From Candidatus Omnitrophota bacterium (lineage in GTDB: Bacteria; Omnitrophota; Gorgyraeia; Zapsychrales; Fredricksoniimonadaceae), in contig CAIOTT010000049.1 of the NCBI GenBank assembly GCA_903861305.1, forward strand, positions 88,246 through 152,245: a stretch of DNA of 64,000 bases, read 5' to 3'. A program made the position numbers and the translations under genes. A model generated the notes under the pieces. The model searched no databases. It was given only the letters and a program-made list of their open reading frames with translations, and was not told the origin of the DNA. How positions within the stretch are numbered: position 1 is the stretch's first letter; every line of letters starts with the position of its first letter. Below are positions 1 to 64,000 of the stretch, one piece after another.

Positions 1-205
1 TTGAGGCGCCGGTCCTTATCGGGATCGGAGCGGCATTTGATTTTCTCTCAGGCATGAAAGTTCAGGCACCGCGCTGGGTCCAGCGGTGCGGCCTCGAGTG
101 GCTGTTCCGGCTGTGCTGTGAACCGCGCCGGCTCTGGCGCAGGTATTTGATCGGGAACGCGCGTTTCATTGGACTTCTTTTTAATCAAAGGATCAGGAAA
201 AGCGC

Positions 206-1624
206 ATGATCAGCAGGGTGTTGTTCGTTTTTATCCGCGTTGCCTATATCCTTATTGATGTGTGCGGGGTCATCACGGCCATTTTTTTGGCGTGCTGGCT
301 GCGCCGGACCGCGTTCCCCCTGGACCTGCACACACTCCTTCTGGACACCTCGAATCCTTTTTATGTGGTTTTCCTTGCCTGGCTGGTCGCGATCCTTCTT
401 TTTAACGGGCTTAACAAGCTTTATGAGACCCATCGTGAACTTGTCGAACGGCATGAGCTGGCCCAGTTGGTAAAGTCGGTGTTCTTTGCGGCGGTCGCGG
501 TGCTGGCGTTCGTTTATACGGTCAAGGTCCAGGACTTCCCGCGGTCTGTGTTCCTGCTTATCCTTATTTTTACAACGATGACACTGTCTTTCTGGCGCAT
601 CCTCAAGCGCTGGTTCGTTGATTTTCTCGCGGCCAACGGGTATAACAATTTCAACGTGGTCATCATTGGCGCCGGCAAGGTGGGGATGATGCTGGCCGCG
701 GAGATCAAGCGCCGTCCGGGGCTGGGTTTTAATATCGTCGGTTTTTTGGACGATAAGAAAACCACAGCGGACCTGGAGGGGCGTTATGAGGTGCTGGGCA
801 AGTTGAGCGATCTTGATGATGTGATCCGGCGGAAATTCGTTACCCGGATCTTTATCACGGTCCATCCGGACGGCGGGGTCTTTCACAACATGCTTGATGT
901 GGCCAAGCAGCACAAGGTATCCCTGCGCGTGGTGCCACAGGCCTTTGACCAGGCGACAAGCGAGCTTTTCAAATACAATATCGGTTATGTCCCCGTGCTG
1001 GAATATTGTGATATTGGCCACAGCCGCCAGCAATTTGGAAAGAGGTTCTTTGATGTCGTGGTTTCCCTGGCCGGCCTTCTTGTCCTGTCCCCGTTCTTTA
1101 TTGTATGCATGGTATTGATCAAAGCCGAAGGGCAGGGGCCTGTTTTTTATTTTTCCAAGCGTTACGGCCTTGGCGGGCGGGTGTTCAACATGTGGAAGTT
1201 CAGGAGCATGGTCGCGGATGCCGACAAGAGGCTGGAAGCGCTCAAGAACAGGAATGAGGTCGATGGCCCTATTTTCAAGATCCGTCAGGACCCCCGCGTT
1301 ACTCCTCTGGGGAGATTCCTGCGCAAATACAGCATTGATGAATTGCCGCAGATCCTTAATGTCCTTATGGGTGATATGAGCCTTGTGGGACCGCGGCCTT
1401 TGCCCATCGCCCAGGTTGAGAAAGAGGACCTGAAGCAGCTCAAGCGTCTTGAGGTCCGCCCGGGGATCACCGGCCTTTGGCAGGTCCGGGGCAGGAGCGA
1501 CCTGCCGTTCCATAAACTGATCAAATGGGACACCTGGTATGTGAACAACTGGTCGTTCACGCTGGACCTGGAAATATTGTTCGAGACAGTTCCAGTGGTC
1601 CTTAAGGGAGAGGGTGCGTATTGA
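206..1624 (+). CDS. Polyprenyl-phosphate hexose-1-phosphate transferase (bacterial sugar transferase; WbaP/EpsB-like initiating transferase for exopolysaccharide or O-antigen)
   Basis: 472 aa with N-terminal TM helices, a central Rossmann-like segment ([17 protein letters not shown]) and a C-terminal bacterial sugar transferase domain ([22 protein letters not shown]...[21 protein letters not shown]). TGA stop at 1622-1624. Confidence 0.85.
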
Positions 1625-2904
1625 TGGGGCAACCTGCCGTCACGACCTGGCTTGACCGCGCGAGTTTCTTGTGTTTGTGCGGGTTCATTCTTCTGCTTCC
1701 AGTGACGATCGCGGGTGTCGAATTTTTCGCCTCCCTGGCCTGTAGCCTGTTCCTGATCAGAAAAGTTGTGGACGCCCGCCGCGGTGTTGCCTGCGGGCCA
1801 TGTGTGCCCCTGAGGATCCTTATTCCCGCTGCAGCTTTTCTGGCTGTGGCTGCGATCTCGATCCTTTACAGCGAGGCGCCGCGCCTGAGCATAAGGGCTT
1901 TTGTCGGGAAATCATTTCTTGCCATCCTGTTCTTCCTGGTCGTTCCTTCCATCGTGGCCACGCGCAAAAGGCTGGCCTGTCTTTTCGGGTGTTTTTTTGC
2001 CGCGGCTGTTGTGCTTGCTTTTGACGGCTTCTGGCAGTTATGGAAAGGACATGATCTTTTTTATATGAGGCCGCTTGTTGACGACCGTATCGGCGCGGCC
2101 ATGCGGCATCCCAATGATTTCGGAGCGTATCTGATCCCCGCGGTTGCGGTCGCTCTCGCCTTCACGCTGTGGGCCTGGACGACCCGGACAGTGCCGCGGC
2201 CGTTCAAACATTGGCAGACAAAGCTGATCGCCACGCTGGTCTTTATGATCCTGTGCTCGACGCTGGGATTGACATATTCCCGGAGCGCCTGGTTTGGTTT
2301 TCTTGTTGCGTTACTGGTTTTTGTCCTGATGCGGCGGCAATTCATGCTTGTCTGCGTTGCGGGGGTGATATTTTTCGGCCTGATCTTCCTGCCGCTCATG
2401 GTTTCCGCGCGGCATGTTTCCCTGGTCCCTTCCGGCGCGAAAGTCTGGCGCACCCTGGAGGATATAGCCTTCAACGGGTCAGGCCGCCTGACCTACTGGG
2501 GGAATGCGGTGCAGATCATCAAGGATCACCCTTTTGGAACAGGGCTTAACACGTATACCGTCGTGATCAAAAGGTACTCCCAGATCTGGCAGGCTTATCC
2601 CCACAATTGTTATTTGCAGATGGCGTCCGAGATAGGGCTTAGCGGCCTTGCCGTATTCTTATGGCTGCTGTGGAGTGTCGGGCGTTTTTTTGTGAGATGC
2701 CACGCGGGCACGAAGGAGGATCTGACAGCCGTTCTGTTAACTGGGCTTTTTGCGGGATGGACAGGGCTGCTGTTCGAGAGCGGATTTGATACGACCCTTT
2801 ATTCCGTCCAGTTGAGCAAGTTCTTGTGGTTCATGATGGGCATCCTTGTGGCGGGTGTCATGATACTGGAAAGGGAGAAGGGCGAGGGAACCTTGCTTAA
2901 GTAA
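1624..2904 (+). CDS. O-antigen ligase / O-antigen polymerase (Wzy_C) family polytopic membrane protein
   Basis: About 10 predicted TM helices. It carries the Wzy_C-type segment [20 protein letters not shown]. The start overlaps the upstream stop (tTGATGg). The ORF track starts at TTG 1621. Confidence 0.7.
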
Positions 2905-2949
2905 AAATAATATTTTATACTTCGCGTACGTTGAAACCACACCGACAAC

Positions 2950-5900
2950 GTGCCACGTATGAAAACCATTATTTTTTTCAAAAAAGCATGCGGCCAGCGC
3001 CGCCCCATCGTGCTGTTTGTCCTTTTATCCTTCCTGTTGACCATCGGGATCGGCCCGGCCGGGTCGGCACGCGCTCAGGAGGCCTTTCAACTCCCGCAAC
3101 CCGGCACCCGGGTCAGTTTAAGCCCCTCTTTTATTCCGCCGCTGCTTAAGGGGGTTAAAGTTTATCCGCAGGATCCTTTCCGGCTTGATTTTATTTTGGA
3201 TGGCGGGGAGAGGCGACCTGCCGGATCTTCTCTGCATGATGATGCCACCCGCTTGATCAAATATTTCCTCGCAGCGATCACCGTCCCTGAAAAAGACCTT
3301 TGGGTGAACCTCTCCCCATATGAAAAGGACCGCATTGTTCCCGATGCCTTTGGCCAGACCGAGATGGTCCGCGATCTTCTGGCGCAGGATTATCTGCTGA
3401 AGCAGATCACCGCGTCCGTCACTGATCCCGAAGGGCAGGCGGGCAGGGAATTCTGGGCCAGGGTTTACGCTGAAGCCAGGGAGCGTTTTGGTACAGCCGA
3501 CATCCCGGTCGACACCTTTAACAAGGTTTGGATCGTCCCGGAGAAGGCCGTTGTTTACGAGACTAAGGATGCGGCGTATGTCGTGGAATCCAGGTTGAAG
3601 GTCATGCTGGAAAGTGATTACCTGGCCCAAGAGAAAAGCGTATCATCGCCACTCGCACCAGTGCCGGGGCAATTATTGCCCTCCCCCTTGTGGGGAGGGA
3701 ATGGGAGGGGGGCAGATGTCGCCAAAAACATCCTCCGTGAGATCGTCATCCCCATCCTCGAAAAAGAAGTCAATGAAGGCCGGAACTTCGCCCACTTGCG
3801 CCAGGTTTACAATTCCCTGATCCTGGCCGTGTGGTTCAAGGACAGGATCAGGTCAAGCATCTTCGGCAAAGCCTATATCGACCAGGACAAAGTCGCCGGT
3901 ATCGACATCAAGGACAGGGCTGAAAAGGACAGGATCTGGGCGCAGTACGTCGAATCCTTCAAGAAGGGGGTATATAACTTCATCCGTGAGGAAAAAGATG
4001 CGGTTTCGGGTGAAATGATCCCGCGGAAGTATTTTTCGGGCGGGATGCGCCTTGAGAATGTCAGGGAAGTTATTGTCCTTGCTCAAGAGGCGCAGCTGTC
4101 AGGGGAAGTCCCGGATCACGCCATGATCGTCCGTGCCGATATGTCAATGACCGCTGATCCCGGGATCTTCGCCAAGCCAGAGTTGATAATTGGAATTCCA
4201 GCGGAAGAAGGCATTCATTTTGAAAGACAGCGGTTGTTAAAAGACCCTGACTGGGAATTTATTAAAAGTCGAGGTGTCGATGATTTTGTATTTGGACTTG
4301 CGATGAGGAACATAGATAGGACCGGCGCTGTCCCCTTTGGGTTGAAACCATCAAAGGAAGGGCGGATCATGAATGTTGATCAATTTGAATTGATCCGCAG
4401 GGACTTTGAAAGGATCCTTAGAGAAAAAAATGGAGGAAAGAAGGAAATAACGATCTATCAATTTGGATTGGGACGAAAATTCCTGGAGACGGAAGACATC
4501 CTGAATGCATTGCAGGCGGCATTTGAAGGCCAGGGGATACTGCCTGCGCAGAGATCCATCCCGGGGACAATTCTTCCGGATGCGCAGGATCACGTGGTGG
4601 ATGCGGCTGAGAATGGGGAAGGCTCAGGCTTTGAAACAGCCCAGAAGCAGCAGCGTGAACGCGTCAGACGCAAACAGGAAGATCTGATCAAATACGCCCG
4701 ATCGCTTGCCGCCCGGTTCCCTCAATATCCCTGGCTGGCATGGGAAAGCGCGGCGATCGTCCCGTGGGGTGAAGTTGTCCGTGATACTGAACGAATGGAG
4801 CCCGATGGGCCTGTTATTCAGGACACAGAATATTTTTCATTAGAGAACCGCTGGAATTACTGGGCCAATCAGTTGGATGCGCGACGCGTGTTCCTGGACA
4901 TGCTGGCAGGATCGCTGGTGTCCATGGAAGGCGTCTCCTTTCGGGATGTCCTTGAAAAGGCGCATTCGGACCTTATCCTGGGGGAAGGGCAGGACTCTCC
5001 GTATCGCCCTGCTACCCACAAGAGTTTCTCTGCGGACAATGATCTTGTGAATATTGCCACGACCATGCGACTGTCTGTGCGCGGCCTGGAGCGCCTGAAG
5101 ACAGAATTTGGACTATTCGTGCCGCAGATAAAAGGACATACGCTTAAGCCGAAGTCCCTTTTCCCGACGATATCCTCAATATACTTAACAATGATGTGGC
5201 TTGGGTCATATGATGAGTTTGAAGCAACGAACTTTACGTTCCGGTTCGGGAACCATTCTTTAGTCATGAATTTTATCAATGCGACCCTTCGTCTTTGCGG
5301 ACTGAGCGGTATCCGGAATGGCCATTTTGATTACGATATACTTTGGGACAATGGGTTCAAAGGAAATCGTGATAAGGCTTTGGCTTATGTATCGGCTGGA
5401 CTTTCCAGGTTGGTTGCAGAAGCTGATCGCCGCAAGGCTGATCCATCCCAACTGGGTGAAGATGCCGTTGTCATGGCGCTCTCCGAGCAAGAGATCGCGA
5501 AACTTGAAACGCTTTATCCGGAGTATGATTGGCGCAATGCCGCTGTGGTCGTTTGGCCTGAATTGACGCGCCAGGCTGGTCAAAAGATAAAGAACAAGAA
5601 TCAAATGAACTATTTCGGGAATCAGGTGGTCGTCAGGAGAGAGTTTTTACATTTGGTACGCGACATATTGTCCGGTGATCTGGATACGAAGACGTTTATC
5701 GCGGCAGTCCAACGGATCCATACCTTATTATTAACAGCCACGGGTCCCTATGACCCTTCCTCGGAAGACCTTCACGAGAAGAGTTCGTCCTATCTTGAGC
5801 AGATCAAAGGCAAGTTGAGGGATGAAAGTTGGGCGCGGGCAAGATTGCAAATTATGCAAAATGACCTGGGATCGATCTTCAGCCGGGATGTCCTGACGGG

Positions 5901-6390
5901 GCCAAGGAACCGTATCGTCTCATTGATCGCCAGGTTTTATGCTGACCTTATCGTTGAACAGCGCAATCTTTTCCCGAAGGGAAATCATTCATGGGCCATG
6001 CAGCTCGTCAATACCATGCTGCGGCTTTATGGCCTCAAGGGCATTCCTCACGGGTTTCTTGATGAATTGATCAGGTATGATGAGTTCAAGACAGATGTTC
6101 CCGCAGAGATCGTGGCCCTTGTAAAAGAAGCGAATAAGAATGTTCAATTTGATGAGGCCTACAAAGATCCCGCCATGGAAGAAAAAGGCGGCATCGACTT
6201 GACCCGCGATACGATGCGCCTCAAGGTCAACAGCGACGGCCAGGGGGCCCGATTCAACTTTGATCCTGCCATGGTCCGGCGCCTTGAGAGCGCTGCGGGC
6301 ATCACCCCGGTCATCATCGATATCTGTCCGATGACAACATCGGTGCCGGCGTTCCTGGGGAGCAAGAACGGCCTTTCCGAGACAAGATAA
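2950..6390 (+). CDS. Member 1 of a large secreted-protein paralog family: signal peptide, conserved N-terminal domain, tandem GNHS...LRLxGL repeats, conserved C-terminal GGIDL domain
   Basis: The 1146-aa ORF starts at GTG 2950 or ATG 2959. The signal-peptide-like N-terminus ends ...GSARAQEA. Residues 44 to about 370 align with the N-termini of the ORFs at 25721, 40823 and 46658 (LIKYFLA.LTVPEKDLWVNLSPYEKDRIVP...FNKVWIVPEKA...LKVMLESDY...EKEVNEGRNFA.LRQVYNSLILA.W...IPRKYFSGG). The last ~80 aa (GIDLTRD...FDPAMVRRLESAAGITPVIIDI) align with the C-termini of the paralogs. Confidence 0.8.
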   Translation: MPRMKTIIFFKKACGQRRPIVLFVLLSFLLTIGIGPAGSARAQEAFQLPQPGTRVSLSPSFIPPLLKGVKVYPQDPFRLDFILDGGERRPAGSSLHDDATRLIKYFLAAITVPEKDLWVNLSPYEKDRIVPDAFGQTEMVRDLLAQDYLLKQITASVTDPEGQAGREFWARVYAEARERFGTADIPVDTFNKVWIVPEKAVVYETKDAAYVVESRLKVMLESDYLAQEKSVSSPLAPVPGQLLPSPLWGGNGRGADVAKNILREIVIPILEKEVNEGRNFAHLRQVYNSLILAVWFKDRIRSSIFGKAYIDQDKVAGIDIKDRAEKDRIWAQYVESFKKGVYNFIREEKDAVSGEMIPRKYFSGGMRLENVREVIVLAQEAQLSGEVPDHAMIVRADMSMTADPGIFAKPELIIGIPAEEGIHFERQRLLKDPDWEFIKSRGVDDFVFGLAMRNIDRTGAVPFGLKPSKEGRIMNVDQFELIRRDFERILREKNGGKKEITIYQFGLGRKFLETEDILNALQAAFEGQGILPAQRSIPGTILPDAQDHVVDAAENGEGSGFETAQKQQRERVRRKQEDLIKYARSLAARFPQYPWLAWESAAIVPWGEVVRDTERMEPDGPVIQDTEYFSLENRWNYWANQLDARRVFLDMLAGSLVSMEGVSFRDVLEKAHSDLILGEGQDSPYRPATHKSFSADNDLVNIATTMRLSVRGLERLKTEFGLFVPQIKGHTLKPKSLFPTISSIYLTMMWLGSYDEFEATNFTFRFGNHSLVMNFINATLRLCGLSGIRNGHFDYDILWDNGFKGNRDKALAYVSAGLSRLVAEADRRKADPSQLGEDAVVMALSEQEIAKLETLYPEYDWRNAAVVVWPELTRQAGQKIKNKNQMNYFGNQVVVRREFLHLVRDILSGDLDTKTFIAAVQRIHTLLLTATGPYDPSSEDLHEKSSSYLEQIKGKLRDESWARARLQIMQNDLGSIFSRDVLTGPRNRIVSLIARFYADLIVEQRNLFPKGNHSWAMQLVNTMLRLYGLKGIPHGFLDELIRYDEFKTDVPAEIVALVKEANKNVQFDEAYKDPAMEEKGGIDLTRDTMRLKVNSDGQGARFNFDPAMVRRLESAAGITPVIIDICPMTTSVPAFLGSKNGLSETR

Positions 6391-6398
6391 CCCAGCGT

Positions 6399-6426
6399 TT
6401 GACAAACAAATTTCTCCCTATATAAT
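6399..6426 (+). promoter_or_regulatory. Near-consensus sigma70-type promoter upstream of pgk (TTGACA, 16-nt spacer, TATAAT)
   Basis: ttgaca at 6399-6404 and tataat at 6421-6426. An AGGAG RBS follows at 6453-6457, ahead of ATG 6468. Confidence 0.6.
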
Positions 6427-6467
6427 TAAACGCTCAGGTTGAGTGCACCCTTAACGAAGGAGATGTT

Positions 6468-7688
6468 ATGAACAAAATGACCGTCCGCGACGTTGACCTT
6501 AAGGGAAAAAGGGTCATTATCCGCGTTGATTTCAATGTCCCGCTGGAAGCCGGCAAGATCACGGATGATATCCGTATCCGCGCCGCCGTACCGACCGTCA
6601 AGTATGCGCTGGACCATGGCGCTGCCAGGGTCATCCTGATGAGCCACCTGGGCCGTCCATCCGGCAAGGGGTTTGAACAGGAATTTTCGCTCACGCCCGC
6701 GGCCAAACGCCTGGCGGAATTGATCGGCCAGCCCGTGAAGCTTTTGAGTGATTGCGTTGGTGACGGTGTCAGGAAAGACCTGGCGGCGGCCCCGGAAAAG
6801 CTGGTGCTGCTGGAGAACCTGCGTTTTCACAAGGCCGAAGAAAAGAACGACCCGGCCTTCGCGAAGGAACTTGCGTCCCTCGCCGATATCTATGTCAATG
6901 ACGCTTTCGGTACGGCGCATCGCGCGCACGCCTCAACGGCGGGTGTGGCGGCATATTTGCCCGCGGTCAGCGGTTTCCTGATCGAGAAAGAACTCCAGTA
7001 CCTCGGCAAGGCCGTGAACAATCCCGAACGCCCGTTCGTTGTCATTCTCGGCGGGGCCAAGGTGTCGGATAAGATCCTTCTGATCGAAAATCTGCTTCAG
7101 AAAGCCAACGCGATCCTGGTCGGCGGCGGCATGGCGTATACCTTTTTAAAAGCTCAGGGGATCAATATCGGGGACTCCAAGCTTGAAAAAGACAAGGTCG
7201 ACCTGGCCAAGGCCCTGCTTGAAAAAGCGAAAGTCGCCGGGGTCCAGATCGTGCTGACCAGTGATTTTGTGATCGTTCCGAACTTTGATTCCAATGATGC
7301 AAAAATCTCCGACACCATCCCTGATGGTTTCATGTCCCTCGATATCGGCCCCAAGACCAGGGAAGCGTTCAAGGCTGTCCTTTCCAAAGCCAGGACCGTG
7401 GTATGGAACGGGCCGCTGGGCGTGTTCGAACGCGACGCATTCCTCCAGGGGACGAAAGATATCGCCCTTTACCTCGCCGCGCTGAAAGACAAGGGTGTCC
7501 AGACGATCATCGGCGGCGGTGATTCGGCCGCGGCGGTGCTGAAGTTCGGCCTGGATGACAAGATGACCCACATTTCCACAGGCGGCGGGGCATCGCTCGA
7601 ATATCTCGAGGGGAAAGAACTTCCCGGGATCACGGCGCTCAATGACAAGAAAAAACCGGCGGGCGGTTGCGGCTGCGGCTGCCACTGA
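6468..7688 (+). CDS. pgk: Phosphoglycerate kinase
   Basis: The N-terminus [20 protein letters not shown] and the overall PGK architecture are recognisable. There is an unusual C-terminal tail ...[13 protein letters not shown]. Confidence 0.95.
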
Positions 7689-7710
7689 TGCAAAGGATAA
7701 CAGGAGACTT

Positions 7711-8466
7711 ATGAGAAAGAAGATCATTGCGGGGAACTGGAAGATGTACAAGAACCCGGCAGAAGCCCTCGCGCTTGTGGCCGGGCTGAAAAAGGAGATC
7801 GGCGCACAGTCCGCGGTCGAGGTTGTTGTTTGCCCGCCATTCGTTGATCTGGCGGCGGCGGTCCAGGCGGCGGCGGGTTCGACCATCGCTTTGGGAGCGC
7901 AGAATCTTTTCTGGGAGACCGAGGGGGCATTCACCGGAGAGATCTCGGGTGCCATGATCAAGGCCTCAGGTGCAACCTATGTTATCATCGGCCATTCCGA
8001 GCGCCGGCAGTATTTCGGCGAGACGAATGCGACCGTGAACAAGCGCCTGAAAGCGGCGTTGGCGTGCGGGTTGAATCCCATTGTGTGCGTGGGCGAGAAT
8101 CTCGCCGAGCGCGAGGCTGGCAAGACCTTTGATGTGGTGAAAGACCATGTCACCGGATCCCTGGCAGGTTTGACCAAAGAGGATATGAAGACGGTGGTCA
8201 TCGCGTATGAGCCTGTCTGGGCCATCGGGACGGGCAAGACCGCGACCTCAGCCCAGGCCCAGGAAGTCCACAAGTTCATCCGTGACCTTCTGGCCAAGCT
8301 GTTCGACCAGGCCACGGCCGAGGCCACGCGCCTGCAGTATGGCGGCAGTGTCAAGCCCGAGAACACGGCGGAGCTGACCGCGCAGCCCGACATCGACGGC
8401 GCGCTTGTCGGCGGGGCGAGCCTCAAGGTTGACTCTTTTTCAGCGATCATCAGAAATACAAAATAA
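7711..8466 (+). CDS. tpiA: Triosephosphate isomerase
   Basis: The N-terminus MRKKIIAGNWKMYKN is typical, and the catalytic-region motifs AYEPVWAIGTGKTAT and IIGHSERR are present. The ORF track extends the start upstream to 7642, overlapping pgk. The ATG at 7711 fits better. Confidence 0.9.
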   Translation: MRKKIIAGNWKMYKNPAEALALVAGLKKEIGAQSAVEVVVCPPFVDLAAAVQAAAGSTIALGAQNLFWETEGAFTGEISGAMIKASGATYVIIGHSERRQYFGETNATVNKRLKAALACGLNPIVCVGENLAEREAGKTFDVVKDHVTGSLAGLTKEDMKTVVIAYEPVWAIGTGKTATSAQAQEVHKFIRDLLAKLFDQATAEATRLQYGGSVKPENTAELTAQPDIDGALVGGASLKVDSFSAIIRNTK

Positions 8467-8476
8467 GGGGATAGTC

Positions 8477-8830
8477 GTGATCACTTTCGTAACAATAATT
8501 CATGTCATTACCTGTATCCTTCTGGTCATCACCATCCTCATGCAGTCCGGCAAGGGCGGCGGGCTGGCGCAGGGGTTTGATTCGGCGGAAAATCTGCTGG
8601 GGGCCCAGACCAACATGTTCATGGTCAAGGTCACGACCTCATTGTGCGTTATCTTCTTGTGCACGTGCATCGGCCTTGCCATCATGACAGCGAAAAAACA
8701 GCGTTCCCTGCTCTCGGACCTTCCGGACCGCCGCAGCCACGCGACAACGGTGAACGTGGAAAAACTTTTCGACCAGGCGCCGGTGCAGACGATCGTCATC
8801 AACGCGGCGACGACCAACAGCGAGAAATGA
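8477..8830 (+). CDS. secG: Preprotein translocase subunit SecG
   Basis: The SecG signature LLVITILMQSGKGGGLAQGFDSAENLLGAQ is present. A GTG start follows an AAGGGGA RBS. The track's ATG 8405 start lies inside tpiA. Confidence 0.8.
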   Translation: MITFVTIIHVITCILLVITILMQSGKGGGLAQGFDSAENLLGAQTNMFMVKVTTSLCVIFLCTCIGLAIMTAKKQRSLLSDLPDRRSHATTVNVEKLFDQAPVQTIVINAATTNSEK

Positions 8831-10557
8831 CGCATATCTTCAGGACCATCAAGAGCACAGCGGGCGTGATCCTGCTGTGCTCTTTTCTTTTTGGCGCAAC
8901 GTGTGCCGCGGCTTCAGGGCCGCAGCCCCGTTACGGCGGGACGTTTGTGCTCGCGCTGACATCCGACCCACGGTCGCTGAATCCCATTCTGGCCAAGGAA
9001 ACGTCGACCACCGCGGTCACAGGTCATATTTTTGAAGGCCTGACCACGTCAGACCCTTTTACGCTGAAGGTCATCCCGAACCTGGCCGAACGCTGGGAGG
9101 CGAGCGCGGATGGGCTTGTGTGGACTTTCTATCTTCGCGAAGGCCTGCGGTGGTCCGATGGCGTCGTGTTCACGTCTGAAGATGTGGCCTTCACGTTCAA
9201 TGACCTTATTTTCAATGATGACGTTCCCAATTCGGCGCGTGATATTTTCACGCTTGACGGCAAACCGGTCAAGGTCGAGGCGCTCGACCCGCGCACGGTG
9301 CGTTTCACGCTGCCCGTCAGGTTCGCGCCCTTCCTCAGGAGCCTGGGCCAGGAGATCCTGCCGCGGCACAAGCTTGCCGCTGCGGTCAAGGCGAAGAAGT
9401 TCAACTTTACATGGGGGATCGATGCCAACCCGTTGGACATTGTCGGGACAGGACCTTATCTCCTGGCGGAATACCAGCCCGGGCGCCGGGTTGTTTTCAG
9501 CCCGAACCCCTGCTACTGGAAAAAGTCGCCGCAGGGCGGCACGCTGCCCTATATCCAGAAGATCGAATATGTCATTGTCCCAAGCCTGGATGTGGAGCTG
9601 CTGAAATTCCTGGAAGGGAGCCTTGACGCGTACACGATGCGCGGCATGGATTATCCTTTGCTCAAGCCGCGGGAAAAGGAAAAGGGCTTTACGGTCTATG
9701 ACCTGGGGCCTGACCTGGGCAGCAATTTCATCACGTTCAACCAGAACGCCGGGGCGAATCCTTCGACAGGAAAGGCGTTTGTCGCGCCCTGGAAGCACGC
9801 GTGGTTCATGGACCTGAGGTTCCGGCAGGCCGTGGCGCACGCCATCGATAAGCGGCGGATCATCGAGATCGTCAAGAACGGCCTGGGCTATCCCCAGGAT
9901 TCACCCGAAAGCCCGGCAGCCGGATTCTTTTATTGTGCTGATGTGAAGAAATATGATTTCGACCTCGACGCGGCCCGCGCGTTATTGAAGGACATGGGTT
10001 TCACGGACAAAGACGGCGACGGCGTCCTCGAGGATGCTGCCGGGCGGAAGCTGGAGTTCAATCTTTACACAAATGCGGATAATTCGGAGCGCGCGGATAT
10101 TGCTTCGATCATCAGGAGCGATCTGGAGCGGCTCGGGATGAAGGTGAACCTCCAGCTGGTCGAGTTCAACACGCTCGTGTCAAAGTTGACCTCAAGCTGT
10201 GACTGGGACGCCATTGTCCTGGGGCTGACCGGTGGCGTCGATCCGCATTTTGGGCAGAACGTGTGGAGTTCCTCAGGCCAGCTGCACCTGTGGGCTCCGC
10301 GCCAGAAGGTTCCGGCCACCGCCTGGGAGAAAGAGGTGGACGATATTTTCACGGCCGCGGTCCAGGAAATGGATGAGGCCCGGCGCAAGACGTATTACGA
10401 CGCATACCAGAAGATCGTGGCCGAACAGCTTCCCGTGATCTACACGGCGCTCAGCGCCCGATTGACCGCGGTGAAGAACAGGTTCGGCAACCTGAAACCA
10501 TCCCCCTTTGGCGGGGTGTTCCACAACATTGAAGAGATCTATATCAGGGAACCATGA
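8827..10557 (+). CDS. ABC transporter substrate-binding protein, family 5 (peptide/nickel, OppA/DppA-like)
   Basis: Signal peptide MTHIFRTIKSTAGVILLCSFLFGATCAAAS, followed by the SBP_bac_5 start RYGGTFVLALTSDPRSLNPILAKETSTTAVTGHIFEGL. The ATG overlaps the secG stop (ATGA). Confidence 0.85.
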   Translation: MTHIFRTIKSTAGVILLCSFLFGATCAAASGPQPRYGGTFVLALTSDPRSLNPILAKETSTTAVTGHIFEGLTTSDPFTLKVIPNLAERWEASADGLVWTFYLREGLRWSDGVVFTSEDVAFTFNDLIFNDDVPNSARDIFTLDGKPVKVEALDPRTVRFTLPVRFAPFLRSLGQEILPRHKLAAAVKAKKFNFTWGIDANPLDIVGTGPYLLAEYQPGRRVVFSPNPCYWKKSPQGGTLPYIQKIEYVIVPSLDVELLKFLEGSLDAYTMRGMDYPLLKPREKEKGFTVYDLGPDLGSNFITFNQNAGANPSTGKAFVAPWKHAWFMDLRFRQAVAHAIDKRRIIEIVKNGLGYPQDSPESPAAGFFYCADVKKYDFDLDAARALLKDMGFTDKDGDGVLEDAAGRKLEFNLYTNADNSERADIASIIRSDLERLGMKVNLQLVEFNTLVSKLTSSCDWDAIVLGLTGGVDPHFGQNVWSSSGQLHLWAPRQKVPATAWEKEVDDIFTAAVQEMDEARRKTYYDAYQKIVAEQLPVIYTALSARLTAVKNRFGNLKPSPFGGVFHNIEEIYIREP

Positions 10558-11516
10558 CACGCTATATTTCCAAACGCCTGCTGACCGCCGTGTTCCTGCT
10601 GCTTGTCATGAGCTTCATGACCTTCATGCTCATGCGCTTGACGCCCGGCAATTATCTCGACACCCTGCGCATGGACCCTCAGATCTCCCGTGACACACTG
10701 GCCTATTATGAGAAACTTTACCAGCTTGATAAACCCGCGTGGCAACAGTACCTGTATTGGCTTGCCGGGCTGGCGCGCGGGGAACTGGGGTACTCGTTCT
10801 ATTATAATGTCCCGGTAGCCCGGATCATCGCCTCCCGTCTGGGCAATACGTTCATCCTTTCGCTGGCGGCGTTCCTGTTGACCTGGATGATCGCTCTTCC
10901 TCTGGGGATATGGGCGGCCTTGCGCCGCGGGCAGTGGTCGGACAGACTGGCCCAGTTCATTTCTTATGTCGTCCTGTCGATGCCGGGCTTCTTTGTGGCC
11001 ATGATCCTTTTGTATGCCGCAGCCCTGACAGGCTGGCTGCCTCTGGGCGGGATGGAAAGTCCCGGGGCGGGCACGTTACCGTTCTGGGGCAGGGTCCTGG
11101 ATGTCCTCAAGCATCTGGTGATACCGGCCACGGCCCTTTCCCTGGGGTCGATCGCGGCCCTGCAGAAACTCATGCGCGGGAACATGCTCGACGTGCTGGA
11201 GCGCCCGTATATCCTCGCGGCGCGTGCGCGGGGCCTGCCGGAGCGCCGGGTGATCTATGTCCACGCGCTGCGTAACGCCATCAACCCCATGATCACGCTG
11301 CTGGGCTATGAATTCTCGGCTTTGCTCAGCGGCGCGGCGCTCATGGAGATCATCACCAGCTGGCCGGGGCTGGGCAGCCTGATGCTCACGGCGGTCCGGT
11401 CCAAGGATATTTATCTGGTCATGGCGAGCATGATGATGGGCGGGGCCCTTTTTGTGCTGGGGAACCTGCTGGCCGATATCGCGCTGGCCAAGGCTGACCC
11501 GAGGATAAGGCTATGA
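10554..11516 (+). CDS. ABC transporter permease (OppB/DppB-like)
   Basis: BPD_transp_1 permease with the typical N-terminus YISKRLLTAVFLLLVMSFMTFMLMRLTPGN. Overlaps the neighbouring genes by 4 nt. Confidence 0.9.
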   Translation: MTRYISKRLLTAVFLLLVMSFMTFMLMRLTPGNYLDTLRMDPQISRDTLAYYEKLYQLDKPAWQQYLYWLAGLARGELGYSFYYNVPVARIIASRLGNTFILSLAAFLLTWMIALPLGIWAALRRGQWSDRLAQFISYVVLSMPGFFVAMILLYAAALTGWLPLGGMESPGAGTLPFWGRVLDVLKHLVIPATALSLGSIAALQKLMRGNMLDVLERPYILAARARGLPERRVIYVHALRNAINPMITLLGYEFSALLSGAALMEIITSWPGLGSLMLTAVRSKDIYLVMASMMMGGALFVLGNLLADIALAKADPRIRL

Positions 11517-12592
11517 GTGAAATGCGCCTGGCCTGGCAGAGGTTTGTCCGTGACCGCGTGGCGTTCATCGCGCTGGGCGTCCTGGGCTTGCTTTACGCGC
11601 TGACGCTGTTCGCTGATGTGATCGCACCGTATACGTTACGGGATGAATCACGCCTGCATACTTATTGTCCGCCTTCAGCCCTTCATGTTCTCGCGGCGGA
11701 CGGGAGTTTCAGCGGCCTTTACGTGCGCGGGGTGGCCATGCATTATGATGAATACCGTCGGCGTTCTTACAATGAAACGCAGGACGTATATCCTGTCAAA
11801 TTCTTCGCGCGCGGCGAACCGTATCAGCTTTTTGGATTGGTCCGCATGGACAGGCATCTTTTTTCCGTGGACGAGCCCGGCCGGATCTATCTTCTGGGTG
11901 CTGACAGCCGCGGCCGCGATATTTTTTCGCGCATCCTGCACGGGGCGAGGGTCTCCTTGACCATCGGGATCCTGGGTGTCCTGATCTCTTTCGGCATCGG
12001 GCTCCTTGTCGGAGGTATCGCGGGATACTTCGGAGGCCATGTGGATAATGTGCTGATGCGCCTGTGCGAAATGGTGATGATGGTCCCGGGGTTCTATCTT
12101 TTGCTGGCCCTGCGCGCGGCGGTGCCCGACAGCCTCAGCTCCCTGCAGATCTATGCCGCTATCACGATCATCCTGTCCTTCATCGGCTGGGCCGGGCTGG
12201 CCCGCGTGATCCGGGGGATGTGCCTGTCCTTGAAAGAGCGCGACTACGTGCTGGCCGCGTGGACCATGGGGCTGGGCGACATGGAGATCATTGTCCGCCA
12301 CATTTTGCCCCACACTATTTCATATTCCCTGGCGGCGGTGACGCTCGCCGTGCCTGGTTACATTTTGGGAGAATCTGCGCTCAGCCTGATCGGGTTGGGC
12401 ATCCAGGACCCTTACGCGAGCTGGGGGAATATGCTGTCCGAAGCCATGAGCATTGTGCGCATACAATTTGCGCCGTGGATATTATGGCCCGCGTTCTTCA
12501 TAGGCCTTGCGGTCATGTGCTTTAATCTTGTAGGTGACGCCTGGCGCGATGCGTGGGACCCTTTGCTCAAGGGCCGGGGGGATAACGCATGA
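11513..12592 (+). CDS. ABC transporter permease (OppC/DppC-like)
   Basis: Polytopic permease with an OppC-like N-terminal extension. Translationally coupled to its neighbours. Confidence 0.9.
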   Translation: MSEMRLAWQRFVRDRVAFIALGVLGLLYALTLFADVIAPYTLRDESRLHTYCPPSALHVLAADGSFSGLYVRGVAMHYDEYRRRSYNETQDVYPVKFFARGEPYQLFGLVRMDRHLFSVDEPGRIYLLGADSRGRDIFSRILHGARVSLTIGILGVLISFGIGLLVGGIAGYFGGHVDNVLMRLCEMVMMVPGFYLLLALRAAVPDSLSSLQIYAAITIILSFIGWAGLARVIRGMCLSLKERDYVLAAWTMGLGDMEIIVRHILPHTISYSLAAVTLAVPGYILGESALSLIGLGIQDPYASWGNMLSEAMSIVRIQFAPWILWPAFFIGLAVMCFNLVGDAWRDAWDPLLKGRGDNA

Positions 12593-13341
12593 ACGATACG
12601 CGCCTTCTTGTCAAAGGTTTGACTGTCACATTAAGGGAGCAGCCCTTCACGCCGATCCTGAAAGATGTTTCTTTTTCCGTCGGCCGCGGGACCATCACGG
12701 GCATTGTCGGCGGGTCGGGCAGCGGCAAGACGACTTTGGCGCTGGCGCTGCTTGGGCTTGTGCCCCCGGCGATGCGGGTGAAGAGCGGCGAGATACTTTT
12801 TGAAGGGCGCGATGTCCTGGGCATGGATGCCGAGGAGCTTCGCCGCTTGCGCGGGGCGCGCATCAGCATGTCGTTCCAGGAGCCGTCGGGCGCTTTCGAC
12901 CCCGTGGTCACCATCGGGGCGCATATCCTTGCCGCCATGGCCGCGCACAATCCGTCGGCAGGGACGCTCGCGCGTCAGAAGATGCTCGACCTCCTGGCGC
13001 TGGTCGAAGTGCCGGACCCGCGCCGGGTCGCGGCGTGTTATCCGCATGAGCTCTCCGGCGGCCTGCGCCAGCGCGCGATGCTGGCCCTGGCGCTGTGCGC
13101 GCGTCCGGCCCTCCTCGTGGCGGATGAACCCACAAGCAGCCTGGACGTGACCCTCCAGGCCCGGGTCATGGCGTTGTTCCGGAAGCTTCGCCGGGAACTC
13201 GGCGTTTCCATCGTGCTGATCGCCCATGACCTGGGGATGGTGCGGCGCCTTGCGGATGAGACCGTGATCCTGTCGCAGGGCCGTGTGGTGGGTGCGGACC
13301 ACGCGTACGCGAAGGCGTTGATGGCCGCGGAGGAGATGTGA
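12589..13341 (+). CDS. ABC transporter ATP-binding protein (OppD/DppD-like)
   Basis: Walker A GGSGSGKTTLALALLGL, signature LSGGLRQR, Walker B LLVADEPTSSLD. Confidence 0.9.
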   Translation: MNDTRLLVKGLTVTLREQPFTPILKDVSFSVGRGTITGIVGGSGSGKTTLALALLGLVPPAMRVKSGEILFEGRDVLGMDAEELRRLRGARISMSFQEPSGAFDPVVTIGAHILAAMAAHNPSAGTLARQKMLDLLALVEVPDPRRVAACYPHELSGGLRQRAMLALALCARPALLVADEPTSSLDVTLQARVMALFRKLRRELGVSIVLIAHDLGMVRRLADETVILSQGRVVGADHAYAKALMAAEEM

Positions 13342-13342
13342 T

Positions 13343-14083
13343 ATGATCCTGCAGGTTGAGGGCCTTTGCAAAACGTATCCCGGCGGGGTGAAAGCCCTGG
13401 ACGGTGTCACCCTGGACATCCGCGCCGGTGAGAACCTCGGGCTGGTGGGAGAATCCGGCTGCGGCAAGACCACGCTCGCCCGTGTCGTCATGGGGCTTGT
13501 CGCGCCTGATGCGGGGACCGTGCTTTTGCGCGGGAACCCGGACCGCCGTGAGTTCTGCCGCCAGGTGCGCATGGTCTTCCAGGACCCGTTTACGAGCCTG
13601 GACCCGCGGTATTCCGTGCGGGAGATACTCAAGGAGGCCCTCACGCTGGAACCGCGCATGACGACCGGGGAAGGGCTGACGCGCATGCGCCGGGTCCTTG
13701 ACCAGGTGCGCATGCCCCGGGATATCCTGGCCCGTTATCCGCACGAGTTTTCCGGTGGTGAGCGCCAGCGTCTCGCCATTGCCCGGGCCCTGATGACCGA
13801 GCCGTCGCTCCTGATCCTCGATGAGGCGGTCTCTTCACTGGACGTGCTCGTGCAAAAAGAGATCGTCCTGATGCTGGAAGAGCTCCAGCAGCGTTTGCAC
13901 ATGACCTATTTCTTTATTTCGCACAACCTGCGCGTGGTCCGGCGGTTGAGCCGCAAGATCGCGGTGATGACCGGCGGGCGTATTGTGGAATATGGCGACC
14001 GGGACGCGGTGTTCGACCGTCCGGCGCATCCTTATACCAGGACGCTGATCCAGGCAGCGTTCAATTACGAGGTGGCCCCGTGA
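13343..14083 (+). CDS. ABC transporter ATP-binding protein (OppF/DppF-like)
   Basis: Walker A GESGCGKTTLARVV, signature FSGGERQR, Walker B LLILDEAVSSLD. Confidence 0.9.
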   Translation: MILQVEGLCKTYPGGVKALDGVTLDIRAGENLGLVGESGCGKTTLARVVMGLVAPDAGTVLLRGNPDRREFCRQVRMVFQDPFTSLDPRYSVREILKEALTLEPRMTTGEGLTRMRRVLDQVRMPRDILARYPHEFSGGERQRLAIARALMTEPSLLILDEAVSSLDVLVQKEIVLMLEELQQRLHMTYFFISHNLRVVRRLSRKIAVMTGGRIVEYGDRDAVFDRPAHPYTRTLIQAAFNYEVAP

Positions 14084-16323
14084 GCCTGAATTTTTTCCAG
14101 CAGTTGACCCGTGTTTTCGGCCTTCTTGCACTGGGCGTCATGTTCGCCATTATTGCCTTCGCTTGCCTCATTGAGGTCAAGGACCTTGACCTGTGGCTGC
14201 ATGTGAGGATGGGAGAGATCATCACCACGAGCGGCCATGTCCCGGCCAAAGATGTCCTTTCCGCGACGATCAACGGCCGCGCCTGGGTCAACCATGAATG
14301 GCTTTTCCAGGTCGTGGCCTACACGGTGCGTACGGCTTTCGGATTTGACGGGCTGCTGTATATGCAGGCTGTCATGGTCATCCTCACGTTCATGGTCCTT
14401 CTGCTGTGGACCTACCGCGGTGACCGTCAGCTCGTCATTTTGCCGTTGTTGTTCAGCGTCATGCAGGTTTACCAGACGCGTTTCACGGTCCGGCCCGATC
14501 TTTTCAGCGTGATGTATTTTGTCCTCTTTGTGATGATCCTCTCCACGTTCATGGAGAAGCGCTGGTCTTTGCCGGTGCTGATCGTCGTGCAGGTGCTGTG
14601 GGTCAACATGCACGGATATTTCTTCTGGGGCCCGGTCCTTGCCGGTCTATTCCTGGCCGCGGAAGCCGGACGCCGGCACCTGCCGCTGCCCTGGGCCTGG
14701 CGTGAGGAAGGGCGGTTGTCTGACGCCGGGTATCACCGCCTTATGGCCGCGCTGGCGCTTGTTATCCTGGCCGGGCTGGCCAATCCTTTGATGTTCAAAG
14801 GCGCCGTCTACCCGCTGAAGGTCCTGCTCCAGCTTTCCGGCGGGCACAAGGTGTTCTTCAAGTACATCACCGAGCTTCAGCCTCCCATTGTCTGGGCCAA
14901 GTTCTTTGATTTTGGACAGCAGGGGCCCTTCAAAACACTGATCATTGTTTCCGCGATCAGCTTTATCCTGAATATCCGCCGGTTGAACCTGGGGTTATTG
15001 CTGGCGTGGTTGCTGGTGCTCGCGTTTGCCCTTTCCGCACTGCGGAATATGGTCTACTTTGCGGTCATAGCGTATGTTGCGGTCATGTTCAACACGGCCG
15101 CGCTGGACCTGAAGGCCATGCTCCCCGTGCGGTTCATCAGGGAAGAGTTCGAGTTGCTGTCCGGCTGGCTCTGCAAGATCGCGCTCATCGCGTTCTTTTT
15201 GAGTTACGGCGGCGAGATGGCGCAGAACGGGTATTACGATTTCAACAAGTTTGCGCGCAAGAGCGAGTTCCTGGGCATAGCCCAGCGCACCTTTCCCGAC
15301 GGAGCCGTGGATTTCCTGATCCAGAACGGGTTCAAGGGGCCGATCTTCAACGATTTCAATTCCGGAGCTTACCTCGTCGGCCGCGCGTCTCCCGCCATCA
15401 AGGTGTTCATAGACGGGAGGACGGAGCTTTACGGCGACAAATTTTTCAAGTTCTACCGCAAGATATGGGATGAAGGGGACGAAAAGGCCCTGGATGAGGC
15501 GGTGGCGCGTTATCACCTTAAAGGCGCGCTGATCGGCGGTGCTTACACGCGCCCGGGCAAGAACGTCCTGAGCCTTTTCAACCGCAAGCACGGGTGGAAG
15601 CTTGTTTATTTTGCCGATGACGGGCTGGTTTACCTGCGCGATATCCCCGAGAACGCGGCGCTGATCCGTAAGTTCGCCATTGACCTGAAAACCCTGCCCC
15701 CGTTCGTGTCGGATATCCATCGCCTGGGTGCGGCCCAGGTCAACCCTTACCGGGAAACCGCGCGCGCGGCTTACCTGCGCGACATGGGTTATCCCGAGCA
15801 GGCCATTGCCCAGGCGGATGCTGCTCTTTCGATCGCTCCGGCGGTGCTGGAGGCGTTCAAGGTAAAGGCTGAGGTTTATGCCGGGAAAAATGACCATAAG
15901 AGGGCCTTTGAGAATTACCGCCTTGCCATCCTGCAGAAGCCCGGGGATCCCAAGCTTCGCCGCGGCATGGCGCTCGCTTTTGTCGGCCTGGGCGAATACG
16001 AACGGGCCCTGGAGCAGGCCGGGCGGCTGGAGGAAGACCCGAAAGATCCTTCCGGGCCTTATGTGCGCGCGAAAGTGTGCGTCAAAAGAGAGCAATATCA
16101 AAAAGCTTATGATATATTGAAGCAGCAGATATTCCCTCTGGAAGAGGGCTTGCCCGAGATCGTCGCCATCGGCGGCTTTTGCGAGGACGCCGGGAAGCTT
16201 GATTGGGCCGCGAAGATCTACACGATGGCCCTGGCCCGCGATCCTGACAACGCTGAGGTGATGAAAAAATTGAAGGACCTTGAAGTGAAACGGCGGCAAT
16301 CGAAAAGGAAGGAAGCTCCATGA
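14080..16323 (+). CDS. Polytopic membrane protein with C-terminal TPR repeats (possible glycosyltransferase-like, family uncertain)
   Basis: 747 aa. About 12 hydrophobic helices lie in the first ~330 aa. The C-terminal third has TPR-like repeats (AYLRDMGYPEQAIAQADAALSIAP..., ALAFVGLGEYERALEQ, AKIYTMALARDPDNAEV). Confidence 0.5.
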   Translation: MSLNFFQQLTRVFGLLALGVMFAIIAFACLIEVKDLDLWLHVRMGEIITTSGHVPAKDVLSATINGRAWVNHEWLFQVVAYTVRTAFGFDGLLYMQAVMVILTFMVLLLWTYRGDRQLVILPLLFSVMQVYQTRFTVRPDLFSVMYFVLFVMILSTFMEKRWSLPVLIVVQVLWVNMHGYFFWGPVLAGLFLAAEAGRRHLPLPWAWREEGRLSDAGYHRLMAALALVILAGLANPLMFKGAVYPLKVLLQLSGGHKVFFKYITELQPPIVWAKFFDFGQQGPFKTLIIVSAISFILNIRRLNLGLLLAWLLVLAFALSALRNMVYFAVIAYVAVMFNTAALDLKAMLPVRFIREEFELLSGWLCKIALIAFFLSYGGEMAQNGYYDFNKFARKSEFLGIAQRTFPDGAVDFLIQNGFKGPIFNDFNSGAYLVGRASPAIKVFIDGRTELYGDKFFKFYRKIWDEGDEKALDEAVARYHLKGALIGGAYTRPGKNVLSLFNRKHGWKLVYFADDGLVYLRDIPENAALIRKFAIDLKTLPPFVSDIHRLGAAQVNPYRETARAAYLRDMGYPEQAIAQADAALSIAPAVLEAFKVKAEVYAGKNDHKRAFENYRLAILQKPGDPKLRRGMALAFVGLGEYERALEQAGRLEEDPKDPSGPYVRAKVCVKREQYQKAYDILKQQIFPLEEGLPEIVAIGGFCEDAGKLDWAAKIYTMALARDPDNAEVMKKLKDLEVKRRQSKRKEAP

Positions 16324-17543
16324 CGAGAAACGTCCTGACGTTCATCCTGGCGGGCGGCAAAGGCGAACGCCTGAACCCGTTAACGCGTGACCGCGCGAAA
16401 CCCGCGGTCCCTTTTGGCGGGATCTACCGCATCATTGATTTCACCCTGTCCAACTGCATCAACTCGGGGCTGCGCCGCATCTATGTCCTGATCCAGTACA
16501 AATCGTTTTCCCTGCAAAAACACATTCTCGCCGGATGGGATGTAGTTTCATCCCAGCTGGGTGAGTTCATCGACCCGATCCCGGCCCAGCAGCGTTTGGG
16601 TGACGACTGGTACCGGGGGACAGCCGACGCGATCTACCAGAACATTTATGCCATCCATGACCATGGCGCTGACCTTGTGCTGATCCTTGCCGGCGACCAC
16701 CTTTACAAGATGGATTACCAGAAGCTGATCAAGGCGCACCTGGACCACGGCGCGGATGCGTCGGTTTCCTGCATCAAGATGCCCAAGCGGGAATCGCCCC
16801 AGCTGGGCGTGATCGAGGTCGACCACGACGGTTTCATTTGCGGGTTCCAGGAAAAACCGCAGGTGCCCAAGACCATTCCCGGCGATCCGGAACATATTTT
16901 TGCGTCAATGGGGATCTACCTCTTTAATGGCAGCATGCTGGTCAGCGAGCTGGAACGTGACGCGGCGGACGGCGCGTCGGACCATGATTTCGGCAAGAAC
17001 ATCATCCCCAAACTGGTGGCATCGCAGAAAAAGGTACTCGCGTATGATTTCGGCCAGCAGTCGGATTACTGGCGCGACATCGGGACCCGCGATGCGTATT
17101 ATCAGGCCAACATGGACCTTGTCGCGCTGCATCCTGCCTTTGACCTGTATGATAAGGAATGGCCCCTGCGCACGCACTATTCGCATTATCCGCCGATGTC
17201 GCTGCGCAACGTGCGCGGCAAGGGCGGGGAGACGCCCGGCATGGTCGTTGATTCGATCGTGTCCCCCGGGTGTTTCATCGAGGGCGGGTTGGTGGAACGA
17301 TCGGTGCTTTCCTCGCAGGTCACGGTACGCAAGGGTGCTCACGTGCAGGATTCCATCCTCATGGACGGTGTCGTGGTAGGCGAGGGCGCGCAGATCAAGA
17401 AGGCCATCATTGACAAGCAGGTCACCATCCCCGCGGGGGAGAAGATCGGCTATGACCTGGAGCTTGACCGCACCCGTTTCGCGGTCACGGCATCGGGGAT
17501 CGTCATCGTCCCGAAAAAGACAGCTATTCCGGAACTTACTTGA
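16320..17543 (+). CDS. glgC: Glucose-1-phosphate adenylyltransferase
   Basis: The N-terminus LTFILAGGKGERLNPLTRDRAKPAVPFGGIYRIIDFTLSNCINSG is diagnostic of GlgC. A C-terminal left-handed beta-helix region is present. Confidence 0.9.
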   Translation: MTRNVLTFILAGGKGERLNPLTRDRAKPAVPFGGIYRIIDFTLSNCINSGLRRIYVLIQYKSFSLQKHILAGWDVVSSQLGEFIDPIPAQQRLGDDWYRGTADAIYQNIYAIHDHGADLVLILAGDHLYKMDYQKLIKAHLDHGADASVSCIKMPKRESPQLGVIEVDHDGFICGFQEKPQVPKTIPGDPEHIFASMGIYLFNGSMLVSELERDAADGASDHDFGKNIIPKLVASQKKVLAYDFGQQSDYWRDIGTRDAYYQANMDLVALHPAFDLYDKEWPLRTHYSHYPPMSLRNVRGKGGETPGMVVDSIVSPGCFIEGGLVERSVLSSQVTVRKGAHVQDSILMDGVVVGEGAQIKKAIIDKQVTIPAGEKIGYDLELDRTRFAVTASGIVIVPKKTAIPELT

Positions 17544-17726
17544 CGGGAATATGTTTAGTGCCTGAAACATTGTAGACGCCAGCCTCTTCGCCTGGCACGG
17601 CGGAAACCAGGGGCATTGGTCATGTTCGTTCATGGTATGAACACCTGATCCGGTATCTTACGGAATAGAATGTCATAGAACTGCAAGCATTGTTTACAAG
17701 CGTCAGAAGAATAATTCATTCCTTTA

Positions 17727-17755
17727 TTGACAAGGACATTTTTTACCAATAAATT
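17727..17755 (+). promoter_or_regulatory. Sigma70-like promoter (TTGACA, 17-nt spacer, TAAATT) in an AT-rich intergenic region upstream of the HTH gene and smc
   Basis: ttgaca at 17727-17732 and taaatt at 17750-17755. Confidence 0.4.
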
Positions 17756-17830
17756 ATAGGTGCTATGGTGCCATATCTGGGGCCTGTGGTATCTGTCTAT
17801 CCCAATAGGTAACATTCGAGCGAGGGACCC

Positions 17831-18034
17831 ATGGAACAGTTCGGGCAGTTGATGACCATCGATGAAGTGGCGGAGTACCTGCGTGTTAAAAAACGCACGG
17901 TCTACGACTGGGTCAAAAAAGACAAGATCCCGGCCGTCAAGATCGTCGGCCTGTGGCGGTTCCGCAAGCAGCGGATCGACGCCTGGCTTGAGGAGGATTC
18001 CAAAGCGCAGGAATCCCCGGCGGCCAAGAAATAA
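17831..18034 (+). CDS. Small helix-turn-helix DNA-binding protein (excisionase/MerR-superfamily HTH_17-like)
   Basis: 67 aa with the motif LMTIDEVAEYLRVKKRTVYDWVKKDKIPAVKIVGLWRFRKQRIDAWLEE. Confidence 0.6.
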   Translation: MEQFGQLMTIDEVAEYLRVKKRTVYDWVKKDKIPAVKIVGLWRFRKQRIDAWLEEDSKAQESPAAKK

Positions 18035-18082
18035 AGTCCCGCATGATCGCACGCAAGACATTTTTCAAAGGAGCTCAGCCAC

Positions 18083-21000
18083 ATGTATTTCAAGAAGCTT
18101 GAGATATTCGGATTCAAATCATTTGCCGAGAAAACCGTGCTCCATTTCGAACCGGGGATCACGGCTGTCGTCGGCCCCAATGGGTGCGGCAAAAGCAATG
18201 TTTTCGACGCCATCCGCTGGGTCCTTGGCGAGCAGAGCGTCAAGCAGCTGCGCGGCGGGCAGATGGAAGATGTTATTTTTAACGGCACTGACGCAAAGCT
18301 GGCGCTCGGGTTCGCTGAGGTCAGTGTCACGTTCGAGAATGTCCCCCGCGTCCTGCCTGTTGATCATGACGAGGTCACGGTCACGCGCCGTCTTTTCCGT
18401 TCCGGGGAGAGTGAATATCTCATCAATAAAGAACCGGTGCGCCTGAAAGATATCGTCGAAGCGTTCATGGGCACGGGGGTCGGTGCCGAAGCGTATTCGC
18501 TGGTCCAGCAGGGCAAGGTCGACCTTGTCGTCAGCGCCAAGCCCGATGACCGGCGCGTGATCTTCGATGAGGCCTCCGGCATCACCAAATACAAGGCCAA
18601 GAAGCGCGAGGCCATGAACAAGTTGAAGGAGACGGACGATAACCTCTTGCGCCTCAATGACATTGTCGTCGAGGTAAAACGCCAGATCACCTCCGTCGAA
18701 CGCCAGGCGCACAAGGCCAAGCGTTATAAGGACGAGTTTGAAAAGCTCAAGGGCCTTGAGCAGGCCTATGCGTTCCACCAGCTTGATGCTTTGGGCCGTG
18801 AGCGCGCCGGGATCCAGCAGGCGCTCGCTGACCTGAAACAGCGCGAGGAAACCCTCGTGAGGGACCTTGAAGATTTCCGCCAGGTCGTCGAACGTGAGAC
18901 GCTTGCGCTGGAGGACATCGGCCAGAAGGTGAACGAATCCCGTTCCCAGGAATTGAAGCTCGAGAACCAGATCGAACTGGCCAACCGCCAGATCGGTTTC
19001 AACGAAGAGCGCCTTGGGAATATTGCGCAGAACGAGAAACGTGTGGCCGAACAGAAAGAACAGCTGGTCGTCAAATGCGCTGCGCAGGAGGGAAAGATCG
19101 CCGAGCTTGAAAAGCTCCTTGGTGATTTTGAGGCCGATTTCGCTTCGACGTCGGAAGAGCTCGCGCAGAAGCGCGCGGTCCTCGCCGGCCTTGTGGGTGT
19201 GATCCAGGAATATGAGCAGACGATGCATGCTGACGAGGAGAATATCCGCCAGATGACCGCCCGTTTTGCCGCGATGAAAGCCGAGCTGACGGAGATCATG
19301 AAAGAGCGCGAGGGGTACCTTGCCCGCCGTCATCGCCTTGATCAGGAGCAGTCAAAGGTCGTGCGTGAGCGTTCCGAGATCGAATCCCGGTTGAGCGGCC
19401 TTTCCGATGGCATCCGCGCTATTATGGCCCGGCGCAACGAGCTTCAGGATGAACTGGGGCGCGCCAAAGCTGAGCTTGCGGCGGCCCAGGAGGAATTTGC
19501 GGGCCTTAACGCGGCCATCAATGACCTGGAACGTAAAAAGCTTTTCCTTGTTTCCCAGAAAGAATTCATTGAAAAACTGCATGTGCAGTACCAGGACATG
19601 CCGGATCCCGTCGTGACAGGGCACTTTTTCTCCCCGATCCCGCCGGCCGACCGGCACACCGGGTTTATTGGCAAATTGAAGTCTGTCCGCCAGGTCCCTG
19701 CCGAAAATCAGGATGACCTTCGTCGTCACCTCGAGGGCATGGAGGCGGCCGGGCTTTACGAGATCATCTGCGAAACAAAATTCGTTGAGCTTGACCCTCT
19801 GGCCATTGCCGGCGAGATCGAGGCGATCGATGTCCGTCTCGGCGACATGGCCCTGCAGCGCGGCGAAAAACAGGCGCTCATTACGGAGCGTACGCGCGGC
19901 GTCGAGGTGCTCAATCAGGAAGTCCATGCGCAGGACAAACGCCTGTCCGTCTGTGAATCCCAGCAGCAGGATATCAGTGCGCAGGCCGAGAAGCTGCTGC
20001 AGGAATCCACTGTTGTCGACGGAGAGATCCGCGAGGCGGATGAGGGGCTGGTGCGCCTGAACGCAAGCGAGGCACAGCTGACGGGTGAGGCGGCGCTATT
20101 GGAGGGCGATCTTAAGGCCACGCAGGAAAACCTCAGCAACCGTGAAGAGGCCGTCGAGGCCAGCCGCGCGGAGCGGGAAGAAGCGGCCGTGGCGCTGGCC
20201 CAGTTCGAATCCGAGATCAACGCCATGCGCGAACGCGAACGGTCATGGCGCGACAATCTGGAAATGTTCCGTTCTTCGTTGAACGGTTATTTAGATGAAA
20301 TGAGCCGCCTGAACACGGAGGCTTCTTCTTTTGACGAGCGGCGCCAGAAATTGCGTGCGGATATCGCTCAGCTGGAGCAGTCAATGGTCGTTTTGCGCGG
20401 GGAGAGGGAAGCTTTGAAAGAGTCTCTCGCGCGTTTTGAGGCGGAAGAAAAGGACCTGGCTCAGCGCACCGGCAGTTTGCGCGCCGAGATCGCGGGCATG
20501 GGCAAGGAACTGGGTGACGCGCGCGACAATTCTCACGGGATGGCCATGCGCGGGCAGCAACTGGATTTTCAGGAACAGGCGATCAAAGAACGCATGCTCC
20601 AGAGGTACAGCCTTGATCTTGCCGCGATCGCCCTGGCGCCGGCGGCGGGTGAGACGGGTGAGCAAGTAGCTCCCCTGGCGCCGGTTGAAGCGCCTGCGCT
20701 CGATATCGAGGCTCTCAAGGCGGAGATCGCTGTTCTGGTGAAGCGCTGCGATTCTTTCGGCGGCGTTAATCTCCTTGCCATTGAAGAGTTTGAAGACCTT
20801 AAGGGCCGTTTCCAGTTCCTGACGCAGCAGCAAAGCGATCTTCTGGAAGCCAAGACATCCCTTGAACAGACCATCCGCAAGATCAATAAGACCACGCGCG
20901 AGCTTTTTGTGGAGACCTTTGTCAAGATCAACGAGCGCTTCCGTGAATATTTCAAGGTCCTTTTTAACGGCGGCGAGGCCCAGTTGGTGCTCCTTGACCC

Positions 21001-21427
21001 CGAGAACGCGCTGGAGTCCGGCATCGACATCATTGCCCGCCCTCCAGGGAAAAAACTGCAGAACATCAGCCTTTTGTCCGGTGGTGAGAAGACCATGACC
21101 GCGATCGCCCTTATTTTCGCGGTTTTCCGTGTCAATCCAAGCCCGTTTTGCGTCCTTGATGAGATCGACGCCGCGCTCGACGAAGCCAATGTGGGCCGGT
21201 TCGCGACCGTTCTCAAGGAATTCGCGAAGATCTCGCAGTTCATCGTCATTACGCACAACAAGAAGACCATGGCGAATGCCAATGTCATGTACGGCGTTAC
21301 CATGCAGCAGCGCGGTATTTCCAAGGTCGTGTCCGTGAAATTCACGGGAGACAAGCAGGAGCCCGTGCCGGTCCAGGATGTTCCGAAGGCCGATGAGGTG
21401 AAAACGGAGGAGTTGGCCGGAGTTTAA
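18083..21427 (+). CDS. smc: Chromosome segregation protein SMC
   Basis: The N-terminal Walker A head is [47 protein letters not shown]. Long coiled coils and a hinge follow. The C-terminal signature [18 protein letters not shown]...[10 protein letters not shown] is present. Confidence 0.95.
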   Translation: [1114 protein letters not shown]

Positions 21428-21494
21428 GTGCCTGTATTTTTATTCCGGATCTTATACCAGCAGGACCCGGATTTTCTTAAGAGCGTAACATCAA

Positions 21495-21533
21495 GAAAGC
21501 CAAAGGATTCCCTTCCTTTGGCTTCTTTGTCTC
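21495..21533 (+). terminator. Rho-independent terminator after smc
   Basis: Stem gaaagccaaagga / tcctttggcttc followed by a T-rich tail tttgtctc. Confidence 0.6.
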
Positions 21534-21538
21534 ATGCC

Positions 21539-21569
21539 TTGACACGTTTGAAACGCGTATGTTATACTT
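21539..21569 (+). promoter_or_regulatory. Sigma70-like promoter for the cvpA-dnaG-rpoD operon
   Basis: ttgaca at 21539-21544. A tatact/ttatac -10 candidate sits 17-19 nt downstream. Confidence 0.45.
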
Positions 21570-21591
21570 CAGCACTTCGGAGTGTTATGCC

Positions 21592-22161
21592 ATGATGGAA
21601 TTTATTAGAAAATTAAACGGGATCGACCTGTTGCTCATCCTGCTCGCCGTGAGGACGTTCTACAGCGCGATGAACGGCGGGTTTGTTGCGGAGTTCGTCA
21701 AGAATCTGGGCGTGTTTGTCTCGGTATTCGCCGCGTTGCATTACTATGTGAAACTCGCCGCTTATATCGGCCAAAACATAAAATTCGCTGTGCCGGTGAG
21801 CCAGCCTTTGGCTTTTGTCATGATCTGGCTGGTCGTTCTTTTCGTGTTCCGGTATTTCCGGGAAGGTTTGGGAATGGTCTTCACGGTCCAGACGGTTTCG
21901 CTGGTGGACCGTTGGGGCGCGGCTGTTATATCCGTGGTCCGGTTCATTCTGACGGGGAGCCTTATTCTATTCCTGTTCTTGCTGGCTCACGAGCCGTATA
22001 TGGAGCACCTGACGCGGGCGTCTTTTTCGCAGAAATATGTCCTGCCCGTCGCACCTGAAGTTTATCGCAAGATCACCCGGGGTCTGGTCACGAAGTTCTA
22101 CCCGGACGAAAAGATCAACCAAGCCGTGTTCGATCAATTGGCTGTGCCCGGGAAGCGTTGA
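21592..22161 (+). CDS. cvpA: CvpA family membrane protein (colicin V production protein-like)
   Basis: About 190 aa with 4 TM helices. The N-terminus MMEFIRKLNGIDLLLILLAVRTFYSAMNGGFVAEFVKNLG is typical of CvpA. The start could equally be ATG 21559. Confidence 0.6.
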   Translation: MMEFIRKLNGIDLLLILLAVRTFYSAMNGGFVAEFVKNLGVFVSVFAALHYYVKLAAYIGQNIKFAVPVSQPLAFVMIWLVVLFVFRYFREGLGMVFTVQTVSLVDRWGAAVISVVRFILTGSLILFLFLLAHEPYMEHLTRASFSQKYVLPVAPEVYRKITRGLVTKFYPDEKINQAVFDQLAVPGKR

Positions 22162-22180
22162 ACCGGCGGAGAATATTGCC

Positions 22181-23980
22181 GTGAGCCTTATCCCGGAAGA
22201 GATCATAACGCGCGTCCTGGAACGGACCGACATCGCGGAACTCATCGGCAGTTACACCCCCCTGAAGCGGGCGGGGAAGAATTATAAAGCTCTTTGTCCT
22301 TTTCATAACGAGAAAACCCCGTCGTTCGTGGTGACGCCTGACAAGCAGATATTCCATTGTTTCGGGTGCGGGGCCGGCGGTAATGCCATTTCGTTCGTCG
22401 TGAAGCAGGAAAGGATGGATTTTCCTGAAGCGGTGCGGTTCCTGGCCGCAAAGGCGGGGATCGAGGTCCCGGAGAAGGGCCGCGATGCCGATAGCCAGAA
22501 GCAGAACGCGCTCAGGGACATGGTTTTTGCAGCCAATGCCGCGGCGGTGGAATATTTTCACGCCAATCTTGTTGGCGGTCGCGAGAAGGAGGTCGGTGTT
22601 GCGCGGGAATATTTGAAGACCCGCAAGCTGAACCTTGACGCGGTCAAGCGTTTCAAGATCGGTTATAGTTACGACGCGTGGGACGGGCTGACGCGGCATT
22701 TGCGGACCAAGGGATTTGACAGCGCGATCATTGATAATTCAGGGCTTGTTGTCACGCGCGCGGATGGCGCGAAGAAAGGTTCTTACGACCGTTTTCGCGG
22801 GCGGGTGATGTTCCCGATCTTCGATTACCGCGGGCGCCCCGTCGCTTTTGGCGCGCGGGCCTTGAAGAAGGACGACAAGGCCAAATATATAAATTCACCC
22901 GAGACGCCGGTTTACACCAAGGGCCGGCATCTTTACGGATTGAACTGGGCGAAGGATGCGCTTGCCCGTGAAGACAGGGTGATCATTGTTGAAGGGTACC
23001 TGGATTTTATCCGGCCGTTCCTCGCGGGGGTCGAGAATGTTGCCGCGTCACAGGGAACAGCGTTGACCCCGGACCAGATCCGGCTTTTGCGGCGCTACAC
23101 GCGCAATGTCACGATGCTTTTTGATATGGATCCCGCAGGGCAGTCGGCGGCGCTGAGAAGCCTCGATATCCTGCTGGAAGAGGAGATGGATGTCAAGGTC
23201 GCCGCGCTGGCTGACGGCGAAGACCCTGACTCTTTCATCCAGAAGTTCGGGGCTGAAGATTTTCGCCGTTACGTGCGCGAGGCCAAAAGCCTCTTTGAGT
23301 TCAAGCTTGAACGGCTGAAACTGGAGTTTGACGTCCGTGCGGCGGAAGGCCGCGGGGCCATCCTCCGCGAAATGCTGACGACCATCGAAAAGGTCGCCAA
23401 CACCAGCGTGAAGAGTTCGTATCTGAAAGAGCTCCGTTCGTCGCTCAGTGTGAACGAATACGAGATCGAGGCTGAGCGGCAGAATATTTTGAAGAAACGC
23501 CCGGCATTGCCGCGTCCTGCTGATGCAAGGACCAATGGCCCGGACCCCGCGTTGAGCGTCGGGTTCTCCTCTGATGAGGAATGGCTTTTACGGTTCATCA
23601 TGGCGGATGCGCGATGGCTGAAAGAGGCGCGGGCGCAGATCGACCCCGGTGATCTTCCCGGGGAGGCGGCACGGAAGGTGCTGGCAGCGGCGTACGGCCT
23701 TTTTGATGAAGGGCGTGAAGCGGGGCCGGCGGCACTTGTTGGTGAATTCGCGGATGAAGGGCTTCGCCGCAAACTCATGGCCATCGCGTCAGAGCCGGAT
23801 ACCATGGCCCCCGGGACCGCCGTAAAGGCGTTCGGGGATTGCCTCAAACGGATCCGCGACCGTGGCCGCAAGGGTAAGCGCGAACAATGGAGAGAAAAGA
23901 TCCGCCAGGCTGAGAAGTCAGGTGATCATGAAGCGCTTAGACGCGCTCAGGAAGAATTCAATCAGCTCCTAAAAGGATGA
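22181..23980 (+). CDS. dnaG: DNA primase
   Basis: The zinc-binding domain [35 protein letters not shown] is present. The TOPRIM region contains EGYLDF. The GTG start at 22181 is inferred. The ORF-track start at 22037 lies inside cvpA. Confidence 0.9.
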
Positions 23981-23987
23981 GGATGTA

Positions 23988-25574
23988 ATGAAGGAAGAAA
24001 AAGAAAAAGATTTCCAGCAGGACCTGGAGAAGCTCGTAGCTTCCGGGAAGAAGAAGGGGTTCCTGACCTACGACGAGGTCAACGAGACCCTTTCCGATTC
24101 CATCGCTTCTTCCGAAGACATCGATCAGGTCTTTGAGATACTTGACGGCAAAGGCATCAGGGTTGTGGATTCCGGCGAGGAAGAGCAGGTCGAGAGCGAC
24201 GCGGCCGCCGAGGACGCGCGTGAGCAGGCCAAGCGCCCCACCGATGAAAGCGCCGAGGAAGACAACGTTTACGCCGAGAAGTTCATCCCGCTTGACGATC
24301 CGGTGAAGATGTACCTCAAGCAGATGGGCTCTATTTCACTGCTGACGCGGGAAGAGGAGATATCCCTCGCCAAGCGCATTGAGGAAGCGGAGTTCAAGTT
24401 CGCGGAAGCGCTTTTCGTTAACGCTTACGCGCGGCGCGAGGCCATGAACACGATCGAGCGCGCCCTCAAGGAAGAGATCAGCGTTGAAGATGTGGTCAAG
24501 GATGAACTGGAACGCCGTCCGACGCTGCTCAAGGACCTCCGGCGCACGCTGGACAAGGCCCGTCGCGCCAAGAAGATCACCGAAGCGATCGCCTGCGTGG
24601 CGGACTTCAAGCTGACGGCGTCGGTCAATGAGCAGATCATCGGCCGTATCGACGAGATCCTGTACCGTGTGCACCGCTGCGACAAATTGTTGGGCATGAA
24701 AAAGATCGACACCTCCCGCAAGCAGGTCATGGAGGAAAAGAGCCGTTTGCTCAAGGACCTGATGGAGCCTGTGGCCCGCGTGCGCGAGCAGTTGCGCGTG
24801 ATCCGCATGCGCCAGACGCAGTTCAACAAGGCCAAGAAGAAGCTGGTGGAAGCGAATTTGCGCCTTGTTGTCAGCATTGCGAAGAAATACATCAACCGCG
24901 GTTTGTCGTTCCTTGATCTGATCCAGGAAGGTAACATGGGCCTGATCCGCGCGGTGGAGAAGTTCGAATACAAGCGCGGCTACAAATTCTCGACGTACGC
25001 CACGTGGTGGATCCGCCAGGCGATCACGCGTTCGATCGCCGATCAGGCGCGCACCATCCGTATCCCGGTGCACATGACCGAAACGATCAACAAGATCATC
25101 CGCATCTCCCGCCTTTTCGTGCAGGAGAACGGCCGCGAGCCCGCGGCGCAGGAGATCGCCAAGCAGATGAAGATCCCGGCCAGCAAGGTCAAGGAGATCA
25201 TGAAGATATCCCAGGTGCCGATTTCCCTGCAGACGCCCATCGGCGATGAAGGCGATACGAACTTCGGGGATTTCATCGAGGATAAAAAGGCCATTTCACC
25301 GGCCAACGCGACACTGCATTCCATGCTCAAGGACGAGATCCAGTCGGTCCTCGACACCCTGGACGAGCGCGAGCGCAAGATCCTGGAGTTGCGTTTCGGG
25401 ATCGTGGACGGCACCAGCCGGACGCTGGAAGAGGTAGGGGCTGAATTCAACGTGACGCGTGAACGCGTACGCCAGATCGAATCCAAGGCCCTGCGGAAGC
25501 TGCGCCATCCGACCCGTTCCCGGCGCATCAAGATGTTCCTCGATATGTCGGTCAAAGAGGATCACGTGATCTGA
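23988..25574 (+). CDS. rpoD: RNA polymerase sigma factor RpoD (sigma-70)
   Basis: Region 1.2 [29 protein letters not shown]. Region 2 contains [50 protein letters not shown]. Region 4 contains [27 protein letters not shown]. Confidence 0.95.
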
Positions 25575-25596
25575 GGTTATGTAACGTTTAAGTCCA

Positions 25597-25635
25597 AAAG
25601 GCCTGTTTGGGGAAACTCAAACAGGCCTTTTTTCA
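25597..25635 (+). terminator. Rho-independent terminator after rpoD
   Basis: Stem aaaggcctgtttg / caaacaggcctt followed by tttttca. Confidence 0.65.
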
Positions 25636-25720
25636 TGCCTCCCGATTTGGCACTGATAATAAGTATATGTTATCTTTTAATCCAGGTGGACGCAGTTTGT
25701 GCCAACAGGGAGGGGAGGCG

Positions 25721-27418
25721 TTGGATTTAAGGCGGATTTCACAGAGATCCTTTGCGTGTGCGCTGACACTGGTATTTATGGTGTCGGATGTGAGCGTTTA
25801 TGCGCAAGGGGTGATCCAGTTGCCGCCTCCAGGTACGCGCCTGGCGTTAAGCCCGGTTTTTGTCCCGCCTGTGCTCAAGGGTGTCAAGGTTTACCGCAAC
25901 GATCCGTTCCGTTTTGATTTTATCCTTGATAAAGGTGATGCTAAAGCAACGGATGAGCAGGTTAAAATCGATTCTACGCGTCTGATCAAATATTTCCTCG
26001 CCTCCCTGACCGTTCCCGAAAAAGACCTCTGGGTCAACCTGTCCCCTTATGAAAAAGACCGCATAGTACCCGAGGCGTTCGGCCAGACAGAAATGGGCCG
26101 CGACCTGCTGGCGCAAGACTATATCCTGAAACAGATCACGGCGTCGGTGATCTATCCCGATGAAAAAGTGGGCAAGGAATTCTGGGACAAGGTTTACGCC
26201 GAAGCGCTGAAGCGTTATGGAACGACCGATATCCCCGTGGATACCTTCAACAAGGTCTGGATCGTCCCGCAGAAGGCGACGGTCTATGAAAACAAGGACG
26301 CCGCCTTCGTGGTCGAGAGCCGATTGAAGGTTATGTTGGAAACAGATTATATGGCCACTGCTCGGGCGGACATAAAGTCCGCCCCTACAACGCAAGCAAG
26401 TGACATATCGAGCGTAGGGGCGGACCTTGTGTCCGCCCGTGATGAGATCGCCAAGAACGTCCTGCGTGAAATCATCATCCCCATCCTCGAAAAAGAAGTC
26501 AACGAAGGCAAAAACTTTGCCACACTGCGCCAGGTCTACAATTCGCTCATTCTTGCAACATGGTACAAGCGCAAGGTCAAGGCCGGCATCATGGGCCAGG
26601 CGTATGTTGACAAGCAAAAAACGGGCGGGATCGATATTGCTGACAAGAATGAGAAGGAAAAGATCTGGTCACAGTACGTTGAGGCGTTCAGGCGGGGGGC
26701 GTATAATTTGATCAAAGAAGAGGTTGATCCGGGGACACAGACAATGATCCCAAGGAAGTATTTTTCAGGTGGAACAGATCTGGCCATGGAGGATAAGTTC
26801 GAGGTAAAGACCGTTGATCCTGAAGGGTCTCTCAACGTACAAAGAGGAGAGCTGTTTGTTGTTAGTACTAAAGACGAGGTTCTCCCGCCGTCGTGGAGAG
26901 AAACGACCCGTGTCGTCGATGCATTAAATATAAAAACATTTCCGGAGATTGAAAGCAGCATTGGTGTTGAATTGAGATCGGGGCATTGCGTCGTGTCTGT
27001 TTCCGGCATTTCGGGCGTCGGAAAAACAACCTTGATCGACGCGTTAGGAAAATACCTTAGGGGTATGGGGTATAACGTTGCAACGATCAAGGGAGACGAT
27101 TTCCTGAAATACAAAAAAGCGACAGCAGGTTTTTTATTCAAGAAGGTATTTGTCAAGATAGCTTCATTGTTCCCCCGCATATCGAAAGAACGGATCCTGA
27201 AGTATATATTTCAGAATTTCTTTGATCTGGACGCTGTGAATGAGTTTGAACAACAGATCAGCAAGCTGACCGAGCAAGAAAGTATATTATCGTTTAAGAC
27301 CAGAGGAGGGACGGAGCAGGTTTCGTTGGGAAAGGGAAAGAAAGTTGTTTTAGTCGAACAGATCTATGGCCGGCTATTATTCGGGCATTTTTCAAATGTT
27401 AATATACTGTTAGAATGA
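25721..27418 (+). CDS. Member 2 of the secreted-protein paralog family, N-terminal part: signal peptide, conserved N-terminal domain, P-loop NTPase/kinase-like module. Ends at an in-frame TGA
   Basis: The TTG 25721 start gives L-D-L-R-R-I-S..., matching the M-F-x-R-R start of the paralogs at 40823 and 46658. The track's 25607 start overlaps the rpoD terminator. The conserved domain QLPPPGTRLALSPVFVPPVLKGVKVYRNDPFRFDFILD...IPRKYFSGG is followed by a Walker A motif VSVSGISGVGKTTLIDALGKYL. Confidence 0.7.
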   Translation: MDLRRISQRSFACALTLVFMVSDVSVYAQGVIQLPPPGTRLALSPVFVPPVLKGVKVYRNDPFRFDFILDKGDAKATDEQVKIDSTRLIKYFLASLTVPEKDLWVNLSPYEKDRIVPEAFGQTEMGRDLLAQDYILKQITASVIYPDEKVGKEFWDKVYAEALKRYGTTDIPVDTFNKVWIVPQKATVYENKDAAFVVESRLKVMLETDYMATARADIKSAPTTQASDISSVGADLVSARDEIAKNVLREIIIPILEKEVNEGKNFATLRQVYNSLILATWYKRKVKAGIMGQAYVDKQKTGGIDIADKNEKEKIWSQYVEAFRRGAYNLIKEEVDPGTQTMIPRKYFSGGTDLAMEDKFEVKTVDPEGSLNVQRGELFVVSTKDEVLPPSWRETTRVVDALNIKTFPEIESSIGVELRSGHCVVSVSGISGVGKTTLIDALGKYLRGMGYNVATIKGDDFLKYKKATAGFLFKKVFVKIASLFPRISKERILKYIFQNFFDLDAVNEFEQQISKLTEQESILSFKTRGGTEQVSLGKGKKVVLVEQIYGRLLFGHFSNVNILLE

Positions 27419-27433
27419 GATGGGCGTCTTGCC

Positions 27434-27808
27434 ATGGAATCCTGGATCAAGAGGGAGGCGCATAAGAGGGATCTTTCCCCTTTTGTGGTCAAGATCTTTT
27501 CCGGCATTAAGGAGCATTTTCAGGAGACGCAGGAGTTGGTGCAGCTTTCTGGAGGGATCGAAAAATTCGATTTCGTAATTAATACGGACGAAACAGAATT
27601 TCCAACAATAAATAAAGTGAATAATGGCGGTATTGACCTTAATTCAACTCAAATCGACCTAACTAGCAAGGGCAATGGCGATGCTGATAATTTCGATATT
27701 GATCCCGCTTTGCTCAAACGCATGCAAAATGCACCCGGTGTAACGCCTGTCATTGTGGGCATCCATTCTCTGGACAGTTTGCAGCAGTTCCTGGAAATTC
27801 ACCTGTAG
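27434..27808 (+). CDS. C-terminal GGIDL-type domain fragment of family member 2, in the same frame as 25721-27418 and separated from it only by TGA 27416-27418
   Basis: The 124-aa ORF contains NNGGIDLNSTQIDL...NFDIDPALLKRMQNAPGVTPVIVGIHSL, which aligns with the C-termini of the ORFs ending at 6390, 46642 and 50269. 25721 and 27434 are both in frame 2. Confidence 0.55.
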   Translation: MESWIKREAHKRDLSPFVVKIFSGIKEHFQETQELVQLSGGIEKFDFVINTDETEFPTINKVNNGGIDLNSTQIDLTSKGNGDADNFDIDPALLKRMQNAPGVTPVIVGIHSLDSLQQFLEIHL

Positions 27809-27930
27809 CGTGATATATGCGAAGGGCTTTATATAAGTTGATAATATTTCTTATATATGGTATTGTTTTTAAACTGTTTTTCGGGGATTTTCCTTGTTTT
27901 ATTGATAAAGAATTCTCGTGCCAGGGTTTC

Positions 27931-28004
27931 GGGCCTATAGCTCAGTCGGTTAGAGCAGGAGACTCATAATCTCTTGGTCCCTGGTTCGAGTCCAGGTGGG
28001 CCCA
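27931..28004 (+). tRNA. tRNA-Met (anticodon CAT; could be an elongator, or the Ile2/lysidine type)
   Basis: gggcctatagctcagtcggttagagcaggagactCATaatctcttggtccctggttcgagtccaggtgggccca. The cloverleaf is consistent: a 7-bp acceptor stem, a GTTCGAGTCC T-arm, and no encoded CCA. Confidence 0.8.
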
Positions 28005-28038
28005 GATTTGTTATAATATTGTTCCAGGCCGTTATTTC

Positions 28039-28115
28039 GGACGCATAGCTCAGCTGGTTAGAGCGCTGCCCTCACATGGCAGAGGTCGAAGGTTCAAGTC
28101 CTTCTGCGTCCACCA
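28039..28115 (+). tRNA. tRNA-Val (anticodon CAC)
   Basis: ggacgcatagctcagctggttagagcgctgccctCACatggcagaggtcgaaggttcaagtccttctgcgtccacca. The anticodon loop is ctCACat. The 3' CCA is encoded. Confidence 0.8.
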
Positions 28116-28128
28116 TTTTGTTCCTCCA

Positions 28129-28168
28129 GCGCTAAATGTTCCAACCAGAATTGTGGAACATTTAGCGC
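28129..28168 (+). terminator. Perfect 15-bp inverted repeat hairpin immediately after tRNA-Val (probable terminator or processing structure)
   Basis: gcgctaaatgttcca - accagaattg - tggaacatttagcgc. There is no U-tract. Confidence 0.4.
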
Positions 28169-28191
28169 AATATGGGAGACCAAAATGGTGC

Positions 28192-28317
28192 TCTGGCCGA
28201 GCTCCGCGAGGGCAGAGCAAAAAAGAATAATAGTAATGTTTCGGTGGTGATCGTGGAATTGCCGTGTCCACGAGTAGCGTAAAGATATTTCTGGCCGAGC
28301 TCCGCGAGGGCAGAGCA
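28192..28317. repeat. Two perfect 28-nt direct repeats (tctggccgagctccgcgagggcagagca) at 28192-28219 and 28290-28317
   Basis: The two copies are exact and 98 nt apart, in the non-coding gap between the tRNAs and the next CDS. Confidence 0.6.
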
Positions 28318-28358
28318 CAACTAGAAGTATTGATTTATTTAAATGAAAGGTTACGCCT

Positions 28359-29087
28359 GTGGCCGAAAAGAATGTGAAAGACCTTTTGAGGAAGCTTGTG
28401 GCGCTCCAGAAGATCGACGCCGAGGTTTACGAGTTCAAGCGTGCCATCAAGGAACAGCCCGCCCTTCTCGACGGCATCAAGGCCAAATTTGACAAGAAAA
28501 TGACCCGTTATCAGGAGCTCGAGGCCCGCGCCCAGGAGTTGGAGCGCGCCCGCAAGGCCAAGGAACTTGACCTGAAATCTCGGGAGCAGGAGATCGTCAA
28601 GGCCAATGCGGACTTGATGGCCTTGAAGACCAACAAGGAATACCAGGCCAAGTTGTTCGAGATCGAGAACAAAAAGTCGGACAAGTCGATCCTCGAGGAT
28701 GCCATCCTTAAGTTTTTTGATGACAGCGCCAGGCTCGCGGAAGATATGGCCAAAGAGAAAGTTCTTGTCGACGCGGAAGAAAAGATCTACCTGGCCGAGA
28801 AGGACAAGGTGGATGCCGCGGTGAAAGTCCTGCTCGACAAGGTCGCGACCTTTGAATCCCAGCGCAACGACGCGTGCCAGGGGATCGACAAGGCCACGCT
28901 GGCCATGTATGAGCGTCTTGTTGAGAACCGTCATGGCCTGGCCATGGTGCCGATCGTTAATGACACGTGCGGTGGTTGCTATATAAAGCAGACCGCGCAG
29001 ATGCTCAACAAGCTTGAGATCTGTGACGAGGTCGTGCGCTGCGAAACGTGCGCCAGGATCCTTTATCTTGAGAATGTGCTTTCATGA
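28359..29087 (+). CDS. Zinc-ribbon domain protein with coiled-coil region (COG1579 / zf-RING_7 family)
   Basis: Coiled-coil N-terminal region. The C-terminus is CGGCYIKQTAQMLNKLEICDEVVRCETCARILY (C-x2-C ... C-x2-C). Confidence 0.7.
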   Translation: MAEKNVKDLLRKLVALQKIDAEVYEFKRAIKEQPALLDGIKAKFDKKMTRYQELEARAQELERARKAKELDLKSREQEIVKANADLMALKTNKEYQAKLFEIENKKSDKSILEDAILKFFDDSARLAEDMAKEKVLVDAEEKIYLAEKDKVDAAVKVLLDKVATFESQRNDACQGIDKATLAMYERLVENRHGLAMVPIVNDTCGGCYIKQTAQMLNKLEICDEVVRCETCARILYLENVLS

Positions 29088-29557
29088 TCTCCTGGGAGAT
29101 CTTTTCTGACGGGGCCTGCAGCGGTAATCCGGGCCCCGCGGCCATCGGGGCCGTGATCCGCCGGGATGGCGTGATCGTTAAAGAGATATCCGAACCTATC
29201 GGCGTTGCGACAAATAATATCGCTGAATATCGGGCGTTCATCCGCGGGATCGAAGCGGCGCAGGCACTTGGCGCCGAGCAGGTCAAGTTACGCACCGACA
29301 GCGAGCTTTTGTTTTATCAGATCAAAGGCAAGTACAAAGTCAAGCATGTCAATATGAAGCCTTTGTATGAAAAGGCTGTGGCGCTTTTAAAGCGTTTCAA
29401 GAATGTCGAATGCAAGGTGGTCCCCCGGGAGCAGAATCAGGAAGCTGACCGGCTGGCCACATCCGCTCTTAAAAAGAATGTTTTGCAGAACGCAAGCCAC
29501 GACGACCGCCCCGATGTGTTCATCATGGGGGAGGAAAGTCCGAGCTCCAAAGGATAG
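29084..29557 (+). CDS. rnhA: Ribonuclease H (type I)
   Basis: ISWEIFSDGACSGNPGPAAIGAVI...TNNIAEYRAFIRGIEAA...NQEADRLA contains the conserved DEDD catalytic-residue context. The last ~25 codons overlap the 5' end of rnpB. Confidence 0.85.
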   Translation: MISWEIFSDGACSGNPGPAAIGAVIRRDGVIVKEISEPIGVATNNIAEYRAFIRGIEAAQALGAEQVKLRTDSELLFYQIKGKYKVKHVNMKPLYEKAVALLKRFKNVECKVVPREQNQEADRLATSALKKNVLQNASHDDRPDVFIMGEESPSSKG

Positions 29558-29868
29558 CGCACCCAGATAATGCTGGGGACGTTCTGTTTTGCTTACGCAA
29601 ATGCAGGGCGGGCGAATAGAGCCACAGGGACGAACCCCTTCAGTGGGGGGTGAAACGGGCGATCTCTGCGCGGAGCAAGGCCAAATAGAGGAGAGATCCT
29701 GCTGCCATGAAAGTGGCCGGGATGCGGGGCTATCCGTCCCGTTATATCCTCGGGTAGGCCGCAAGAGTCCTGGAGGCAACTCCGGGAGTAAGTTGGATGG
29801 TCGTCCTTTCCGGTCAGCCGCAAGGCTCACCGAAAAGAACAGAACTCGGCTTATGTGGCGAGCGTTCA
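29486..29868 (+). ncRNA. rnpB: RNase P RNA (bacterial type A)
   Basis: The P4 strand GGAAAGTCCGAGCTCC starts at 29533. The 3' consensus is ...GAACAGAACTCGGCTTA. P1 pairing is agaacgcaagccacg (29486-29500) with tgtggcgagcgttc (29854-29867). Both ends are approximate to within ±10 nt. Confidence 0.8.
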
Positions 29869-29919
29869 GCAAAAAGTGAAAAAATGATTTTCTAAAGTTG
29901 AACAAACAAGGAGAAGTAG

Positions 29920-30669
29920 ATGTCAGGTCATTCAAAATGGGCAAAGATCAAGCATAAAAAAGGCGTCACGGATGCCAAGCGCGGGGCCGCATTCACCAAG
30001 ATAACCCGAGAGATCGTCACAGCGGCCAAAGAAGGCGGCGGGGACCCGGATGTCAATCCGCGTTTGCGCACGGCCATGCTGCGGGCGCGCGGGCTGGGGA
30101 TGCCGTCGACCAACGTCGAGAACGCGATCAAGAAGGGAACGGGCGATGTGGAAGGCGTTGTTTATGAATCATTCACGTTCGACGCTTACGGCCCGGGCGG
30201 CGTGGCGATCTTCATCGAAGGTTTGACGGACAACAAGAACCGCACAACGGCAGAAGTGCGCACGGCGCTGACCCGTAAGAACGGTGCTTTGGCATCGCCG
30301 GGTTCTACGGCGTATATTTTCAGCAAGAAGGGTTTGATCGAGGTCGAGACCAAGTCCATCGGCGAGGACGCGCTGATGGAGATCGTCCTGGACGCGGGGG
30401 CCGAAGACATGAAGGTCGAGGGGGATGTCTATGAAGTGACCACCGACCCGACATCGCTGGAACCTGTCAGGAAGGCGCTTGAGGCCAAGAAGATCGCCAT
30501 GAAATCGGCGGAAGTCACCATGATCCCGACGAACACCAAGAAGATCGCGGGGCAGGAAGCCAAGAATATCCTGGCGCTTATCGAAGCGCTTGAAGATAAC
30601 GAAGACGTCCAGAATGTCTACGCGAACTTTGATATTTCCGACGAAGACATGGCCGCGTTGGAAGAGTAA
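29920..30669 (+). CDS. yebC: YebC/PmpR family DNA-binding transcriptional regulator
   Basis: MSGHSKWAKIKHKKGVTDAKRGAAFTKITREI is the family N-terminus. Confidence 0.9.
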   Translation: MSGHSKWAKIKHKKGVTDAKRGAAFTKITREIVTAAKEGGGDPDVNPRLRTAMLRARGLGMPSTNVENAIKKGTGDVEGVVYESFTFDAYGPGGVAIFIEGLTDNKNRTTAEVRTALTRKNGALASPGSTAYIFSKKGLIEVETKSIGEDALMEIVLDAGAEDMKVEGDVYEVTTDPTSLEPVRKALEAKKIAMKSAEVTMIPTNTKKIAGQEAKNILALIEALEDNEDVQNVYANFDISDEDMAALEE

Positions 30670-30686
30670 AGCGGGTGGGGCAGCCG

Positions 30687-31166
30687 ATGCGGGTGATGGG
30701 GATCGATCCGGGGCTAAAGGCCACGGGATACGGTGTGGTCGAGCGCGGCCTTGACAGGCGCGTCAGAGCTTTAGAGGCCGGCACCATTGAACCGAACCCC
30801 CGCAACCCGCTGGCCGGCAAACTGGTGAAGATCCATCAACACCTCGGCGATATCCTCGATCGCCAGAAGCCTGATGTGGTTGTTCTTGAAAAACTTTACG
30901 CGCATTATGCGCATCCCATGACCGCGGTGGTGATGGGGCATGCGCGCGGTGTTATATGCCTGGTCTGCGCCCAGAGGGGTGTGGCGGTCATTGAAGAAAG
31001 CCCCAAGCGCGTGCGCAAGGCTGTTGTCGGCAATGGCAACGCATCCAAAGAGCAAACACGGCGCGTGGTGGCAAATTATTTGAAAATTGATCCGGCCAGT
31101 CTCACGCTTGACGCTTCAGACGCGCTGGCGCTCGCGTTGGCCCATGCCGGTCGGGGAAATCCATGA
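30687..31166 (+). CDS. ruvC: Crossover junction endodeoxyribonuclease RuvC
   Basis: MRVMGIDPGLKATGYGVVE is the RuvC N-terminus. The track's start at 30675 adds 4 residues. Confidence 0.85.
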   Translation: MRVMGIDPGLKATGYGVVERGLDRRVRALEAGTIEPNPRNPLAGKLVKIHQHLGDILDRQKPDVVVLEKLYAHYAHPMTAVVMGHARGVICLVCAQRGVAVIEESPKRVRKAVVGNGNASKEQTRRVVANYLKIDPASLTLDASDALALALAHAGRGNP

Positions 31167-31792
31167 TCTCCCGCCTTAAAGGAAAGGTCGTTGAAAAGAA
31201 GGACAATACCGTCATTGTCGAGGTCAACGGGCTCGGCTATGAGGTGTTCGTTCCTTCATCGGTCTTCCAGCGCCTGGATGCCGCCATGGATCCTGACGGC
31301 AATATTTCCCTCATGACGCACCATTATTTCCAGATGACGCCCAGCACGGCGACGCCGCTCCTGGTAGGGTTCCTGAACGAGCTCGAAAAGGATTTTTTTC
31401 TCCAGTTCATTTCCGTTTCCGGGATAGGGCCCAAGGCCGCGGTTCGGGCGCTCAACAGATCGATCGCCGAGATCGCGCGCGCGATCGATGAAGGGGATGC
31501 CGCGTTCCTGAAAACGCTCCCGGGCATAGGCCAGCAGAAGGCGAAGGATGTTATCGCGAAGCTGCAGGGCAAACTGGGGCGCTTCGGCCTTATCGGCGAC
31601 CAGGCTGTCAAGGAGTCGCCGGCCATCTCACGCCAGGTGTTCCAGCAGGAAGCTTTGGATGTGCTGGTGCAGTTGCAGTACAAGAAAGCGGAGGCGCTGG
31701 CCATGATCGCGGGGGCGCTGGCGCATAATAAAGATATCAACACGGCGGAAGAGCTGCTCAACGAGATTTACGCCGCATCGAGGAGGCCATGA
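31163..31792 (+). CDS. ruvA: Holliday junction branch migration protein RuvA
   Basis: MISRLKGKVVEKKDNTVIVEVNGLGYEVFVP is the RuvA N-terminus. The central region has HhH motifs (LPGIGQQKAKDVIAKL). Confidence 0.9.
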   Translation: MISRLKGKVVEKKDNTVIVEVNGLGYEVFVPSSVFQRLDAAMDPDGNISLMTHHYFQMTPSTATPLLVGFLNELEKDFFLQFISVSGIGPKAAVRALNRSIAEIARAIDEGDAAFLKTLPGIGQQKAKDVIAKLQGKLGRFGLIGDQAVKESPAISRQVFQQEALDVLVQLQYKKAEALAMIAGALAHNKDINTAEELLNEIYAASRRP

Positions 31793-32580
31793 TGGATCAA
31801 GGGCAGGCGGACCATTTGAAGGGCGCTGTCGAAGCGCTGTTGTTTGTGAGTGAAAAGCCCGTGACGGTCGAGCAGATCAAGGCCGTGATCGCGGGGTCGG
31901 CAGCGCAGGATATCAAGGCCGTGCTCGACCAGCTGAAGAATGATTATGACCTTGCCGCTTCGGGTACCGCGGCGCGCGGCATGACCGTTGTCGAGATCGC
32001 GGGCGGGTGGCAGATGCTCTCGAGTTCGCTTTTCGCGGAGTATGTCCGTGAATTCTATAAGACCCGGCACAAGGAAAAGCTTTCGCGCGCCGGGCTTGAG
32101 GTGTTGGCCATCATTGCCTACAAGCAGCCTGTGTCGCGCACAGATGTCGAGGTGATCCGCGGTGTCAATTCCGACGGGACGGTCATGCACCTGCTGAACA
32201 AGGGGCTTATCAAGATCGCGGGCCGCAAGGAAGTTCCCGGAAGGCCTTATGTGTACGGCACGACGAACCAGTTCCTGGAATATTTCGGCCTTCGCGCGCT
32301 TGAAGACCTTCCCCGGCTGGAGGATTTTCCCGCGCTCATGGCCAGGACGAACGAAGCGGGCCGTGAAGCCCCGCCCGCGGCGGATGCCCCGGAGGGCGCG
32401 CCGGTACCGGCGGACACCCAGGAAGAGATCGCCCGCGCGCAGACCCTCCTGGACATTGAAGAACTTGAGAAGCATACCAACGCGCTGTCCGCGGCTCCCG
32501 CGGATGAGGCGCTGGGAGAATCCAGCGGACAGTCAAGGGTTATGGAGGATGACAATGGACCTCAGCAAGCTTCGGCATAA
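31789..32580 (+). CDS. scpB: Segregation and condensation protein B
   Basis: LKGAVEALLFVSEKPVTVEQIKAVI is present, followed by winged-helix repeats. Confidence 0.8.
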   Translation: MMDQGQADHLKGAVEALLFVSEKPVTVEQIKAVIAGSAAQDIKAVLDQLKNDYDLAASGTAARGMTVVEIAGGWQMLSSSLFAEYVREFYKTRHKEKLSRAGLEVLAIIAYKQPVSRTDVEVIRGVNSDGTVMHLLNKGLIKIAGRKEVPGRPYVYGTTNQFLEYFGLRALEDLPRLEDFPALMARTNEAGREAPPAADAPEGAPVPADTQEEIARAQTLLDIEELEKHTNALSAAPADEALGESSGQSRVMEDDNGPQQASA

Positions 32581-33622
32581 TATCGACGCGATCGATGAAC
32601 GGATCGTCGATCTTCTCAATGACCGGGCCAAAGTCTCGCTGGAGATCGGCAAGCTCAAGGTCAAGGTCAATGGCGAGGTGTACGCTCCGGAGCGGGAACG
32701 CAAGGTCCTGGAGCATGTGCGCGCGCTGAACAAGGGCCCCATGGCGCCCTCAGCCTTTGATGCGATCTACCGGGAGATCATGTCATCGTCGATCTCCCTT
32801 GAAAAGCGGCTGCGCATTGCCTATCTGGGAGCGGAAGGATCAAATTCCCATTCCGCGGCTGTAAAGAAATTCGGTACCCAGCTGACCTATGTGGGCTGCG
32901 GCAGTATCGCGGAAGTTTTTAGGCGGGTGGAGGACGGGGATTGCGATCACGGTGTCGTGCCGATCGAGAATTCGGTCGAAGGCGCGGTGACCCCGACGGC
33001 AGACCTCCTGGTGGATTCTGACCTGCAAGTGTGCTCCCAGCTGACGCTGAAGATATCCCACGCCGTCATGGCGCAATGTTCCCTGGACAAGGTCCGCAAG
33101 ATATATTCCAATCCCCAGGTCCTGGCCCAGTGCCGCAACTGGCTTTTGGCCAATCTGCCGCCGGACCGGGTCAAGCAGGTGAGCGTCGCCTCGACCACGG
33201 ACGCGGCCAGGCTCGCGGCCGGTGAGAAGAATGCGGCAGCGCTGGCCTCGGCCGACTGCGCGCGCATTTACGGGCTGTCGATCATCAAAAGCAATGTTCA
33301 GGATATCGCCCATAACGCGACGAGGTTCTTTGTTATCGCCGGGAGGGACGCACGGCCGACAGGAAAGGACCGTACATCCATCGTCTTTTCGATCAAGGAC
33401 CGCGTGGGGGGGCTTTACGCGATGTTGGCGCCCTTTGCCAAGAACGGCATCAACCTGACCCGGATCGAGTCTCGTCCGATCAAGAAAAAGGCATGGGATT
33501 ATTATTTCTTTCTGGACCTCCAGGGCCATCGCGAGGACAAGAATGTCCATAAGGCCCTCGTGCAGCTGGAAGGTATGTGTAAATCATTGAAGATACTGGG
33601 ATCTTATCCCGAGGCCTTATGA
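32555..33622 (+). CDS. pheA: Bifunctional chorismate mutase / prephenate dehydratase
   Basis: CM domain LSKLRHNIDAIDERIVDLLNDRAKVSLEIGKLK. PDT domain RIAYLGAEGSNSHSAAVKKFG. C-terminal ACT domain. A GGAGG RBS lies at 32544-32548, and the inferred ATG at 32555 sits about 6 nt downstream. The track's start at 32249 adds an Arg-rich artefactual extension overlapping scpB. Confidence 0.85.
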   Translation: MDLSKLRHNIDAIDERIVDLLNDRAKVSLEIGKLKVKVNGEVYAPERERKVLEHVRALNKGPMAPSAFDAIYREIMSSSISLEKRLRIAYLGAEGSNSHSAAVKKFGTQLTYVGCGSIAEVFRRVEDGDCDHGVVPIENSVEGAVTPTADLLVDSDLQVCSQLTLKISHAVMAQCSLDKVRKIYSNPQVLAQCRNWLLANLPPDRVKQVSVASTTDAARLAAGEKNAAALASADCARIYGLSIIKSNVQDIAHNATRFFVIAGRDARPTGKDRTSIVFSIKDRVGGLYAMLAPFAKNGINLTRIESRPIKKKAWDYYFFLDLQGHREDKNVHKALVQLEGMCKSLKILGSYPEAL

Positions 33623-34713
33623 AAAACAGAGCGAACAAGAACATTCTCGGGATCAAGCCCTACATTCCCGGCAAGCCTATTGCCGAAGTGAAGCGTGCTT
33701 TCGGGTTAAAGCGCGTGATCAAGCTCGCGTCGAACGAAAACCCCTACGGGCCATCGCCGCGTGTTCTGGCGGCGATCGCGCGCGCGGCCAGGGATGTCAA
33801 CCGTTATCCTGACGGGAATTGCCATGAATTGCGTCAGGCTTTGGCCCGGCGCATGAAGGTCGCACCTGAGCAGCTGGTGTTCGGCTGCGGGTCAGATGAG
33901 GTGATCGTTCTGGCGCTGCGCGCGTTCGTGAACCCCGGGGACGAGGTGATCGTTGCCAAACCGTCGTTCCTGGTTTATTCGATCGCTTCCATCGCGGTCG
34001 GGGCCAAACTTGTCGAAGTGCCGCTCAAGGGGCTGCGTTATGACCTTGAAGCCATGAAGAAAGCTGTTACACCGAAGACCAAGATCGTTTTTATCGGGAA
34101 TCCTGATAATCCTTCGGGCCAATATATCTCAAAGGCTGACGTGGACGCGTTCCTTAAGGGTTTTCCCCAGGATGTGCTGGTATTCTTTGACGAAGCGTAT
34201 TTTGAATTCGTCACGGAAAAGGATTATCCGGATACGCTGGCGCTGCTCAGGAAGCGGGGTAATATCATTGTGTCCCGGACATTCTCCAAGCTGTTCGGCC
34301 TGGCGGGATTGCGTGTCGGTTACGGGGCTGCGAGCATCGAGGTTGCGGACCTGATGAACCGCGCGCGTGAGCCTTTTAACGTTACATCGATAGCCCAGGC
34401 CGCGGCGCTGGCCGCGCTCAAGGATGAGGCTCATTTCAGGAAGAGTCTCAAGGTGCTGACGCGCGAGAGGGACTTTGTCTGTGCCGAACTCGGCAAGCTC
34501 GGGGGGCGCGGCGTCGCTTACAGCAAAGGATGCACGAATTTTGTCCAGGTGCGCCTGCCGGGCGACAGCACCGCCACGGCGCTGGCCTTGATGAAGAAAG
34601 GCGTTATCGTGCGCGACATGAGCGTCTGGGGGCTTCAGCATTACATCCGTGTCACGATAGGGACTCCGGCAGAGAACAGGATGTTCCTGCGGGCGTTGAA
34701 AGAACTTGTTTGA
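33619..34713 (+). CDS. hisC: Histidinol-phosphate aminotransferase
   Basis: LGIKPYIPGKPIAEVKRAFGLKRVIKLASNENPYGPSP and the PLP-lysine region SRTFSKLFGLAGLRVGY are both present. Confidence 0.9.
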   Translation: MKNRANKNILGIKPYIPGKPIAEVKRAFGLKRVIKLASNENPYGPSPRVLAAIARAARDVNRYPDGNCHELRQALARRMKVAPEQLVFGCGSDEVIVLALRAFVNPGDEVIVAKPSFLVYSIASIAVGAKLVEVPLKGLRYDLEAMKKAVTPKTKIVFIGNPDNPSGQYISKADVDAFLKGFPQDVLVFFDEAYFEFVTEKDYPDTLALLRKRGNIIVSRTFSKLFGLAGLRVGYGAASIEVADLMNRAREPFNVTSIAQAAALAALKDEAHFRKSLKVLTRERDFVCAELGKLGGRGVAYSKGCTNFVQVRLPGDSTATALALMKKGVIVRDMSVWGLQHYIRVTIGTPAENRMFLRALKELV

Positions 34714-34755
34714 TCAGGGGAATTTAACGTACATTTTCAGGGAAGGGGACTTGTC

Positions 34756-35622
34756 ATGTTCCACAGGTTTATGTTCCGCCGGGCTGTTATCCTCGGCACG
34801 GGATTGCTGGGCGGTTCTTTCGCGCTCGCGTTGAAAAAGCACCGTCTCGCAGCGCAGGTTGTTGGCACGTCGCGCCAGGAGTCTTCACTGCGCCTGGCCC
34901 AGGAGATGAAGGTCATTGACGAGGGCACGCTGGATGTGAACAAGGCCATCCAGGGCGCGGACCTTGTTGTCCTGGCGGGTCCTGTCAAGGTCATCCTCGG
35001 GCAGATCCAGGATATTTCCAAGCATTTGCGCCGGGGCTGCATCGTGACCGACGTCGGCAGCACCAAGACCGCTATTGTCGAAGCAGCGGAGAAGCTTTTC
35101 CCGCCGCATGTCCTTTTTGTCGGGTCGCATCCCATGGCGGGGTCTGAAAAGAGCGGGGTCGCGCATGCCCGGGAGGATCTTTTCAAGGATTCGGTCTGCG
35201 TGATGACGCCGACGGAGAGGACCAACCGCATGGCCAGGGACAAGGTGAAGCATCTGTGGACGCTGTTCGGGGCGGAAGTCACGACCATGGAGCCCGCGGC
35301 ACATGACGAGGCCATGGCGTACGCGAGCCATCTGCCGCATCTGACCGCCTTTGCTTTGATGCGCGCGATACCCGAAGATCACCTGAAACACGGGGCCGCA
35401 GGGTTGAAGGACAGCACCCGCATTGCCGGATCTTCTGCACAAATGTGGGCTGACATCTGTTCTTCCAATTACCGCAATGTCCTTAAGGCGCTTGATGAGT
35501 CGGCAAAATCCCTTTCCGAGATCCGCAAGGCGGTCGTCGACCGGGATGAGGCGGCTCTCATGCAGCTTTTCAACCAGGCCAAGGCCAAACGTGAATCACT
35601 GGAGAAAAAAAGCCATGTCTGA
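34756..35622 (+). CDS. tyrA: Prephenate/arogenate dehydrogenase
   Basis: NAD-binding N-terminus AVILGTGLLGGSFALALKK. PDH-domain motif GSHPMAGSEKSG. Confidence 0.85.
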   Translation: MFHRFMFRRAVILGTGLLGGSFALALKKHRLAAQVVGTSRQESSLRLAQEMKVIDEGTLDVNKAIQGADLVVLAGPVKVILGQIQDISKHLRRGCIVTDVGSTKTAIVEAAEKLFPPHVLFVGSHPMAGSEKSGVAHAREDLFKDSVCVMTPTERTNRMARDKVKHLWTLFGAEVTTMEPAAHDEAMAYASHLPHLTAFALMRAIPEDHLKHGAAGLKDSTRIAGSSAQMWADICSSNYRNVLKALDESAKSLSEIRKAVVDRDEAALMQLFNQAKAKRESLEKKSHV

Positions 35623-36313
35623 TCCTTGTCAGCCCGAGCCATCGTTCCGTTCTATTGTTGTTATTGACGGGCCGGCCGGTGCAGGCAAGAGCACGGTGGC
35701 CAAGGGGCTCGCCAAAAAGCTTGGCGTGGCTTTTATGGATACCGGGGCCATGTACCGCGCGCTCACGGTCAAGGCGATCCGCCGCCGCGTGAAACTGGAC
35801 GATGAGCCCGCGCTTGCCGCGCTCGCTGCTGAAACACGCATAGAGCTCGTCAATGAGCCGGGCAAGGCCCTGAAGGTCCTTCTCGACGGTGAGGATGTGA
35901 GCGAGGCGATCCGTTCGGTCGAGGTGACCAACACGACGTTCTACGTGGCGCGCGCCGCGGCTGTGCGCCATATCATGGTGGCCTGGCAGCGGCAAATGGG
36001 GCAGCAACAGGCACTCGTCGGTGAAGGCCGGGACCTTGGCACTGTCGTGTTCCCGCAGGCGGAATTCAAGTTTTATCTGGATGCTGATTTTGCCGTCCGT
36101 TGCCAGCGGCGCATTGACGAGCTTCGGGCAAAGGGGCAAGCCGTTGATGAAGCAGCCCTGAAAAAAGACCTGGCCGACCGCGACCAGAAAGATTTCACCC
36201 GCAAGGTAGGCCCTTTGAAAAAGGCCGAGGATGCGGTCCTTATCGATTCGACGCGCATGAGCGCTGACCAGGTCATTGAAGCCCTGGCGCAACGTATCCA
36301 GAACAAAAAGTAA
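35615..36313 (+). CDS. cmk: Cytidylate kinase
   Basis: IVVIDGPAGAGKSTVAKGLAKKLGVAFMDTGAMYRALT. The inferred ATG at 35615 overlaps the tyrA stop. Confidence 0.9.
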   Translation: MSDPCQPEPSFRSIVVIDGPAGAGKSTVAKGLAKKLGVAFMDTGAMYRALTVKAIRRRVKLDDEPALAALAAETRIELVNEPGKALKVLLDGEDVSEAIRSVEVTNTTFYVARAAAVRHIMVAWQRQMGQQQALVGEGRDLGTVVFPQAEFKFYLDADFAVRCQRRIDELRAKGQAVDEAALKKDLADRDQKDFTRKVGPLKKAEDAVLIDSTRMSADQVIEALAQRIQNKK

Positions 36314-36340
36314 TTCTTCCGGAAAAGACCCTGATACAGC

Positions 36341-38131
36341 ATGGACCAGTCACGCATACGCAATTTTTCCATCATCGCGCACATTGATCACGGCAAGTCC
36401 ACCCTGGCGGACCGACTGATGCTCCATTGCGGCGCCATTGACGAGCGGAGTTTCAAGAACCAGCTCCTTGATGACATGGACCTGGAGCGCGAGCGCGGCA
36501 TTACCATCAAAGCCTCCGCCGTGCGCCTTACCTACAAAGCCAACGACGGGAAAGAATATCTTTTCAACCTCATCGATACGCCCGGCCACGTGGATTTCAC
36601 CTACGAGGTCGAAAAATCCCTCAAAGCCTGCGAAGGGGCTCTTCTTATCATTGACGCGTCGCAGGGTGTTGAGTCCCAGACGGTCGCGAATTACTTCCTC
36701 GCTATCAGTAACAATCTTGAGATCCTGCCGGTCATCAACAAGATCGACATCGCCAACATCGATCCCAACGAGGCGGCGCGGCAGTTCAAGGAGATCCTTA
36801 AATTCAAGGAAGAGGACATCCAGAGGGTTTCGGCCAAGGAAGGCCTTAACATTGACAAGCTTTTTGAGAAGATCGTGTCATTCATCCCGTCGCCTTACGG
36901 CGATCCGTCCAAGCCGTTGAAGGCGTTGATCTTTGACATGAAATATGACGTTTATAAGGGTGTGGTTATTTTTATCCGCGTCATTGACGGGAGGATCGCC
37001 ATCGGCACGCGCATCCGCCTGATGCATATGAACAAGGAGTTTACTGTCGAGGGGATGGGTTATTATACGCCGTTCGACGCCAAGACCAAAGAACTTGGCG
37101 CGGGCGAGGTCGGTTACATCAGCTGCAATGTGCGTGATCCCAAGGAAGTGCGCGTGGGCGATACGATCACCGACGTCGCCAATCCGTGCGCCGAGCCGCT
37201 GGAAGGCTACAGGCAGCTTAAGCCACTGGTTTTTTGCGGGGTTTATCCTGTGACCGCGGATGAGTACATGGAACTGCGCACGGCGATCGACAAATTGCGC
37301 CTGAGCGACCCCAGCTTCACGTATGAACCCGAGACATCGGAATCCTTCGGCCATGGCTTTCGCTGCGGCTTCCTGGGCCTGCTTCACATGGAAGTGGTGC
37401 AGGAGCGCCTGGAGCGCGAGTATAACCTTAACCTTGTTTTGACCACGCCTAACGTTGGGTACCGTTACGAGACCAAGGCGGGCGTCATGACGGATATCGA
37501 GAATCCTTCCCAGCTGCCGAACATGAGCGACGTGAAGTCCGTCGAGGAGCCGTACCTGAAGGTGTCGGTCCTCACACCTGTCAACTGCATGGACGCGGTG
37601 ATGGAGCTGGCCAAGCGCAAGCGCGGGGTCTACGTCAAGAGCGAATTCATTTCCGACCGCATGCGCGTGGTCTATGATATCCCGCTGGCCGAGGTCATTG
37701 TTGATTTCAACGACATGGTCAAGTCGGCGACGCGGGGTTACGGCTCCATTGATTACGAATTCACAGGCTACCGCGCGGCGCCGATCGCCAAGCTGGATAT
37801 CCTGATCAATGATGAGGCCTGCGACGCCTTCGCCTGCCTGGTCCACAAGGAACGGGCGTATGAAAAGGGCGCGGCTCTCTGCGAGAAGCTCAAAGAGCTG
37901 ATACCGGCGCAGCTTTTTGATATCCGCATCCAGGCGTCTTGCGACGGAAGGATCATCGCTTCATCGCGCATCAAGTCCATGGGCAAGAACGTGACAGCCA
38001 AATGTTACGGCGGCGATATTTCGCGAAAAAGGAAGTTGTGGGAGAAACAGAAAGAAGGCAAGAAGAAACTTAAACAGATCGGCCGTGTGGAAGTGCCTCA
38101 GGCGGCCTTCCTTGCCGCCCTCAAGATCTAA
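36341..38131 (+). CDS. lepA: Translation elongation factor 4
   Basis: IRNFSIIAHIDHGKSTLADRLM is the G-domain start. The LepA-specific C-terminal domain is present. Confidence 0.95.
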   Translation: MDQSRIRNFSIIAHIDHGKSTLADRLMLHCGAIDERSFKNQLLDDMDLERERGITIKASAVRLTYKANDGKEYLFNLIDTPGHVDFTYEVEKSLKACEGALLIIDASQGVESQTVANYFLAISNNLEILPVINKIDIANIDPNEAARQFKEILKFKEEDIQRVSAKEGLNIDKLFEKIVSFIPSPYGDPSKPLKALIFDMKYDVYKGVVIFIRVIDGRIAIGTRIRLMHMNKEFTVEGMGYYTPFDAKTKELGAGEVGYISCNVRDPKEVRVGDTITDVANPCAEPLEGYRQLKPLVFCGVYPVTADEYMELRTAIDKLRLSDPSFTYEPETSESFGHGFRCGFLGLLHMEVVQERLEREYNLNLVLTTPNVGYRYETKAGVMTDIENPSQLPNMSDVKSVEEPYLKVSVLTPVNCMDAVMELAKRKRGVYVKSEFISDRMRVVYDIPLAEVIVDFNDMVKSATRGYGSIDYEFTGYRAAPIAKLDILINDEACDAFACLVHKERAYEKGAALCEKLKELIPAQLFDIRIQASCDGRIIASSRIKSMGKNVTAKCYGGDISRKRKLWEKQKEGKKKLKQIGRVEVPQAAFLAALKI

Positions 38132-38139
38132 GGGGATGT

Positions 38140-38730
38140 ATGTTCAATAAATTCATGTCTGAAGAAACGCAAAAGGTCGTCTGGGAATGGGTCGAATCGC
38201 TGGTCGTGGCGTTCATCCTCGCCATGCTCATCCGCACATTCCTGATCCAGCCGTTCAAGATCCCCTCGGGGTCGATGCGCATGACGCTGGTGGAAGGCGA
38301 CCGGCTTTTTGTGAACAAGCTGGCCTATGGCCCGATGGTCCCGCTCACCTCATACCGTTTGCCCGGGTTCGTGAAGCCCCGGCGGGGGGATGTGGTGGTT
38401 TTCAAGTATCCGATCCAGCGGCAGAAGGATTTCATCAAGCGCCTTATCGCCTTGGGCGGCGAGACCGTGGAGATCAAGGACGGCAGGGTGTATATCAATG
38501 ACGTGCCCGTTGCCGACGGGGCGATCGCCGGGATCCATTATTACAATTACGGCACGTATGCCCAGCCCGGGAAAAAGATCACGGTGCCTCAGGGGCAGTA
38601 TTTTGTGATGGGCGATAACAGCGCCTCGAGCCATGACAGCCGTTACTGGGGGTTCGTTCCGGAGGAGCTGGTGGTGGGCAAGGCGGAGGTCCTTTTCTGG
38701 CCGCTTGACAGGATCAGATGGATAAAGTAG
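38140..38730 (+). CDS. lepB: Signal peptidase I
   Basis: Catalytic Ser box PSGSMRMTL. Lys box KRLIALGGETV. GDNSASSHDSRYWGFVP is present. Confidence 0.9.
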   Translation: MFNKFMSEETQKVVWEWVESLVVAFILAMLIRTFLIQPFKIPSGSMRMTLVEGDRLFVNKLAYGPMVPLTSYRLPGFVKPRRGDVVVFKYPIQRQKDFIKRLIALGGETVEIKDGRVYINDVPVADGAIAGIHYYNYGTYAQPGKKITVPQGQYFVMGDNSASSHDSRYWGFVPEELVVGKAEVLFWPLDRIRWIK

Positions 38731-38969
38731 CCCTGTTCCTTTTGTGTGCTGTCCTTGCGGCCGGCTGCGCGACGACGCGGCAGGCATCCCCAAGGCCAGA
38801 GACGATATCCGCGCAGGTTGAGGCGGCCCGGAAAGTTGTCGGCGCTTTGGCTCCGACGGCATCCAAAGACACAGTGGAAAAATATTCGCCCGTCACCGGC
38901 CGGCATTACAGCGGCGCGCTTGAGTTTGAACCAGGCACCGGGGTGAAGTTAATTCCGGTCGAGGAATAG
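38718..38969 (+). CDS. Small lipoprotein of unknown function
   Basis: 83 aa with a lipobox LAAGC at residues 14-18. Confidence 0.4.
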   Translation: MDKVALFLLCAVLAAGCATTRQASPRPETISAQVEAARKVVGALAPTASKDTVEKYSPVTGRHYSGALEFEPGTGVKLIPVEE

Positions 38970-38971
38970 CC

Positions 38972-39544
38972 GTGGCGCTCACCCTTGCCAACAAGATCAC
39001 GATCGCCCGTATCATGGCCGTGCCTCTCTTTATCGGGCTGATGCTTTACTATAAGCCGGGGCATGAGATTTATCGTTGGACGGCGTTGTCGGTGTATCTC
39101 CTGGCCGAGATCTCGGATGTGGTGGACGGGTATGTCGCGCGGCACTTTCGTCAGAAAACAAGGGCGGGTTCGATCCTGGACCCACTGGCGGACAAGGCGA
39201 TATTCATCAGCGCTCTTTTGTGCCTCTACCACGTCGGGAACGAGGCTGGATGGGATGTCCGCCTGCCATTGTGGCTTGTGGTGGCATTTATTGCCCGGGA
39301 TTTTATCCTTGTTTCAGGCGCACTTTTATTGCAGCTTGTGTGCGGCACATTCGAGATCGCATCCAATATCTGGGGGAAGGTGACGGCGTTCCTTCAGGCT
39401 GTATGCGTTATTGCTGTCTTTATTCAATGGCCCCTGGCGTTGGGGATGTGGCTTGCGGCATTGGCCGTGACCGTTGTTTCAGGTGTCATTTATATGATGG
39501 AAGGGATAAAAAGGTTGAACAATGGACATCATGACGTTCGTTAA
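38972..39544 (+). CDS. pgsA: CDP-diacylglycerol--glycerol-3-phosphate 3-phosphatidyltransferase (CDP-alcohol phosphatidyltransferase family)
   Basis: CDP-OH_P_transf motif DVVDGYVARHFRQKTRAGSILDPLADK. GTG start. Confidence 0.85.
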   Translation: MALTLANKITIARIMAVPLFIGLMLYYKPGHEIYRWTALSVYLLAEISDVVDGYVARHFRQKTRAGSILDPLADKAIFISALLCLYHVGNEAGWDVRLPLWLVVAFIARDFILVSGALLLQLVCGTFEIASNIWGKVTAFLQAVCVIAVFIQWPLALGMWLAALAVTVVSGVIYMMEGIKRLNNGHHDVR

Positions 39545-40163
39545 GATCCTGGCATCGGCAGGGCTCAGTTATCTTCTCGGTTCTATCCCCACCGCTTATA
39601 TCTTTGGAAAGCTCTTGAAGGGGATCGATATCCGGGAGCATGGTTCGAAGAATGTGGGCGCTACCAATGCTTTCCGGGTCCTGGGCAAGGGGCCTGGTGC
39701 CGCGGTCCTTATCCTGGATATCATTAAAGGTATCGTAGCGGTAGTCTTTGTAGCGGGTTTGCTGGATGCGTCCGTGACAGGACGCATTATCGCCGCGGTA
39801 GCCGCGGTGTGCGGGCACAATTGGACTTGCTTTCTGAATTTTAAGGGAGGGAAGGGCATTGCGACCACGCTGGGCGTGCTGATCGGCTTGACCGTGGTGA
39901 TCCCGCAGGCGCGGATGGCAGTTCTTTTATGCCTGGGCCTATGGATCGCTATTTTTCTTATTTCAAGGATAGTTTCCTTATCTTCTTTGATCACAGCAGT
40001 TTGCCTCCCAGCTTTTATGATCGTATTTAATGTGCCGACAAGCATGATCATTTTAAGCATTGTATTTTGTGTCTTCATTGTTATCCGTCATCAGCCTAAT
40101 ATCCACCGTCTTCTCTCAGCCCAGGAACCCCGCGTCCGCATGCCCTGGTCGAGAACATCTTAG
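39522..40163 (+). CDS. plsY: Glycerol-3-phosphate acyltransferase PlsY
   Basis: GSIPTAYIFGKLLKGIDIREHGSKNVGATNAFRVLGK is present. Confidence 0.9.
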   Translation: MDIMTFVKILASAGLSYLLGSIPTAYIFGKLLKGIDIREHGSKNVGATNAFRVLGKGPGAAVLILDIIKGIVAVVFVAGLLDASVTGRIIAAVAAVCGHNWTCFLNFKGGKGIATTLGVLIGLTVVIPQARMAVLLCLGLWIAIFLISRIVSLSSLITAVCLPAFMIVFNVPTSMIILSIVFCVFIVIRHQPNIHRLLSAQEPRVRMPWSRTS

Positions 40164-40292
40164 CCCTTCATTTTCATTTTCCTTCCTGTTTGACTCTTCC
40201 TAAATCATTGCACCGTCATAAGAAAGCCTTTTCCCGGCCGTGGCCGGCACGTCTTGTTTCAGCCCTGGGGGGGTGTTATCCTTCTGGCATAG

Positions 40293-40661
40293 GTGGAGAC
40301 CAAGACTATGAAACAGCTAGGGTATTTGAAACAGGAGCTTTCGCGTAACCGGGGTCGGCTGATCTCAATCCGGGAAAATATGTCGGATGAAGACAGCGAT
40401 ACCGCGACGCGGAAGAATTTCGTATACATGGTCACGCGGGTGGACGCGGTGCCTGATGAGCTCCCGGTTCCCCAGATCAGGGTCATAAAGAAGGTGGCGA
40501 CAGAGCAGCGGTATGAAGGGCTTCTGTTCAAGGTCAAGGGTGTCATTTATATTAAAAAGAACAGGTTTATCTTTCAGATCCGGTATTGTCACAGCCTTTG
40601 CATCCAGATTTATTGGAAAACCCATGTTCTCTCTTCGGATAAGCCTGCCGCTTTAGCGTAG
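40293..40661 (+). CDS. Hypothetical protein
   Basis: 122-aa ORF with no recognisable motifs. It is followed by a terminator. Confidence 0.35.
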   Translation: METKTMKQLGYLKQELSRNRGRLISIRENMSDEDSDTATRKNFVYMVTRVDAVPDELPVPQIRVIKKVATEQRYEGLLFKVKGVIYIKKNRFIFQIRYCHSLCIQIYWKTHVLSSDKPAALA

Positions 40662-40692
40662 TGCGGCTACATCCAGGCGAGGACCCTTAATG

Positions 40693-40728
40693 GATAAGGC
40701 GGCTCGAGGAAGCCGCCTTATTTTTTTT
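40693..40728 (+). terminator. Rho-independent terminator
   Basis: Stem ataaggcggct / agccgcctta followed by T8. Confidence 0.6.
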
Positions 40729-40735
40729 GCCTGCC

Positions 40736-40764
40736 TTGACAATAAAAATTTAGTCGTATATATT
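40736..40764 (+). promoter_or_regulatory. Sigma70-like promoter (TTGACA, 17-nt spacer, TATATT) in an AT-rich region upstream of the giant family member
   Basis: ttgaca at 40736-40741 and tatatt at 40759-40764. Confidence 0.45.
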
Positions 40765-40822
40765 TCTATACATATAACTACATTTATTGACATATTTACG
40801 CCATTTATAAACAGGATTTCTT

Positions 40823-43800
40823 ATGTTTATCCGAAGGTTTTTATCATGTTTTGTCTGTTTTTCGTTTGTTTCTACCTGCCTTATCCCTCCTGCTTACGCT
40901 CAAACAGCCTTTAAGTTGCCTCAACCAGGGGCCATGGTAGGTCTTTCAAGTAGTTTCATGCCTGTTGTCTTGAAGGGCGTGCACCTTCATCCTGAAAATC
41001 CGCTTCTATTTGATTTTATTGTAGATGCCGGGGACTCGGGTTTTTCGTTTGAAGGCCCGCAGTTCAAGGCTGAGTCCGAAAGGCTCATTAAATATTTCCT
41101 CGCTTCGCTCACGGTCAAGGAAGGCGACCAGTGGGTAAACCTTTCTCCCTACGAAAAAGACCGCATGATCCCTGAAGACCTGGGGAAGACCGAACTGGGC
41201 CGCGACATGCTGGCGCAGGATTACATCCTCAAGCAGTTGACCGCTTCGCTGGTTTATCCGGAGAAGGGCTTAGGCAAGGAATTCTGGGCCAAGGTGTATG
41301 AGAAGGCCCAGGCACAGTTCGGCACCATCGATGTGCCGGTGGATACTTTCAATAAAGTCTGGATCACAGCCGACAAGGCCCGCGTCCTGGAACGCAACAA
41401 TACCGCTTATGTGGTTGGCGCGCACTTGAAGGTTATGTTGGAATCGGACTATATGGCGGCCGCGCAGTCGTCCGGCGTGGGTAGGGGCGGGTCTGTGACC
41501 CGCCCACTTGACAACGCTCAAGAACTGACCAAACAAGTCATGCGCGACGTCATCATCCCCCAGATCGAAAAAGAAGTGAATGAAGGCAATAATTTCAGCC
41601 AATTGCGCCAGATCTTCTACGCCATGATCCTGTCCACCTGGTACAAGCGGGCCCTTAAAACCGCCCTCCTGAACCAGGTCTACAGCAACAAGTCCAAGAC
41701 CAGCGGTGTCGAGAACGCCGATCCGGGCGTGAAGGAAAAGATCTACGCCCAGTACCTGGAAGCCTACCGCAAGGGCGTGTTCAACTATATTAAGGAAGAG
41801 ACGAACGCCGCCGGCGAAACCATCCCGCGAAAATATTTTTCAGGCGGTTTGGACAGAAATTTGAATGTGGATCAGGCGATGGAAGTGATCGATAAGGCGG
41901 CGGCGGGGGATTCTTTAAAAGGAAAGAAAGAAGCCGTGGTCACTGCTGTAATTGATGCTGCAGAGGCATTTAATACTTTATATTTGAGTGAGCAAGGAGC
42001 GCTTTTACTGAGGTTGATCAGGATATTCAAGAGATCTGATTTTCATTGGGGAATATATAAAACGCCTGTTTCAGTTCGCTTGATCGACGGGCAGGGGGTA
42101 GCGAAGAAGGTCATTACGGTCACCCGTGAAGATTGGCAGAATGGTATTGCCGGCATATCAGATAAGTTGCAACATCTTGTGAGTTTATCAACGGATGTGC
42201 CTTTATGGATGATCAAGCTGAAGAAGTCGCCGTACTCGCAGATATTGTCTGTTGACATTACCCCATTCACTTACGAGGGTCTGGCCAGGGAGTGGAATCA
42301 AGGGCATGTCATATCAACGTATTTGGTCAGCCCGCAGAACAAGGGATTTTCATATCAGATCAAGATAGAGCCTTTACAACCGGACGGGCTTGCAGATAAA
42401 AATAAAAATATTATTTGGGATGCTGGAAGCAAGACGTTGCGGATCTTTCTGGATTACAACACGCCGGTGGGGCAGTTCGACCGGCAGAAGTTCTTTGACG
42501 GGATCATTGCGATGGTCGCGGAATTGCAAAATGTGAGCATCAAGAAAGAACTGGAACACAATAAGACACGTTTGGCGCATTTTTTGGGATTGAATATCGA
42601 GGCGGAGCGCGTTCGTGATCTGCGTGAAAAAAGGGATCTGTTGCATAACAAGACAGGCATAAGACCCGAAGAATTGACGTCAGTTAAGATGGAACTGGCC
42701 CTGGCGGAATTTCAATTCGGTGGCGATGTTGTGGACCTGAGCGATATGCCCGGTCCAGAGCGGCAGGCAGCGGTGACACAAGCGATCCGATATGGGTTGA
42801 TCCCCTTGTTGGCGGCACGTCAGGATGTTCAGGAGGTTTTGTCGCATTATCCGCAAGCATTGTCTGCCAGGAGGGTCGGGCCGGGAGAGGCTAATCAGGC
42901 CGTCCTCTCCGGAGCCGGGGTGATCCTTGTGTCGCCGGATGTTACGGCCAATGAAATCAAAGAAGCCCGGGGATTGTCGTTGCGCGTGAGATATAAACCG
43001 CTTGTTGTGATGGTGACAAAAGATGTTTTGAACGTGGACCGGGAGTCTCTTGATCTGGACGGAAAATACGATGGCATTGATCTGAGATTTAGAGGGAGTC
43101 TCCCGGCAGTATTGGATAAATCCAGTGAGGTAGGAAATCTTATAAAATATATTAAAAGAAAGTCTCCGATACCGATGATCATGATTTCCGGAGATGTGAA
43201 CGACGAGAATCGGGATCGTGTGGCTAATGGGGTCAAGGGGGAATTTCATCTGACATCCATGCGTGCCTTCGATGAATTAGAAAACATTGCGCATACGGCG
43301 TTCCAGCACGATGATGCCATGACAAAAGAGGAAGAGACGGGCGCTGCTGGCAAAATTTCCCCGGAAGCGCAAAATATCCTGGATGAAATAAAAAATTACG
43401 CCGTGATTCCCTTGCAATATTGGCCTTTGGATGTGACCACATGGTATGGTGTGCGCACGGCGCAATTGATCATTAAAGAAGGTTTTGAGGACGATCCTGA
43501 GGCGCTTTCAGCGTTGATAGAGGGCGCGATCAAGAGGAGCGGCGCAGGTTTCTCTGCAGCCAGAATGAAAGATGGGCGATCTCTCCATGATGTTGCCTGT
43601 GAGATCGGGTTGGTGGATCCTTCAGACGGGAATATGAATGTGGGCATGGTGCGTATTCTGGAAAAAATTATATTTTATGGCGACGTCATGTTTCAAAAGA
43701 GTGATTTCGATGAACTTCCGAATAAAGCACATGCTCTGATGGAGAGCAGTAACAGGGATGGAGGGATAACGGTTCCATCAGATCTTTCTTTCAAGGATGC

Positions 43801-46642
43801 AGTCGGTTTGTTGAACCCGATGGAGACGCTGTTTAAGGCATATATCAAATTAGAGCAAGGTTGGAAGTTGATCGATGATCAAATGAAAGCTATTGATGTT
43901 GTAAGTAAGATGCTTGGCATTCAATCAAGGGAGCTTATTGAGAAAATGAAATCGGCCCAATTGATGGAACAGCCGGATGGTCAACCCTTTAAGAAGGCGC
44001 TATTGGAGCTTATTTATCCACTGGGTGATTCTGTCAGGATGGTGGGTATCAAGTCTGAATTCAAGTTTTACGGGACATTGCAGCAGATCGATTTGAAGAA
44101 ATTATATCAGGAGCTTCCTGGGGTTTTCGGGAATAATGCTGCAGGGTTTAATAAATCAGAACAATGGGATGCGTTGATCGCCGGCGCGCACAATGACATT
44201 TATAGCGCGATTGAACAAAGCCGTCGGGGCGAGCTTCAAGGACCCGCGAAGCATCAGGCTGGAGAACCTTCTGATGTTGTGCTCCCGCAAGGGGGAGCGC
44301 AAGATCCGTTGGTCAATTGGTTTGTCACCAGGATCATGTCGCGGTTGAAGTGGTTTATTCAGGGCAACAAGAAGATGATCCTGGAGAATGATGTTGAACA
44401 GCTTGAGGCGCATTTCAAGATCCGGCTCATGGCGAGAAATCCTTCAGAAGCCGATCCTGAGGGCCGGGTTATTTTTGCGCCTGTAGGCAGTTCTAATGAT
44501 GCGGCGCAAGAAAAGAAGGACGCGTCAGACCATCCTGAAATGAACCCTGCATCCCGGCTTTTGCTGCCGTATACAACAACAGAAATGGCGAAATTTCAGG
44601 TCCAGGAAATTTTGCTTGATCTTGATCTTAAGGAGAAAGTTATCCCGATCCTGTTGCGCGACGTCAAAGAGGACGTTCGGGATAATATTTCTTCTGTAGA
44701 AGATAAACAGGCTTTTCTGGTCGCTGTATTGAACTCTGCTTTTAAAGCATACTGGATGAGGCATGCGATCGGTCATCCCGCGGCTGAACTGATTTTTTCC
44801 TTCTTGAAGGAGTTGTCCGGCAATGATGTCAAACGCATGGATCTTGTGCGATCAAAAATGTGGCGGGATCAGTTTTCTGTGTATCTGGGGCGTGTTGCCA
44901 AGAGGATGGTGGATGGGGTGGTCGCTGGTCCTGAAAAAACAAACAAGGAACCCTTGACCCTGAAACCAGGCATGACATTAGAGGATGCCATGTCGGCCGT
45001 GGCTGATATTGTATTGGATCCGGCGGATACTTCAGCGCGTCTTGTGGCGATGGCGGATGAGATAATGAAATTTCTCAACCAGGACGATTTTATTAATTTT
45101 GAAAAGAAAGAGTTCCTTCTGGGTGTTCTTAACCTGAGCAGGGAAGCCCGTGAAGTTTGCCGTTATGAGAACAACTCCACTAAGATGAGCCTTATCGAAG
45201 CGTTCGTTCATAAATTGACGCGTGGGGCCATTGGAAATGTGGAATTGGATCGTTATGTATTGGATCCGGATGAGTTTACACAACAATGGGACAGTGTTGT
45301 CGATGAGCTTCTCGGACCTGCACCTCTTCCAGATCAGCCTAAAAAGAGACCTGGATCCCCGATGTTGACGCCGGAAATGTCCCTGGCGTTGGCGATAGGG
45401 ACGGTGAATGAGGCGTTTCACAGGAAAGATATGTCTTATAATGATTATTTGTTGTTGCTCCGTGATGTAAAGCAGTATGTCACGCATAATATTTCTTCTG
45501 TCCACGACCAACAGTATTTTTTGTTCACGGTTTTACATCAGGGGCTGTCGATGTACGGGTTGTACTGGCATGCAAGATCATCTGCGGCGGCACCCATTGC
45601 TTTATTCCTGAAAGAATTTTCCGGCGACGTTGTTGTGGCAGAGAATATTGTGCGATCAAGGATCAGACAAAACGCGTTAGATAAGCTCCTGGACGATGCT
45701 GTCAGAAGTATATGGAGCGGGATCTTTCTGGAAAAACTTCAGAAGATGGCGTTAGAGCCGCGGGTCCTGGGCGAATTAAATAGGATCTCACAGGTCGCGT
45801 TGGCAGACGGCCCATTTGACGGGAATTCCTGGGTGTGGGGGGCGGCGCAGAAGATCGGGTTATTGAAGATCACCCCAACGGAGTTCCTCGTTGACCTGAC
45901 CATGGCGCGTTTTTTGGATAATGCGATAACCGTTGATGAGAAGGATCGCGGACGGGGGCATATCCTTGTGCCTGGGGAGCAGAGGCTTGTGCCGGAGATG
46001 ACGACGGCGCGCGCGGTGGATCTGGTCGATCAGATCTTCCTTGCTCCCGATGTCACCCCAGGGCGTCTTGTGGCGCTGGTTGATGAAATACGGAGATTCC
46101 TTGGTCAGTCGAGGTTGTTGAGGGATGACAAAATGGAGTTCCTGGAGCATGTATTTTTTAGTAGTGTCGAGACGCGTGAACTTGCCCGAGACAACAAAAA
46201 TACCCGGAAAATGAACGCCATGGCCGTATTTCTCAAGGAACTGTCGGGTGGTGTTATTGGGGAAGCGCAGATGGACCGTTACGCGCTGTCTCGTAATATG
46301 CAGCCCGATTATTATGGGGACCCGGATGCATTTAAATGGCAATGGCGCAAGGTTGTGGATGACATTGTGAGATCAATGGAGCAATCAGATCTGGCGCAAG
46401 ATACGCCTGCAGCTAAAGTCAACGGTGGTATCGACATGAATGGGAAGAAGATGACACTTGATGTGGCACGTGAAGGCAAGGGCATTGAGATGAAACTCGA
46501 CCCGGCGATGGTCGCGCGGTTCGAGCGCGGCGATTTTACGGGGGTCGTGCCGGTCATTCTCAAGGTCACGCCCATTGCCAGCCCTTTGCCGCTATTGGGC
46601 ATGGGCACGTCCATGGACATTCAAGATAAGATCAGCGGGTAA
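40823..46642 (+). CDS. Member 3 of the secreted-protein paralog family: 1939-aa giant protein with signal peptide, conserved N-terminal domain, a long lower-GC central region with internal repeats, and conserved C-terminal GGIDL domain
   Basis: Signal peptide MFIRRFLSCFVCFSFVSTCLIPPAYAQTA. The N-terminal domain aligns with the paralogs (KLPQPGAMVGLSSSFMPVVLKGVHLHPENPLLFDFIVD...IPRKYFSGG). Four internal repeat units share the consensus [FL]xKELSG / hxKLTRG (...ELIFSFLKELSGNDV, ...PIALFLKEFSGDVV, ...AMAVFLKELSGGVIG, ...IEAFVHKLTRGAIG). C-terminus VNGGIDMNGKKMTLDV...LDPAMVARFERGDFTGVVPVILKV. Confidence 0.8.
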   Translation: MFIRRFLSCFVCFSFVSTCLIPPAYAQTAFKLPQPGAMVGLSSSFMPVVLKGVHLHPENPLLFDFIVDAGDSGFSFEGPQFKAESERLIKYFLASLTVKEGDQWVNLSPYEKDRMIPEDLGKTELGRDMLAQDYILKQLTASLVYPEKGLGKEFWAKVYEKAQAQFGTIDVPVDTFNKVWITADKARVLERNNTAYVVGAHLKVMLESDYMAAAQSSGVGRGGSVTRPLDNAQELTKQVMRDVIIPQIEKEVNEGNNFSQLRQIFYAMILSTWYKRALKTALLNQVYSNKSKTSGVENADPGVKEKIYAQYLEAYRKGVFNYIKEETNAAGETIPRKYFSGGLDRNLNVDQAMEVIDKAAAGDSLKGKKEAVVTAVIDAAEAFNTLYLSEQGALLLRLIRIFKRSDFHWGIYKTPVSVRLIDGQGVAKKVITVTREDWQNGIAGISDKLQHLVSLSTDVPLWMIKLKKSPYSQILSVDITPFTYEGLAREWNQGHVISTYLVSPQNKGFSYQIKIEPLQPDGLADKNKNIIWDAGSKTLRIFLDYNTPVGQFDRQKFFDGIIAMVAELQNVSIKKELEHNKTRLAHFLGLNIEAERVRDLREKRDLLHNKTGIRPEELTSVKMELALAEFQFGGDVVDLSDMPGPERQAAVTQAIRYGLIPLLAARQDVQEVLSHYPQALSARRVGPGEANQAVLSGAGVILVSPDVTANEIKEARGLSLRVRYKPLVVMVTKDVLNVDRESLDLDGKYDGIDLRFRGSLPAVLDKSSEVGNLIKYIKRKSPIPMIMISGDVNDENRDRVANGVKGEFHLTSMRAFDELENIAHTAFQHDDAMTKEEETGAAGKISPEAQNILDEIKNYAVIPLQYWPLDVTTWYGVRTAQLIIKEGFEDDPEALSALIEGAIKRSGAGFSAARMKDGRSLHDVACEIGLVDPSDGNMNVGMVRILEKIIFYGDVMFQKSDFDELPNKAHALMESSNRDGGITVPSDLSFKDAVGLLNPMETLFKAYIKLEQGWKLIDDQMKAIDVVSKMLGIQSRELIEKMKSAQLMEQPDGQPFKKALLELIYPLGDSVRMVGIKSEFKFYGTLQQIDLKKLYQELPGVFGNNAAGFNKSEQWDALIAGAHNDIYSAIEQSRRGELQGPAKHQAGEPSDVVLPQGGAQDPLVNWFVTRIMSRLKWFIQGNKKMILENDVEQLEAHFKIRLMARNPSEADPEGRVIFAPVGSSNDAAQEKKDASDHPEMNPASRLLLPYTTTEMAKFQVQEILLDLDLKEKVIPILLRDVKEDVRDNISSVEDKQAFLVAVLNSAFKAYWMRHAIGHPAAELIFSFLKELSGNDVKRMDLVRSKMWRDQFSVYLGRVAKRMVDGVVAGPEKTNKEPLTLKPGMTLEDAMSAVADIVLDPADTSARLVAMADEIMKFLNQDDFINFEKKEFLLGVLNLSREAREVCRYENNSTKMSLIEAFVHKLTRGAIGNVELDRYVLDPDEFTQQWDSVVDELLGPAPLPDQPKKRPGSPMLTPEMSLALAIGTVNEAFHRKDMSYNDYLLLLRDVKQYVTHNISSVHDQQYFLFTVLHQGLSMYGLYWHARSSAAAPIALFLKEFSGDVVVAENIVRSRIRQNALDKLLDDAVRSIWSGIFLEKLQKMALEPRVLGELNRISQVALADGPFDGNSWVWGAAQKIGLLKITPTEFLVDLTMARFLDNAITVDEKDRGRGHILVPGEQRLVPEMTTARAVDLVDQIFLAPDVTPGRLVALVDEIRRFLGQSRLLRDDKMEFLEHVFFSSVETRELARDNKNTRKMNAMAVFLKELSGGVIGEAQMDRYALSRNMQPDYYGDPDAFKWQWRKVVDDIVRSMEQSDLAQDTPAAKVNGGIDMNGKKMTLDVAREGKGIEMKLDPAMVARFERGDFTGVVPVILKVTPIASPLPLLGMGTSMDIQDKISG

Positions 46643-46657
46643 TAAAAAGGAGCCTCT

Positions 46658-49600
46658 ATGTTCTTCAGAAGGATCATGTCAATTATTGTTTGCCTGGCGT
46701 TTATCCTTACCAGCCTGACCCCTTCAGCATATGCCCAGACAGTCTTTAATTTGCCTCAACCCGGCACCATGGTCGATCTTTCCGGTGCTTTTGCGCCGGC
46801 TGTTCTGAAAGGCGTAACCATCCATCCCGCGGATCCTTTGTTGTTTGATTTTATCGTCGATAACGGCCAAAGCGGGCTTCAGGGCCAGGCGCTGACCGAT
46901 GAGACCACCAAGCTGGTGAAATATTTCCTGGCGGGGCTGGCAGTCCCTGAAAAAGACCTTTGGGTCAACCTGTCGCCGAAAGAAAATGAGCGCGTCATGG
47001 CGGATGACCTGAGCCGCACGGATGTTGGCAGTGCGATGCTGGCGCAGGATTATATCCTGAAACAAGTGACCGCGAGTTTGATGTATCCGGAAAAAGACCT
47101 GGGGCGCAGGTTTTGGGACGAGATCTACAAGCGCGCTTATGCGCAGTTCGGCAATACCAATATGCCGGTGGATACTTTCAATAAGGTTTGGATCATGCCG
47201 GCGGAAGCAACGGTTTATCAGAACGGGAATGACGCGTTCGTCGGCCGTGCGCAGCTTAAGGTGATGCTGGAGAGTGATTTTGAGGCTGCGAAAGGCGTGG
47301 TCTCCCGGCAGGCGGCTGCCGATATCGAGCTGGCCAAGGGTGTTGTCCGTTCCGTGATCCTTCCTGTTTTGGAAAAGGAAGTCAATGAAGGCAGGAATTT
47401 TGCCCCCCTGCGCCAGGTGTTCCATTCCATGATCCTGGCCGGGTGGTACAAGAATGCCCTCAAGGAAAGCTTGCTCGCCCGGGTCTATGCCAACACGAAC
47501 AAGGTCAGCGGCATCGAGATCCCCGAGAAGGATGCCCGTGAAAAAGTGTACGCTCAGTACATGGAAGCTTACCAGAAGGGCGTGTACAACTATGTTAAGG
47601 AAGAGTTGGACCGCAATACGAACGAAGCCGTGCCCCATAAGTATTTCTCTGGTGGTATCACCGAGTTAAGTGTTGATCCCGGGAAGGCTGATGTGTCACA
47701 GGTGGATTTCAAGGGGGCTTCTACGAAGCAGTCTTATAGATTGGATGTTTCCACAGACGGGGCGCAGGAGTTGAGCCGGGCAGATCAGAAGGTTCTCGAT
47801 GGGGCAAAAACGATCATAGAAAGCTTGTTGACGGAGTCATACCAGAACGGCGATATTACGGATACCGTTTATAAAAATGCCCTTGCGAATACGTACAAGA
47901 ATCTTGTTGAATGGACGCAGGATCCGGATATTTATCGCATCGATCCCAGCATCCGTGCGGCCAATCTTGCGGCGATCCGTGACGGCCGTTGGGATGACAT
48001 TATAGAGGCGTACCGACAGGATATCCTGTTCGGGACAGCCGGCATCCGTGGAAAAGCGGTCCTTTCAGAGAAAGAATTGCAGACATTCAAGGCCGAGGGG
48101 CCCTTGGGGAATTTCCTGAAAGGTCCCAATACGATCAACACCTTCAAACTCTTGAAGACCACGCAGGGCCTCATCAAAATGGCCAGGGAGACGGGCTTAA
48201 AACGGGTTGTCATAGGCTATGACAGCCGTATCGGCGGCGCGGCATTCGCGGACATGATCGCGCGTCTTTTTATTGCCCAGTCCACGCCGGAGCATGAGTT
48301 CAAGATATTCCTTTTTGATGAAGCAAGCCCTTTTCCGGAGCTTTCTTACGGCATAACGACGGATGTGGTGAAAGGCGACATCGGTTTGCTCATTTCTGCG
48401 AGCCACAATCCCGCGGATTACAATGGCTATAAGATCACGCTGGGCAACGGGGCACAGTTGAACCAGGCCAGCAAAAATCAGGTCACGGCGGCCATTGATC
48501 AGGTCAGGAATTCCGACATTGTTATGGCTGCTTCGCTGGCCGACGCAAAACCAGGACAGCTCGTGTGGCTTGGAGGCAGTGAGGCGCTTGAGGGTAAGGA
48601 TTATTACGGGTTCGAGCGCATTGATATGCACTCATTGCATGTTGAACAAGTAAAGAAATTCATCTTGAACAAGGAAGTTGTCGTTGCACATTCCGGTGAT
48701 TTGAAGTTCGGCTTTGCAGCGTTCAATGGCGCGGGATTTAAGGCCGTGCCACGATTGTTGAGGGAGACCGGGTTCACCAACGTCAAGGTTATTGAGAAAC
48801 TTCAGAAACTCGACGGCAGTTTTCCGGCGTGGAAGTTTGGCGAACAACCGGATCCCGGCGACCCTATTTCTGCGGATATTGCTGTGAAGGAGTTCATTGC
48901 AGAATACGGCCAGCAGGTGTTTGATCTGCTGGATGCTTTGTTCGGCACTGATCCTGATGCGGACAGGATGGGGTTGAGCGTCAAGGTTCCCGAGTCCCAG
49001 CAGAAATATTTCGGGAAGTACCGGTTACTTTCCGCGAATGACGTTTGGACATTGTTAATATGGTATCGGTTGTCCATGAAAAAGCAAATGGGTCTGCTGG
49101 AAAATCCTTCTAATCATGCGGTCGCATTCAGCCACGTAACAACAGATGCCATTGAAGCTGTGGCGAAAATGTTTGGCGTCGATGCTATTGGGAAAATGCT
49201 TGATGTGACAGGCACCCTTGAAAAAGGAGATTACCTGGCGGGCCGCAGGACATGGGTTGGGTTCACTTACCTTGCGGATATATTGGAAGATGCGTATCAG
49301 ATGGGAAAGTTCGTTGAAATGCTGGCGGAGGAGTCGAACGGTGTGAGCGTGCAGGGCCATACTAAGGAAAAGGATGGGACGCTCGCCGTGATCCTTGTGG
49401 CTGAAGTTGCGGCGTATGCCAGATCTCAGGGTAAAACTTTGTTTGAACTCCTGGATGATGTCTATGCGCTGATTGGTCATTATGCCACGGCCAACAAGCC
49501 GTTGCCAAGGGTCGGGTCGTTCGAGAAAGCGGCCGGGGTCTCAGAAAAGATCAAGATCATTAAAAGATCCCAGGAATGGGGCACGAAGGCCAATGAGGAT

Positions 49601-50269
49601 GCGCATACGGACCATCCGTTCATGATCGCGGGGAAAAAGGTCCTTGGCGCTGTCGAGTTCGCTTCCGGCCGTATCGATAAGACCCATTACGCCGGTGTTC
49701 CGGATGAAGGGGTTCGTTTCTTTTTTGAAGATGAGCAGCTCCAGCCGGGGGATCCTTTTACCAATAGCCATAATTACATCACGATCCGCGCTTCAGGAAC
49801 GTCACAGGCGCTGCGGTTCTACACACAGATATTTTCCCGGGATGTGAGCCCGGAGCAGAAAGCCAAAAATTATGCTGAGGCTGAGCGCGTCGCGCTTGAA
49901 GCGCAGCGACAGATACTTGAGGAAGTCAACCTTGAGAAACATCTTCCTCCGGTCAGAGCGCAGCTTGAAAGTATTTATGCGCAAAACGAGCCTGTCGCTG
50001 ATAAAGCCCAGGATCTGGGCGGTATCGACCTCGGCCAGGGCAATTACCTCAAGGTCATCGCGACGGGAACGGCGGGCGTCCCGCAATTTGACCCTGCCCA
50101 GCTGAAACAGTTGCAGAAAGACCTGCGCGGGGTCATCCCCGTTCCGGTGGGCGTTCCTGTGCCGGTCAGTGTGCGGCCGCTCCTGGGGCTGGATCCTAAT
50201 AGCGGCAACGAGAACCTCCAGCTGAGCCAGATGGGGCCATTGACGTTTGAGGTCGAACAGGACGCATAA
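46658..50269 (+). CDS. Member 4 of the secreted-protein paralog family, fused to an alpha-D-phosphohexomutase (phosphoglucomutase/phosphomannomutase) domain
   Basis: Signal peptide MFFRRIMSIIVCLAFILTSLTPSAYAQT. Conserved N-terminal domain. Phosphohexomutase motifs: GTAGIRGKAV, the active-site Ser loop SASHNPADYNGYKI, the metal loop GTDPDADRMG and the phosphate loop IRASGTSQALR. C-terminus DLGGIDLGQGNYLKV...FDPAQLKQL...GVIPVPVGVPV. Confidence 0.8.
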   Translation: MFFRRIMSIIVCLAFILTSLTPSAYAQTVFNLPQPGTMVDLSGAFAPAVLKGVTIHPADPLLFDFIVDNGQSGLQGQALTDETTKLVKYFLAGLAVPEKDLWVNLSPKENERVMADDLSRTDVGSAMLAQDYILKQVTASLMYPEKDLGRRFWDEIYKRAYAQFGNTNMPVDTFNKVWIMPAEATVYQNGNDAFVGRAQLKVMLESDFEAAKGVVSRQAAADIELAKGVVRSVILPVLEKEVNEGRNFAPLRQVFHSMILAGWYKNALKESLLARVYANTNKVSGIEIPEKDAREKVYAQYMEAYQKGVYNYVKEELDRNTNEAVPHKYFSGGITELSVDPGKADVSQVDFKGASTKQSYRLDVSTDGAQELSRADQKVLDGAKTIIESLLTESYQNGDITDTVYKNALANTYKNLVEWTQDPDIYRIDPSIRAANLAAIRDGRWDDIIEAYRQDILFGTAGIRGKAVLSEKELQTFKAEGPLGNFLKGPNTINTFKLLKTTQGLIKMARETGLKRVVIGYDSRIGGAAFADMIARLFIAQSTPEHEFKIFLFDEASPFPELSYGITTDVVKGDIGLLISASHNPADYNGYKITLGNGAQLNQASKNQVTAAIDQVRNSDIVMAASLADAKPGQLVWLGGSEALEGKDYYGFERIDMHSLHVEQVKKFILNKEVVVAHSGDLKFGFAAFNGAGFKAVPRLLRETGFTNVKVIEKLQKLDGSFPAWKFGEQPDPGDPISADIAVKEFIAEYGQQVFDLLDALFGTDPDADRMGLSVKVPESQQKYFGKYRLLSANDVWTLLIWYRLSMKKQMGLLENPSNHAVAFSHVTTDAIEAVAKMFGVDAIGKMLDVTGTLEKGDYLAGRRTWVGFTYLADILEDAYQMGKFVEMLAEESNGVSVQGHTKEKDGTLAVILVAEVAAYARSQGKTLFELLDDVYALIGHYATANKPLPRVGSFEKAAGVSEKIKIIKRSQEWGTKANEDAHTDHPFMIAGKKVLGAVEFASGRIDKTHYAGVPDEGVRFFFEDEQLQPGDPFTNSHNYITIRASGTSQALRFYTQIFSRDVSPEQKAKNYAEAERVALEAQRQILEEVNLEKHLPPVRAQLESIYAQNEPVADKAQDLGGIDLGQGNYLKVIATGTAGVPQFDPAQLKQLQKDLRGVIPVPVGVPVPVSVRPLLGLDPNSGNENLQLSQMGPLTFEVEQDA

Positions 50270-50296
50270 CTCCAGAAAAATTGTGGCGCATTCTTT

Positions 50297-50332
50297 AAGC
50301 CGGAGGCAAAAAGCCTCCGGCTTATTTTTTCA
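50297..50332 (+). terminator. Rho-independent terminator after family member 4
   Basis: Stem taagccggaggc / gcctccggctta followed by tttttt. Confidence 0.65.
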
Positions 50333-50440
50333 AGATTTCTTCCCCCTTCTTGCGGCTTTTTGATAGACTAGTTAAGAAATTTTCAGCAACAGCCAGGGCC
50401 CGTCGGGCCCGGGTTCCCATTACATCAAGGAGGTAGTAAG

Positions 50441-50953
50441 GTGTTTATCCGGTTATTATCGATCACAGCGTTCGCATTGGTTCTTTCAGGGTGTGCCACC
50501 ACGTCAAAAACGTCTCCCGTCAGCCAGATGCAGGTCCAGGTGACGGAAATGCAGCAGAAGATGGAAGACCAGGAGAAAGAGATCGTTGATCTCAAGAGTG
50601 AGGTCAAGGAGATCGCGAGCAAGAACATGGGCAAGGAAAATGACCAGGAATCGTCGTCAACAACAAGCGCTCCCGTGGCGGTTGCGTCGAATGCGGTCAA
50701 GGCCCAGGAACCCAGGAACCTTGATATCATCCATGTCGCTGGTGTCAGCGGCCGCGAGCTTCAGAAGGCCCTCAAGGCGGCTGGGGTTTACGAAGGCAAA
50801 GTCGACGGCAAGGTCGGGTCAAGGACCAAGGCCGCCGTGGTCGAGTTCCAGAAAGCGCACAGCCTTAAAGCGGATGGTGTTGTCGGGCAGAAAACGTGGA
50901 GCGAATTGAGGACGTATCTCAATCCTCCGGCAGAGCCTGAAGCAAAGAAATAA
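50441..50953 (+). CDS. Lipoprotein with C-terminal peptidoglycan-binding domain (PG_binding_1)
   Basis: Lipobox LSGC. Coiled-coil/low-complexity middle. C-terminus LKAAGVYEGKVDGKVGSRTKAAVVEFQKAHSLKADGVVGQKTWSEL. Confidence 0.65.
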   Translation: MFIRLLSITAFALVLSGCATTSKTSPVSQMQVQVTEMQQKMEDQEKEIVDLKSEVKEIASKNMGKENDQESSSTTSAPVAVASNAVKAQEPRNLDIIHVAGVSGRELQKALKAAGVYEGKVDGKVGSRTKAAVVEFQKAHSLKADGVVGQKTWSELRTYLNPPAEPEAKK

Positions 50954-51029
50954 GCCGCACATTGCATATTGAGATAAAGGCCGTGATGTGGCGAACATCC
51001 CGGCCTTTATTGTTTTATTAGGGGGGATC

Positions 51030-51905
51030 ATGGCAAAAAAAATCCTTACAGTCACATTGAATCCGGCCATTGACCGCATCGTGTCCGTTGGTAAAGGCGA
51101 TATCGGTCAGTTCCATGCCGGCGGTAAAGGCATCAACGTGGCCCGTGCCGCGAGGGCTTTGGGGGTTGAGGTGAAAGCCGTCGGGATCGAAGGCGGCGTC
51201 ACGGGCTGGATGCTCGAGGGGCTCCTTCAGCAGGAGGGCTTGCCTCACCAGTTCTTTGTCGTTGATGGGGCAACGCGTGTCAATACAACGAAGATCTTCA
51301 AAAGCGGCGCTGTCAGGCGGGAGTTCCAGCCAGGGCCGGTTTTGGGGGAGGCGGAGCGGAGGGCATTCACGGCGTTCTTCAAGGCCCAGCTTAAAGGTTG
51401 TGCGTCCGTTGTTTTTTCCGGGAGCCTTCCTCCGGGGTTCCCGGTTGCCGCATTTACAGCGCTGATCCGTTGCGTTCGTCAGAGCGGGGCCATGGTTGTC
51501 GTCGATACAAGCGGTGCGGCCCTCGTCGCCGCCCTTGGAGAGGGCGTTGATGTGATCAAGCCCAACGCTCAGGAAGCGGGCGAGGCGCTTGGGTTCAGGC
51601 TTTCTTCAAAGGCGCATATCAGCAAGGCATTGCGGAGTTTCCATGGATACGGTATAAAGAAAGCCTTGATCTCCCTGGGCAAGGACGGTATGGCGGCATT
51701 CGACGGGCAGGAAGAAGTCTGGGTCAAGTTGCCCGTGGTGCGCGGGGGGCACGGAGTTGGTTGCGGTGACGCGGCATTGGCGGGTTTTCTTGCCGCGCAG
51801 GTTGAAGAAAAGAGTTTTCGGGCGAGTGTCCGGCAAGCGGCTGTGTGCGGCAGGGCCGCAATGAAGGTGGACAGGCCCGGCGGGATCAAAAGGAGAACAT
51901 CATGA
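51030..51905 (+). CDS. PfkB-family carbohydrate kinase (1-phosphofructokinase / tagatose-6-phosphate kinase-like)
   Basis: MAKKILTVTLNPAIDR is the N-terminus. The C-terminal region has a ribokinase-superfamily GxGD motif (GHGVGCGDA). Confidence 0.75.
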   Translation: MAKKILTVTLNPAIDRIVSVGKGDIGQFHAGGKGINVARAARALGVEVKAVGIEGGVTGWMLEGLLQQEGLPHQFFVVDGATRVNTTKIFKSGAVRREFQPGPVLGEAERRAFTAFFKAQLKGCASVVFSGSLPPGFPVAAFTALIRCVRQSGAMVVVDTSGAALVAALGEGVDVIKPNAQEAGEALGFRLSSKAHISKALRSFHGYGIKKALISLGKDGMAAFDGQEEVWVKLPVVRGGHGVGCGDAALAGFLAAQVEEKSFRASVRQAAVCGRAAMKVDRPGGIKRRTS

Positions 51906-52567
51906 CGGCGCTGGAACATGAGGAACGCATTATTAATTTGAAGAAGTTCGATAATCTTAACAGCCAGGAGATCCGTGCCCTGGTCCAGGAAAGCACAAAG
52001 GAGTTCAAGACGGCGTGGCTCAAGCTGTCCCAGGCGCTTTACACGGTGAAGCGGGACAAACTTTACGAATATTGGGGCTATGAGAATTTTGACCGCTACC
52101 TTGAGAGCGAGGTGGGGATCAGGAAAGCGATGGGCAACAGGCTTGTCAAAACGTATGCTTTTGTCGAGCAGCAGGAACCGCAGTGCCTGCACGCCAACTT
52201 TGGCGATGATCGCGACGCGGTCAGTGTCCCCGAATTCGAGGCGGTCAATGTGCTGCGCATGGCGCGCGAGAACAAGGACCTGACAAAGCAGGACTACCAG
52301 GGCATCCGCAAGGATGTTATGGAGAAGGGCAAGAACGCTGTCCTGGTCCGCAAGGACCTGACGGCGCTGATCAAGGAACGCAAGCAGGTCGATCCTGACG
52401 AGGAGCGTGAAAAGCGCAATGCCGCGTCCCTCAAGAGGTTCGTTAATGCTGTGCGCGCTTTTCATAAGGACGCTTCGGCGTTGAAGCTTCTCCCCGCGCG
52501 CATTGTCACGAAAGCGGCGGAATTGCTCGTCGACCTTGAATCCGAGATCGATGAAGAGGAGAATTGA
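51902..52567 (+). CDS. Hypothetical protein (charged, helical), translationally coupled to the downstream exonuclease gene
   Basis: 221 aa with no recognisable motif. The inferred ATG at 51902 overlaps the upstream stop. Confidence 0.4.
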   Translation: MTALEHEERIINLKKFDNLNSQEIRALVQESTKEFKTAWLKLSQALYTVKRDKLYEYWGYENFDRYLESEVGIRKAMGNRLVKTYAFVEQQEPQCLHANFGDDRDAVSVPEFEAVNVLRMARENKDLTKQDYQGIRKDVMEKGKNAVLVRKDLTALIKERKQVDPDEEREKRNAASLKRFVNAVRAFHKDASALKLLPARIVTKAAELLVDLESEIDEEEN

Positions 52568-52568
52568 C

Positions 52569-53360
52569 ATGAAGATCACCCACAGGCTTGTTGTCCTGGA
52601 CCTTGAGACCACCGGCGTGTGGGTCGAGAAGGACCGCATCATCGAGATCGCCATGATCAAACTATTGCCTTCGGGTGAAAAGGAAACTTTTCACAGCCGG
52701 GTCAATCCGCTGATCCCTATCCCGCCGGTGGTGCAGAAGCTGACAGGTATTTCCGATGCGGATGTCAGGGAGGCGCCCGTTTTTAAGGATATTGCCAAGG
52801 ATGTGGCGGCCTTCCTTGACGGCGCTGATCTCGCCGGGTTCAATGTGGACAAATTTGATATCCCGCTGCTGGAACGCGAAATGAATGAGGCAGGGGTCGT
52901 TTTTTCATCGGCCGGGCGAAAGGTTTATGACGCGCAGAAGGTTTTTCATTTGAATGAAAAGAGAGACCTCACGGCCGCGTACAGCTTCTATTGCAGCAAA
53001 CCGCTGGTGGGGGCGCATTCCGCCCTTGCTGATACCGAGGCGACCCTGGAGATCCTTGTGTCGCAGGTCGAACGTTACAGCGAAGGTTCCTCCGCCATAG
53101 AAAGCCTCGACCAGTTCCAGTACCGCGAGCAGCCTGAATTCTTTGACGCGGAGAGGCGTTTCCGCTGGTGGAACGGCGAGCTTTACATGATGTTCGGCAA
53201 GTACGCGCGCAAGGAGAGCCTGCGGGAGATCGCCAAGAAAGATCCCGGTTATCTCGCGTGGATGCAGGGCAAGGACTTCAGCGAGGACGTGAAGGCGTTG
53301 GTGGCCGATGCTTTAAAAGGGAAATTCCCCAAACAGGCGCAGGAAGAAGCTCCTGTGTAA
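52569..53360 (+). CDS. DEDDh 3'-5' exonuclease (DnaQ/epsilon-like) with an uncharacterised C-terminal domain
   Basis: Exo I motif LVVLDLETTGVWVEKDRIIEIAMIKL. An Exo III-like motif HSALADTEAT is present. Confidence 0.75.
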   Translation: MKITHRLVVLDLETTGVWVEKDRIIEIAMIKLLPSGEKETFHSRVNPLIPIPPVVQKLTGISDADVREAPVFKDIAKDVAAFLDGADLAGFNVDKFDIPLLEREMNEAGVVFSSAGRKVYDAQKVFHLNEKRDLTAAYSFYCSKPLVGAHSALADTEATLEILVSQVERYSEGSSAIESLDQFQYREQPEFFDAERRFRWWNGELYMMFGKYARKESLREIAKKDPGYLAWMQGKDFSEDVKALVADALKGKFPKQAQEEAPV

Positions 53361-53474
53361 CTGCTCAACTTTTCTGTTGAACAACAGTAGCAAGAAGATA
53401 TACAATGGTTTTTGATCATATCCCGTACATAATATGCATGTGCATTATCTGGAAGGTCCAAACAGGAGGAGTTC

Positions 53475-53939
53475 ATGGCTGCGAAGAATGAAACATGGCT
53501 GATCGCTCTTATTGTCCTCGTTGCCGGGGTACTGATCGTACTCTCCTTTTCCAGGAACAAGCCTGAAAAACAGGTGCCGGCGCCGGTGGCGGTTGCCGCT
53601 GATATAAAGAATATCAAGCCCGACCATTCGACGGCTGATATGCAGAAGATCTCAGCGGCCAAGCCTGCGCCCGCTATTGTTGAGATGCCCAAAACGGTTG
53701 TTTCCAGGGATGCTTTCGCGGTCCAGGTTTTTTCATTCAAGGAAAAAGGGCGCGCGGATGCGGCGCTCAAACTGCTCAAGGATAAAGGATATACGGCTTA
53801 TATCATGATGAGCGATCTTGGCCCACGGGGTGTTTTCTATCGTGTCCGTGTCGGATCATTTGCCAGTGAGGCCGAGGCCAAGAAGAATCTTGAAAATATC
53901 AGCAAGGATTTCAAGAGCGGCATTATTGTTTCAGAGTGA
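53475..53939 (+). CDS. SPOR domain-containing membrane-anchored protein
   Basis: N-terminal TM helix. The C-terminal SPOR-like segment is FAVQVFSFKEKGRADAALKLLKDKGYTAYIMMSD...YRVRVGSFASEAEAKKNLENI. Confidence 0.65.
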   Translation: MAAKNETWLIALIVLVAGVLIVLSFSRNKPEKQVPAPVAVAADIKNIKPDHSTADMQKISAAKPAPAIVEMPKTVVSRDAFAVQVFSFKEKGRADAALKLLKDKGYTAYIMMSDLGPRGVFYRVRVGSFASEAEAKKNLENISKDFKSGIIVSE

Positions 53940-53955
53940 AGAAATATAAGGGCCC

Positions 53956-54495
53956 ATGCTAAGAAAGATATTGCCCTTTGTTCTGGTCTTTTTCATGCTC
54001 GCGGCATCAGGATGCGCTACCGGGGCGGCCCGTAAGGGTCACAGGAACATGGCTGATCCTCTGGGCCCGTGGAGCGATGCGGACACCCGCTTTGTGGCTC
54101 AGGAGATGGTCGAGGCATGTACGGCCGGGGCGTGGGTCGGGCGGTTCAACAAGGCCCGGGGGCAGGACCCTCTTGTCAGTGTCGGCAATGTTACCGGCCG
54201 GACCGATGGGCATACGGACGCGGGCGTCTTTGTCGAGGGCCTGCAGATGGCTCTTATCAATTCCGGCAGGGTGAAGTTTGTGGCGGCTGCGGCGGGGCAG
54301 CCGCAAGGGGCTGATGGACGGGTGGACTATCTCCTGCAGGGTGGTATCAATTACGCCGTGGATGGATCACGGGGGCAGCGAGCGTTCACGTTCCAGGCGG
54401 ATATCGAGCTCATTGACCCTGTTACGCGTGAAAAGGTATGGGCCGGCCAGAAAAAGGTCAGGAAAGTTATCAAGGGGCTCCGTTATTCTTTATGA
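53956..54495 (+). CDS. Lipoprotein, LpoB-like (penicillin-binding protein activator family, COG3417-like)
   Basis: Lipobox AASGC. The core LVSVGNVTGRTDGHTDAGVFVEGLQMALINSGRVKFVA resembles the LpoB segment VDSVNNRTNGSLNAAEATETLRNALANNGKFTLV. Confidence 0.45.
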   Translation: MLRKILPFVLVFFMLAASGCATGAARKGHRNMADPLGPWSDADTRFVAQEMVEACTAGAWVGRFNKARGQDPLVSVGNVTGRTDGHTDAGVFVEGLQMALINSGRVKFVAAAAGQPQGADGRVDYLLQGGINYAVDGSRGQRAFTFQADIELIDPVTREKVWAGQKKVRKVIKGLRYSL

Positions 54496-54537
54496 ACCGC
54501 AAGCGCAATAACATATAACACAGCATGACAGGTGTGA

Positions 54538-54924
54538 ATGAAGATCATTATTGTTGACGATTCGCTTCTGGACCGTAAGCTTTTGGCGAGGACTCTGGTC
54601 AATCTCGGCGTCACGAACGAGATATTGCAGGCCGACAACGGTGACGCGGGGATGAGCCTTATTGTCGAGAATCTGGGGGATATCGCTTTGATCTTCCTTG
54701 ACTACCAGATGCCGAACATCACAGGAGTGGAACTGATGGAGGGCCTGGTGAAGGTGCCTCTGACTGCCGACCTGCCCATCATCATGGTCACCGCCTCCGC
54801 GTCCGAAGAAAGCAAGCAGACCGCGTATCGGGCGAACCCCAGACTGGCGGGATACGTTCTCAAGCCATTCAAGCCCGACCAGCTTTTGGCCGCGATCAAG
54901 CCTTACGCCAGCATCTCGTCCTGA
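54538..54924 (+). CDS. Response regulator receiver domain protein (CheY-like, single domain)
   Basis: MKIIIVDDSLLDRKLL...FLDYQMPNITG...KPF is present. Confidence 0.8.
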   Translation: MKIIIVDDSLLDRKLLARTLVNLGVTNEILQADNGDAGMSLIVENLGDIALIFLDYQMPNITGVELMEGLVKVPLTADLPIIMVTASASEESKQTAYRANPRLAGYVLKPFKPDQLLAAIKPYASISS

Positions 54925-54925
54925 T

Positions 54926-55504
54926 ATGGTGAATCCTTATCCCGATGGTCTTTCAGGTTATGCCCGTGTTCTCGCGGCATCGGCGCGTAAGATGCTGAAG
55001 ATCAAGGGAGGACTGGAACTTTCGAGGGATCCCGTCCTGCGCGAAAAGGAGATCGTTTCTTTCTGCCGGCACATTCGCGTGGACGCCCTTGAAAAATTCA
55101 ACGCGCGGGCAGTTTTTTCGGTCGTCAAGTTCTACAGTAACGTCGCAGCGATGGAAGCTGATACGCCTGTCGGAGCGCTCATTGTCTTTATCGAGGCGGA
55201 GTTCGTCGCGAAGCTTTTGTGGCATCTGGAATACCCGAGCATCGATGAAGACGATGATGAGGGCATTCTTGACGGTTGCGGAACGCTGACGAACCTTATC
55301 GCGGGGCATTTCGTCAAGGACCTTCACGCGCTGGGCTGTGTTCACCTGCAGATGTCGCATTTTGACAGTTATTTCAACACGGTCCTTGATGGCGTCGCGT
55401 TCGCGCCCGACCAGACAAGGAAGTATGAGATCAATTTCTTTATCAATGGCGAGAAGCGGCTGGTCGCAGAATTGACCATGAGCCATATCCCCAGGATAAA
55501 TTGA
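54926..55504 (+). CDS. Hypothetical protein between two receiver-domain genes
   Basis: 192-aa ORF coupled to both neighbours. No motif is recognised. Confidence 0.4.
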   Translation: MVNPYPDGLSGYARVLAASARKMLKIKGGLELSRDPVLREKEIVSFCRHIRVDALEKFNARAVFSVVKFYSNVAAMEADTPVGALIVFIEAEFVAKLLWHLEYPSIDEDDDEGILDGCGTLTNLIAGHFVKDLHALGCVHLQMSHFDSYFNTVLDGVAFAPDQTRKYEINFFINGEKRLVAELTMSHIPRIN

Positions 55505-55869
55505 GGAAAATTATGCCAGGAACCATCCTGATCGTTGACGATGACCCGACCCTTGTTCACGCGCTGGGGCAGTTCTTTGAAAAGGAAGGTTACCGCGCGC
55601 TCACGTCCCCTGACGGGGTCGACGCATTGAAACAGGTTGAGGCCCATCATCCTGATCTGATCATCCTTGATATCCAGATGCCCAGGCTGCACGGCTATTC
55701 ATTCCTTTTTGAACTTCGCAAGATCGACGGCAATCAGGACATCCCCGTGATCGTCCTCACTTCTTTTGTTGAAATGGGAGGGATGTTCCAGGCTGAAGGC
55801 GTCAAAGAGTTCCTTGTTAAGCCCTGCACGCCGCAGCTGCTTCTTGAAAAGGTAAAAAAATATATTTAA
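55501..55869 (+). CDS. Response regulator receiver domain protein (CheY-like, single domain)
   Basis: ILIVDDDPTLVHAL...ILDIQMPRLHG...KPC is present. Confidence 0.8.
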   Translation: MRKIMPGTILIVDDDPTLVHALGQFFEKEGYRALTSPDGVDALKQVEAHHPDLIILDIQMPRLHGYSFLFELRKIDGNQDIPVIVLTSFVEMGGMFQAEGVKEFLVKPCTPQLLLEKVKKYI

Positions 55870-55884
55870 AATGGAGTTGGTTGA

Positions 55885-56496
55885 ATGCTGTCGAAGCGTG
55901 AATTGACCATAGTGGTGGCGATCGCCATCGTTGTCCTTGTCCTGGGGGTTCGGGCATGGCAGAAAACCACGATCCCGTCGGCAAAAGGACCTGTCATGTC
56001 AGGCAGGTCGTTGGGTTCACCCGGGGCCAGGGTCAAGATCGTGGAATTCACGGATTTCCAGTGCCCGGCATGTGCCAGCGCGGCCAAGGTCGTCCACAGG
56101 GTCATGCAGGAGAATGAGTCTAAGCTGTTCGTCGAGTTGAAGTATTTCCCTTTGCCCATGCACAAGAATTCCAGGAAGGCGGCGGTCGCCGCTGAATGCG
56201 CCCGGGTACAGGGTAAGTTCTGGCCTATGCAGGAGCTGCTGTTCCGGGATCAGGGGATCTGGGCGATCCCTGATGCGCCTGAGGATAATTTCCTGAGCCT
56301 TGCCAGGTCCGTCGGGATCGATGAGCAGAAGATGATGCGTTGTATGGCATCCGCAGCGGCGGAAAGAACGGTGGCGGATGATCTGCAGGAAGGAAAAAAT
56401 CTTGGCGTCAAGGCCACGCCGACATTCTTTGTCAACGGTAAGGCGGTGGTGGGATCAGCGAATTTTGAACAGACGCTGAAAGAGGCTCTGCGGTAA
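55885..56496 (+). CDS. DsbA-family thiol:disulfide oxidoreductase (thioredoxin fold, CPAC active site)
   Basis: N-terminal TM anchor. VEFTDFQCPACASAAKV is present. Confidence 0.8.
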   Translation: MLSKRELTIVVAIAIVVLVLGVRAWQKTTIPSAKGPVMSGRSLGSPGARVKIVEFTDFQCPACASAAKVVHRVMQENESKLFVELKYFPLPMHKNSRKAAVAAECARVQGKFWPMQELLFRDQGIWAIPDAPEDNFLSLARSVGIDEQKMMRCMASAAAERTVADDLQEGKNLGVKATPTFFVNGKAVVGSANFEQTLKEALR

Positions 56497-56497
56497 T

Positions 56498-56953
56498 ATG
56501 ATCAACAACATTATTTTAGGATGCCGCTTTCTGATCGCGGCGCTTTTTATTGTTTCAGGCGGAGAGAAACTGCTTGGATCGTCGGAGGATTTTTATTATG
56601 TGCTTCAGGCGTATGCCGTTTTTCCGGATCCCCTGGCGCGCTTGATCTCCTTTGTCTTTCCGTGGGTCGAATTCAGCACCGGCGTCTTTCTGGCGCTGGG
56701 GTTGTGGTTACGGCCCGTCCTGGCTTTGCTCACCGTCATATCAGGGTCGTTCATCCTGGTGGTGGGCCAGGCGATCGTCAGGGGGCTTCCCATCGATAAT
56801 TGCGGTTGTTTCGGGGAGCTTGTCCATCTACCGCTGCGCGGGGTGATCGTCGTCGATGTGACGACCCTTATCCTGGCGCTTGTCTGCCTGAAACATGGCG
56901 AGGCGGTCTCTTTGTTCAGTGTTGACGGTCATTATAAAAAACATCAGCCATGA
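56498..56953 (+). CDS. DoxX/MauE-family membrane protein (likely redox partner of the adjacent DsbA-like protein)
   Basis: 151 aa with 4 TM helices. LIAALFIVSGGEKLL is present. Confidence 0.6.
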   Translation: MINNIILGCRFLIAALFIVSGGEKLLGSSEDFYYVLQAYAVFPDPLARLISFVFPWVEFSTGVFLALGLWLRPVLALLTVISGSFILVVGQAIVRGLPIDNCGCFGELVHLPLRGVIVVDVTTLILALVCLKHGEAVSLFSVDGHYKKHQP

Positions 56954-58452
56954 ACCCTGTCCGCATCCTTTCAGGCGTTGTGGCCATAGCGGTGTTCCTT
57001 GCCATGACACATTCATTTTCATTCGCCCAGGAAAACATTAAGGAAGCCAGGCTGGCCGGGAGTTGGTATCCCGGGACCCGTGCTGAACTCACACGGATGC
57101 TGGACGTGTTCTTTGCGGGTGTTGGCGACCCGGGTACGTCCGGTGCTGTCGACATCGGGGTGATCGTGTCGCCTCATGCGGGGTATCCTTTTTCCGGTCC
57201 GGTAGCGGCTTATGGGTTCAAGGCTGTCCAGTCAAAAAATGTTTCTACCGTTATTATCCTCGCGCCAACGCATCATTTTGCCTTCCAGGGAGCGGCGATC
57301 TGGCCCGAGGGCGCTTTTACCACGCCCCTGGGCACCGTGGCCGTGGATAAGGAGCTCGCCGATAAAGTCATCGCGGCCGACAAGCTTTTTAGTTTTCGCA
57401 GGGATATTTTTGAAGGGAAGCCGGGCCAGCCTGAGAATTCAGTTGAAACCCAGATCCCTTTCATCCAAAGGGCTTTTCCCCAGGCGAAGATCGTGCCCAT
57501 TATCATGGGGTATCCGCCGGACCCCCGGGTGATCGAAGCTACGGCGGCCGCCCTTGTCAAGGCCGTCGGTGACAGGGAGGATGTCCTGGTGGATGTGAGC
57601 GTCGACCAGTCGCATTTTCATCCGCTGGCGCAGGCCAACAGCATTGATAAGGCGGGGCTTGATGCCATTGAGAAATTCGATATCCAGGGGCTGTGGGATG
57701 GCCATGCCGCCGGCCGGATGGAGGTGGATGGGTTCCATGTGGTCACAGCGGCCATGATCTATGCCAGGGCCAGGGGGTATTCCAGCGCGAAGGTCCTGCG
57801 GCACGCCACATCAGCGGATGTCACGGCGGATGCCTCAAGCGTTGTCGGGTACGCGTCGATAATTTTTTTCAGGAAGCTTGAAAGACCCCAGGGCGTTGCG
57901 CCCTTGACAGCGGCGCATAAAGAACGCCTGCTCGCGATCGCCCGCGCAAGCGTGGATGCATTCGTGAAGACGGGCAAAGCCCCGGCTGTTGATGAGAAAG
58001 ATGCCCGTCTTCTTGAGGAAGAGGGGGCGTTCGTGACGTTGAAAAAACAGGGCAGCCTGCGCGGATGCATCGGCAATATTATCGGGCAGGGCCCTTTGTT
58101 CATGACGGTGCGTGATATGGCGGTGGCCGCGGCGAGCGAAGACCCGCGTTTTTCGCCCGTTAGTCCTGCCGAGTTGAAGGATGTCGATGTTGAGGTGTCG
58201 GTCCTTTCAAAACCGCGTGCTGTAAAGAACGCAGGGGAGATCATCATGGGCACGCATGGCGTTATCGTGCGCCGCGGGGCCAGGGGCGGTGTTTTCCTGC
58301 CCCAGGTGGCCACGGAAACGGGGTGGAGCAAGGAGCGATTTTTGTCGGAGCTATGTTCCCAGAAAGCCGGTTTACCGCCCGATTGCTGGCAGGATCCCGC
58401 GACGACGCTTGAAGTTTTTACGGCTGAAGTATTCGGAGAGAAGGAGAAATAG
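56950..58452 (+). CDS. Fusion of Memo-like (AmmeMemoRadiSam system protein B) and AMMECR1 (system protein A) domains, with an N-terminal signal peptide
   Basis: Signal peptide MNPVRILSGVVAIAVFLAMTHSFSFAQE. The Memo region has SPHAGYPFSGPVAAYGF. The AMMECR1 region has GAFVTLKKQGSLRGCIGNI. Confidence 0.75.
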   Translation: MNPVRILSGVVAIAVFLAMTHSFSFAQENIKEARLAGSWYPGTRAELTRMLDVFFAGVGDPGTSGAVDIGVIVSPHAGYPFSGPVAAYGFKAVQSKNVSTVIILAPTHHFAFQGAAIWPEGAFTTPLGTVAVDKELADKVIAADKLFSFRRDIFEGKPGQPENSVETQIPFIQRAFPQAKIVPIIMGYPPDPRVIEATAAALVKAVGDREDVLVDVSVDQSHFHPLAQANSIDKAGLDAIEKFDIQGLWDGHAAGRMEVDGFHVVTAAMIYARARGYSSAKVLRHATSADVTADASSVVGYASIIFFRKLERPQGVAPLTAAHKERLLAIARASVDAFVKTGKAPAVDEKDARLLEEEGAFVTLKKQGSLRGCIGNIIGQGPLFMTVRDMAVAAASEDPRFSPVSPAELKDVDVEVSVLSKPRAVKNAGEIIMGTHGVIVRRGARGGVFLPQVATETGWSKERFLSELCSQKAGLPPDCWQDPATTLEVFTAEVFGEKEK

Positions 58453-58453
58453 A

Positions 58454-58708
58454 ATGACAGGCAAGGCGAAACGAGAAAAAAGAAAGATCTTCAAGGAACA
58501 GGAACAGCAGGACAAAGGACAGAAAAAACCTCTTTTGTCCGATCGGCAAAAACGAGCGCTGCTTATTGTTCTGGTTGTCCTTTTATTCACCGTCCCTGTG
58601 GCGGATATCCTGCGTTGCAAGGCGGCTTGCATGAAGCGCGTCAAAACGCCTTATCCGGAGATCGCCTGCCGGTACGAATGTCCCTGGCCGTGGCAGAAAA
58701 GTGAATGA
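58454..58708 (+). CDS. Small basic membrane-anchored Cys-rich protein (hypothetical)
   Basis: 84 aa: MTGKAKREKRK..., TM helix ALLIVLVVLLFTVPV, then CKAACMKRVKTPYPEIACRYECPWPWQ. An AAGGAG RBS lies at 58441. Confidence 0.4.
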   Translation: MTGKAKREKRKIFKEQEQQDKGQKKPLLSDRQKRALLIVLVVLLFTVPVADILRCKAACMKRVKTPYPEIACRYECPWPWQKSE

Positions 58709-59820
58709 GAACGTCTGTTGAAGCCCGCACGATCTGGATCTGTTCGTTCCTGATCATGGCCGCCGGGTTATTCACCCTTTACAGCGCCTCTTACGATAAT
58801 CTGCGCGTCAAAGGTCAGGTTTTTTATGATCAACTGGGATGCGCGGTCTTTGCCCTTGCGGTGATGTTCGTTCTCAGCCGCATCAATTACCGGGCATTTT
58901 ATGATGCCGCGTATCCGTTGTATTTCATCAGCGTCTTGTTGCTTGTTTTTGTCCTTGTGGCTGGCCGGTCCGCGCTTGGTGCCACCCGCTGGTTCAATGT
59001 GGCCGGCATTTCCTTCCAGCCGTCCGAACTTTCCAAGATCGCCGTCATTCTCATGCTCGGCCGATATTTCAGCAAACGCAATCCAAAGCTTTCGTTCGAT
59101 ATCCGCAGCTCTTTTTATGCGCTGGGGAGGGACCTGTTGTATCCGTTCTTTCTCGTGCTGTTGAGCCTCGTGTTCATTTTTAAACAGCCTGATCTTGGTA
59201 CGGCTATTTTGGTGTATGGGATATTCCTGGTCATGCTGTTTGCCAGCGGCCTCGATTGGAAGCCCTTCGCCTGCCTTTTGGGTGTGAGTGTCCTCATGGT
59301 GCCATTGGCCTGGAGTTTTTTATTGAAGTCTTACCAGAAAGACAGGCTTCTCGTTTTTTTAAATCCTAATATCGACCCTTTGGGGGCGGGTTATACCATT
59401 ATCCAGTCAAGGATCGCCATTGGTTCAGGACAGCTGTTTGGTAAAGGATGGCTGGCCGGGACCCAAAATCAGCTTAACTTCCTGCCAGAGCGCCACACAG
59501 ACTTTATTTTTGCGGTGATCGGCGAAGAGTGGGGTTTCGTCGGAGCAGCCCTGCTTTTGGGGTGTTATTTCATGCTTATTTACACGTCCATATTGGTCGC
59601 CGGGCGCATCAAGGACAAGTTCGGTTATCTTGTTGCCGTGGGTATTGTTTCGATCCTGGCGCTCCAGGTGGTCATCAATATGAGCATGACCATGGGGCTA
59701 AGCCCGGTTGTTGGCATCACCCTGCCCCTGATCAGCTATGGCAGGACATCGTTCCTTGTATTTGCGATCATGATAGGCTTCCTCCTGAACCTTTGTCATC
59801 AGCGGCGTTCTACGTTGTGA
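58705..59820 (+). CDS. rodA: FtsW/RodA/SpoVE family peptidoglycan glycosyltransferase (SEDS protein)
   Basis: Ten TM helices. Contains FQPSELSKIAVIL and IQSRIAIGSGQLFGKG. Confidence 0.85.
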   Translation: MRTSVEARTIWICSFLIMAAGLFTLYSASYDNLRVKGQVFYDQLGCAVFALAVMFVLSRINYRAFYDAAYPLYFISVLLLVFVLVAGRSALGATRWFNVAGISFQPSELSKIAVILMLGRYFSKRNPKLSFDIRSSFYALGRDLLYPFFLVLLSLVFIFKQPDLGTAILVYGIFLVMLFASGLDWKPFACLLGVSVLMVPLAWSFLLKSYQKDRLLVFLNPNIDPLGAGYTIIQSRIAIGSGQLFGKGWLAGTQNQLNFLPERHTDFIFAVIGEEWGFVGAALLLGCYFMLIYTSILVAGRIKDKFGYLVAVGIVSILALQVVINMSMTMGLSPVVGITLPLISYGRTSFLVFAIMIGFLLNLCHQRRSTL

Positions 59821-59928
59821 CGGGGTGGTCTTCCGGCAGTGTTTTTATCCAATAATTCGGCAAAAAAAGTTCACTTTTAGAGTATAGATGATATAGTAAA
59901 ATAATCACTATTAACTTATATTTAATAT

Positions 59929-60378
59929 ATGCGATTTGAACGGGCTTCCAATAAACAGTTAGGCGAACTTCTTGTTGAGCGCGGTGTTATCACGCGCGCT
60001 CAGCTTGACAGCGCACTTGAATATCAGAAGAGCCACAAGGGAATTCTGGTGGGCGAAGCTTTGGTCGATCTCGGCGTCGCTACAGAAGAAGATATCGCCC
60101 AGGCGCTGACCTGCCAGTACGGGTTCCCCTACCTTCCGCTTGCCAATTACGAGGTTGACAAGGAGGTGCTCTCGTCTGTTCCGGGTAATATCTGTGAGCA
60201 GTTCTGCCTTGTTCCCATTGATAAGATCGGCAAGAACATAACGCTGGCCATGTCCAATCCGCTCAATGTCAAGGCGGTGGAGAGCGTTGAGCTTTTGTCC
60301 GGATGTTCCGTACAGACTTTTGTGAGTACGGCGGGGGATATCCGCAATGCTATCAAGAGGTATTACGGTTCCACGTAA
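59929..60378 (+). CDS. Stand-alone MshEN / T2SS-E N-terminal domain protein (predicted c-di-GMP-binding)
   Basis: Two tandem 24-residue MshEN motifs: LGELLVERGVITRAQLDSALEYQ and VGEALVDLGVATEEDIAQALTCQ. These are followed by a GSPII_E_N-like alpha/beta domain. Confidence 0.7.
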   Translation: MRFERASNKQLGELLVERGVITRAQLDSALEYQKSHKGILVGEALVDLGVATEEDIAQALTCQYGFPYLPLANYEVDKEVLSSVPGNICEQFCLVPIDKIGKNITLAMSNPLNVKAVESVELLSGCSVQTFVSTAGDIRNAIKRYYGST

Positions 60379-62129
60379 TGGCAACGTTTAAAGAGCGCAT
60401 CAAGGATATCCTGTTGCGGGATAAGGTCCTTAAGCCCGGGGACCTTGACCGCGCGCTGGAAGAGCAGGCGGCTTCCGGCGGGGATCTCTCCAGGATCCTG
60501 GTCCGTATGGGCCTTATCGATGAAGACCAGCTTACGTTGCTGCTGAGCGAAGGCCTGCAGCTTCCCATCATCAATATCACCCGCTTCAAGGCCGATCCTG
60601 CGGTCGTAAAGATCGTCTCTCCGGATGTCATGAGAAAGTACCAGATATTCCCGATATCAAACATCGGGACCCATCTTGTCCTTGCCATGACAGACCCTCT
60701 CAATATTTTTGTCATCGACAATATCAAGGCCATGACAGGGTTGAATATCATTCCTGTGATCAGCCGTCCCAAGGATGTCCGTGATGCCATTGAACAGTTT
60801 GACGCGCCCAAACCCCAGGATTCTTTCGAAAAGATCAAGAAAGACATCAAGGATGCCGAAGAGCTTGAGCTGGTCGCTGAGGGTGTTGAAAAGATGGATA
60901 CGGCGCAGATCGAGCACCTGACGCAGGAGGCGCCCATCATCCGTTTGACCACCACGATCATCCGCCAGGCCGTTGCCTCCAAGGCGAGCGATGTCTTTAT
61001 CGAGCCCATGGAAAAATATCTTGGCATCCGTTACCGTGTGGACGGTGTCCTGCGCAAGATCGACCAGATGCCCAAAGCGCTGCATTTTCCCATTGTTTCA
61101 CGGATCAAGGTCATATCCAATCTGGACATTTCAGAACACCGTTTGCCCCAGGACGGGCGTTTCAAGATCGTTCTCGACGGTGGCGGCGAAGTCGATTTTC
61201 GCGTCAGCGTCCTTCCGACAGCCCATGGTGAAAAGATCGTCATGCGGGTACTCGACAAGAACCTGGACCGTGTGGATATTGACAGGATCGGTTTTGAGCA
61301 AGGCCCCCTGGCCCGCCTCAAGGAGGCGTGCACGCGCCCCCACGGGATGGTCCTGGTGTGCGGCCCGACGGGCAGCGGCAAGACGACGACACTGTATTCG
61401 GTCCTCAAATACATTGATTCTCCGGGCAAGAACATGGTCACCGTGGAAGATCCGGTAGAATACCAGATGAAGGGATTGAACCAGGTCAATATCCGTTTTG
61501 AGGTGGGGTTGACTTTTACATCGACGCTGCGCTCCATCCTGCGGCAGGACCCTGATGTGATCATGATCGGCGAGATCCGGGACACTGAAACGCTGGATAT
61601 CGCCGTCAAGGCGGCGCTGACCGGGCATTTGGTCCTCAGTTCGCTGCACACCACAACAGCGGCAGGGTCGATCGTGCGCATGGTCAATATGGGGATCGAG
61701 CCGTTCCTGATCTGTTCTTCGGTCAACTGCATTGTGGCCCAGCGCCTGTTGCGCAAGGTATGTCCGTCCTGCAAGGAAGAGGTCAAGATATTGCAGGTCC
61801 TTTATGACAAGCTTGAGATAGGGGCGACCATTCCCGGCAAGGATTTGACGTTCTTTCGCGGCAAGGGGTGTGCACGCTGCCTCGGGAGCGGCTACAGCGG
61901 GCGCGTGGGCATTAATGAGGTCCTGCCGTTGTCGAGTGCCGTGAAGAAGCTTATCCTGGGGCGTGTCGGGGAGATCGCGATCAAGGTGCAGGCACGGCGC
62001 GAAGGGATGATCACCATGAGAGAAGACGCGTTGATCAAGGCGGCAAATGGGATGACCAGCCTGGAGGAAGTGGTGCGCGTTACGGCCGCTGACGAGGCGC
62101 GAAGAGACGAGACACGGAGGCCAGGCTGA
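60378..62129 (+). CDS. GspE/PilB-family secretion/type IV pilus assembly ATPase (copy 1)
   Basis: Degenerate MshEN-like N-terminus. Walker A VCGPTGSGKTTTLYS. Asp and His boxes are present. A C-terminal tetracysteine CPSC...CARC is present. The ATG at 60378 overlaps the upstream stop. Confidence 0.9.
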   Translation: MATFKERIKDILLRDKVLKPGDLDRALEEQAASGGDLSRILVRMGLIDEDQLTLLLSEGLQLPIINITRFKADPAVVKIVSPDVMRKYQIFPISNIGTHLVLAMTDPLNIFVIDNIKAMTGLNIIPVISRPKDVRDAIEQFDAPKPQDSFEKIKKDIKDAEELELVAEGVEKMDTAQIEHLTQEAPIIRLTTTIIRQAVASKASDVFIEPMEKYLGIRYRVDGVLRKIDQMPKALHFPIVSRIKVISNLDISEHRLPQDGRFKIVLDGGGEVDFRVSVLPTAHGEKIVMRVLDKNLDRVDIDRIGFEQGPLARLKEACTRPHGMVLVCGPTGSGKTTTLYSVLKYIDSPGKNMVTVEDPVEYQMKGLNQVNIRFEVGLTFTSTLRSILRQDPDVIMIGEIRDTETLDIAVKAALTGHLVLSSLHTTTAAGSIVRMVNMGIEPFLICSSVNCIVAQRLLRKVCPSCKEEVKILQVLYDKLEIGATIPGKDLTFFRGKGCARCLGSGYSGRVGINEVLPLSSAVKKLILGRVGEIAIKVQARREGMITMREDALIKAANGMTSLEEVVRVTAADEARRDETRRPG

Positions 62130-63832
62130 TGCAGGCGATCCGTGAAAAAATAGTTGAGGCGTTGTTGCAGCGGCCCGGGGTGACCAAGGTTGAAGTGGAT
62201 GCCGCCATGGAAGTGCACCGCCAGGAGGGGGTGTCCATCGGCGAGGCGCTTGTGCGCAAGGGGCTTATCTCGGAGAAGGAGTTATTGCTGTTGCTTGTCA
62301 GGGAGCTGCATATCCCTTCGCTTGATCTGCGGCATTTCAAGGTGGACGAGAAATTGAGGGAGTTGATCCCGGAACGCATGGCGCGGCAATACCAGCTTGT
62401 GCCCATTGCCGCCCTGGGCAGCGGCGTCACGGTCGCGCTGTCAGACCCTTTCAATGTGTTCGCTGTTGATGACCTCAGGAGCCTTACGGGCAAGCGTATT
62501 GATATTGTGATGGGGGCCCATTCCCAGGTCCGTGAGGCCATTGATAAATTATATAACACATCCGCCCAGACCACGGTGGCCGAGATCAGCAAGGATTTTG
62601 ATGTCGGCGGCCTGGAGATCGTCGGTGACGTTGAGAATGAGCCCAATGCCGATGTGGACAGCAGCGGGCAGGCGCCGATCATCCGCATGGTCAACCTGGT
62701 CATCAAGGAAGCCCTGCGCCAGAGGGCTTCGGATATTCACATGGAGCCGACGGAGGGCGACATGCGGGTCCGCTACCGGATCGACGGGGTCCTCCAGGAC
62801 ATCCTGGATGTCCCCCGTGAAAGCCGCAGCGCCGTCGTGGTGCGCATCAAGATCATGGCGCGGATGGATATCACGATGAACCAGATCCCGCAGGACGGGC
62901 GGTTCAAAATGCGCGTCACGGGCAAGGAGGTGGATTTCAGGGTCTCGATCCTGCCCACCTGCCATGGGCCCAAGATCGTCATGCGTATCCTGGACAAGAG
63001 CGGGCTTTCCGTCGGGCTGGAGCATCTCGGGTTCTCGCCCCAGTCCGTGGCCATGATCAACGAGTACATGCTCAAGCCTTACGGCATGATCCTTGTGACG
63101 GGCCCGACGGGCAGCGGCAAGTCCACCACGCTTTATTCCATGATCAGCCGTCTGAATACGCCCGAAAAGAATATCATTACCGTCGAGGACCCTGTCGAAT
63201 ATCTTCTTGAAGGCTTGACCCAGATCGAGGTCAAGGCGGATATCGGGCTTACCTTTGCCGCGGGGTTGCGGTCCATCCTGCGCCAGAGCCCTGATATCGT
63301 GATGGTCGGCGAGATCCGCGATAATGAGACCGCTGATATCGCCATCAAGGCGTCGCTGACAGGCCAGCTGGTATTTTCGACCCTGCATACCAATGACGCT
63401 GCTGGTGCATTGACGCGCCTGGTCGACATGAACGTTGAGCCGTTCCTGGTGGCGTCGAGCCTTTTGATGGTGTGTGCCCAGCGCCTCGCGCGCAAGATCT
63501 GCCCGCACTGCAAGGAGGAGATCGAGATCCCGCCGGAGGCTATCGAACGGCTGCAGGGACACATTGACCTGAAGACAAAATTTTATGAGGGCCGCGGCTG
63601 CGAGCGCTGCCGTCAGACGGGTTATTTCGGACGTTTCGGATTGACGGAATTATTGATCGTCGATGACACCATCCGCAGCATGCTTCTGGAGGGAAAGATG
63701 TCGGATGATATCAAGAAGTATGCGCGCGAGACGCAGGGGATGCGGACGCTCTGGGATGACGCGATCGAACGCCTGGCCCAGGGGCAGACCACCATTGCCG
63801 AAGTTCTGCGGGTGGCGACATCCGAAGAATGA
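62129..63832 (+). CDS. GspE/PilB-family secretion/type IV pilus assembly ATPase (copy 2)
   Basis: The N-terminus has an MshEN-like motif IGEALVRKGLISEKELLLLL. Walker A VTGPTGSGKSTTLYS. A C-terminal tetracysteine CPHC...CERC is present. Confidence 0.9.
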   Translation: MQAIREKIVEALLQRPGVTKVEVDAAMEVHRQEGVSIGEALVRKGLISEKELLLLLVRELHIPSLDLRHFKVDEKLRELIPERMARQYQLVPIAALGSGVTVALSDPFNVFAVDDLRSLTGKRIDIVMGAHSQVREAIDKLYNTSAQTTVAEISKDFDVGGLEIVGDVENEPNADVDSSGQAPIIRMVNLVIKEALRQRASDIHMEPTEGDMRVRYRIDGVLQDILDVPRESRSAVVVRIKIMARMDITMNQIPQDGRFKMRVTGKEVDFRVSILPTCHGPKIVMRILDKSGLSVGLEHLGFSPQSVAMINEYMLKPYGMILVTGPTGSGKSTTLYSMISRLNTPEKNIITVEDPVEYLLEGLTQIEVKADIGLTFAAGLRSILRQSPDIVMVGEIRDNETADIAIKASLTGQLVFSTLHTNDAAGALTRLVDMNVEPFLVASSLLMVCAQRLARKICPHCKEEIEIPPEAIERLQGHIDLKTKFYEGRGCERCRQTGYFGRFGLTELLIVDDTIRSMLLEGKMSDDIKKYARETQGMRTLWDDAIERLAQGQTTIAEVLRVATSEE

Positions 63833-63949
63833 ATAATATTTTTTGTTTTCTTCTCCAGCGTGGTTTCTATATAATAAATATGAGGTCCGGTCCGAACCAC
63901 AATGCTGTGCCGTGACCGGCAGCTGTTCTGGCGTGAAAAGGGATATGTT

Positions 63950-64000
63950 ATGCAAAAACCCTGTGATGACCATCGGTTGATCGGCGAGATCCTCGTTGAA
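63950..64000 (+). CDS. Partial gene start: another MshEN/T2SS-E N-terminal domain protein (truncated by the window end)
   Basis: MQKPCDDHRLIGEILVE... matches the RLGExLV start of the MshEN motif. Confidence 0.35.
   Translation, partial: MQKPCDDHRLIGEILVE

What the first reader, a model, noticed from the sequence alone, without database searches (positions are those of the whole stretch)
55885..58708. Signal-peptide-bearing Memo-AMMECR1 fusion without a radical-SAM partner, flanked by DsbA/DoxX and a small Cys-rich membrane protein
The AmmeMemoRadiSam trio is normally cytoplasmic and three-component: AMMECR1, Memo-like and a radical SAM enzyme. Here the B (Memo, SPHAGYPFSG) and A (AMMECR1, LRGCIGNI) components are fused into one 500-aa protein. 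It carries an N-terminal secretory signal (MNPVRILSGVVAIAVFLAMTHSFSFA|QE).

No radical SAM gene is adjacent. It is embedded in an apparent envelope redox module: a membrane-anchored CPAC thioredoxin-fold DsbA, a DoxX/MauE membrane protein upstream, and an 84-aa membrane protein with a C-x3-C...C-x3-C tail downstream. All are tightly coupled.

This is an unusual topology and partnership for this system, whose function is still unknown.
Basis: partly seen in the sequence, partly recalled or inferred. Interest (0 to 1): 0.6.

Follow-up and report, generated by a model that had tools for sequence, protein, structure and literature searches.

The report
Exported Memo–AMMECR1 enzyme with disulfide partners
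A two-domain enzyme of unknown chemistry (Memo fused to AMMECR1), usually assumed to work inside the cell, here carries an export signal and sits in one operon with a disulfide-forming pair; relatives show that export is the rule for a large bacterial branch of this family, so its substrate should be sought in the cell envelope.

Summary
Window 55885-59820 encodes five translationally coupled genes: an anchored DsbA-like thioredoxin (CPAC), MauE (CGCFG), a 500-aa Memo+AMMECR1 fusion with an N-terminal signal peptide, an 84-aa membrane peptide with a twin CX3C tail, and RodA. No radical SAM gene lies anywhere in the 64 kb.

Exported Memo-AMMECR1 fusions are not rare. All 120 closest homologues are fusions, nearly all with a signal-like N-terminus, as do at least 110 of 150 distant cluster representatives.

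Many exported fusions still sit in an operon of TIGR04337 radical SAM > fusion > CcdA-like protein. That radical SAM enzyme often carries a twin-arginine or hydrophobic N-terminal signal itself. A missing neighbour therefore does not prove independence from radical SAM.

The DsbA-MauE-fusion triad is one monophyletic clade (61 loci, labelled mostly Omnitrophota). It is sister to a radical SAM+CcdA-linked clade, and the MauE stop typically overlaps the fusion start by 4 nt.

Best reading: a periplasmic, catalytically intact enzyme whose membrane thiol-redox partner changed from CcdA to DsbA/MauE. Substrate and chemistry remain unknown. I rate it a new variant of a known kind, of moderate to high interest.

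The parts
55885..56496 (+). Membrane-anchored DsbA-like thioredoxin-fold protein (203 aa). It has an N-terminal hydrophobic anchor and CPAC at aa 60-63 (nt 56062-56073).
   Evidence: Pfam Thioredoxin_4 87.6 bits and DSBA 64.3 bits. The nearest solved relatives are DsbA 4pwp/4pwo and BdbD 3eu3. It lies upstream of the fusion in the linked clade.
56498..56953 (+). MauE/DoxX-family four-helix membrane protein (151 aa) with CGCFG at aa 102-106 (nt 56801-56815), between predicted helices 3 and 4.
   Evidence: Pfam MauE 77.3 bits against a cut-off of 27. The CXC-F-G motif matches the active-site consensus reported for DsbB-like MauE (bioRxiv 10.64898/2026.03.05.709764). Its stop overlaps the fusion start; the median gap is -4 nt over 59 loci.
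56950..57027 (+). Sec-type signal peptide of the fusion (aa 1-26, MNPVRILSGVVAIAVFLAMTHSFSFA|QE).
   Evidence: The n/h/c regions and small residues at -3/-1 are conserved in homologues. AF2 shows helix 3-20 and then pLDDT below 50 for aa 21-26. Some homologues have a lipobox-like Cys in the equivalent region.
57043..57861 (+). Memo (LigB-superfamily) domain, aa 32-304. Residues H76, H108, E162, D219 and H222 are conserved. The MEMO1 Cys244-equivalent is Asp260, and EHS is changed to ENS (N163).
   Evidence: Pfam Memo 187.8 bits, TIGR04336 229 bits. Foldseek to MEMO1 3bcz/7kq8 gives E about 2e-17 and target TM-score 0.8. Residue table; the Cys244 equivalence is by motif alignment (xxCGxxP against VDGFHVV).
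57934..58434 (+). AMMECR1 domain, aa 329-495, with LRGCIG (aa 370-375, Cys373) and DPRF (aa 398-401).
   Evidence: Pfam AMMECR1 183.2 bits, TIGR04335 180.9 bits against a cut-off of 99. It is 41% identical to PH0010 (1vaj), rmsd 1.8 A. The RGChG and DxRa motifs of PMC2034487 are invariant in all 101 grouped relatives.
58454..58708 (+). 84-aa single-pass membrane peptide. It has a basic N-terminus, one hydrophobic helix, and a tail RCKAACMKRVKTPYPEIACRYECPWPW with four invariant Cys (twin CX3C).
   Evidence: No Pfam or NCBIfam match. It is found in 17 related loci, always between the fusion and RodA, with a near-identical tail. AAGGAG lies upstream of its ATG.
58705..59820 (+). RodA (SEDS peptidoglycan polymerase), the last translationally coupled gene (4-nt overlap with the small gene).
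   Evidence: TIGR02210 rodA_shape 386.9 bits against a cut-off of 336.7. It is adjacent in the closer relatives and within a few kb in many others.
53475..55869 (+). Upstream same-strand genes that travel with the module in many relatives: SPOR-domain protein, LpoB-like lipoprotein, response regulator, CheX-like protein, response regulator. They are probably part of the same envelope transcription unit.
   Evidence: Pfam calls. Synteny in L001-L027 and others. No convincing terminator between them and the DsbA-like gene.

Best explanation
The 500-aa protein is a Sec-exported, catalytically intact Memo-AMMECR1 enzyme that works in the periplasm. It belongs to a large bacterial branch of the 'AmmeMemoRadiSam' family in which the B/A fusion is exported as a rule.

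Shown:
- In the sister lineage the fusion is co-transcribed with a TIGR04337 radical SAM enzyme and a CcdA-like thiol-disulfide membrane transporter.
- In this lineage, labelled mostly Omnitrophota, the gene instead follows a DsbA-like protein and MauE (a DsbB-like, CXC-site disulfide-forming membrane protein) with translational coupling. It is followed by a twin-CX3C membrane peptide and RodA.

Inferred:
- The exported enzyme needs a membrane thiol-redox relay, probably acting on or around its invariant AMMECR1 Cys373, or on the small Cys-rich partner. In this clade that relay was swapped from CcdA to DsbA/MauE.
- The Memo metal site changed at the same time from His/His/Cys to His/His/Asp.
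- The substrate must be a periplasmic or envelope-face molecule, not cytoplasmic RNA.

Unresolved: whether a radical SAM partner encoded elsewhere is still used, the direction of electron flow, and the chemistry.
For: Export:
- The signal peptide is conserved in every non-truncated relative outside Smithellaceae among 80 genome loci.
- At least 110 of 150 cluster representatives at 37-48% identity have one too, some with a lipobox-like Cys.
- AF2 separates helix 3-20 from the folded body.

Activity: H76, H108, E162, D219, H222, R371, C373, D398 and R400 are invariant across 101 grouped relatives. Fold matches to PH0010 and MEMO1 are strong.

Operon: gene junctions are +1/-4/+1/-4 nt. The MauE-to-fusion gap has a median of -4 nt and lies within -40..+30 nt in 51 of 59 loci. 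The triad persists while both flanks change.

Redox theme, seen as three different thiol-redox neighbours in related lineages:
- The order radical SAM > exported fusion > DsbD_TM/DsbD_2 occurs in 11 metagenome loci, with a twelfth in a different arrangement, plus L085 and L168-L171.
- DsbA+MauE occurs in this clade.
- A DCC1-like thiol-disulfide oxidoreductase fusion lies downstream in deeper members.

Phylogeny: the DsbA/MauE-linked fusions form one clade, sister to a radical SAM+CcdA-linked clade.

Coupled loss: Smithellaceae homologues, nested in the clade, lost the hydrophobic core of the signal and also lack DsbA/MauE.

MauE function: DsbB-like, with a CXC site (bioRxiv 10.64898/2026.03.05.709764).
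Against: - The DsbA/MauE link arose once, in a single clade, so its persistence could be inherited gene order within a conserved envelope region (SPOR-LpoB-...-RodA-pilus genes) rather than function.
- Seven signal-bearing relatives with enough upstream sequence lack the pair.
- The fusion has no clade-wide extra cysteine pair that would mark it as a DsbA substrate. C469 and C479 are ancestral features that also occur in cytoplasmic archaeal PH0010.
- CcdA is normally reductive and DsbA/MauE oxidative, so 'swap of an equivalent relay' is not straightforward.
- Outside these lineages exported fusions have unrelated neighbours: EF-G and Dtd, or DUF362.
- Signal-peptide calls rest on a hydropathy heuristic and inspection.
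- The tree is neighbour-joining, midpoint-rooted and without support values.
Confidence: 0.55

Rival explanations
1. Neighbours by inheritance only. DsbA/MauE is simply the organism's general oxidative-folding pair, placed in a conserved cell-envelope operon. The exported fusion happens to be encoded next to it and has no specific redox dependence on it. The small twin-CX3C peptide and other envelope proteins are the real DsbA substrates.
For: - MauE is proposed as a generalist DsbB replacement.
- The whole region (SPOR, LpoB, response regulators, RodA, type IV pilus/T2SS genes) is syntenic across the clade.
- The association has a single origin.
- Some clade members lack the pair at this position.
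- The fusion shows no dedicated disulfide pair.
Against: - The 4-nt stop/start overlap between MauE and the fusion is kept across sequences down to 45% identity while the outer flanks change.
- The sister clade independently pairs the fusion with another thiol-redox membrane protein, CcdA.
- Deeper members add a DCC1-like oxidoreductase.
- Loss of the signal peptide and loss of the pair coincide in Smithellaceae.
Confidence: 0.3
2. It is still a three-component AmmeMemoRadiSam system. A TIGR04337 radical SAM enzyme encoded elsewhere in the genome works with the exported fusion, either in the same compartment or on a precursor or the pre-protein before export. The DsbA/MauE genes are an add-on.
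For: - TIGR04337 enzymes exist in MAGs labelled Omnitrophota/Omnitrophica (P0421, P0436, P0451, P0458, P0474, P0490, P0494).
- Exported fusions are directly coupled to them in many loci.
- Many TIGR04337 genes have no Memo or AMMECR1 neighbour within 6 kb, so partners encoded apart are plausible.
- All AMMECR1 and most Memo catalytic residues are unchanged.
Against: - There is no TIGR04337, CcdA, DUF362 or QueH homologue in the 64 kb window, and none but two DUF362-Fer4 matches in Smithellaceae loci (L010, L012) across 80 related genome loci of up to 21 kb.
- The window's sub-clade has altered the Memo site (Cys to Asp, His to Asn), which would fit a change of chemistry.
Confidence: 0.35
3. 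The N-terminal hydrophobic segment is an uncleaved anchor that leaves both domains in the cytoplasm, so this is a membrane-tethered version of the classical cytoplasmic system.
For: No signal-peptide predictor or experiment was available. Smithellaceae relatives apparently function without the hydrophobic segment.
Against: - The hydrophobic core is only about 14 residues. It is preceded by a basic residue and followed by a polar stretch with small residues at -3/-1, conserved in pattern but not in sequence.
- Some homologues carry a lipobox-like Cys instead, which makes sense only for exported proteins.
- Positive charge at the N-terminal side predicts N-in/C-out.
- The partners (anchored DsbA, the MauE CXC loop, CcdA) act on the outer face of the membrane.
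Confidence: 0.07

Closest known systems
AmmeMemoRadiSam system (NCBIfam TIGR04335 protein A, TIGR04336 protein B, TIGR04337 radical SAM); the AMMECR1-dioxygenase-radical SAM neighbourhood of Balaji & Aravind 2007 (PMC2034487); the 'Memo-Ammecr1 systems' of Burroughs et al. 2019 (cited in PMC7159879; not readable here)
   Same: Both domains score far above the family cut-offs. The RGChG and DxRa motifs and the Memo His ligands are conserved. The A-B gene fusion was already noted in 2007.
   Different: - The fusion carries a signal peptide.
- There is no radical SAM gene in 64 kb or in any locus of the clade.
- It is coupled to DsbA/MauE.
- The Memo Cys ligand is replaced by Asp.
- The proposed cytoplasmic RNA-base-modification role cannot apply to a periplasmic enzyme.
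Exported radical SAM > Memo-AMMECR1 > CcdA operons
   Same: The fusion architecture is the same, with an N-terminal signal and a thiol-redox membrane partner. One such clade is the nearest sister clade in the tree.
   Different: Those loci keep TIGR04337, often with a twin-arginine signal, and use CcdA/DsbD_2. The window has neither and uses DsbA+MauE plus a twin-CX3C peptide.
Human MEMO1 (PDB 3bcz, 7kq8 iron-bound, 7l5c copper-bound)
   Same: The fold is the same (target TM-score about 0.8), and the PHAGY and PxHH histidines are conserved.
   Different: Identity is only 21%. MEMO1 is cytosolic and stands alone. Its Cys244 equivalent is Asp260 here, and a His in the EHS motif is Asn.
Archaeal AMMECR1 proteins PH0010 (1vaj), MM0484 (1zq7), ST0229 (1wsc)
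   Same: Identity is 35-41% with rmsd 1.8-4.6 A. The LRGCIG, DPRF and C...KAGLPxDCW motifs are shared.
   Different: The archaeal proteins are stand-alone, have no signal peptide (the alignment starts at residues 2-11 of the chain) and are presumed cytoplasmic.
MauE as a DsbB-like disulfide-forming protein with a thioredoxin-fold partner (bioRxiv 10.64898/2026.03.05.709764); the classical MauE/MauD and DsbB/DsbA pairs
   Same: It has four helices, a CGC motif followed by F-G in the loop between helices 3 and 4, and an adjacent membrane-anchored CXXC thioredoxin-fold protein.
   Different: It is not in a methylamine-utilisation cluster. Here it is translationally coupled to a Memo-AMMECR1 enzyme. 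Its activity and the direction of electron flow are untested.
Anaerobic sulfatase-maturating radical SAM enzymes acting on sulfatases that are later exported (own knowledge, analogy only)
   Same: They are a precedent for a radical SAM enzyme serving an exported protein.
   Different: There is no sequence relationship. Here the related radical SAM enzymes themselves appear to carry export signals.
Twin CX3C proteins such as the small Tim chaperones of the mitochondrial intermembrane space (own knowledge, analogy only)
   Same: Both have two CX3C motifs, spaced so as to pair as a helical hairpin in an oxidising compartment served by a disulfide relay.
   Different: The 84-aa protein is bacterial, membrane-anchored and has no detectable homology to them. 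Its fold is not predicted.

Membership tests
AmmeMemoRadiSam system | Protein A: AMMECR1 domain above the TIGR04335 cut-off, with RGChG and DxRa motifs | tested here: met
   180.9 bits against a cut-off of 99. LRGCIG lies at aa 370-375 and DPRF at aa 398-401. Both are invariant in relatives.
AmmeMemoRadiSam system | Protein B: Memo domain above the TIGR04336 cut-off | tested here: met
   229.1 bits against a cut-off of 26. Foldseek to MEMO1 gives E about 2e-17.
AmmeMemoRadiSam system | Memo metal site His/His/Cys (MEMO1 H49, H81, C244) | tested here: not met
   H76 and H108 are present, but the Cys position is Asp260 (MEVDGF). All 26 radical SAM-linked relatives have Cys there. The position was assigned by motif alignment.
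AmmeMemoRadiSam system | TIGR04337 radical SAM enzyme encoded next to A and B | tested here: not met
   The window has no CxxxCxxC ORF. tblastn with two TIGR04337 proteins finds nothing in the window or in L001-L080. The only radical SAM-like ORFs in those loci lie 4 kb or more away and are sporadic.
AmmeMemoRadiSam system | TIGR04337 enzyme present anywhere in the same genome | not testable with these tools
TIGR04337 does occur in other MAGs labelled Omnitrophota/Omnitrophica.
Sec-type cleavable signal peptide | Basic n-region, hydrophobic h-region of about 7-15 residues, polar c-region with small residues at -3 and -1 | tested here: met
   The layout is MNPVR / ILSGVVAIAVFLAM / THSFSFA|QE. 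The pattern is conserved in homologues. AF2 shows helix 3-20 followed by a disordered linker. No SignalP was run.
Sec-type cleavable signal peptide | Experimental export and cleavage | not testable with these tools
   This needs PhoA/LacZ fusions or N-terminal proteomics.
MauE/DsbA-type oxidative folding pair | MauE-family four-helix protein with a CXC motif followed by F-G in the periplasmic loop between helices 3 and 4 | tested here: met
   Pfam MauE scores 77.3 bits. CGCFG lies at aa 102-106. The consensus is taken from the preprint. The topology was read from the hydrophobic segments by inspection.
MauE/DsbA-type oxidative folding pair | Thioredoxin-fold partner with CXXC facing the periplasm | tested here: met
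   Thioredoxin_4 and DSBA domains, CPAC, and an N-terminal hydrophobic anchor.
MauE/DsbA-type oxidative folding pair | Ability to replace DsbB/DsbA (oxidising direction) | not testable with these tools
   This needs complementation of E. coli dsbB or dsbA mutants.
Twin CX3C hairpin peptide | Two CX3C motifs with invariant cysteines in an exported segment | tested here: met
   C55/C59 and C72/C76 are invariant in 18 sequences (the window plus 17 loci), and the tail lies after the single hydrophobic helix. The fold and the disulfides were not tested.

The most novel reading that the evidence does not exclude
A fully periplasmic descendant of the AmmeMemoRadiSam pathway that no longer uses radical SAM chemistry. 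The exported Memo-AMMECR1 enzyme would modify an envelope-face substrate, for example a polyprenyl-linked or peptidoglycan-precursor molecule, given RodA, LpoB, SPOR and AsmA-like neighbours here and a PMT_2/IspD neighbour in L087. It would pass electrons through its invariant Cys373 to a dedicated DsbA/MauE pair and on to the quinone pool. The twin-CX3C peptide would act as a membrane adaptor, and the Cys-to-Asp change would retune the metal site. Together with the Tat-signal radical SAM enzymes of the sister clade, this would mean that the ancestral bacterial system acts outside the cytoplasm. That would overturn the RNA-modification hypothesis for this branch.
Probability: 0.2. Interest if true: 0.85.

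Novelty: new variant of a known kind. Interest (0 to 1): 0.62.

Why it matters
Memo and AMMECR1 are conserved from archaea to humans and are linked to disease, yet neither has an established reaction. The main bioinformatic hypothesis places them in cytoplasmic base modification together with a radical SAM enzyme.

These data show three things:
- A large bacterial branch exports the Memo-AMMECR1 fusion.
- The accompanying radical SAM enzyme frequently carries a twin-arginine signal.
- The exported enzyme is repeatedly paired with membrane thiol-redox proteins: CcdA, DsbA/MauE, or a DCC1-like protein.

This narrows the search for the substrate to the envelope. It points to cysteine-based redox chemistry. 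It also offers cultured relatives, such as Geobacter sp. OR-1, in which the question can be tested. In addition, it gives MauE, newly described as a DsbB analogue, a candidate dedicated client.

Tried and rejected
- **Radical SAM in the window.** A CxxxCxxC motif scan and tblastn with TIGR04337 proteins found nothing.
- **Radical SAM next to the 80 closest genome loci.** None is adjacent. Four loci have unrelated radical SAM-like ORFs 4-10 kb away.
- **Structural disulfide as the reason for DsbA linkage.** Rejected as a general explanation. The C-terminal C...DCW cysteines are also present in cytoplasmic archaeal PH0010. C479 is present in only half of the clade, and no other clade-wide Cys pair exists.
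- **Conserved partner outside the Omnitrophota-labelled lineage.** Thermodesulfobacteriota loci show only DUF362-Fer4, EF-G and Dtd neighbours. DUF362 recurs (L012, L081-L085, L165), but I could not interpret it.
- **Homologues of the deeper clade's downstream genes in the window** (a 156-aa membrane protein and a membrane+DCC1-like fusion). None found.
- **Literature.** No paper in the searchable library describes exported Memo-AMMECR1 fusions or Tat-signal TIGR04337 enzymes. Burroughs et al. 2019 (PMC6664185), the paper most likely to discuss them, could not be opened.
- **RNA families and repeats in the region.** Nothing relevant.
- **Promoter and terminator scans.** Uninformative.
- **Not attempted.** Structure prediction of the 84-aa peptide, because its homologues could not be submitted as an alignment. 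Any test of whether the source genome encodes TIGR04337 elsewhere.

Full report
**1. What is in the window**

Five same-strand ORFs fill 55885-59820:
- a 203-aa protein with an N-terminal hydrophobic anchor and CPAC (aa 60-63);
- a 151-aa four-helix protein with CGCFG (aa 102-106);
- a 500-aa protein;
- an 84-aa protein;
- a 371-aa protein.

The junctions between them are +1, -4, +1 and -4 nt.

Pfam and NCBIfam name them as follows:
- Thioredoxin_4/DSBA;
- MauE (77.3 bits) with a weaker DoxX match;
- Memo (aa 32-304) plus AMMECR1 (aa 329-495), with TIGR04336 at 229 bits and TIGR04335 at 181 bits, both far above their cut-offs;
- no family for the 84-aa protein;
- RodA (TIGR02210, 387 bits).

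The nearest solved relatives of the thioredoxin-fold protein are DsbA 4pwp and BdbD.

The genes upstream on the same strand are a SPOR protein, an LpoB-like lipoprotein and two response regulators flanking a CheX-like protein. Type IV pilus/T2SS ATPase genes follow RodA.

No ORF of 100 aa or more in the whole 64 kb has a CxxxCxxC motif. Two genuine TIGR04337 proteins find nothing by tblastn.

**2. The signal peptide is real and conserved**

- The start codon overlaps the MauE stop (ATGA).
- The N-terminus reads MNPVR / ILSGVVAIAVFLAM / THSFSFA|QE, with a basic n-region, a 14-residue hydrophobic core and small residues at -3/-1.
- All 120 closest database homologues are fusions of about 480-520 aa, apart from a few truncated entries. 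Nearly all have the same layout but a different sequence; the exceptions include the Smithella-type sequences and shortened start calls.
- Among 80 genome loci, every relative outside Smithellaceae with an intact N-terminus has a hydrophobic core, defined as a 9-residue hydropathy of 2.1 or more.
- AlphaFold2 (mean pLDDT 91.3) models aa 3-20 as a separate helix followed by a disordered linker.
- No signal-peptide predictor was available, so the call rests on this heuristic and on conservation.

**3. Export is the rule in this branch, not an oddity**

An exhaustive search of 1.84 billion cluster representatives gave 2,449 proteins at E<=1e-30. Nearly all of the best 150 (37-59% identity) are full-length fusions; a few are fragments or longer proteins. 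At least 110 of them have a hydrophobic N-terminal signal, and some have a lipobox-like Cys. Most of the rest are short start calls, or are visibly signal-bearing but were missed by my motif anchor.

Named examples come from MAGs labelled Omnitrophota, Elusimicrobiota, Chlamydiota and Thermodesulfobacteriota. By contrast, the archaeal stand-alone AMMECR1 proteins in the PDB align from residues 2-11 and have no signal. The fusion of AMMECR1 with the 'ring-opening dioxygenase' was itself reported in 2007 (PMC2034487).

**4. The radical SAM question**

None of the 80 closest genome loci has a radical SAM gene next to the fusion. More distant exported fusions do.

- In L085 a 350-aa protein scoring 395 bits on TIGR04337 (cut-off 220) overlaps the start of a signal-bearing fusion by 4 nt. 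A DsbD_TM/CcdA-like gene follows.
- I anchored a metagenome scan on that enzyme. 29 of 80 loci had a Memo-AMMECR1 fusion, or a Memo ORF cut by the contig end, beside the radical SAM gene.
- All 25 of these with an intact N-terminus carry a signal. Eleven show the order radical SAM > fusion > DsbD_TM, and one further locus (L114) has the DsbD_TM gene beside the fusion in a different arrangement.
- Omnitrophota-labelled MAGs GCA_023818965.1 and GCA_023818575.1 show Mut7-C > radical SAM > signal-bearing fusion > DsbD_2 > QueH > methyltransferase.
- Cultured Geobacter sp. OR-1 has a radical SAM gene followed by a fusion with a lipoprotein-type signal.
- About half of the TIGR04337-anchored loci show no Memo or AMMECR1 gene within 6 kb, though many of these contigs are short.

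The lack of a neighbour in the window therefore does not show independence from radical SAM.

**5. An unexpected side result**

Of the 120 best homologues of the L085 radical SAM enzyme, 103 have a hydrophobic N-terminal segment before the conserved domain start. 46 match a twin-arginine pattern, and most of these look like classical signals, such as MKRRDFLKLLLCSSLAMKAEA|RE in Geobacter sp. OR-1. In this branch the radical SAM component itself therefore looks exported or membrane-targeted. I found no mention of this in the searchable literature.

**6. The DsbA-MauE-fusion triad**

- DsbA-like and/or MauE genes lie immediately upstream of the fusion in 61 of the 80 genome loci. The contigs are labelled mostly Omnitrophota, with some labelled 'Planctomycetales' or Elusimicrobia.
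- The MauE stop and the fusion start are separated by a median of -4 nt, and by -40..+30 nt in 51 of 59 loci.
- The outer neighbours change while the triad stays. Upstream these are response regulators, a PEP-carboxykinase-like gene or glycoside hydrolases. Downstream they are either the 84-aa peptide and RodA, or a 156-aa membrane protein plus a membrane protein fused to a DCC1-like thiol-disulfide oxidoreductase and then RodA.
- In a neighbour-joining tree of 112 fusions, the DsbA/MauE-linked sequences form one clade. That clade is sister to a clade of radical SAM+CcdA-linked fusions.
- Eight Smithellaceae/Deltaproteobacteria sequences nest inside the clade. They have lost the hydrophobic core of the signal but keep the remnant ...SFADDKVK, and they lack DsbA/MauE.
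- Seven signal-bearing members with enough upstream sequence lack the pair.

The association is thus old and tightly coupled, but it has a single origin. Inherited gene order cannot be excluded.

**7. The enzyme looks active, with a clade-specific change**

H76, H108, E162, D219, H222, R371, C373, D398 and R400 are invariant in all 101 grouped relatives.

The residue I aligned by motif to the MEMO1 metal ligand Cys244 is Cys in every radical SAM-linked fusion. It is Asp in the window's sub-clade (18 linked loci plus the 8 Smithellaceae). This co-varies with His-to-Asn in the EHS motif. The loci that carry the 84-aa peptide appear to fall in this same sub-clade.

The model matches PH0010 (41% identity, rmsd 1.8 A) and MEMO1 (target TM-score about 0.8).

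The C-terminal C...DCW cysteines are ancestral and also occur in cytoplasmic archaeal proteins. They are therefore not an adaptation to DsbA.

**8. The small protein**

Seventeen related loci carry it between the fusion and RodA. The N-terminal basic region varies. The tail RCKAACxKRVKTPYPEIACxYxCPWPW is nearly identical, with four invariant cysteines. I read it as a single-pass membrane peptide with an external twin-CX3C segment, which makes it an obvious candidate substrate of DsbA/MauE. This is an inference.

**9. MauE**

A 2026 preprint shows that MauE proteins from two phyla replace DsbB in E. coli through a CXC site, usually CGC followed by F-G, in the loop between helices 3 and 4. It proposes MauE as a widespread general disulfide-forming protein. 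The window protein has exactly this motif. The preprint also notes an earlier claim that MauE is a reductase, so the direction of electron flow is not fully settled.

**10. Interpretation**

Shown:
- The fusion is exported and catalytically conserved.
- It belongs to a large exported branch of the family.
- It is translationally coupled to DsbA/MauE in a monophyletic clade whose sister uses radical SAM plus CcdA.

Inferred:
- The exported enzyme depends on a membrane thiol-redox relay, and this clade swapped CcdA for DsbA/MauE while retuning the Memo metal site.
- The substrate lies in the envelope.

Unknown: the reaction, the direction of electron flow, and whether a radical SAM enzyme encoded elsewhere still takes part.

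The main rivals are plain inherited synteny with a housekeeping DsbA/MauE pair, and a conventional three-component system with the radical SAM gene elsewhere in the genome. An uncleaved cytoplasm-facing anchor is unlikely.

**11. Verdict**

The finding is real. I rate this particular locus a new variant of a known kind. It has no adjacent radical SAM gene, uses DsbA/MauE instead of CcdA, has a twin-CX3C peptide and carries an Asp at the metal site.

Caveats:
- Signal calls are heuristic.
- The tree has no support values.
- All loci in the DsbA/MauE-linked clade come from metagenome-assembled genomes.
- The key prior paper (Burroughs et al. 2019) could not be read.

Noticed in passing
Related proteins P0388-P0507; loci L085:4952-6004, L168:5001-6077, L172:6001-7101: TIGR04337 (AmmeMemoRadiSam) radical SAM enzymes of this bacterial branch mostly carry N-terminal signals. 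103 of 120 have a hydrophobic segment, and 46 of 120 match a twin-arginine pattern; most of these look like classical signals (for example MKRRDFLKLLLCSSLAMKAEA in cultured Geobacter sp. OR-1). A Tat-targeted radical SAM enzyme would be very unusual, because S-adenosylmethionine and low-potential reductants are not expected in the periplasm.
   Followed up: partly
L085, L089, L091, L094-L096, L101, L102, L108, L122, L126, L145, L168-L171: There is a recurrent operon of radical SAM > signal-bearing Memo-AMMECR1 fusion > CcdA-like (DsbD_TM/DsbD_2) membrane protein. In Omnitrophota-labelled MAGs a Mut7-C RNase-domain gene precedes it, and QueH and a PCMT/TrmI-like methyltransferase follow it.
   Followed up: partly
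L081-L085, L012:6506-7525 (- strand), L165:3756-4655: DUF362 proteins, usually fused to a 4Fe-4S ferredoxin domain, recur within one to three genes of the fusion or of its radical SAM partner in several unrelated lineages. Their role is unexplained.
   Followed up: no
L009-L014, L017, L022 (Smithellaceae and a 'Deltaproteobacteria' MAG): These fusions are 60-64% identical to the window protein and nest inside the Omnitrophota-labelled clade, which suggests horizontal transfer. They have lost the hydrophobic core of the signal peptide but keep its cleavage-region remnant (..SFADDKVK..). They have no DsbA/MauE neighbours.
   Followed up: partly
Deeper members of the clade, e.g. L031, L041, L046 (genes between the fusion and RodA): In place of the 84-aa peptide these loci encode a 156-aa membrane protein with no family match. 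They also encode a roughly 430-aa polytopic membrane protein whose C-terminus is a DCC1-like thiol-disulfide oxidoreductase (PF04134). This is a third kind of thiol-redox neighbour.
   Followed up: partly
window 57433-57441 and 57718-57735: There are co-varying active-site substitutions in the Memo domain of this sub-clade. EHS becomes ENS, and the aligned MEMO1 Cys244-equivalent becomes Asp (MEVDGF), giving a His/His/carboxylate set like that of true LigB-type dioxygenases.
   Followed up: partly
window 40823-46642 and 46658-50269 (+ strand): Two very large adjacent ORFs. One is 1,939 aa with no Pfam match at E<=0.001. The other is 1,203 aa and carries phosphoglucomutase/phosphomannomutase domains according to the precomputed Pfam hits.
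   Followed up: no
window 27931-28112 and 29490-29869 (+ strand): Two tRNA genes and a bacterial class A RNase P RNA (144 bits). This is ordinary chromosomal content.
   Followed up: no
L086:2718-3638 (- strand); L087:7400-9963: Other exported fusions sit next to an HTTM (vitamin K-dependent carboxylase-like) membrane protein (L086), or next to a PMT_2/TPR glycosyltransferase and IspD (L087). These are hints of a lipid or isoprenoid-linked envelope context.
   Followed up: no

What the first reader, a model, noticed from the sequence alone, without database searches (positions are those of the whole stretch)
59929..64000. Stand-alone c-di-GMP-type MshEN domain protein preceding two tandem GspE/PilB ATPases, with a second MshEN-like gene starting at the window edge
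The 149-aa protein at 59929-60378 contains two tandem 24-residue motifs that match the MshEN c-di-GMP-binding consensus almost perfectly. The consensus is RLGxx(L/V/I)(L/V/I)xxG(L/V/I)(L/V/I)xxxxLxxxLxxQ. The motifs are LGELLVERGVITRAQLDSALEYQ and VGEALVDLGVATEEDIAQALTCQ.

It is followed, with start/stop overlaps, by two full-length PilB/GspE ATPases. Their own N-termini carry only degenerate versions of the motif (the first lacks the G and the final Q; the second has Q to E). Then comes another gene beginning ...RLIGEILVE.

MshEN domains that are detached from the ATPase, rather than fused to it, suggest a trans-acting c-di-GMP sensor for a pilus or secretion motor. Two different hexameric ATPases back to back suggest an extension/retraction-like or heteromeric arrangement.
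Basis: partly seen in the sequence, partly recalled or inferred. Interest (0 to 1): 0.6.

Follow-up and report, generated by a model that had tools for sequence, protein, structure and literature searches.

The report
Detached c-di-GMP sensor on pilus motor
In an uncultured Omnitrophota bacterium, the domain that normally lets a pilus-assembly motor sense the signal molecule c-di-GMP is encoded as separate small proteins beside two motor ATPases whose own copies of that domain have decayed; this split layout is conserved across the phylum but no binding has been tested.

Summary
Window 59929-60378 encodes a 149-aa stand-alone MshEN protein (MshEN1) with both 24-residue c-di-GMP motifs. It overlaps by one base a PilB-type ATPase (ATP1, 60378-62129), which overlaps by one base a second one (ATP2, 62129-63832). 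A gene starting at 63950 is a second stand-alone MshEN (151 aa, seen on an overlapping contig), followed by PilC.

The organism is Candidatus Omnitrophota. In 81 related loci the order is RodA, MshEN1, ATP1, ATP2, MshEN2 (in 40 of 61), PilC, pilin, PilMNO, secretin.

The ligand-contacting Gly of both motifs is present in 80/80 MshEN1 and 41/41 MshEN2. No ATP1 (0/77) or ATP2 (0/67) keeps both. ATP2 carries Glu where a Gln-to-Glu change weakens binding in Thermus PilF. One relative encodes MshEN1 and ATP1 as a single protein.

Best reading: a type IVa-like pilus machine whose c-di-GMP receptor works in trans on the motor. c-di-GMP binding, the partner and the roles of the two ATPases are inferred, not shown. 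I rate it a new variant of a known kind, of moderate interest.

The parts
58705..59820 (+). RodA/FtsW-family gene. It is the conserved upstream neighbour and not part of the pilus operon.
   Evidence: Pfam FTSW_RODA_SPOVE on the identical gene in L001. It lies directly upstream of MshEN1 in 70 of 81 related loci.
59870..59897 (+). Promoter-like site (TTCACT, 16 nt, TATAGT, with TG before the -10) in the AT-rich 108-nt gap before MshEN1.
   Evidence: Consensus scan only; sequence. This suggests, but does not show, that MshEN1 heads the transcription unit.
59929..60378 (+). MshEN1: stand-alone 149-aa MshEN (GSPII) domain protein and predicted c-di-GMP receptor.
   Evidence: Pfam and NCBIfam hits. 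AF2 model with pLDDT 84. Foldseek TM 0.89 to PilF GSPII-A and 0.70 to MshE with c-di-GMP, 5HTL. Orthologues are 63-95% identical among the 80 loci kept of 156 matching stretches in genome contigs.
59956..60027 (+). Motif I of MshEN1 (residues 10-33, QLGELLVERGVITRAQLDSALEYQ).
   Evidence: Across orthologues, position-3 Gly is 80/80 and position-24 Gln is 72/80, and the hydrophobic positions are conserved. Position 1 is H or Q, not R.
60046..60117 (+). Motif II of MshEN1 (residues 40-63, LVGEALVDLGVATEEDIAQALTCQ).
   Evidence: Position-3 Gly is 80/80 and position-24 Gln is 80/80. Position 1 is Leu in 79/80, which fits the extended (R/K/L)LG consensus of PMC11731258. Position-10 Gly is variable (K46, G20, N10).
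60378..62129 (+). ATP1: PilB-type secretion ATPase (583 aa) with a degenerate N-terminal MshEN domain.
   Evidence: Pfam T2SSE 443.9 bits plus MshEN. NCBIfam PilB 625.9 bits against a cut-off of 675.65. Best PDB match is Geobacter PilB 5ZFR at 550 bits. Catalytic boxes and the four-Cys cluster are kept in orthologues. Motif I position 3 is K or Q in most orthologues and Gly in none (0 G of 77). Motif II position 1 is E or D, position 3 is S, and position 24 is G or S.
62129..63832 (+). ATP2: second PilB-type ATPase (567 aa, 42% identical to ATP1) with a more degenerate N-terminal MshEN domain.
   Evidence: Motif I position 3 is I, L or V. Motif II position 24 is Glu in 64/67. None of 60 N-termini hit the c-di-GMP_motif profile at E<=1e-9.
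63950..64000 (+). 5' end (17 codons) of MshEN2, a second stand-alone MshEN protein (151 aa in full on contig L001:5642-6097).
   Evidence: It is 37% identical to MshEN1. Both position-3 Gly and both position-24 Gln are 41/41 in orthologues. It is present in 40 of 61 loci that reach PilC.

Best explanation
This stretch is the start of a type IVa-pilus-like operon of a Candidatus Omnitrophota bacterium. The gene order is MshEN1, ATP1, ATP2, MshEN2, PilC, then (in relatives) pilin, PilM, PilN, PilO and secretin.

The c-di-GMP-sensing MshEN module is normally the N-terminal domain of a PilB/MshE/GspE motor ATPase. Here it is encoded as one or two separate ~150-aa proteins. Both PilB-type ATPases keep only decayed copies that have lost ligand-contacting residues.

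Proposed mechanism (inferred):
- MshEN1 is made together with ATP1 and ATP2 through translational coupling.
- MshEN1 binds one c-di-GMP in its four-helix N-subdomain.
- Through its highly conserved T2SSE_N1-like C-subdomain, MshEN1 associates with the motor, most likely ATP1. This makes motor engagement or activity at the PilC/PilM platform depend on c-di-GMP.
- MshEN2 is an optional second receptor next to ATP2 and PilC.

Shown: the genes, domains, fold, synteny, residue conservation pattern and the existence of a fused orthologue. Inferred: c-di-GMP binding, the binding partner, and the direction of regulation. Both ATPases look catalytically competent and PilB-like; their division of labour is unknown.
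For: - **Domains and fold.** The fold is supported by an AF2 model with pLDDT 84 and by Foldseek hits to MshE with c-di-GMP and to PilF GSPII domains.
- **Operon context.** PilC, an N_methyl pilin, PilM, PilN, PilO and a secretin lie downstream in relatives.
- **Synteny.** Among 81 loci, ATP1 follows MshEN1 in 78. PilC is found in 61, and MshEN2 is present in 40 of those 61.
- **Residue-level split.** Both position-3 Gly are kept in 80/80 MshEN1 and 41/41 MshEN2, against 0/77 ATP1 and 0/67 ATP2.
- **Match to experiment.** The positions changed in the ATPases (I-3, II-1, II-3, II-24) are among those blamed for loss of binding in XpsE (section 12). The G11L variant of MshE has no detectable binding (supplementary ITC table; both PMC5013675). 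Q-to-E changes at position 24 lower binding (Q190E alone) or abolish it (Q190E with Q218E) in PilF GSPII-B (PMC11731258).
- **Position 1.** Leu at motif II position 1 fits the extended consensus and is reported there as a predictor of high affinity (PMC11731258).
- **Conservation.** MshEN1 is the best conserved protein of the cluster. Its median identity is 67.6%, against 62.2% for ATP1, 59.2% for ATP2 and 61.7% for RodA, and it is the highest in 54 of 64 loci.
- **Translational coupling.** The junctions are one-base stop/start overlaps.
- **Natural fusion.** P0130 in L086 is a single protein with an MshEN1-like part and an ATP1-like part. It is followed by ATP2-like and PilC genes.
Against: - No binding or interaction data exist.
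- A consensus motif is not sufficient. [quoted passage not shown]
- Position 1 of motif I is H or Q, outside both the original and the extended consensus. Position-10 Gly of motif II is mostly Lys.
- By profile score, ATP1 N-termini still pass the NCBIfam c-di-GMP_motif threshold (59/60 at E<=1e-9). ATP1 may therefore retain some binding.
- The neighbouring GGDEF-domain gene in relatives is degenerate (GDHEF, no RxxD). It does not supply a local cyclase.
- MshEN2 is absent in a third of loci with no compensating change in the ATPases.
Confidence: 0.55

Rival explanations
1. MshEN1 and MshEN2 are c-di-GMP-independent structural or adaptor subunits, comparable to the non-binding GSPII-A domain of Thermus PilF. 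They would dock the ATPases to PilM or PilC or help hexamer assembly without sensing any nucleotide.
For: The best structural match is the non-binder PilF GSPII-A. The motif is necessary but not sufficient for binding (PMC12002112). Position 1 deviates in both motifs. The AF2 model predicts helix 1 from residue 6, an extended apo-like helix that would have to unwind for binding.
Against: The residues that are invariant only in the stand-alone proteins are the ligand-contact Gly and Gln. The hydrophobic core positions are kept in all four domain classes. A purely structural role does not explain that difference.
Confidence: 0.2
2. MshEN1 is a decoy or competitive inhibitor. It mimics the ATPase N1 docking domain and occupies the PilM (GspL-like) site, blocking motor engagement. 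c-di-GMP would release or strengthen the block. The effect would be negative regulation at the platform rather than a positive subunit of ATP1.
For: The C-terminal subdomain is the T2SSE_N1 fold, which binds GspL in type II secretion systems. Foldseek gives weak hits to 2BH1 and 4PHT. That subdomain is extremely conserved (QYGFPYLPL, PIDKIGK). The ATPases keep their own N1 subdomains, so competition is possible.
Against: The natural MshEN1-ATP1 fusion and the one-base overlap argue for a stoichiometric partnership with ATP1, not for a free competitor.
Confidence: 0.15
3. The split is an artefact: a frameshifted or mis-assembled (MshEN)2-T2SSE gene, or a pseudogene fragment.
For: Fused (MshEN)2-T2SSE proteins exist in other lineages (Supplementary Table 4 of PMC5013675).
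Against: The separate ~149-aa ORF with its own stop, followed by a full-length ATPase, recurs in 78 of 81 independent loci at 63-95% identity. The identical arrangement is present on an independent assembly (L001).
Confidence: 0.01

Closest known systems
Vibrio cholerae MshE / Myxococcus and Geobacter PilB (MshEN-T2SSE: c-di-GMP receptor fused to the pilus extension ATPase)
   Same: The MshEN fold, the two-motif ligand site, the PilB-type ATPase and the type IV pilus operon context are the same. Geobacter PilB is the best solved match of both ATPases and of MshEN1.
   Different: Here the intact receptor is a separate polypeptide, or two. The ATPases' own N-domains lack the ligand-contact Gly and Gln. 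There are also two ATPase paralogues in tandem.
Thermus thermophilus PilF and other (MshEN)2-4-T2SSE ATPases
   Same: One motor carries several GSPII/MshEN modules, some binding c-di-GMP and some degenerate. Leu at motif position 1 occurs as in the high-affinity GSPII-B domain (PMC11731258). MshEN1 plus ATP1 together equal an (MshEN)2-T2SSE protein, and L086 encodes exactly that fusion.
   Different: In the window the modules are split into separate genes and spread over two ATPases. The binding-competent module is the detached one.
Pseudomonas aeruginosa PA3740 (MshEN_N plus a diverged N1 subdomain, no ATPase; Supplementary Table 4 of PMC5013675)
   Same: Both are small MshEN-type c-di-GMP receptor candidates without an ATPase domain.
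   Different: I did not compare PA3740 here at the sequence or context level. The Omnitrophota proteins have a canonical, highly conserved N1 subdomain and sit inside the pilus operon. That paper's table of architectures lists no plain stand-alone MshEN.
Trans-acting c-di-GMP cofactors of PilB: FimX-PilZ in Xanthomonas and Pseudomonas
   Same: [quoted passage not shown] The logic is the same.
   Different: The receptor folds are unrelated (EAL and PilZ versus MshEN). Here the trans factor is a paralogue of the ATPase's own N-domain.
Acinetobacter baylyi PilB/TfpB (two extension ATPases for one pilus)
   Same: Two distinct PilB-family ATPases serve a single pilus system (PMC11656802).
   Different: Neither ATPase here reaches the TfpB model cut-off (434.7 and 467.5 bits against 850). 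Here they are adjacent and translationally coupled. Their functional roles are untested.

Membership tests
MshEN / GSPII c-di-GMP-binding domain | Two tandem 24-residue motifs separated by a short (about 5-residue) spacer | tested here: met
   Residues 10-33 and 40-63 with a 6-residue spacer; the spacer is 5 in 55/80 and 6 in 25/80 orthologues. NF053729 scores 59.2 bits against a cut-off of 38.
MshEN / GSPII c-di-GMP-binding domain | Gly at motif position 3 in both motifs (the backbone amides contact guanine; G11L abolishes binding) | tested here: met
   G12 and G42 are present, each in 80/80 orthologues. MshEN2 has both in 41/41.
MshEN / GSPII c-di-GMP-binding domain | Gln at motif position 24 in both motifs | tested here: met
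   Q33 (72/80) and Q63 (80/80).
MshEN / GSPII c-di-GMP-binding domain | Arg at motif position 1, or K/L in the extended consensus of PMC11731258 | tested here: inconclusive
   Motif I position 1 is Q10 (H43, Q28 in orthologues), which is outside both consensus versions; an invariant Lys precedes it. Motif II position 1 is L40 (79/80), which fits the extended consensus.
MshEN / GSPII c-di-GMP-binding domain | Four-helix N-subdomain plus an alpha/beta T2SSE_N1 C-subdomain | tested here: met
   AF2 model with pLDDT 84 and helices 6-17, 23-35, 41-47 and 53-64, followed by an alpha/beta part. Foldseek to 5HTL gives E 9e-10 and TM 0.70; to 9G1W it gives TM 0.89.
MshEN / GSPII c-di-GMP-binding domain | Actual binding of c-di-GMP | not testable with these tools
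   This needs ITC, DRaCALA or DSF. The motif is not sufficient (PMC12002112).
Type IVa pilus assembly ATPase PilB (TIGR02538) | Score above the curated equivalog cut-off | tested here: not met
   ATP1 scores 625.9 and ATP2 scores 604.9 bits against 675.65. PilB is the best-scoring family for both, but neither is a curated equivalog.
Type IVa pilus assembly ATPase PilB (TIGR02538) | Walker A, Asp box, Walker B, His box and the tetracysteine cluster | tested here: met
   All are present in the window proteins (alignment). Every box is kept in at least 56 of 65 ATP2 orthologues and at least 65 of 71 ATP1 orthologues (Asp box 56/65 in ATP2, Walker B 65/71 in ATP1), and the four-Cys cluster is kept in all.
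Type IVa pilus assembly ATPase PilB (TIGR02538) | Operon context with PilC, a pilin, PilM/N/O and a secretin | tested here: met
   PilC follows on the same genome's contig L001. The full set is present in relatives L002, L004 and L006.
Type II secretion ATPase GspE (TIGR02533) | Score above the curated cut-off, and a GspL/GspM/GspC context | tested here: not met
   Scores are 550.7 and 598.7 bits against 630.25. Downstream genes hit PilM_2, PilN and PilO, not GspL or GspM.
TfpB-type second extension ATPase (NF053534) | Score above the curated cut-off | tested here: not met
   Scores are 434.7 and 467.5 bits against 850.
PilT/PilU retraction ATPase (TIGR01420) | Short ATPase without an MshEN N-domain, scoring above the cut-off | tested here: not met
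   Scores are 174.3 and 195.8 bits against 319.1. Both proteins carry N-terminal MshEN-type domains.

The most novel reading that the evidence does not exclude
The detached MshEN proteins act as exchangeable, c-di-GMP-loaded selector subunits. They would decide which of the two PilB paralogues engages the single PilC/PilM platform. One second messenger would then switch a machine with no PilT in its cluster between two modes, for example extension versus retraction, or pilus assembly versus secretion or DNA uptake.
Probability: 0.12. Interest if true: 0.75.

Novelty: new variant of a known kind. Interest (0 to 1): 0.5.

Why it matters
How c-di-GMP binding to the MshEN domain changes PilB/MshE activity is still unclear, according to the 2024 review PMC11656802. 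In every studied case the receptor is covalently attached to the motor. Omnitrophota offer a natural split system: receptor and motor are separate proteins, the motors' own sites are decayed, and a fused orthologue is available as a control. Binding, docking and ATPase activation could therefore be measured separately in vitro.

The arrangement also shows that profile-based annotation would credit the wrong proteins with c-di-GMP sensing. The small proteins are labelled 'PilB' or 'hypothetical', while ATP1 N-termini pass the c-di-GMP-motif model.

Finally, it identifies a likely c-di-GMP output in a phylum known almost only from metagenome-assembled genomes, where pili are probably important for attachment to other cells.

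Tried and rejected
- **Local diguanylate cyclase.** I looked for one as independent support. A HAMP-GAF-GGDEF gene directly precedes MshEN1 in 19 of 73 loci. Its signature is GDHEF or AEHEF with no RxxD in all 22 distinct sequences found (23 loci listed; L005 duplicates L004), so it is degenerate and cannot be counted as a cyclase.
- **Riboswitch.** I found no c-di-GMP riboswitch or other Rfam RNA in 58000-64000. The only hit is a sub-threshold CRISPR-DR match inside ATP2, which is chance.
- **PilT-like ATPase.** None lies in the window or within 10 kb of any of the 85 loci then held.
- **Compensation test.** I asked whether ATP1 or ATP2 keep better motifs where MshEN2 is absent. They do not.
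- **Profile model as an independent test of decay.** The NCBIfam c-di-GMP_motif model separates ATP2 (0/60) but not ATP1 (59/60 pass). The claim for ATP1 therefore rests on residue-level arguments only.
- **Taxonomy of distant stand-alone relatives.** Only 2 of 10 representatives carried names, and both were Omnitrophota. Distribution outside the phylum stays open.
- **Literature.** I found no description of stand-alone MshEN proteins in pilus operons or of Omnitrophota pilus motors. The library is incomplete, so this is not proof of novelty.
- **Complex prediction.** Modelling MshEN1 with ATP1 was not possible with the tools available.

Full report
**What is in the window.** All long ORFs in this stretch are on the + strand.
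- After a RodA/FtsW gene (58705-59820) comes a 108-nt AT-rich gap. It contains a promoter-like site at 59870-59897.
- Three tightly packed genes follow: a 149-aa ORF (59929-60378, 'MshEN1'), a 583-aa ORF from the ATG at 60378 ('ATP1', ending at 62129), and a 567-aa ORF (62129-63832, 'ATP2').
- The junctions are TAATG and TGATG, each a one-base stop/start overlap.
- After a 117-nt gap an ATG at 63950 opens a gene that runs off the window.
- A 7.2-kb contig from an independent assembly (L001) carries identical MshEN1, ATP1 and ATP2 genes. It shows that this last gene is a complete 151-aa protein ('MshEN2') followed by a PilC/GspF platform gene.

**Domain identities.**
- MshEN1 hits Pfam MshEN with its C-terminal subdomain (64.6 bits, residues 64-148).
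- It hits the NCBIfam 53-residue 'c-di-GMP_motif' model with its N-terminal part (59.2 bits against a cut-off of 38, residues 10-61).
- MshEN2 behaves the same way (61.8 and 52.3 bits).
- An AlphaFold2 model of MshEN1 (pLDDT 84) has four helices followed by an alpha/beta unit.
- Foldseek finds only MshEN/GSPII domains as significant hits: PilF GSPII-A (TM 0.89), MshE with c-di-GMP (5HTL, TM 0.70), c-di-GMP-bound PilF GSPII-B, and the N-domains of XpsE and Xanthomonas PilB.
- ATP1 and ATP2 are full-length T2SSE ATPases with an N-terminal MshEN-type domain. They are 42% identical to each other.
- Both match Geobacter PilB best among solved structures (550 and 516 bits).
- Both score highest on the PilB model, but neither reaches the curated cut-offs for PilB, GspE or TfpB.

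**Organism and conservation.** The homologues that carry an organism name are almost all labelled Candidatus Omnitrophota or Omnitrophica.
- A scan of species-representative genomes found 156 encoded relatives. The 80 best are 63-95% identical. The records are labelled Omnitrophota or carry generic MAG labels.
- I mapped 14 reference proteins onto the 85 loci held at that point and counted over the 81 that are not duplicates.
- The order is RodA (70/81), MshEN1, ATP1 (78/81), ATP2, PilC, then a coiled-coil protein, one or two pilins, PilM, PilN, PilO, a small protein and a secretin.
- This is a type IVa-pilus-like gene set, not a GspL/GspM type II secretion set.
- MshEN2 is present in 40 of the 61 loci that reach PilC and is truly absent in the other 21.
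- MshEN1 is the best conserved protein of the cluster. Its median identity to the window is 67.6%, against 62.2% for ATP1, 59.2% for ATP2 and 61.7% for RodA. It is the highest in 54 of 64 loci.

**The key result: who keeps the ligand site.** Published structures define the site as two copies of RLGxx(L/V/I)(L/V/I)xxG(L/V/I)(L/V/I)xxxxLxxxLxxQ.
- The backbone amides at the Gly of 'LG' contact guanine.
- The G11L variant gives no detectable binding and G40I a 72-fold loss (PMC5013675, main text and supplement).
- In PilF GSPII-B, Q190E weakens binding and the Q190E+Q218E double mutant abolishes it. Lys and Leu replace the Arg, which extends the consensus to (R/K/L)LG (PMC11731258).

Across orthologues, the fraction with the consensus residue at each key position is:

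| Protein | Motif I pos. 3 Gly | Motif II pos. 3 Gly | Motif I pos. 24 Gln | Motif II pos. 24 Gln |
|---|---|---|---|---|
| MshEN1 | 80/80 | 80/80 | 72/80 | 80/80 |
| MshEN2 | 41/41 | 41/41 | 41/41 | 41/41 |
| ATP1 | 0/77 (mostly K or Q) | 5/77 (Ser in 70) | 75/77 | 0/77 (mostly G or S) |
| ATP2 | 0/67 (mostly I, L or V) | 8/67 (D or E in 44) | 52/67 | 0/67 (Glu in 64) |

- ATP1 also has E or D at motif II position 1.
- No ATP1 (0/77) and no ATP2 (0/67) has both Gly or both Gln.
- The hydrophobic core positions are kept in all four domain classes. The difference is therefore specific to ligand-contact residues.

**Caveats on binding.**
- Position 1 of motif I in MshEN1 is H or Q, preceded by an invariant Lys. 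This is outside both consensus versions.
- Position-10 Gly of motif II is mostly Lys.
- The motif is not sufficient. PilF GSPII-A stays a non-binder after its consensus is restored, because of a stable N-cap and contacts between subdomains (PMC12002112). GSPII-A is the closest structural match of my model.
- At profile level the ATP1 N-termini still pass the NCBIfam c-di-GMP_motif model (59/60 at E<=1e-9). ATP2 N-termini do not (0/60), and MshEN1 does in every case (34/34).
- 'ATP2 has lost the site' is therefore well supported. 'ATP1 has lost it' rests on residue-level reasoning only.

**Evidence for a partnership with the motor.** A HMMER search of 1.84 billion representatives found 20,485 MshEN-like proteins.
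- Among the best 150, 66 are shorter than 220 aa (most look like stand-alone proteins; a few may be fragments). Many others carry two to seven MshEN copies, with or without an ATPase domain.
- One representative, P0130 (765 aa), is a single protein. Its MshEN1-like part is 44% identical to MshEN1. A low-complexity linker joins it to an ATP1-like part that is 45% identical to ATP1 and includes the ATP1-type degenerate N-domain.
- Its locus L086 continues with an ATP2-like gene (46.5%) and PilC.
- MshEN1 plus ATP1 therefore equal an (MshEN)2-T2SSE protein. That architecture is already listed for Clostridia, and three- and four-copy versions for other phyla, including Thermus (Supplementary Table 4 of PMC5013675).
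- A natural fusion, together with the one-base overlaps, is the classical indication that the separate proteins work in one complex.

**The two ATPases.**
- Both keep Walker A, the Asp box, Walker B and the His box in nearly all orthologues, and the four-Cys cluster in all of them.
- Both are PilB-like, not PilT-like: the PilT model gives 174 and 196 bits against a cut-off of 319.
- No PilT-like gene lies in the window or within 10 kb of any locus.
- I cannot decide whether they are two extension motors (as proposed for A. baylyi PilB/TfpB, PMC11656802), a mixed hexamer, or an extension/retraction pair.

**What did not hold up.**
- In 19 of 73 loci a HAMP-GAF-GGDEF gene directly precedes MshEN1, overlapping its start in L004. 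Its signature is GDHEF or AEHEF and it has no RxxD I-site in all 22 distinct sequences found. It is not a cyclase; it may be another receptor or scaffold.
- There is no riboswitch in the region.
- ATPase motifs are no better preserved where MshEN2 is missing.

**Comparison with known systems and novelty.** Every component belongs to a known family: the MshEN domain, PilB-type ATPases and the type IVa pilus machinery. c-di-GMP control of PilB through a separate protein is also known (FimX-PilZ, PMC8389850).
- What I did not find described in the searchable literature is this layout: intact MshEN receptors detached from, and encoded beside, two PilB paralogues whose own MshEN sites are decayed, conserved across a phylum.
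- The architecture table of Wang et al. lists no plain stand-alone MshEN. The nearest entry is PA3740, with a diverged N1 subdomain.
- I classify the finding as a new variant of a known kind, with moderate interest.
- The organisms are uncultured and nothing is tested. The proteins are small and easy to express, and the split design would help answer how MshEN controls PilB.

Noticed in passing
L004:8571-10004 (also L023, L025, L027, L030, L033, L039, L040, L044, L047, L051-L053, L056, L057, L066, L070, L071, L076, L081, L084, L085); not present in the window: A HAMP-GAF-GGDEF-domain gene sits directly upstream of MshEN1 in 19 of 73 related loci and overlaps its start in L004. Its active-site signature is GDHEF or AEHEF and it has no RxxD I-site, so it looks like a degenerate GGDEF protein of unknown role.
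   Followed up: partly
L086:8001-10298 (protein P0130): This is a natural single-chain fusion of an MshEN1-like domain and an ATP1-like ATPase, joined by a Gly/Asn/Lys-rich linker. It is followed by ATP2-like and PilC genes. The source organism is unknown (JGI metagenome 3300009514).
   Followed up: partly
L037:10001-12449: In one close relative (RodA 80% identical) MshEN1 is followed directly by MshEN2, the coiled-coil gene and a pilin, with no ATP1, ATP2 or PilC. Its MshEN1 is only 64% identical, lower than expected for that RodA identity.
   Followed up: no
L055:5370-14356: About 5 kb is inserted between MshEN1 and ATP1. A second, very diverged MshEN1-like stretch (24% identity) lies just before ATP1.
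   Followed up: no
window 59929-60378 (residues C62, C89, C93, C126 of MshEN1): Four cysteines are invariant or nearly so across MshEN1 orthologues (ALTCQ, CxQFC, GC). They are mostly absent from MshEN2 and from the ATPase N-domains. They could form a metal or redox site; I did not examine the geometry.
   Followed up: no
proteins P0125, P0129, P0143, P0152, P0182, P0248: These metagenomic proteins of about 1,260-1,350 aa carry five to seven tandem MshEN-type domains. Comparison with the window proteins detected no ATPase domain in them.
   Followed up: no
window 54538-55869: Two single-domain response regulators (54538-54924, 55501-55869) flank a 192-aa ORF with no assigned family (its 208-aa counterpart in L002 has no Pfam hit). 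The trio, followed by DsbA-like, MauE/DoxX and Memo-AMMECR1 genes, is conserved upstream of RodA in relatives (L002, L003).
   Followed up: no
window 40823-46642, 2950-6390, 25607-27418: Three very large ORFs (1939, 1146 and 603 aa) have no Pfam hit at E<=1e-5.
   Followed up: no
window 46658-50269: This 1203-aa ORF has phosphoglucomutase/phosphomannomutase domains I-III only in residues ~476-936. About 470 residues at the N-terminus are unassigned.
   Followed up: no
window 1-64000: Almost every ORF of 250 aa or more that does not overlap a longer one lies on the + strand, and cumulative GC skew rises monotonically. This is consistent with one replichore and strong gene-strand bias.
   Followed up: no
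L002:15679-16728 and orthologues: A roughly 350-aa protein with a hydrophobic N-terminus (signal-peptide-like by eye) and only a faint Rod_CreS (coiled-coil) Pfam hit lies between PilC and the pilin gene in the clade closest to the window. It is not a standard type IV pilus component.
   Followed up: no
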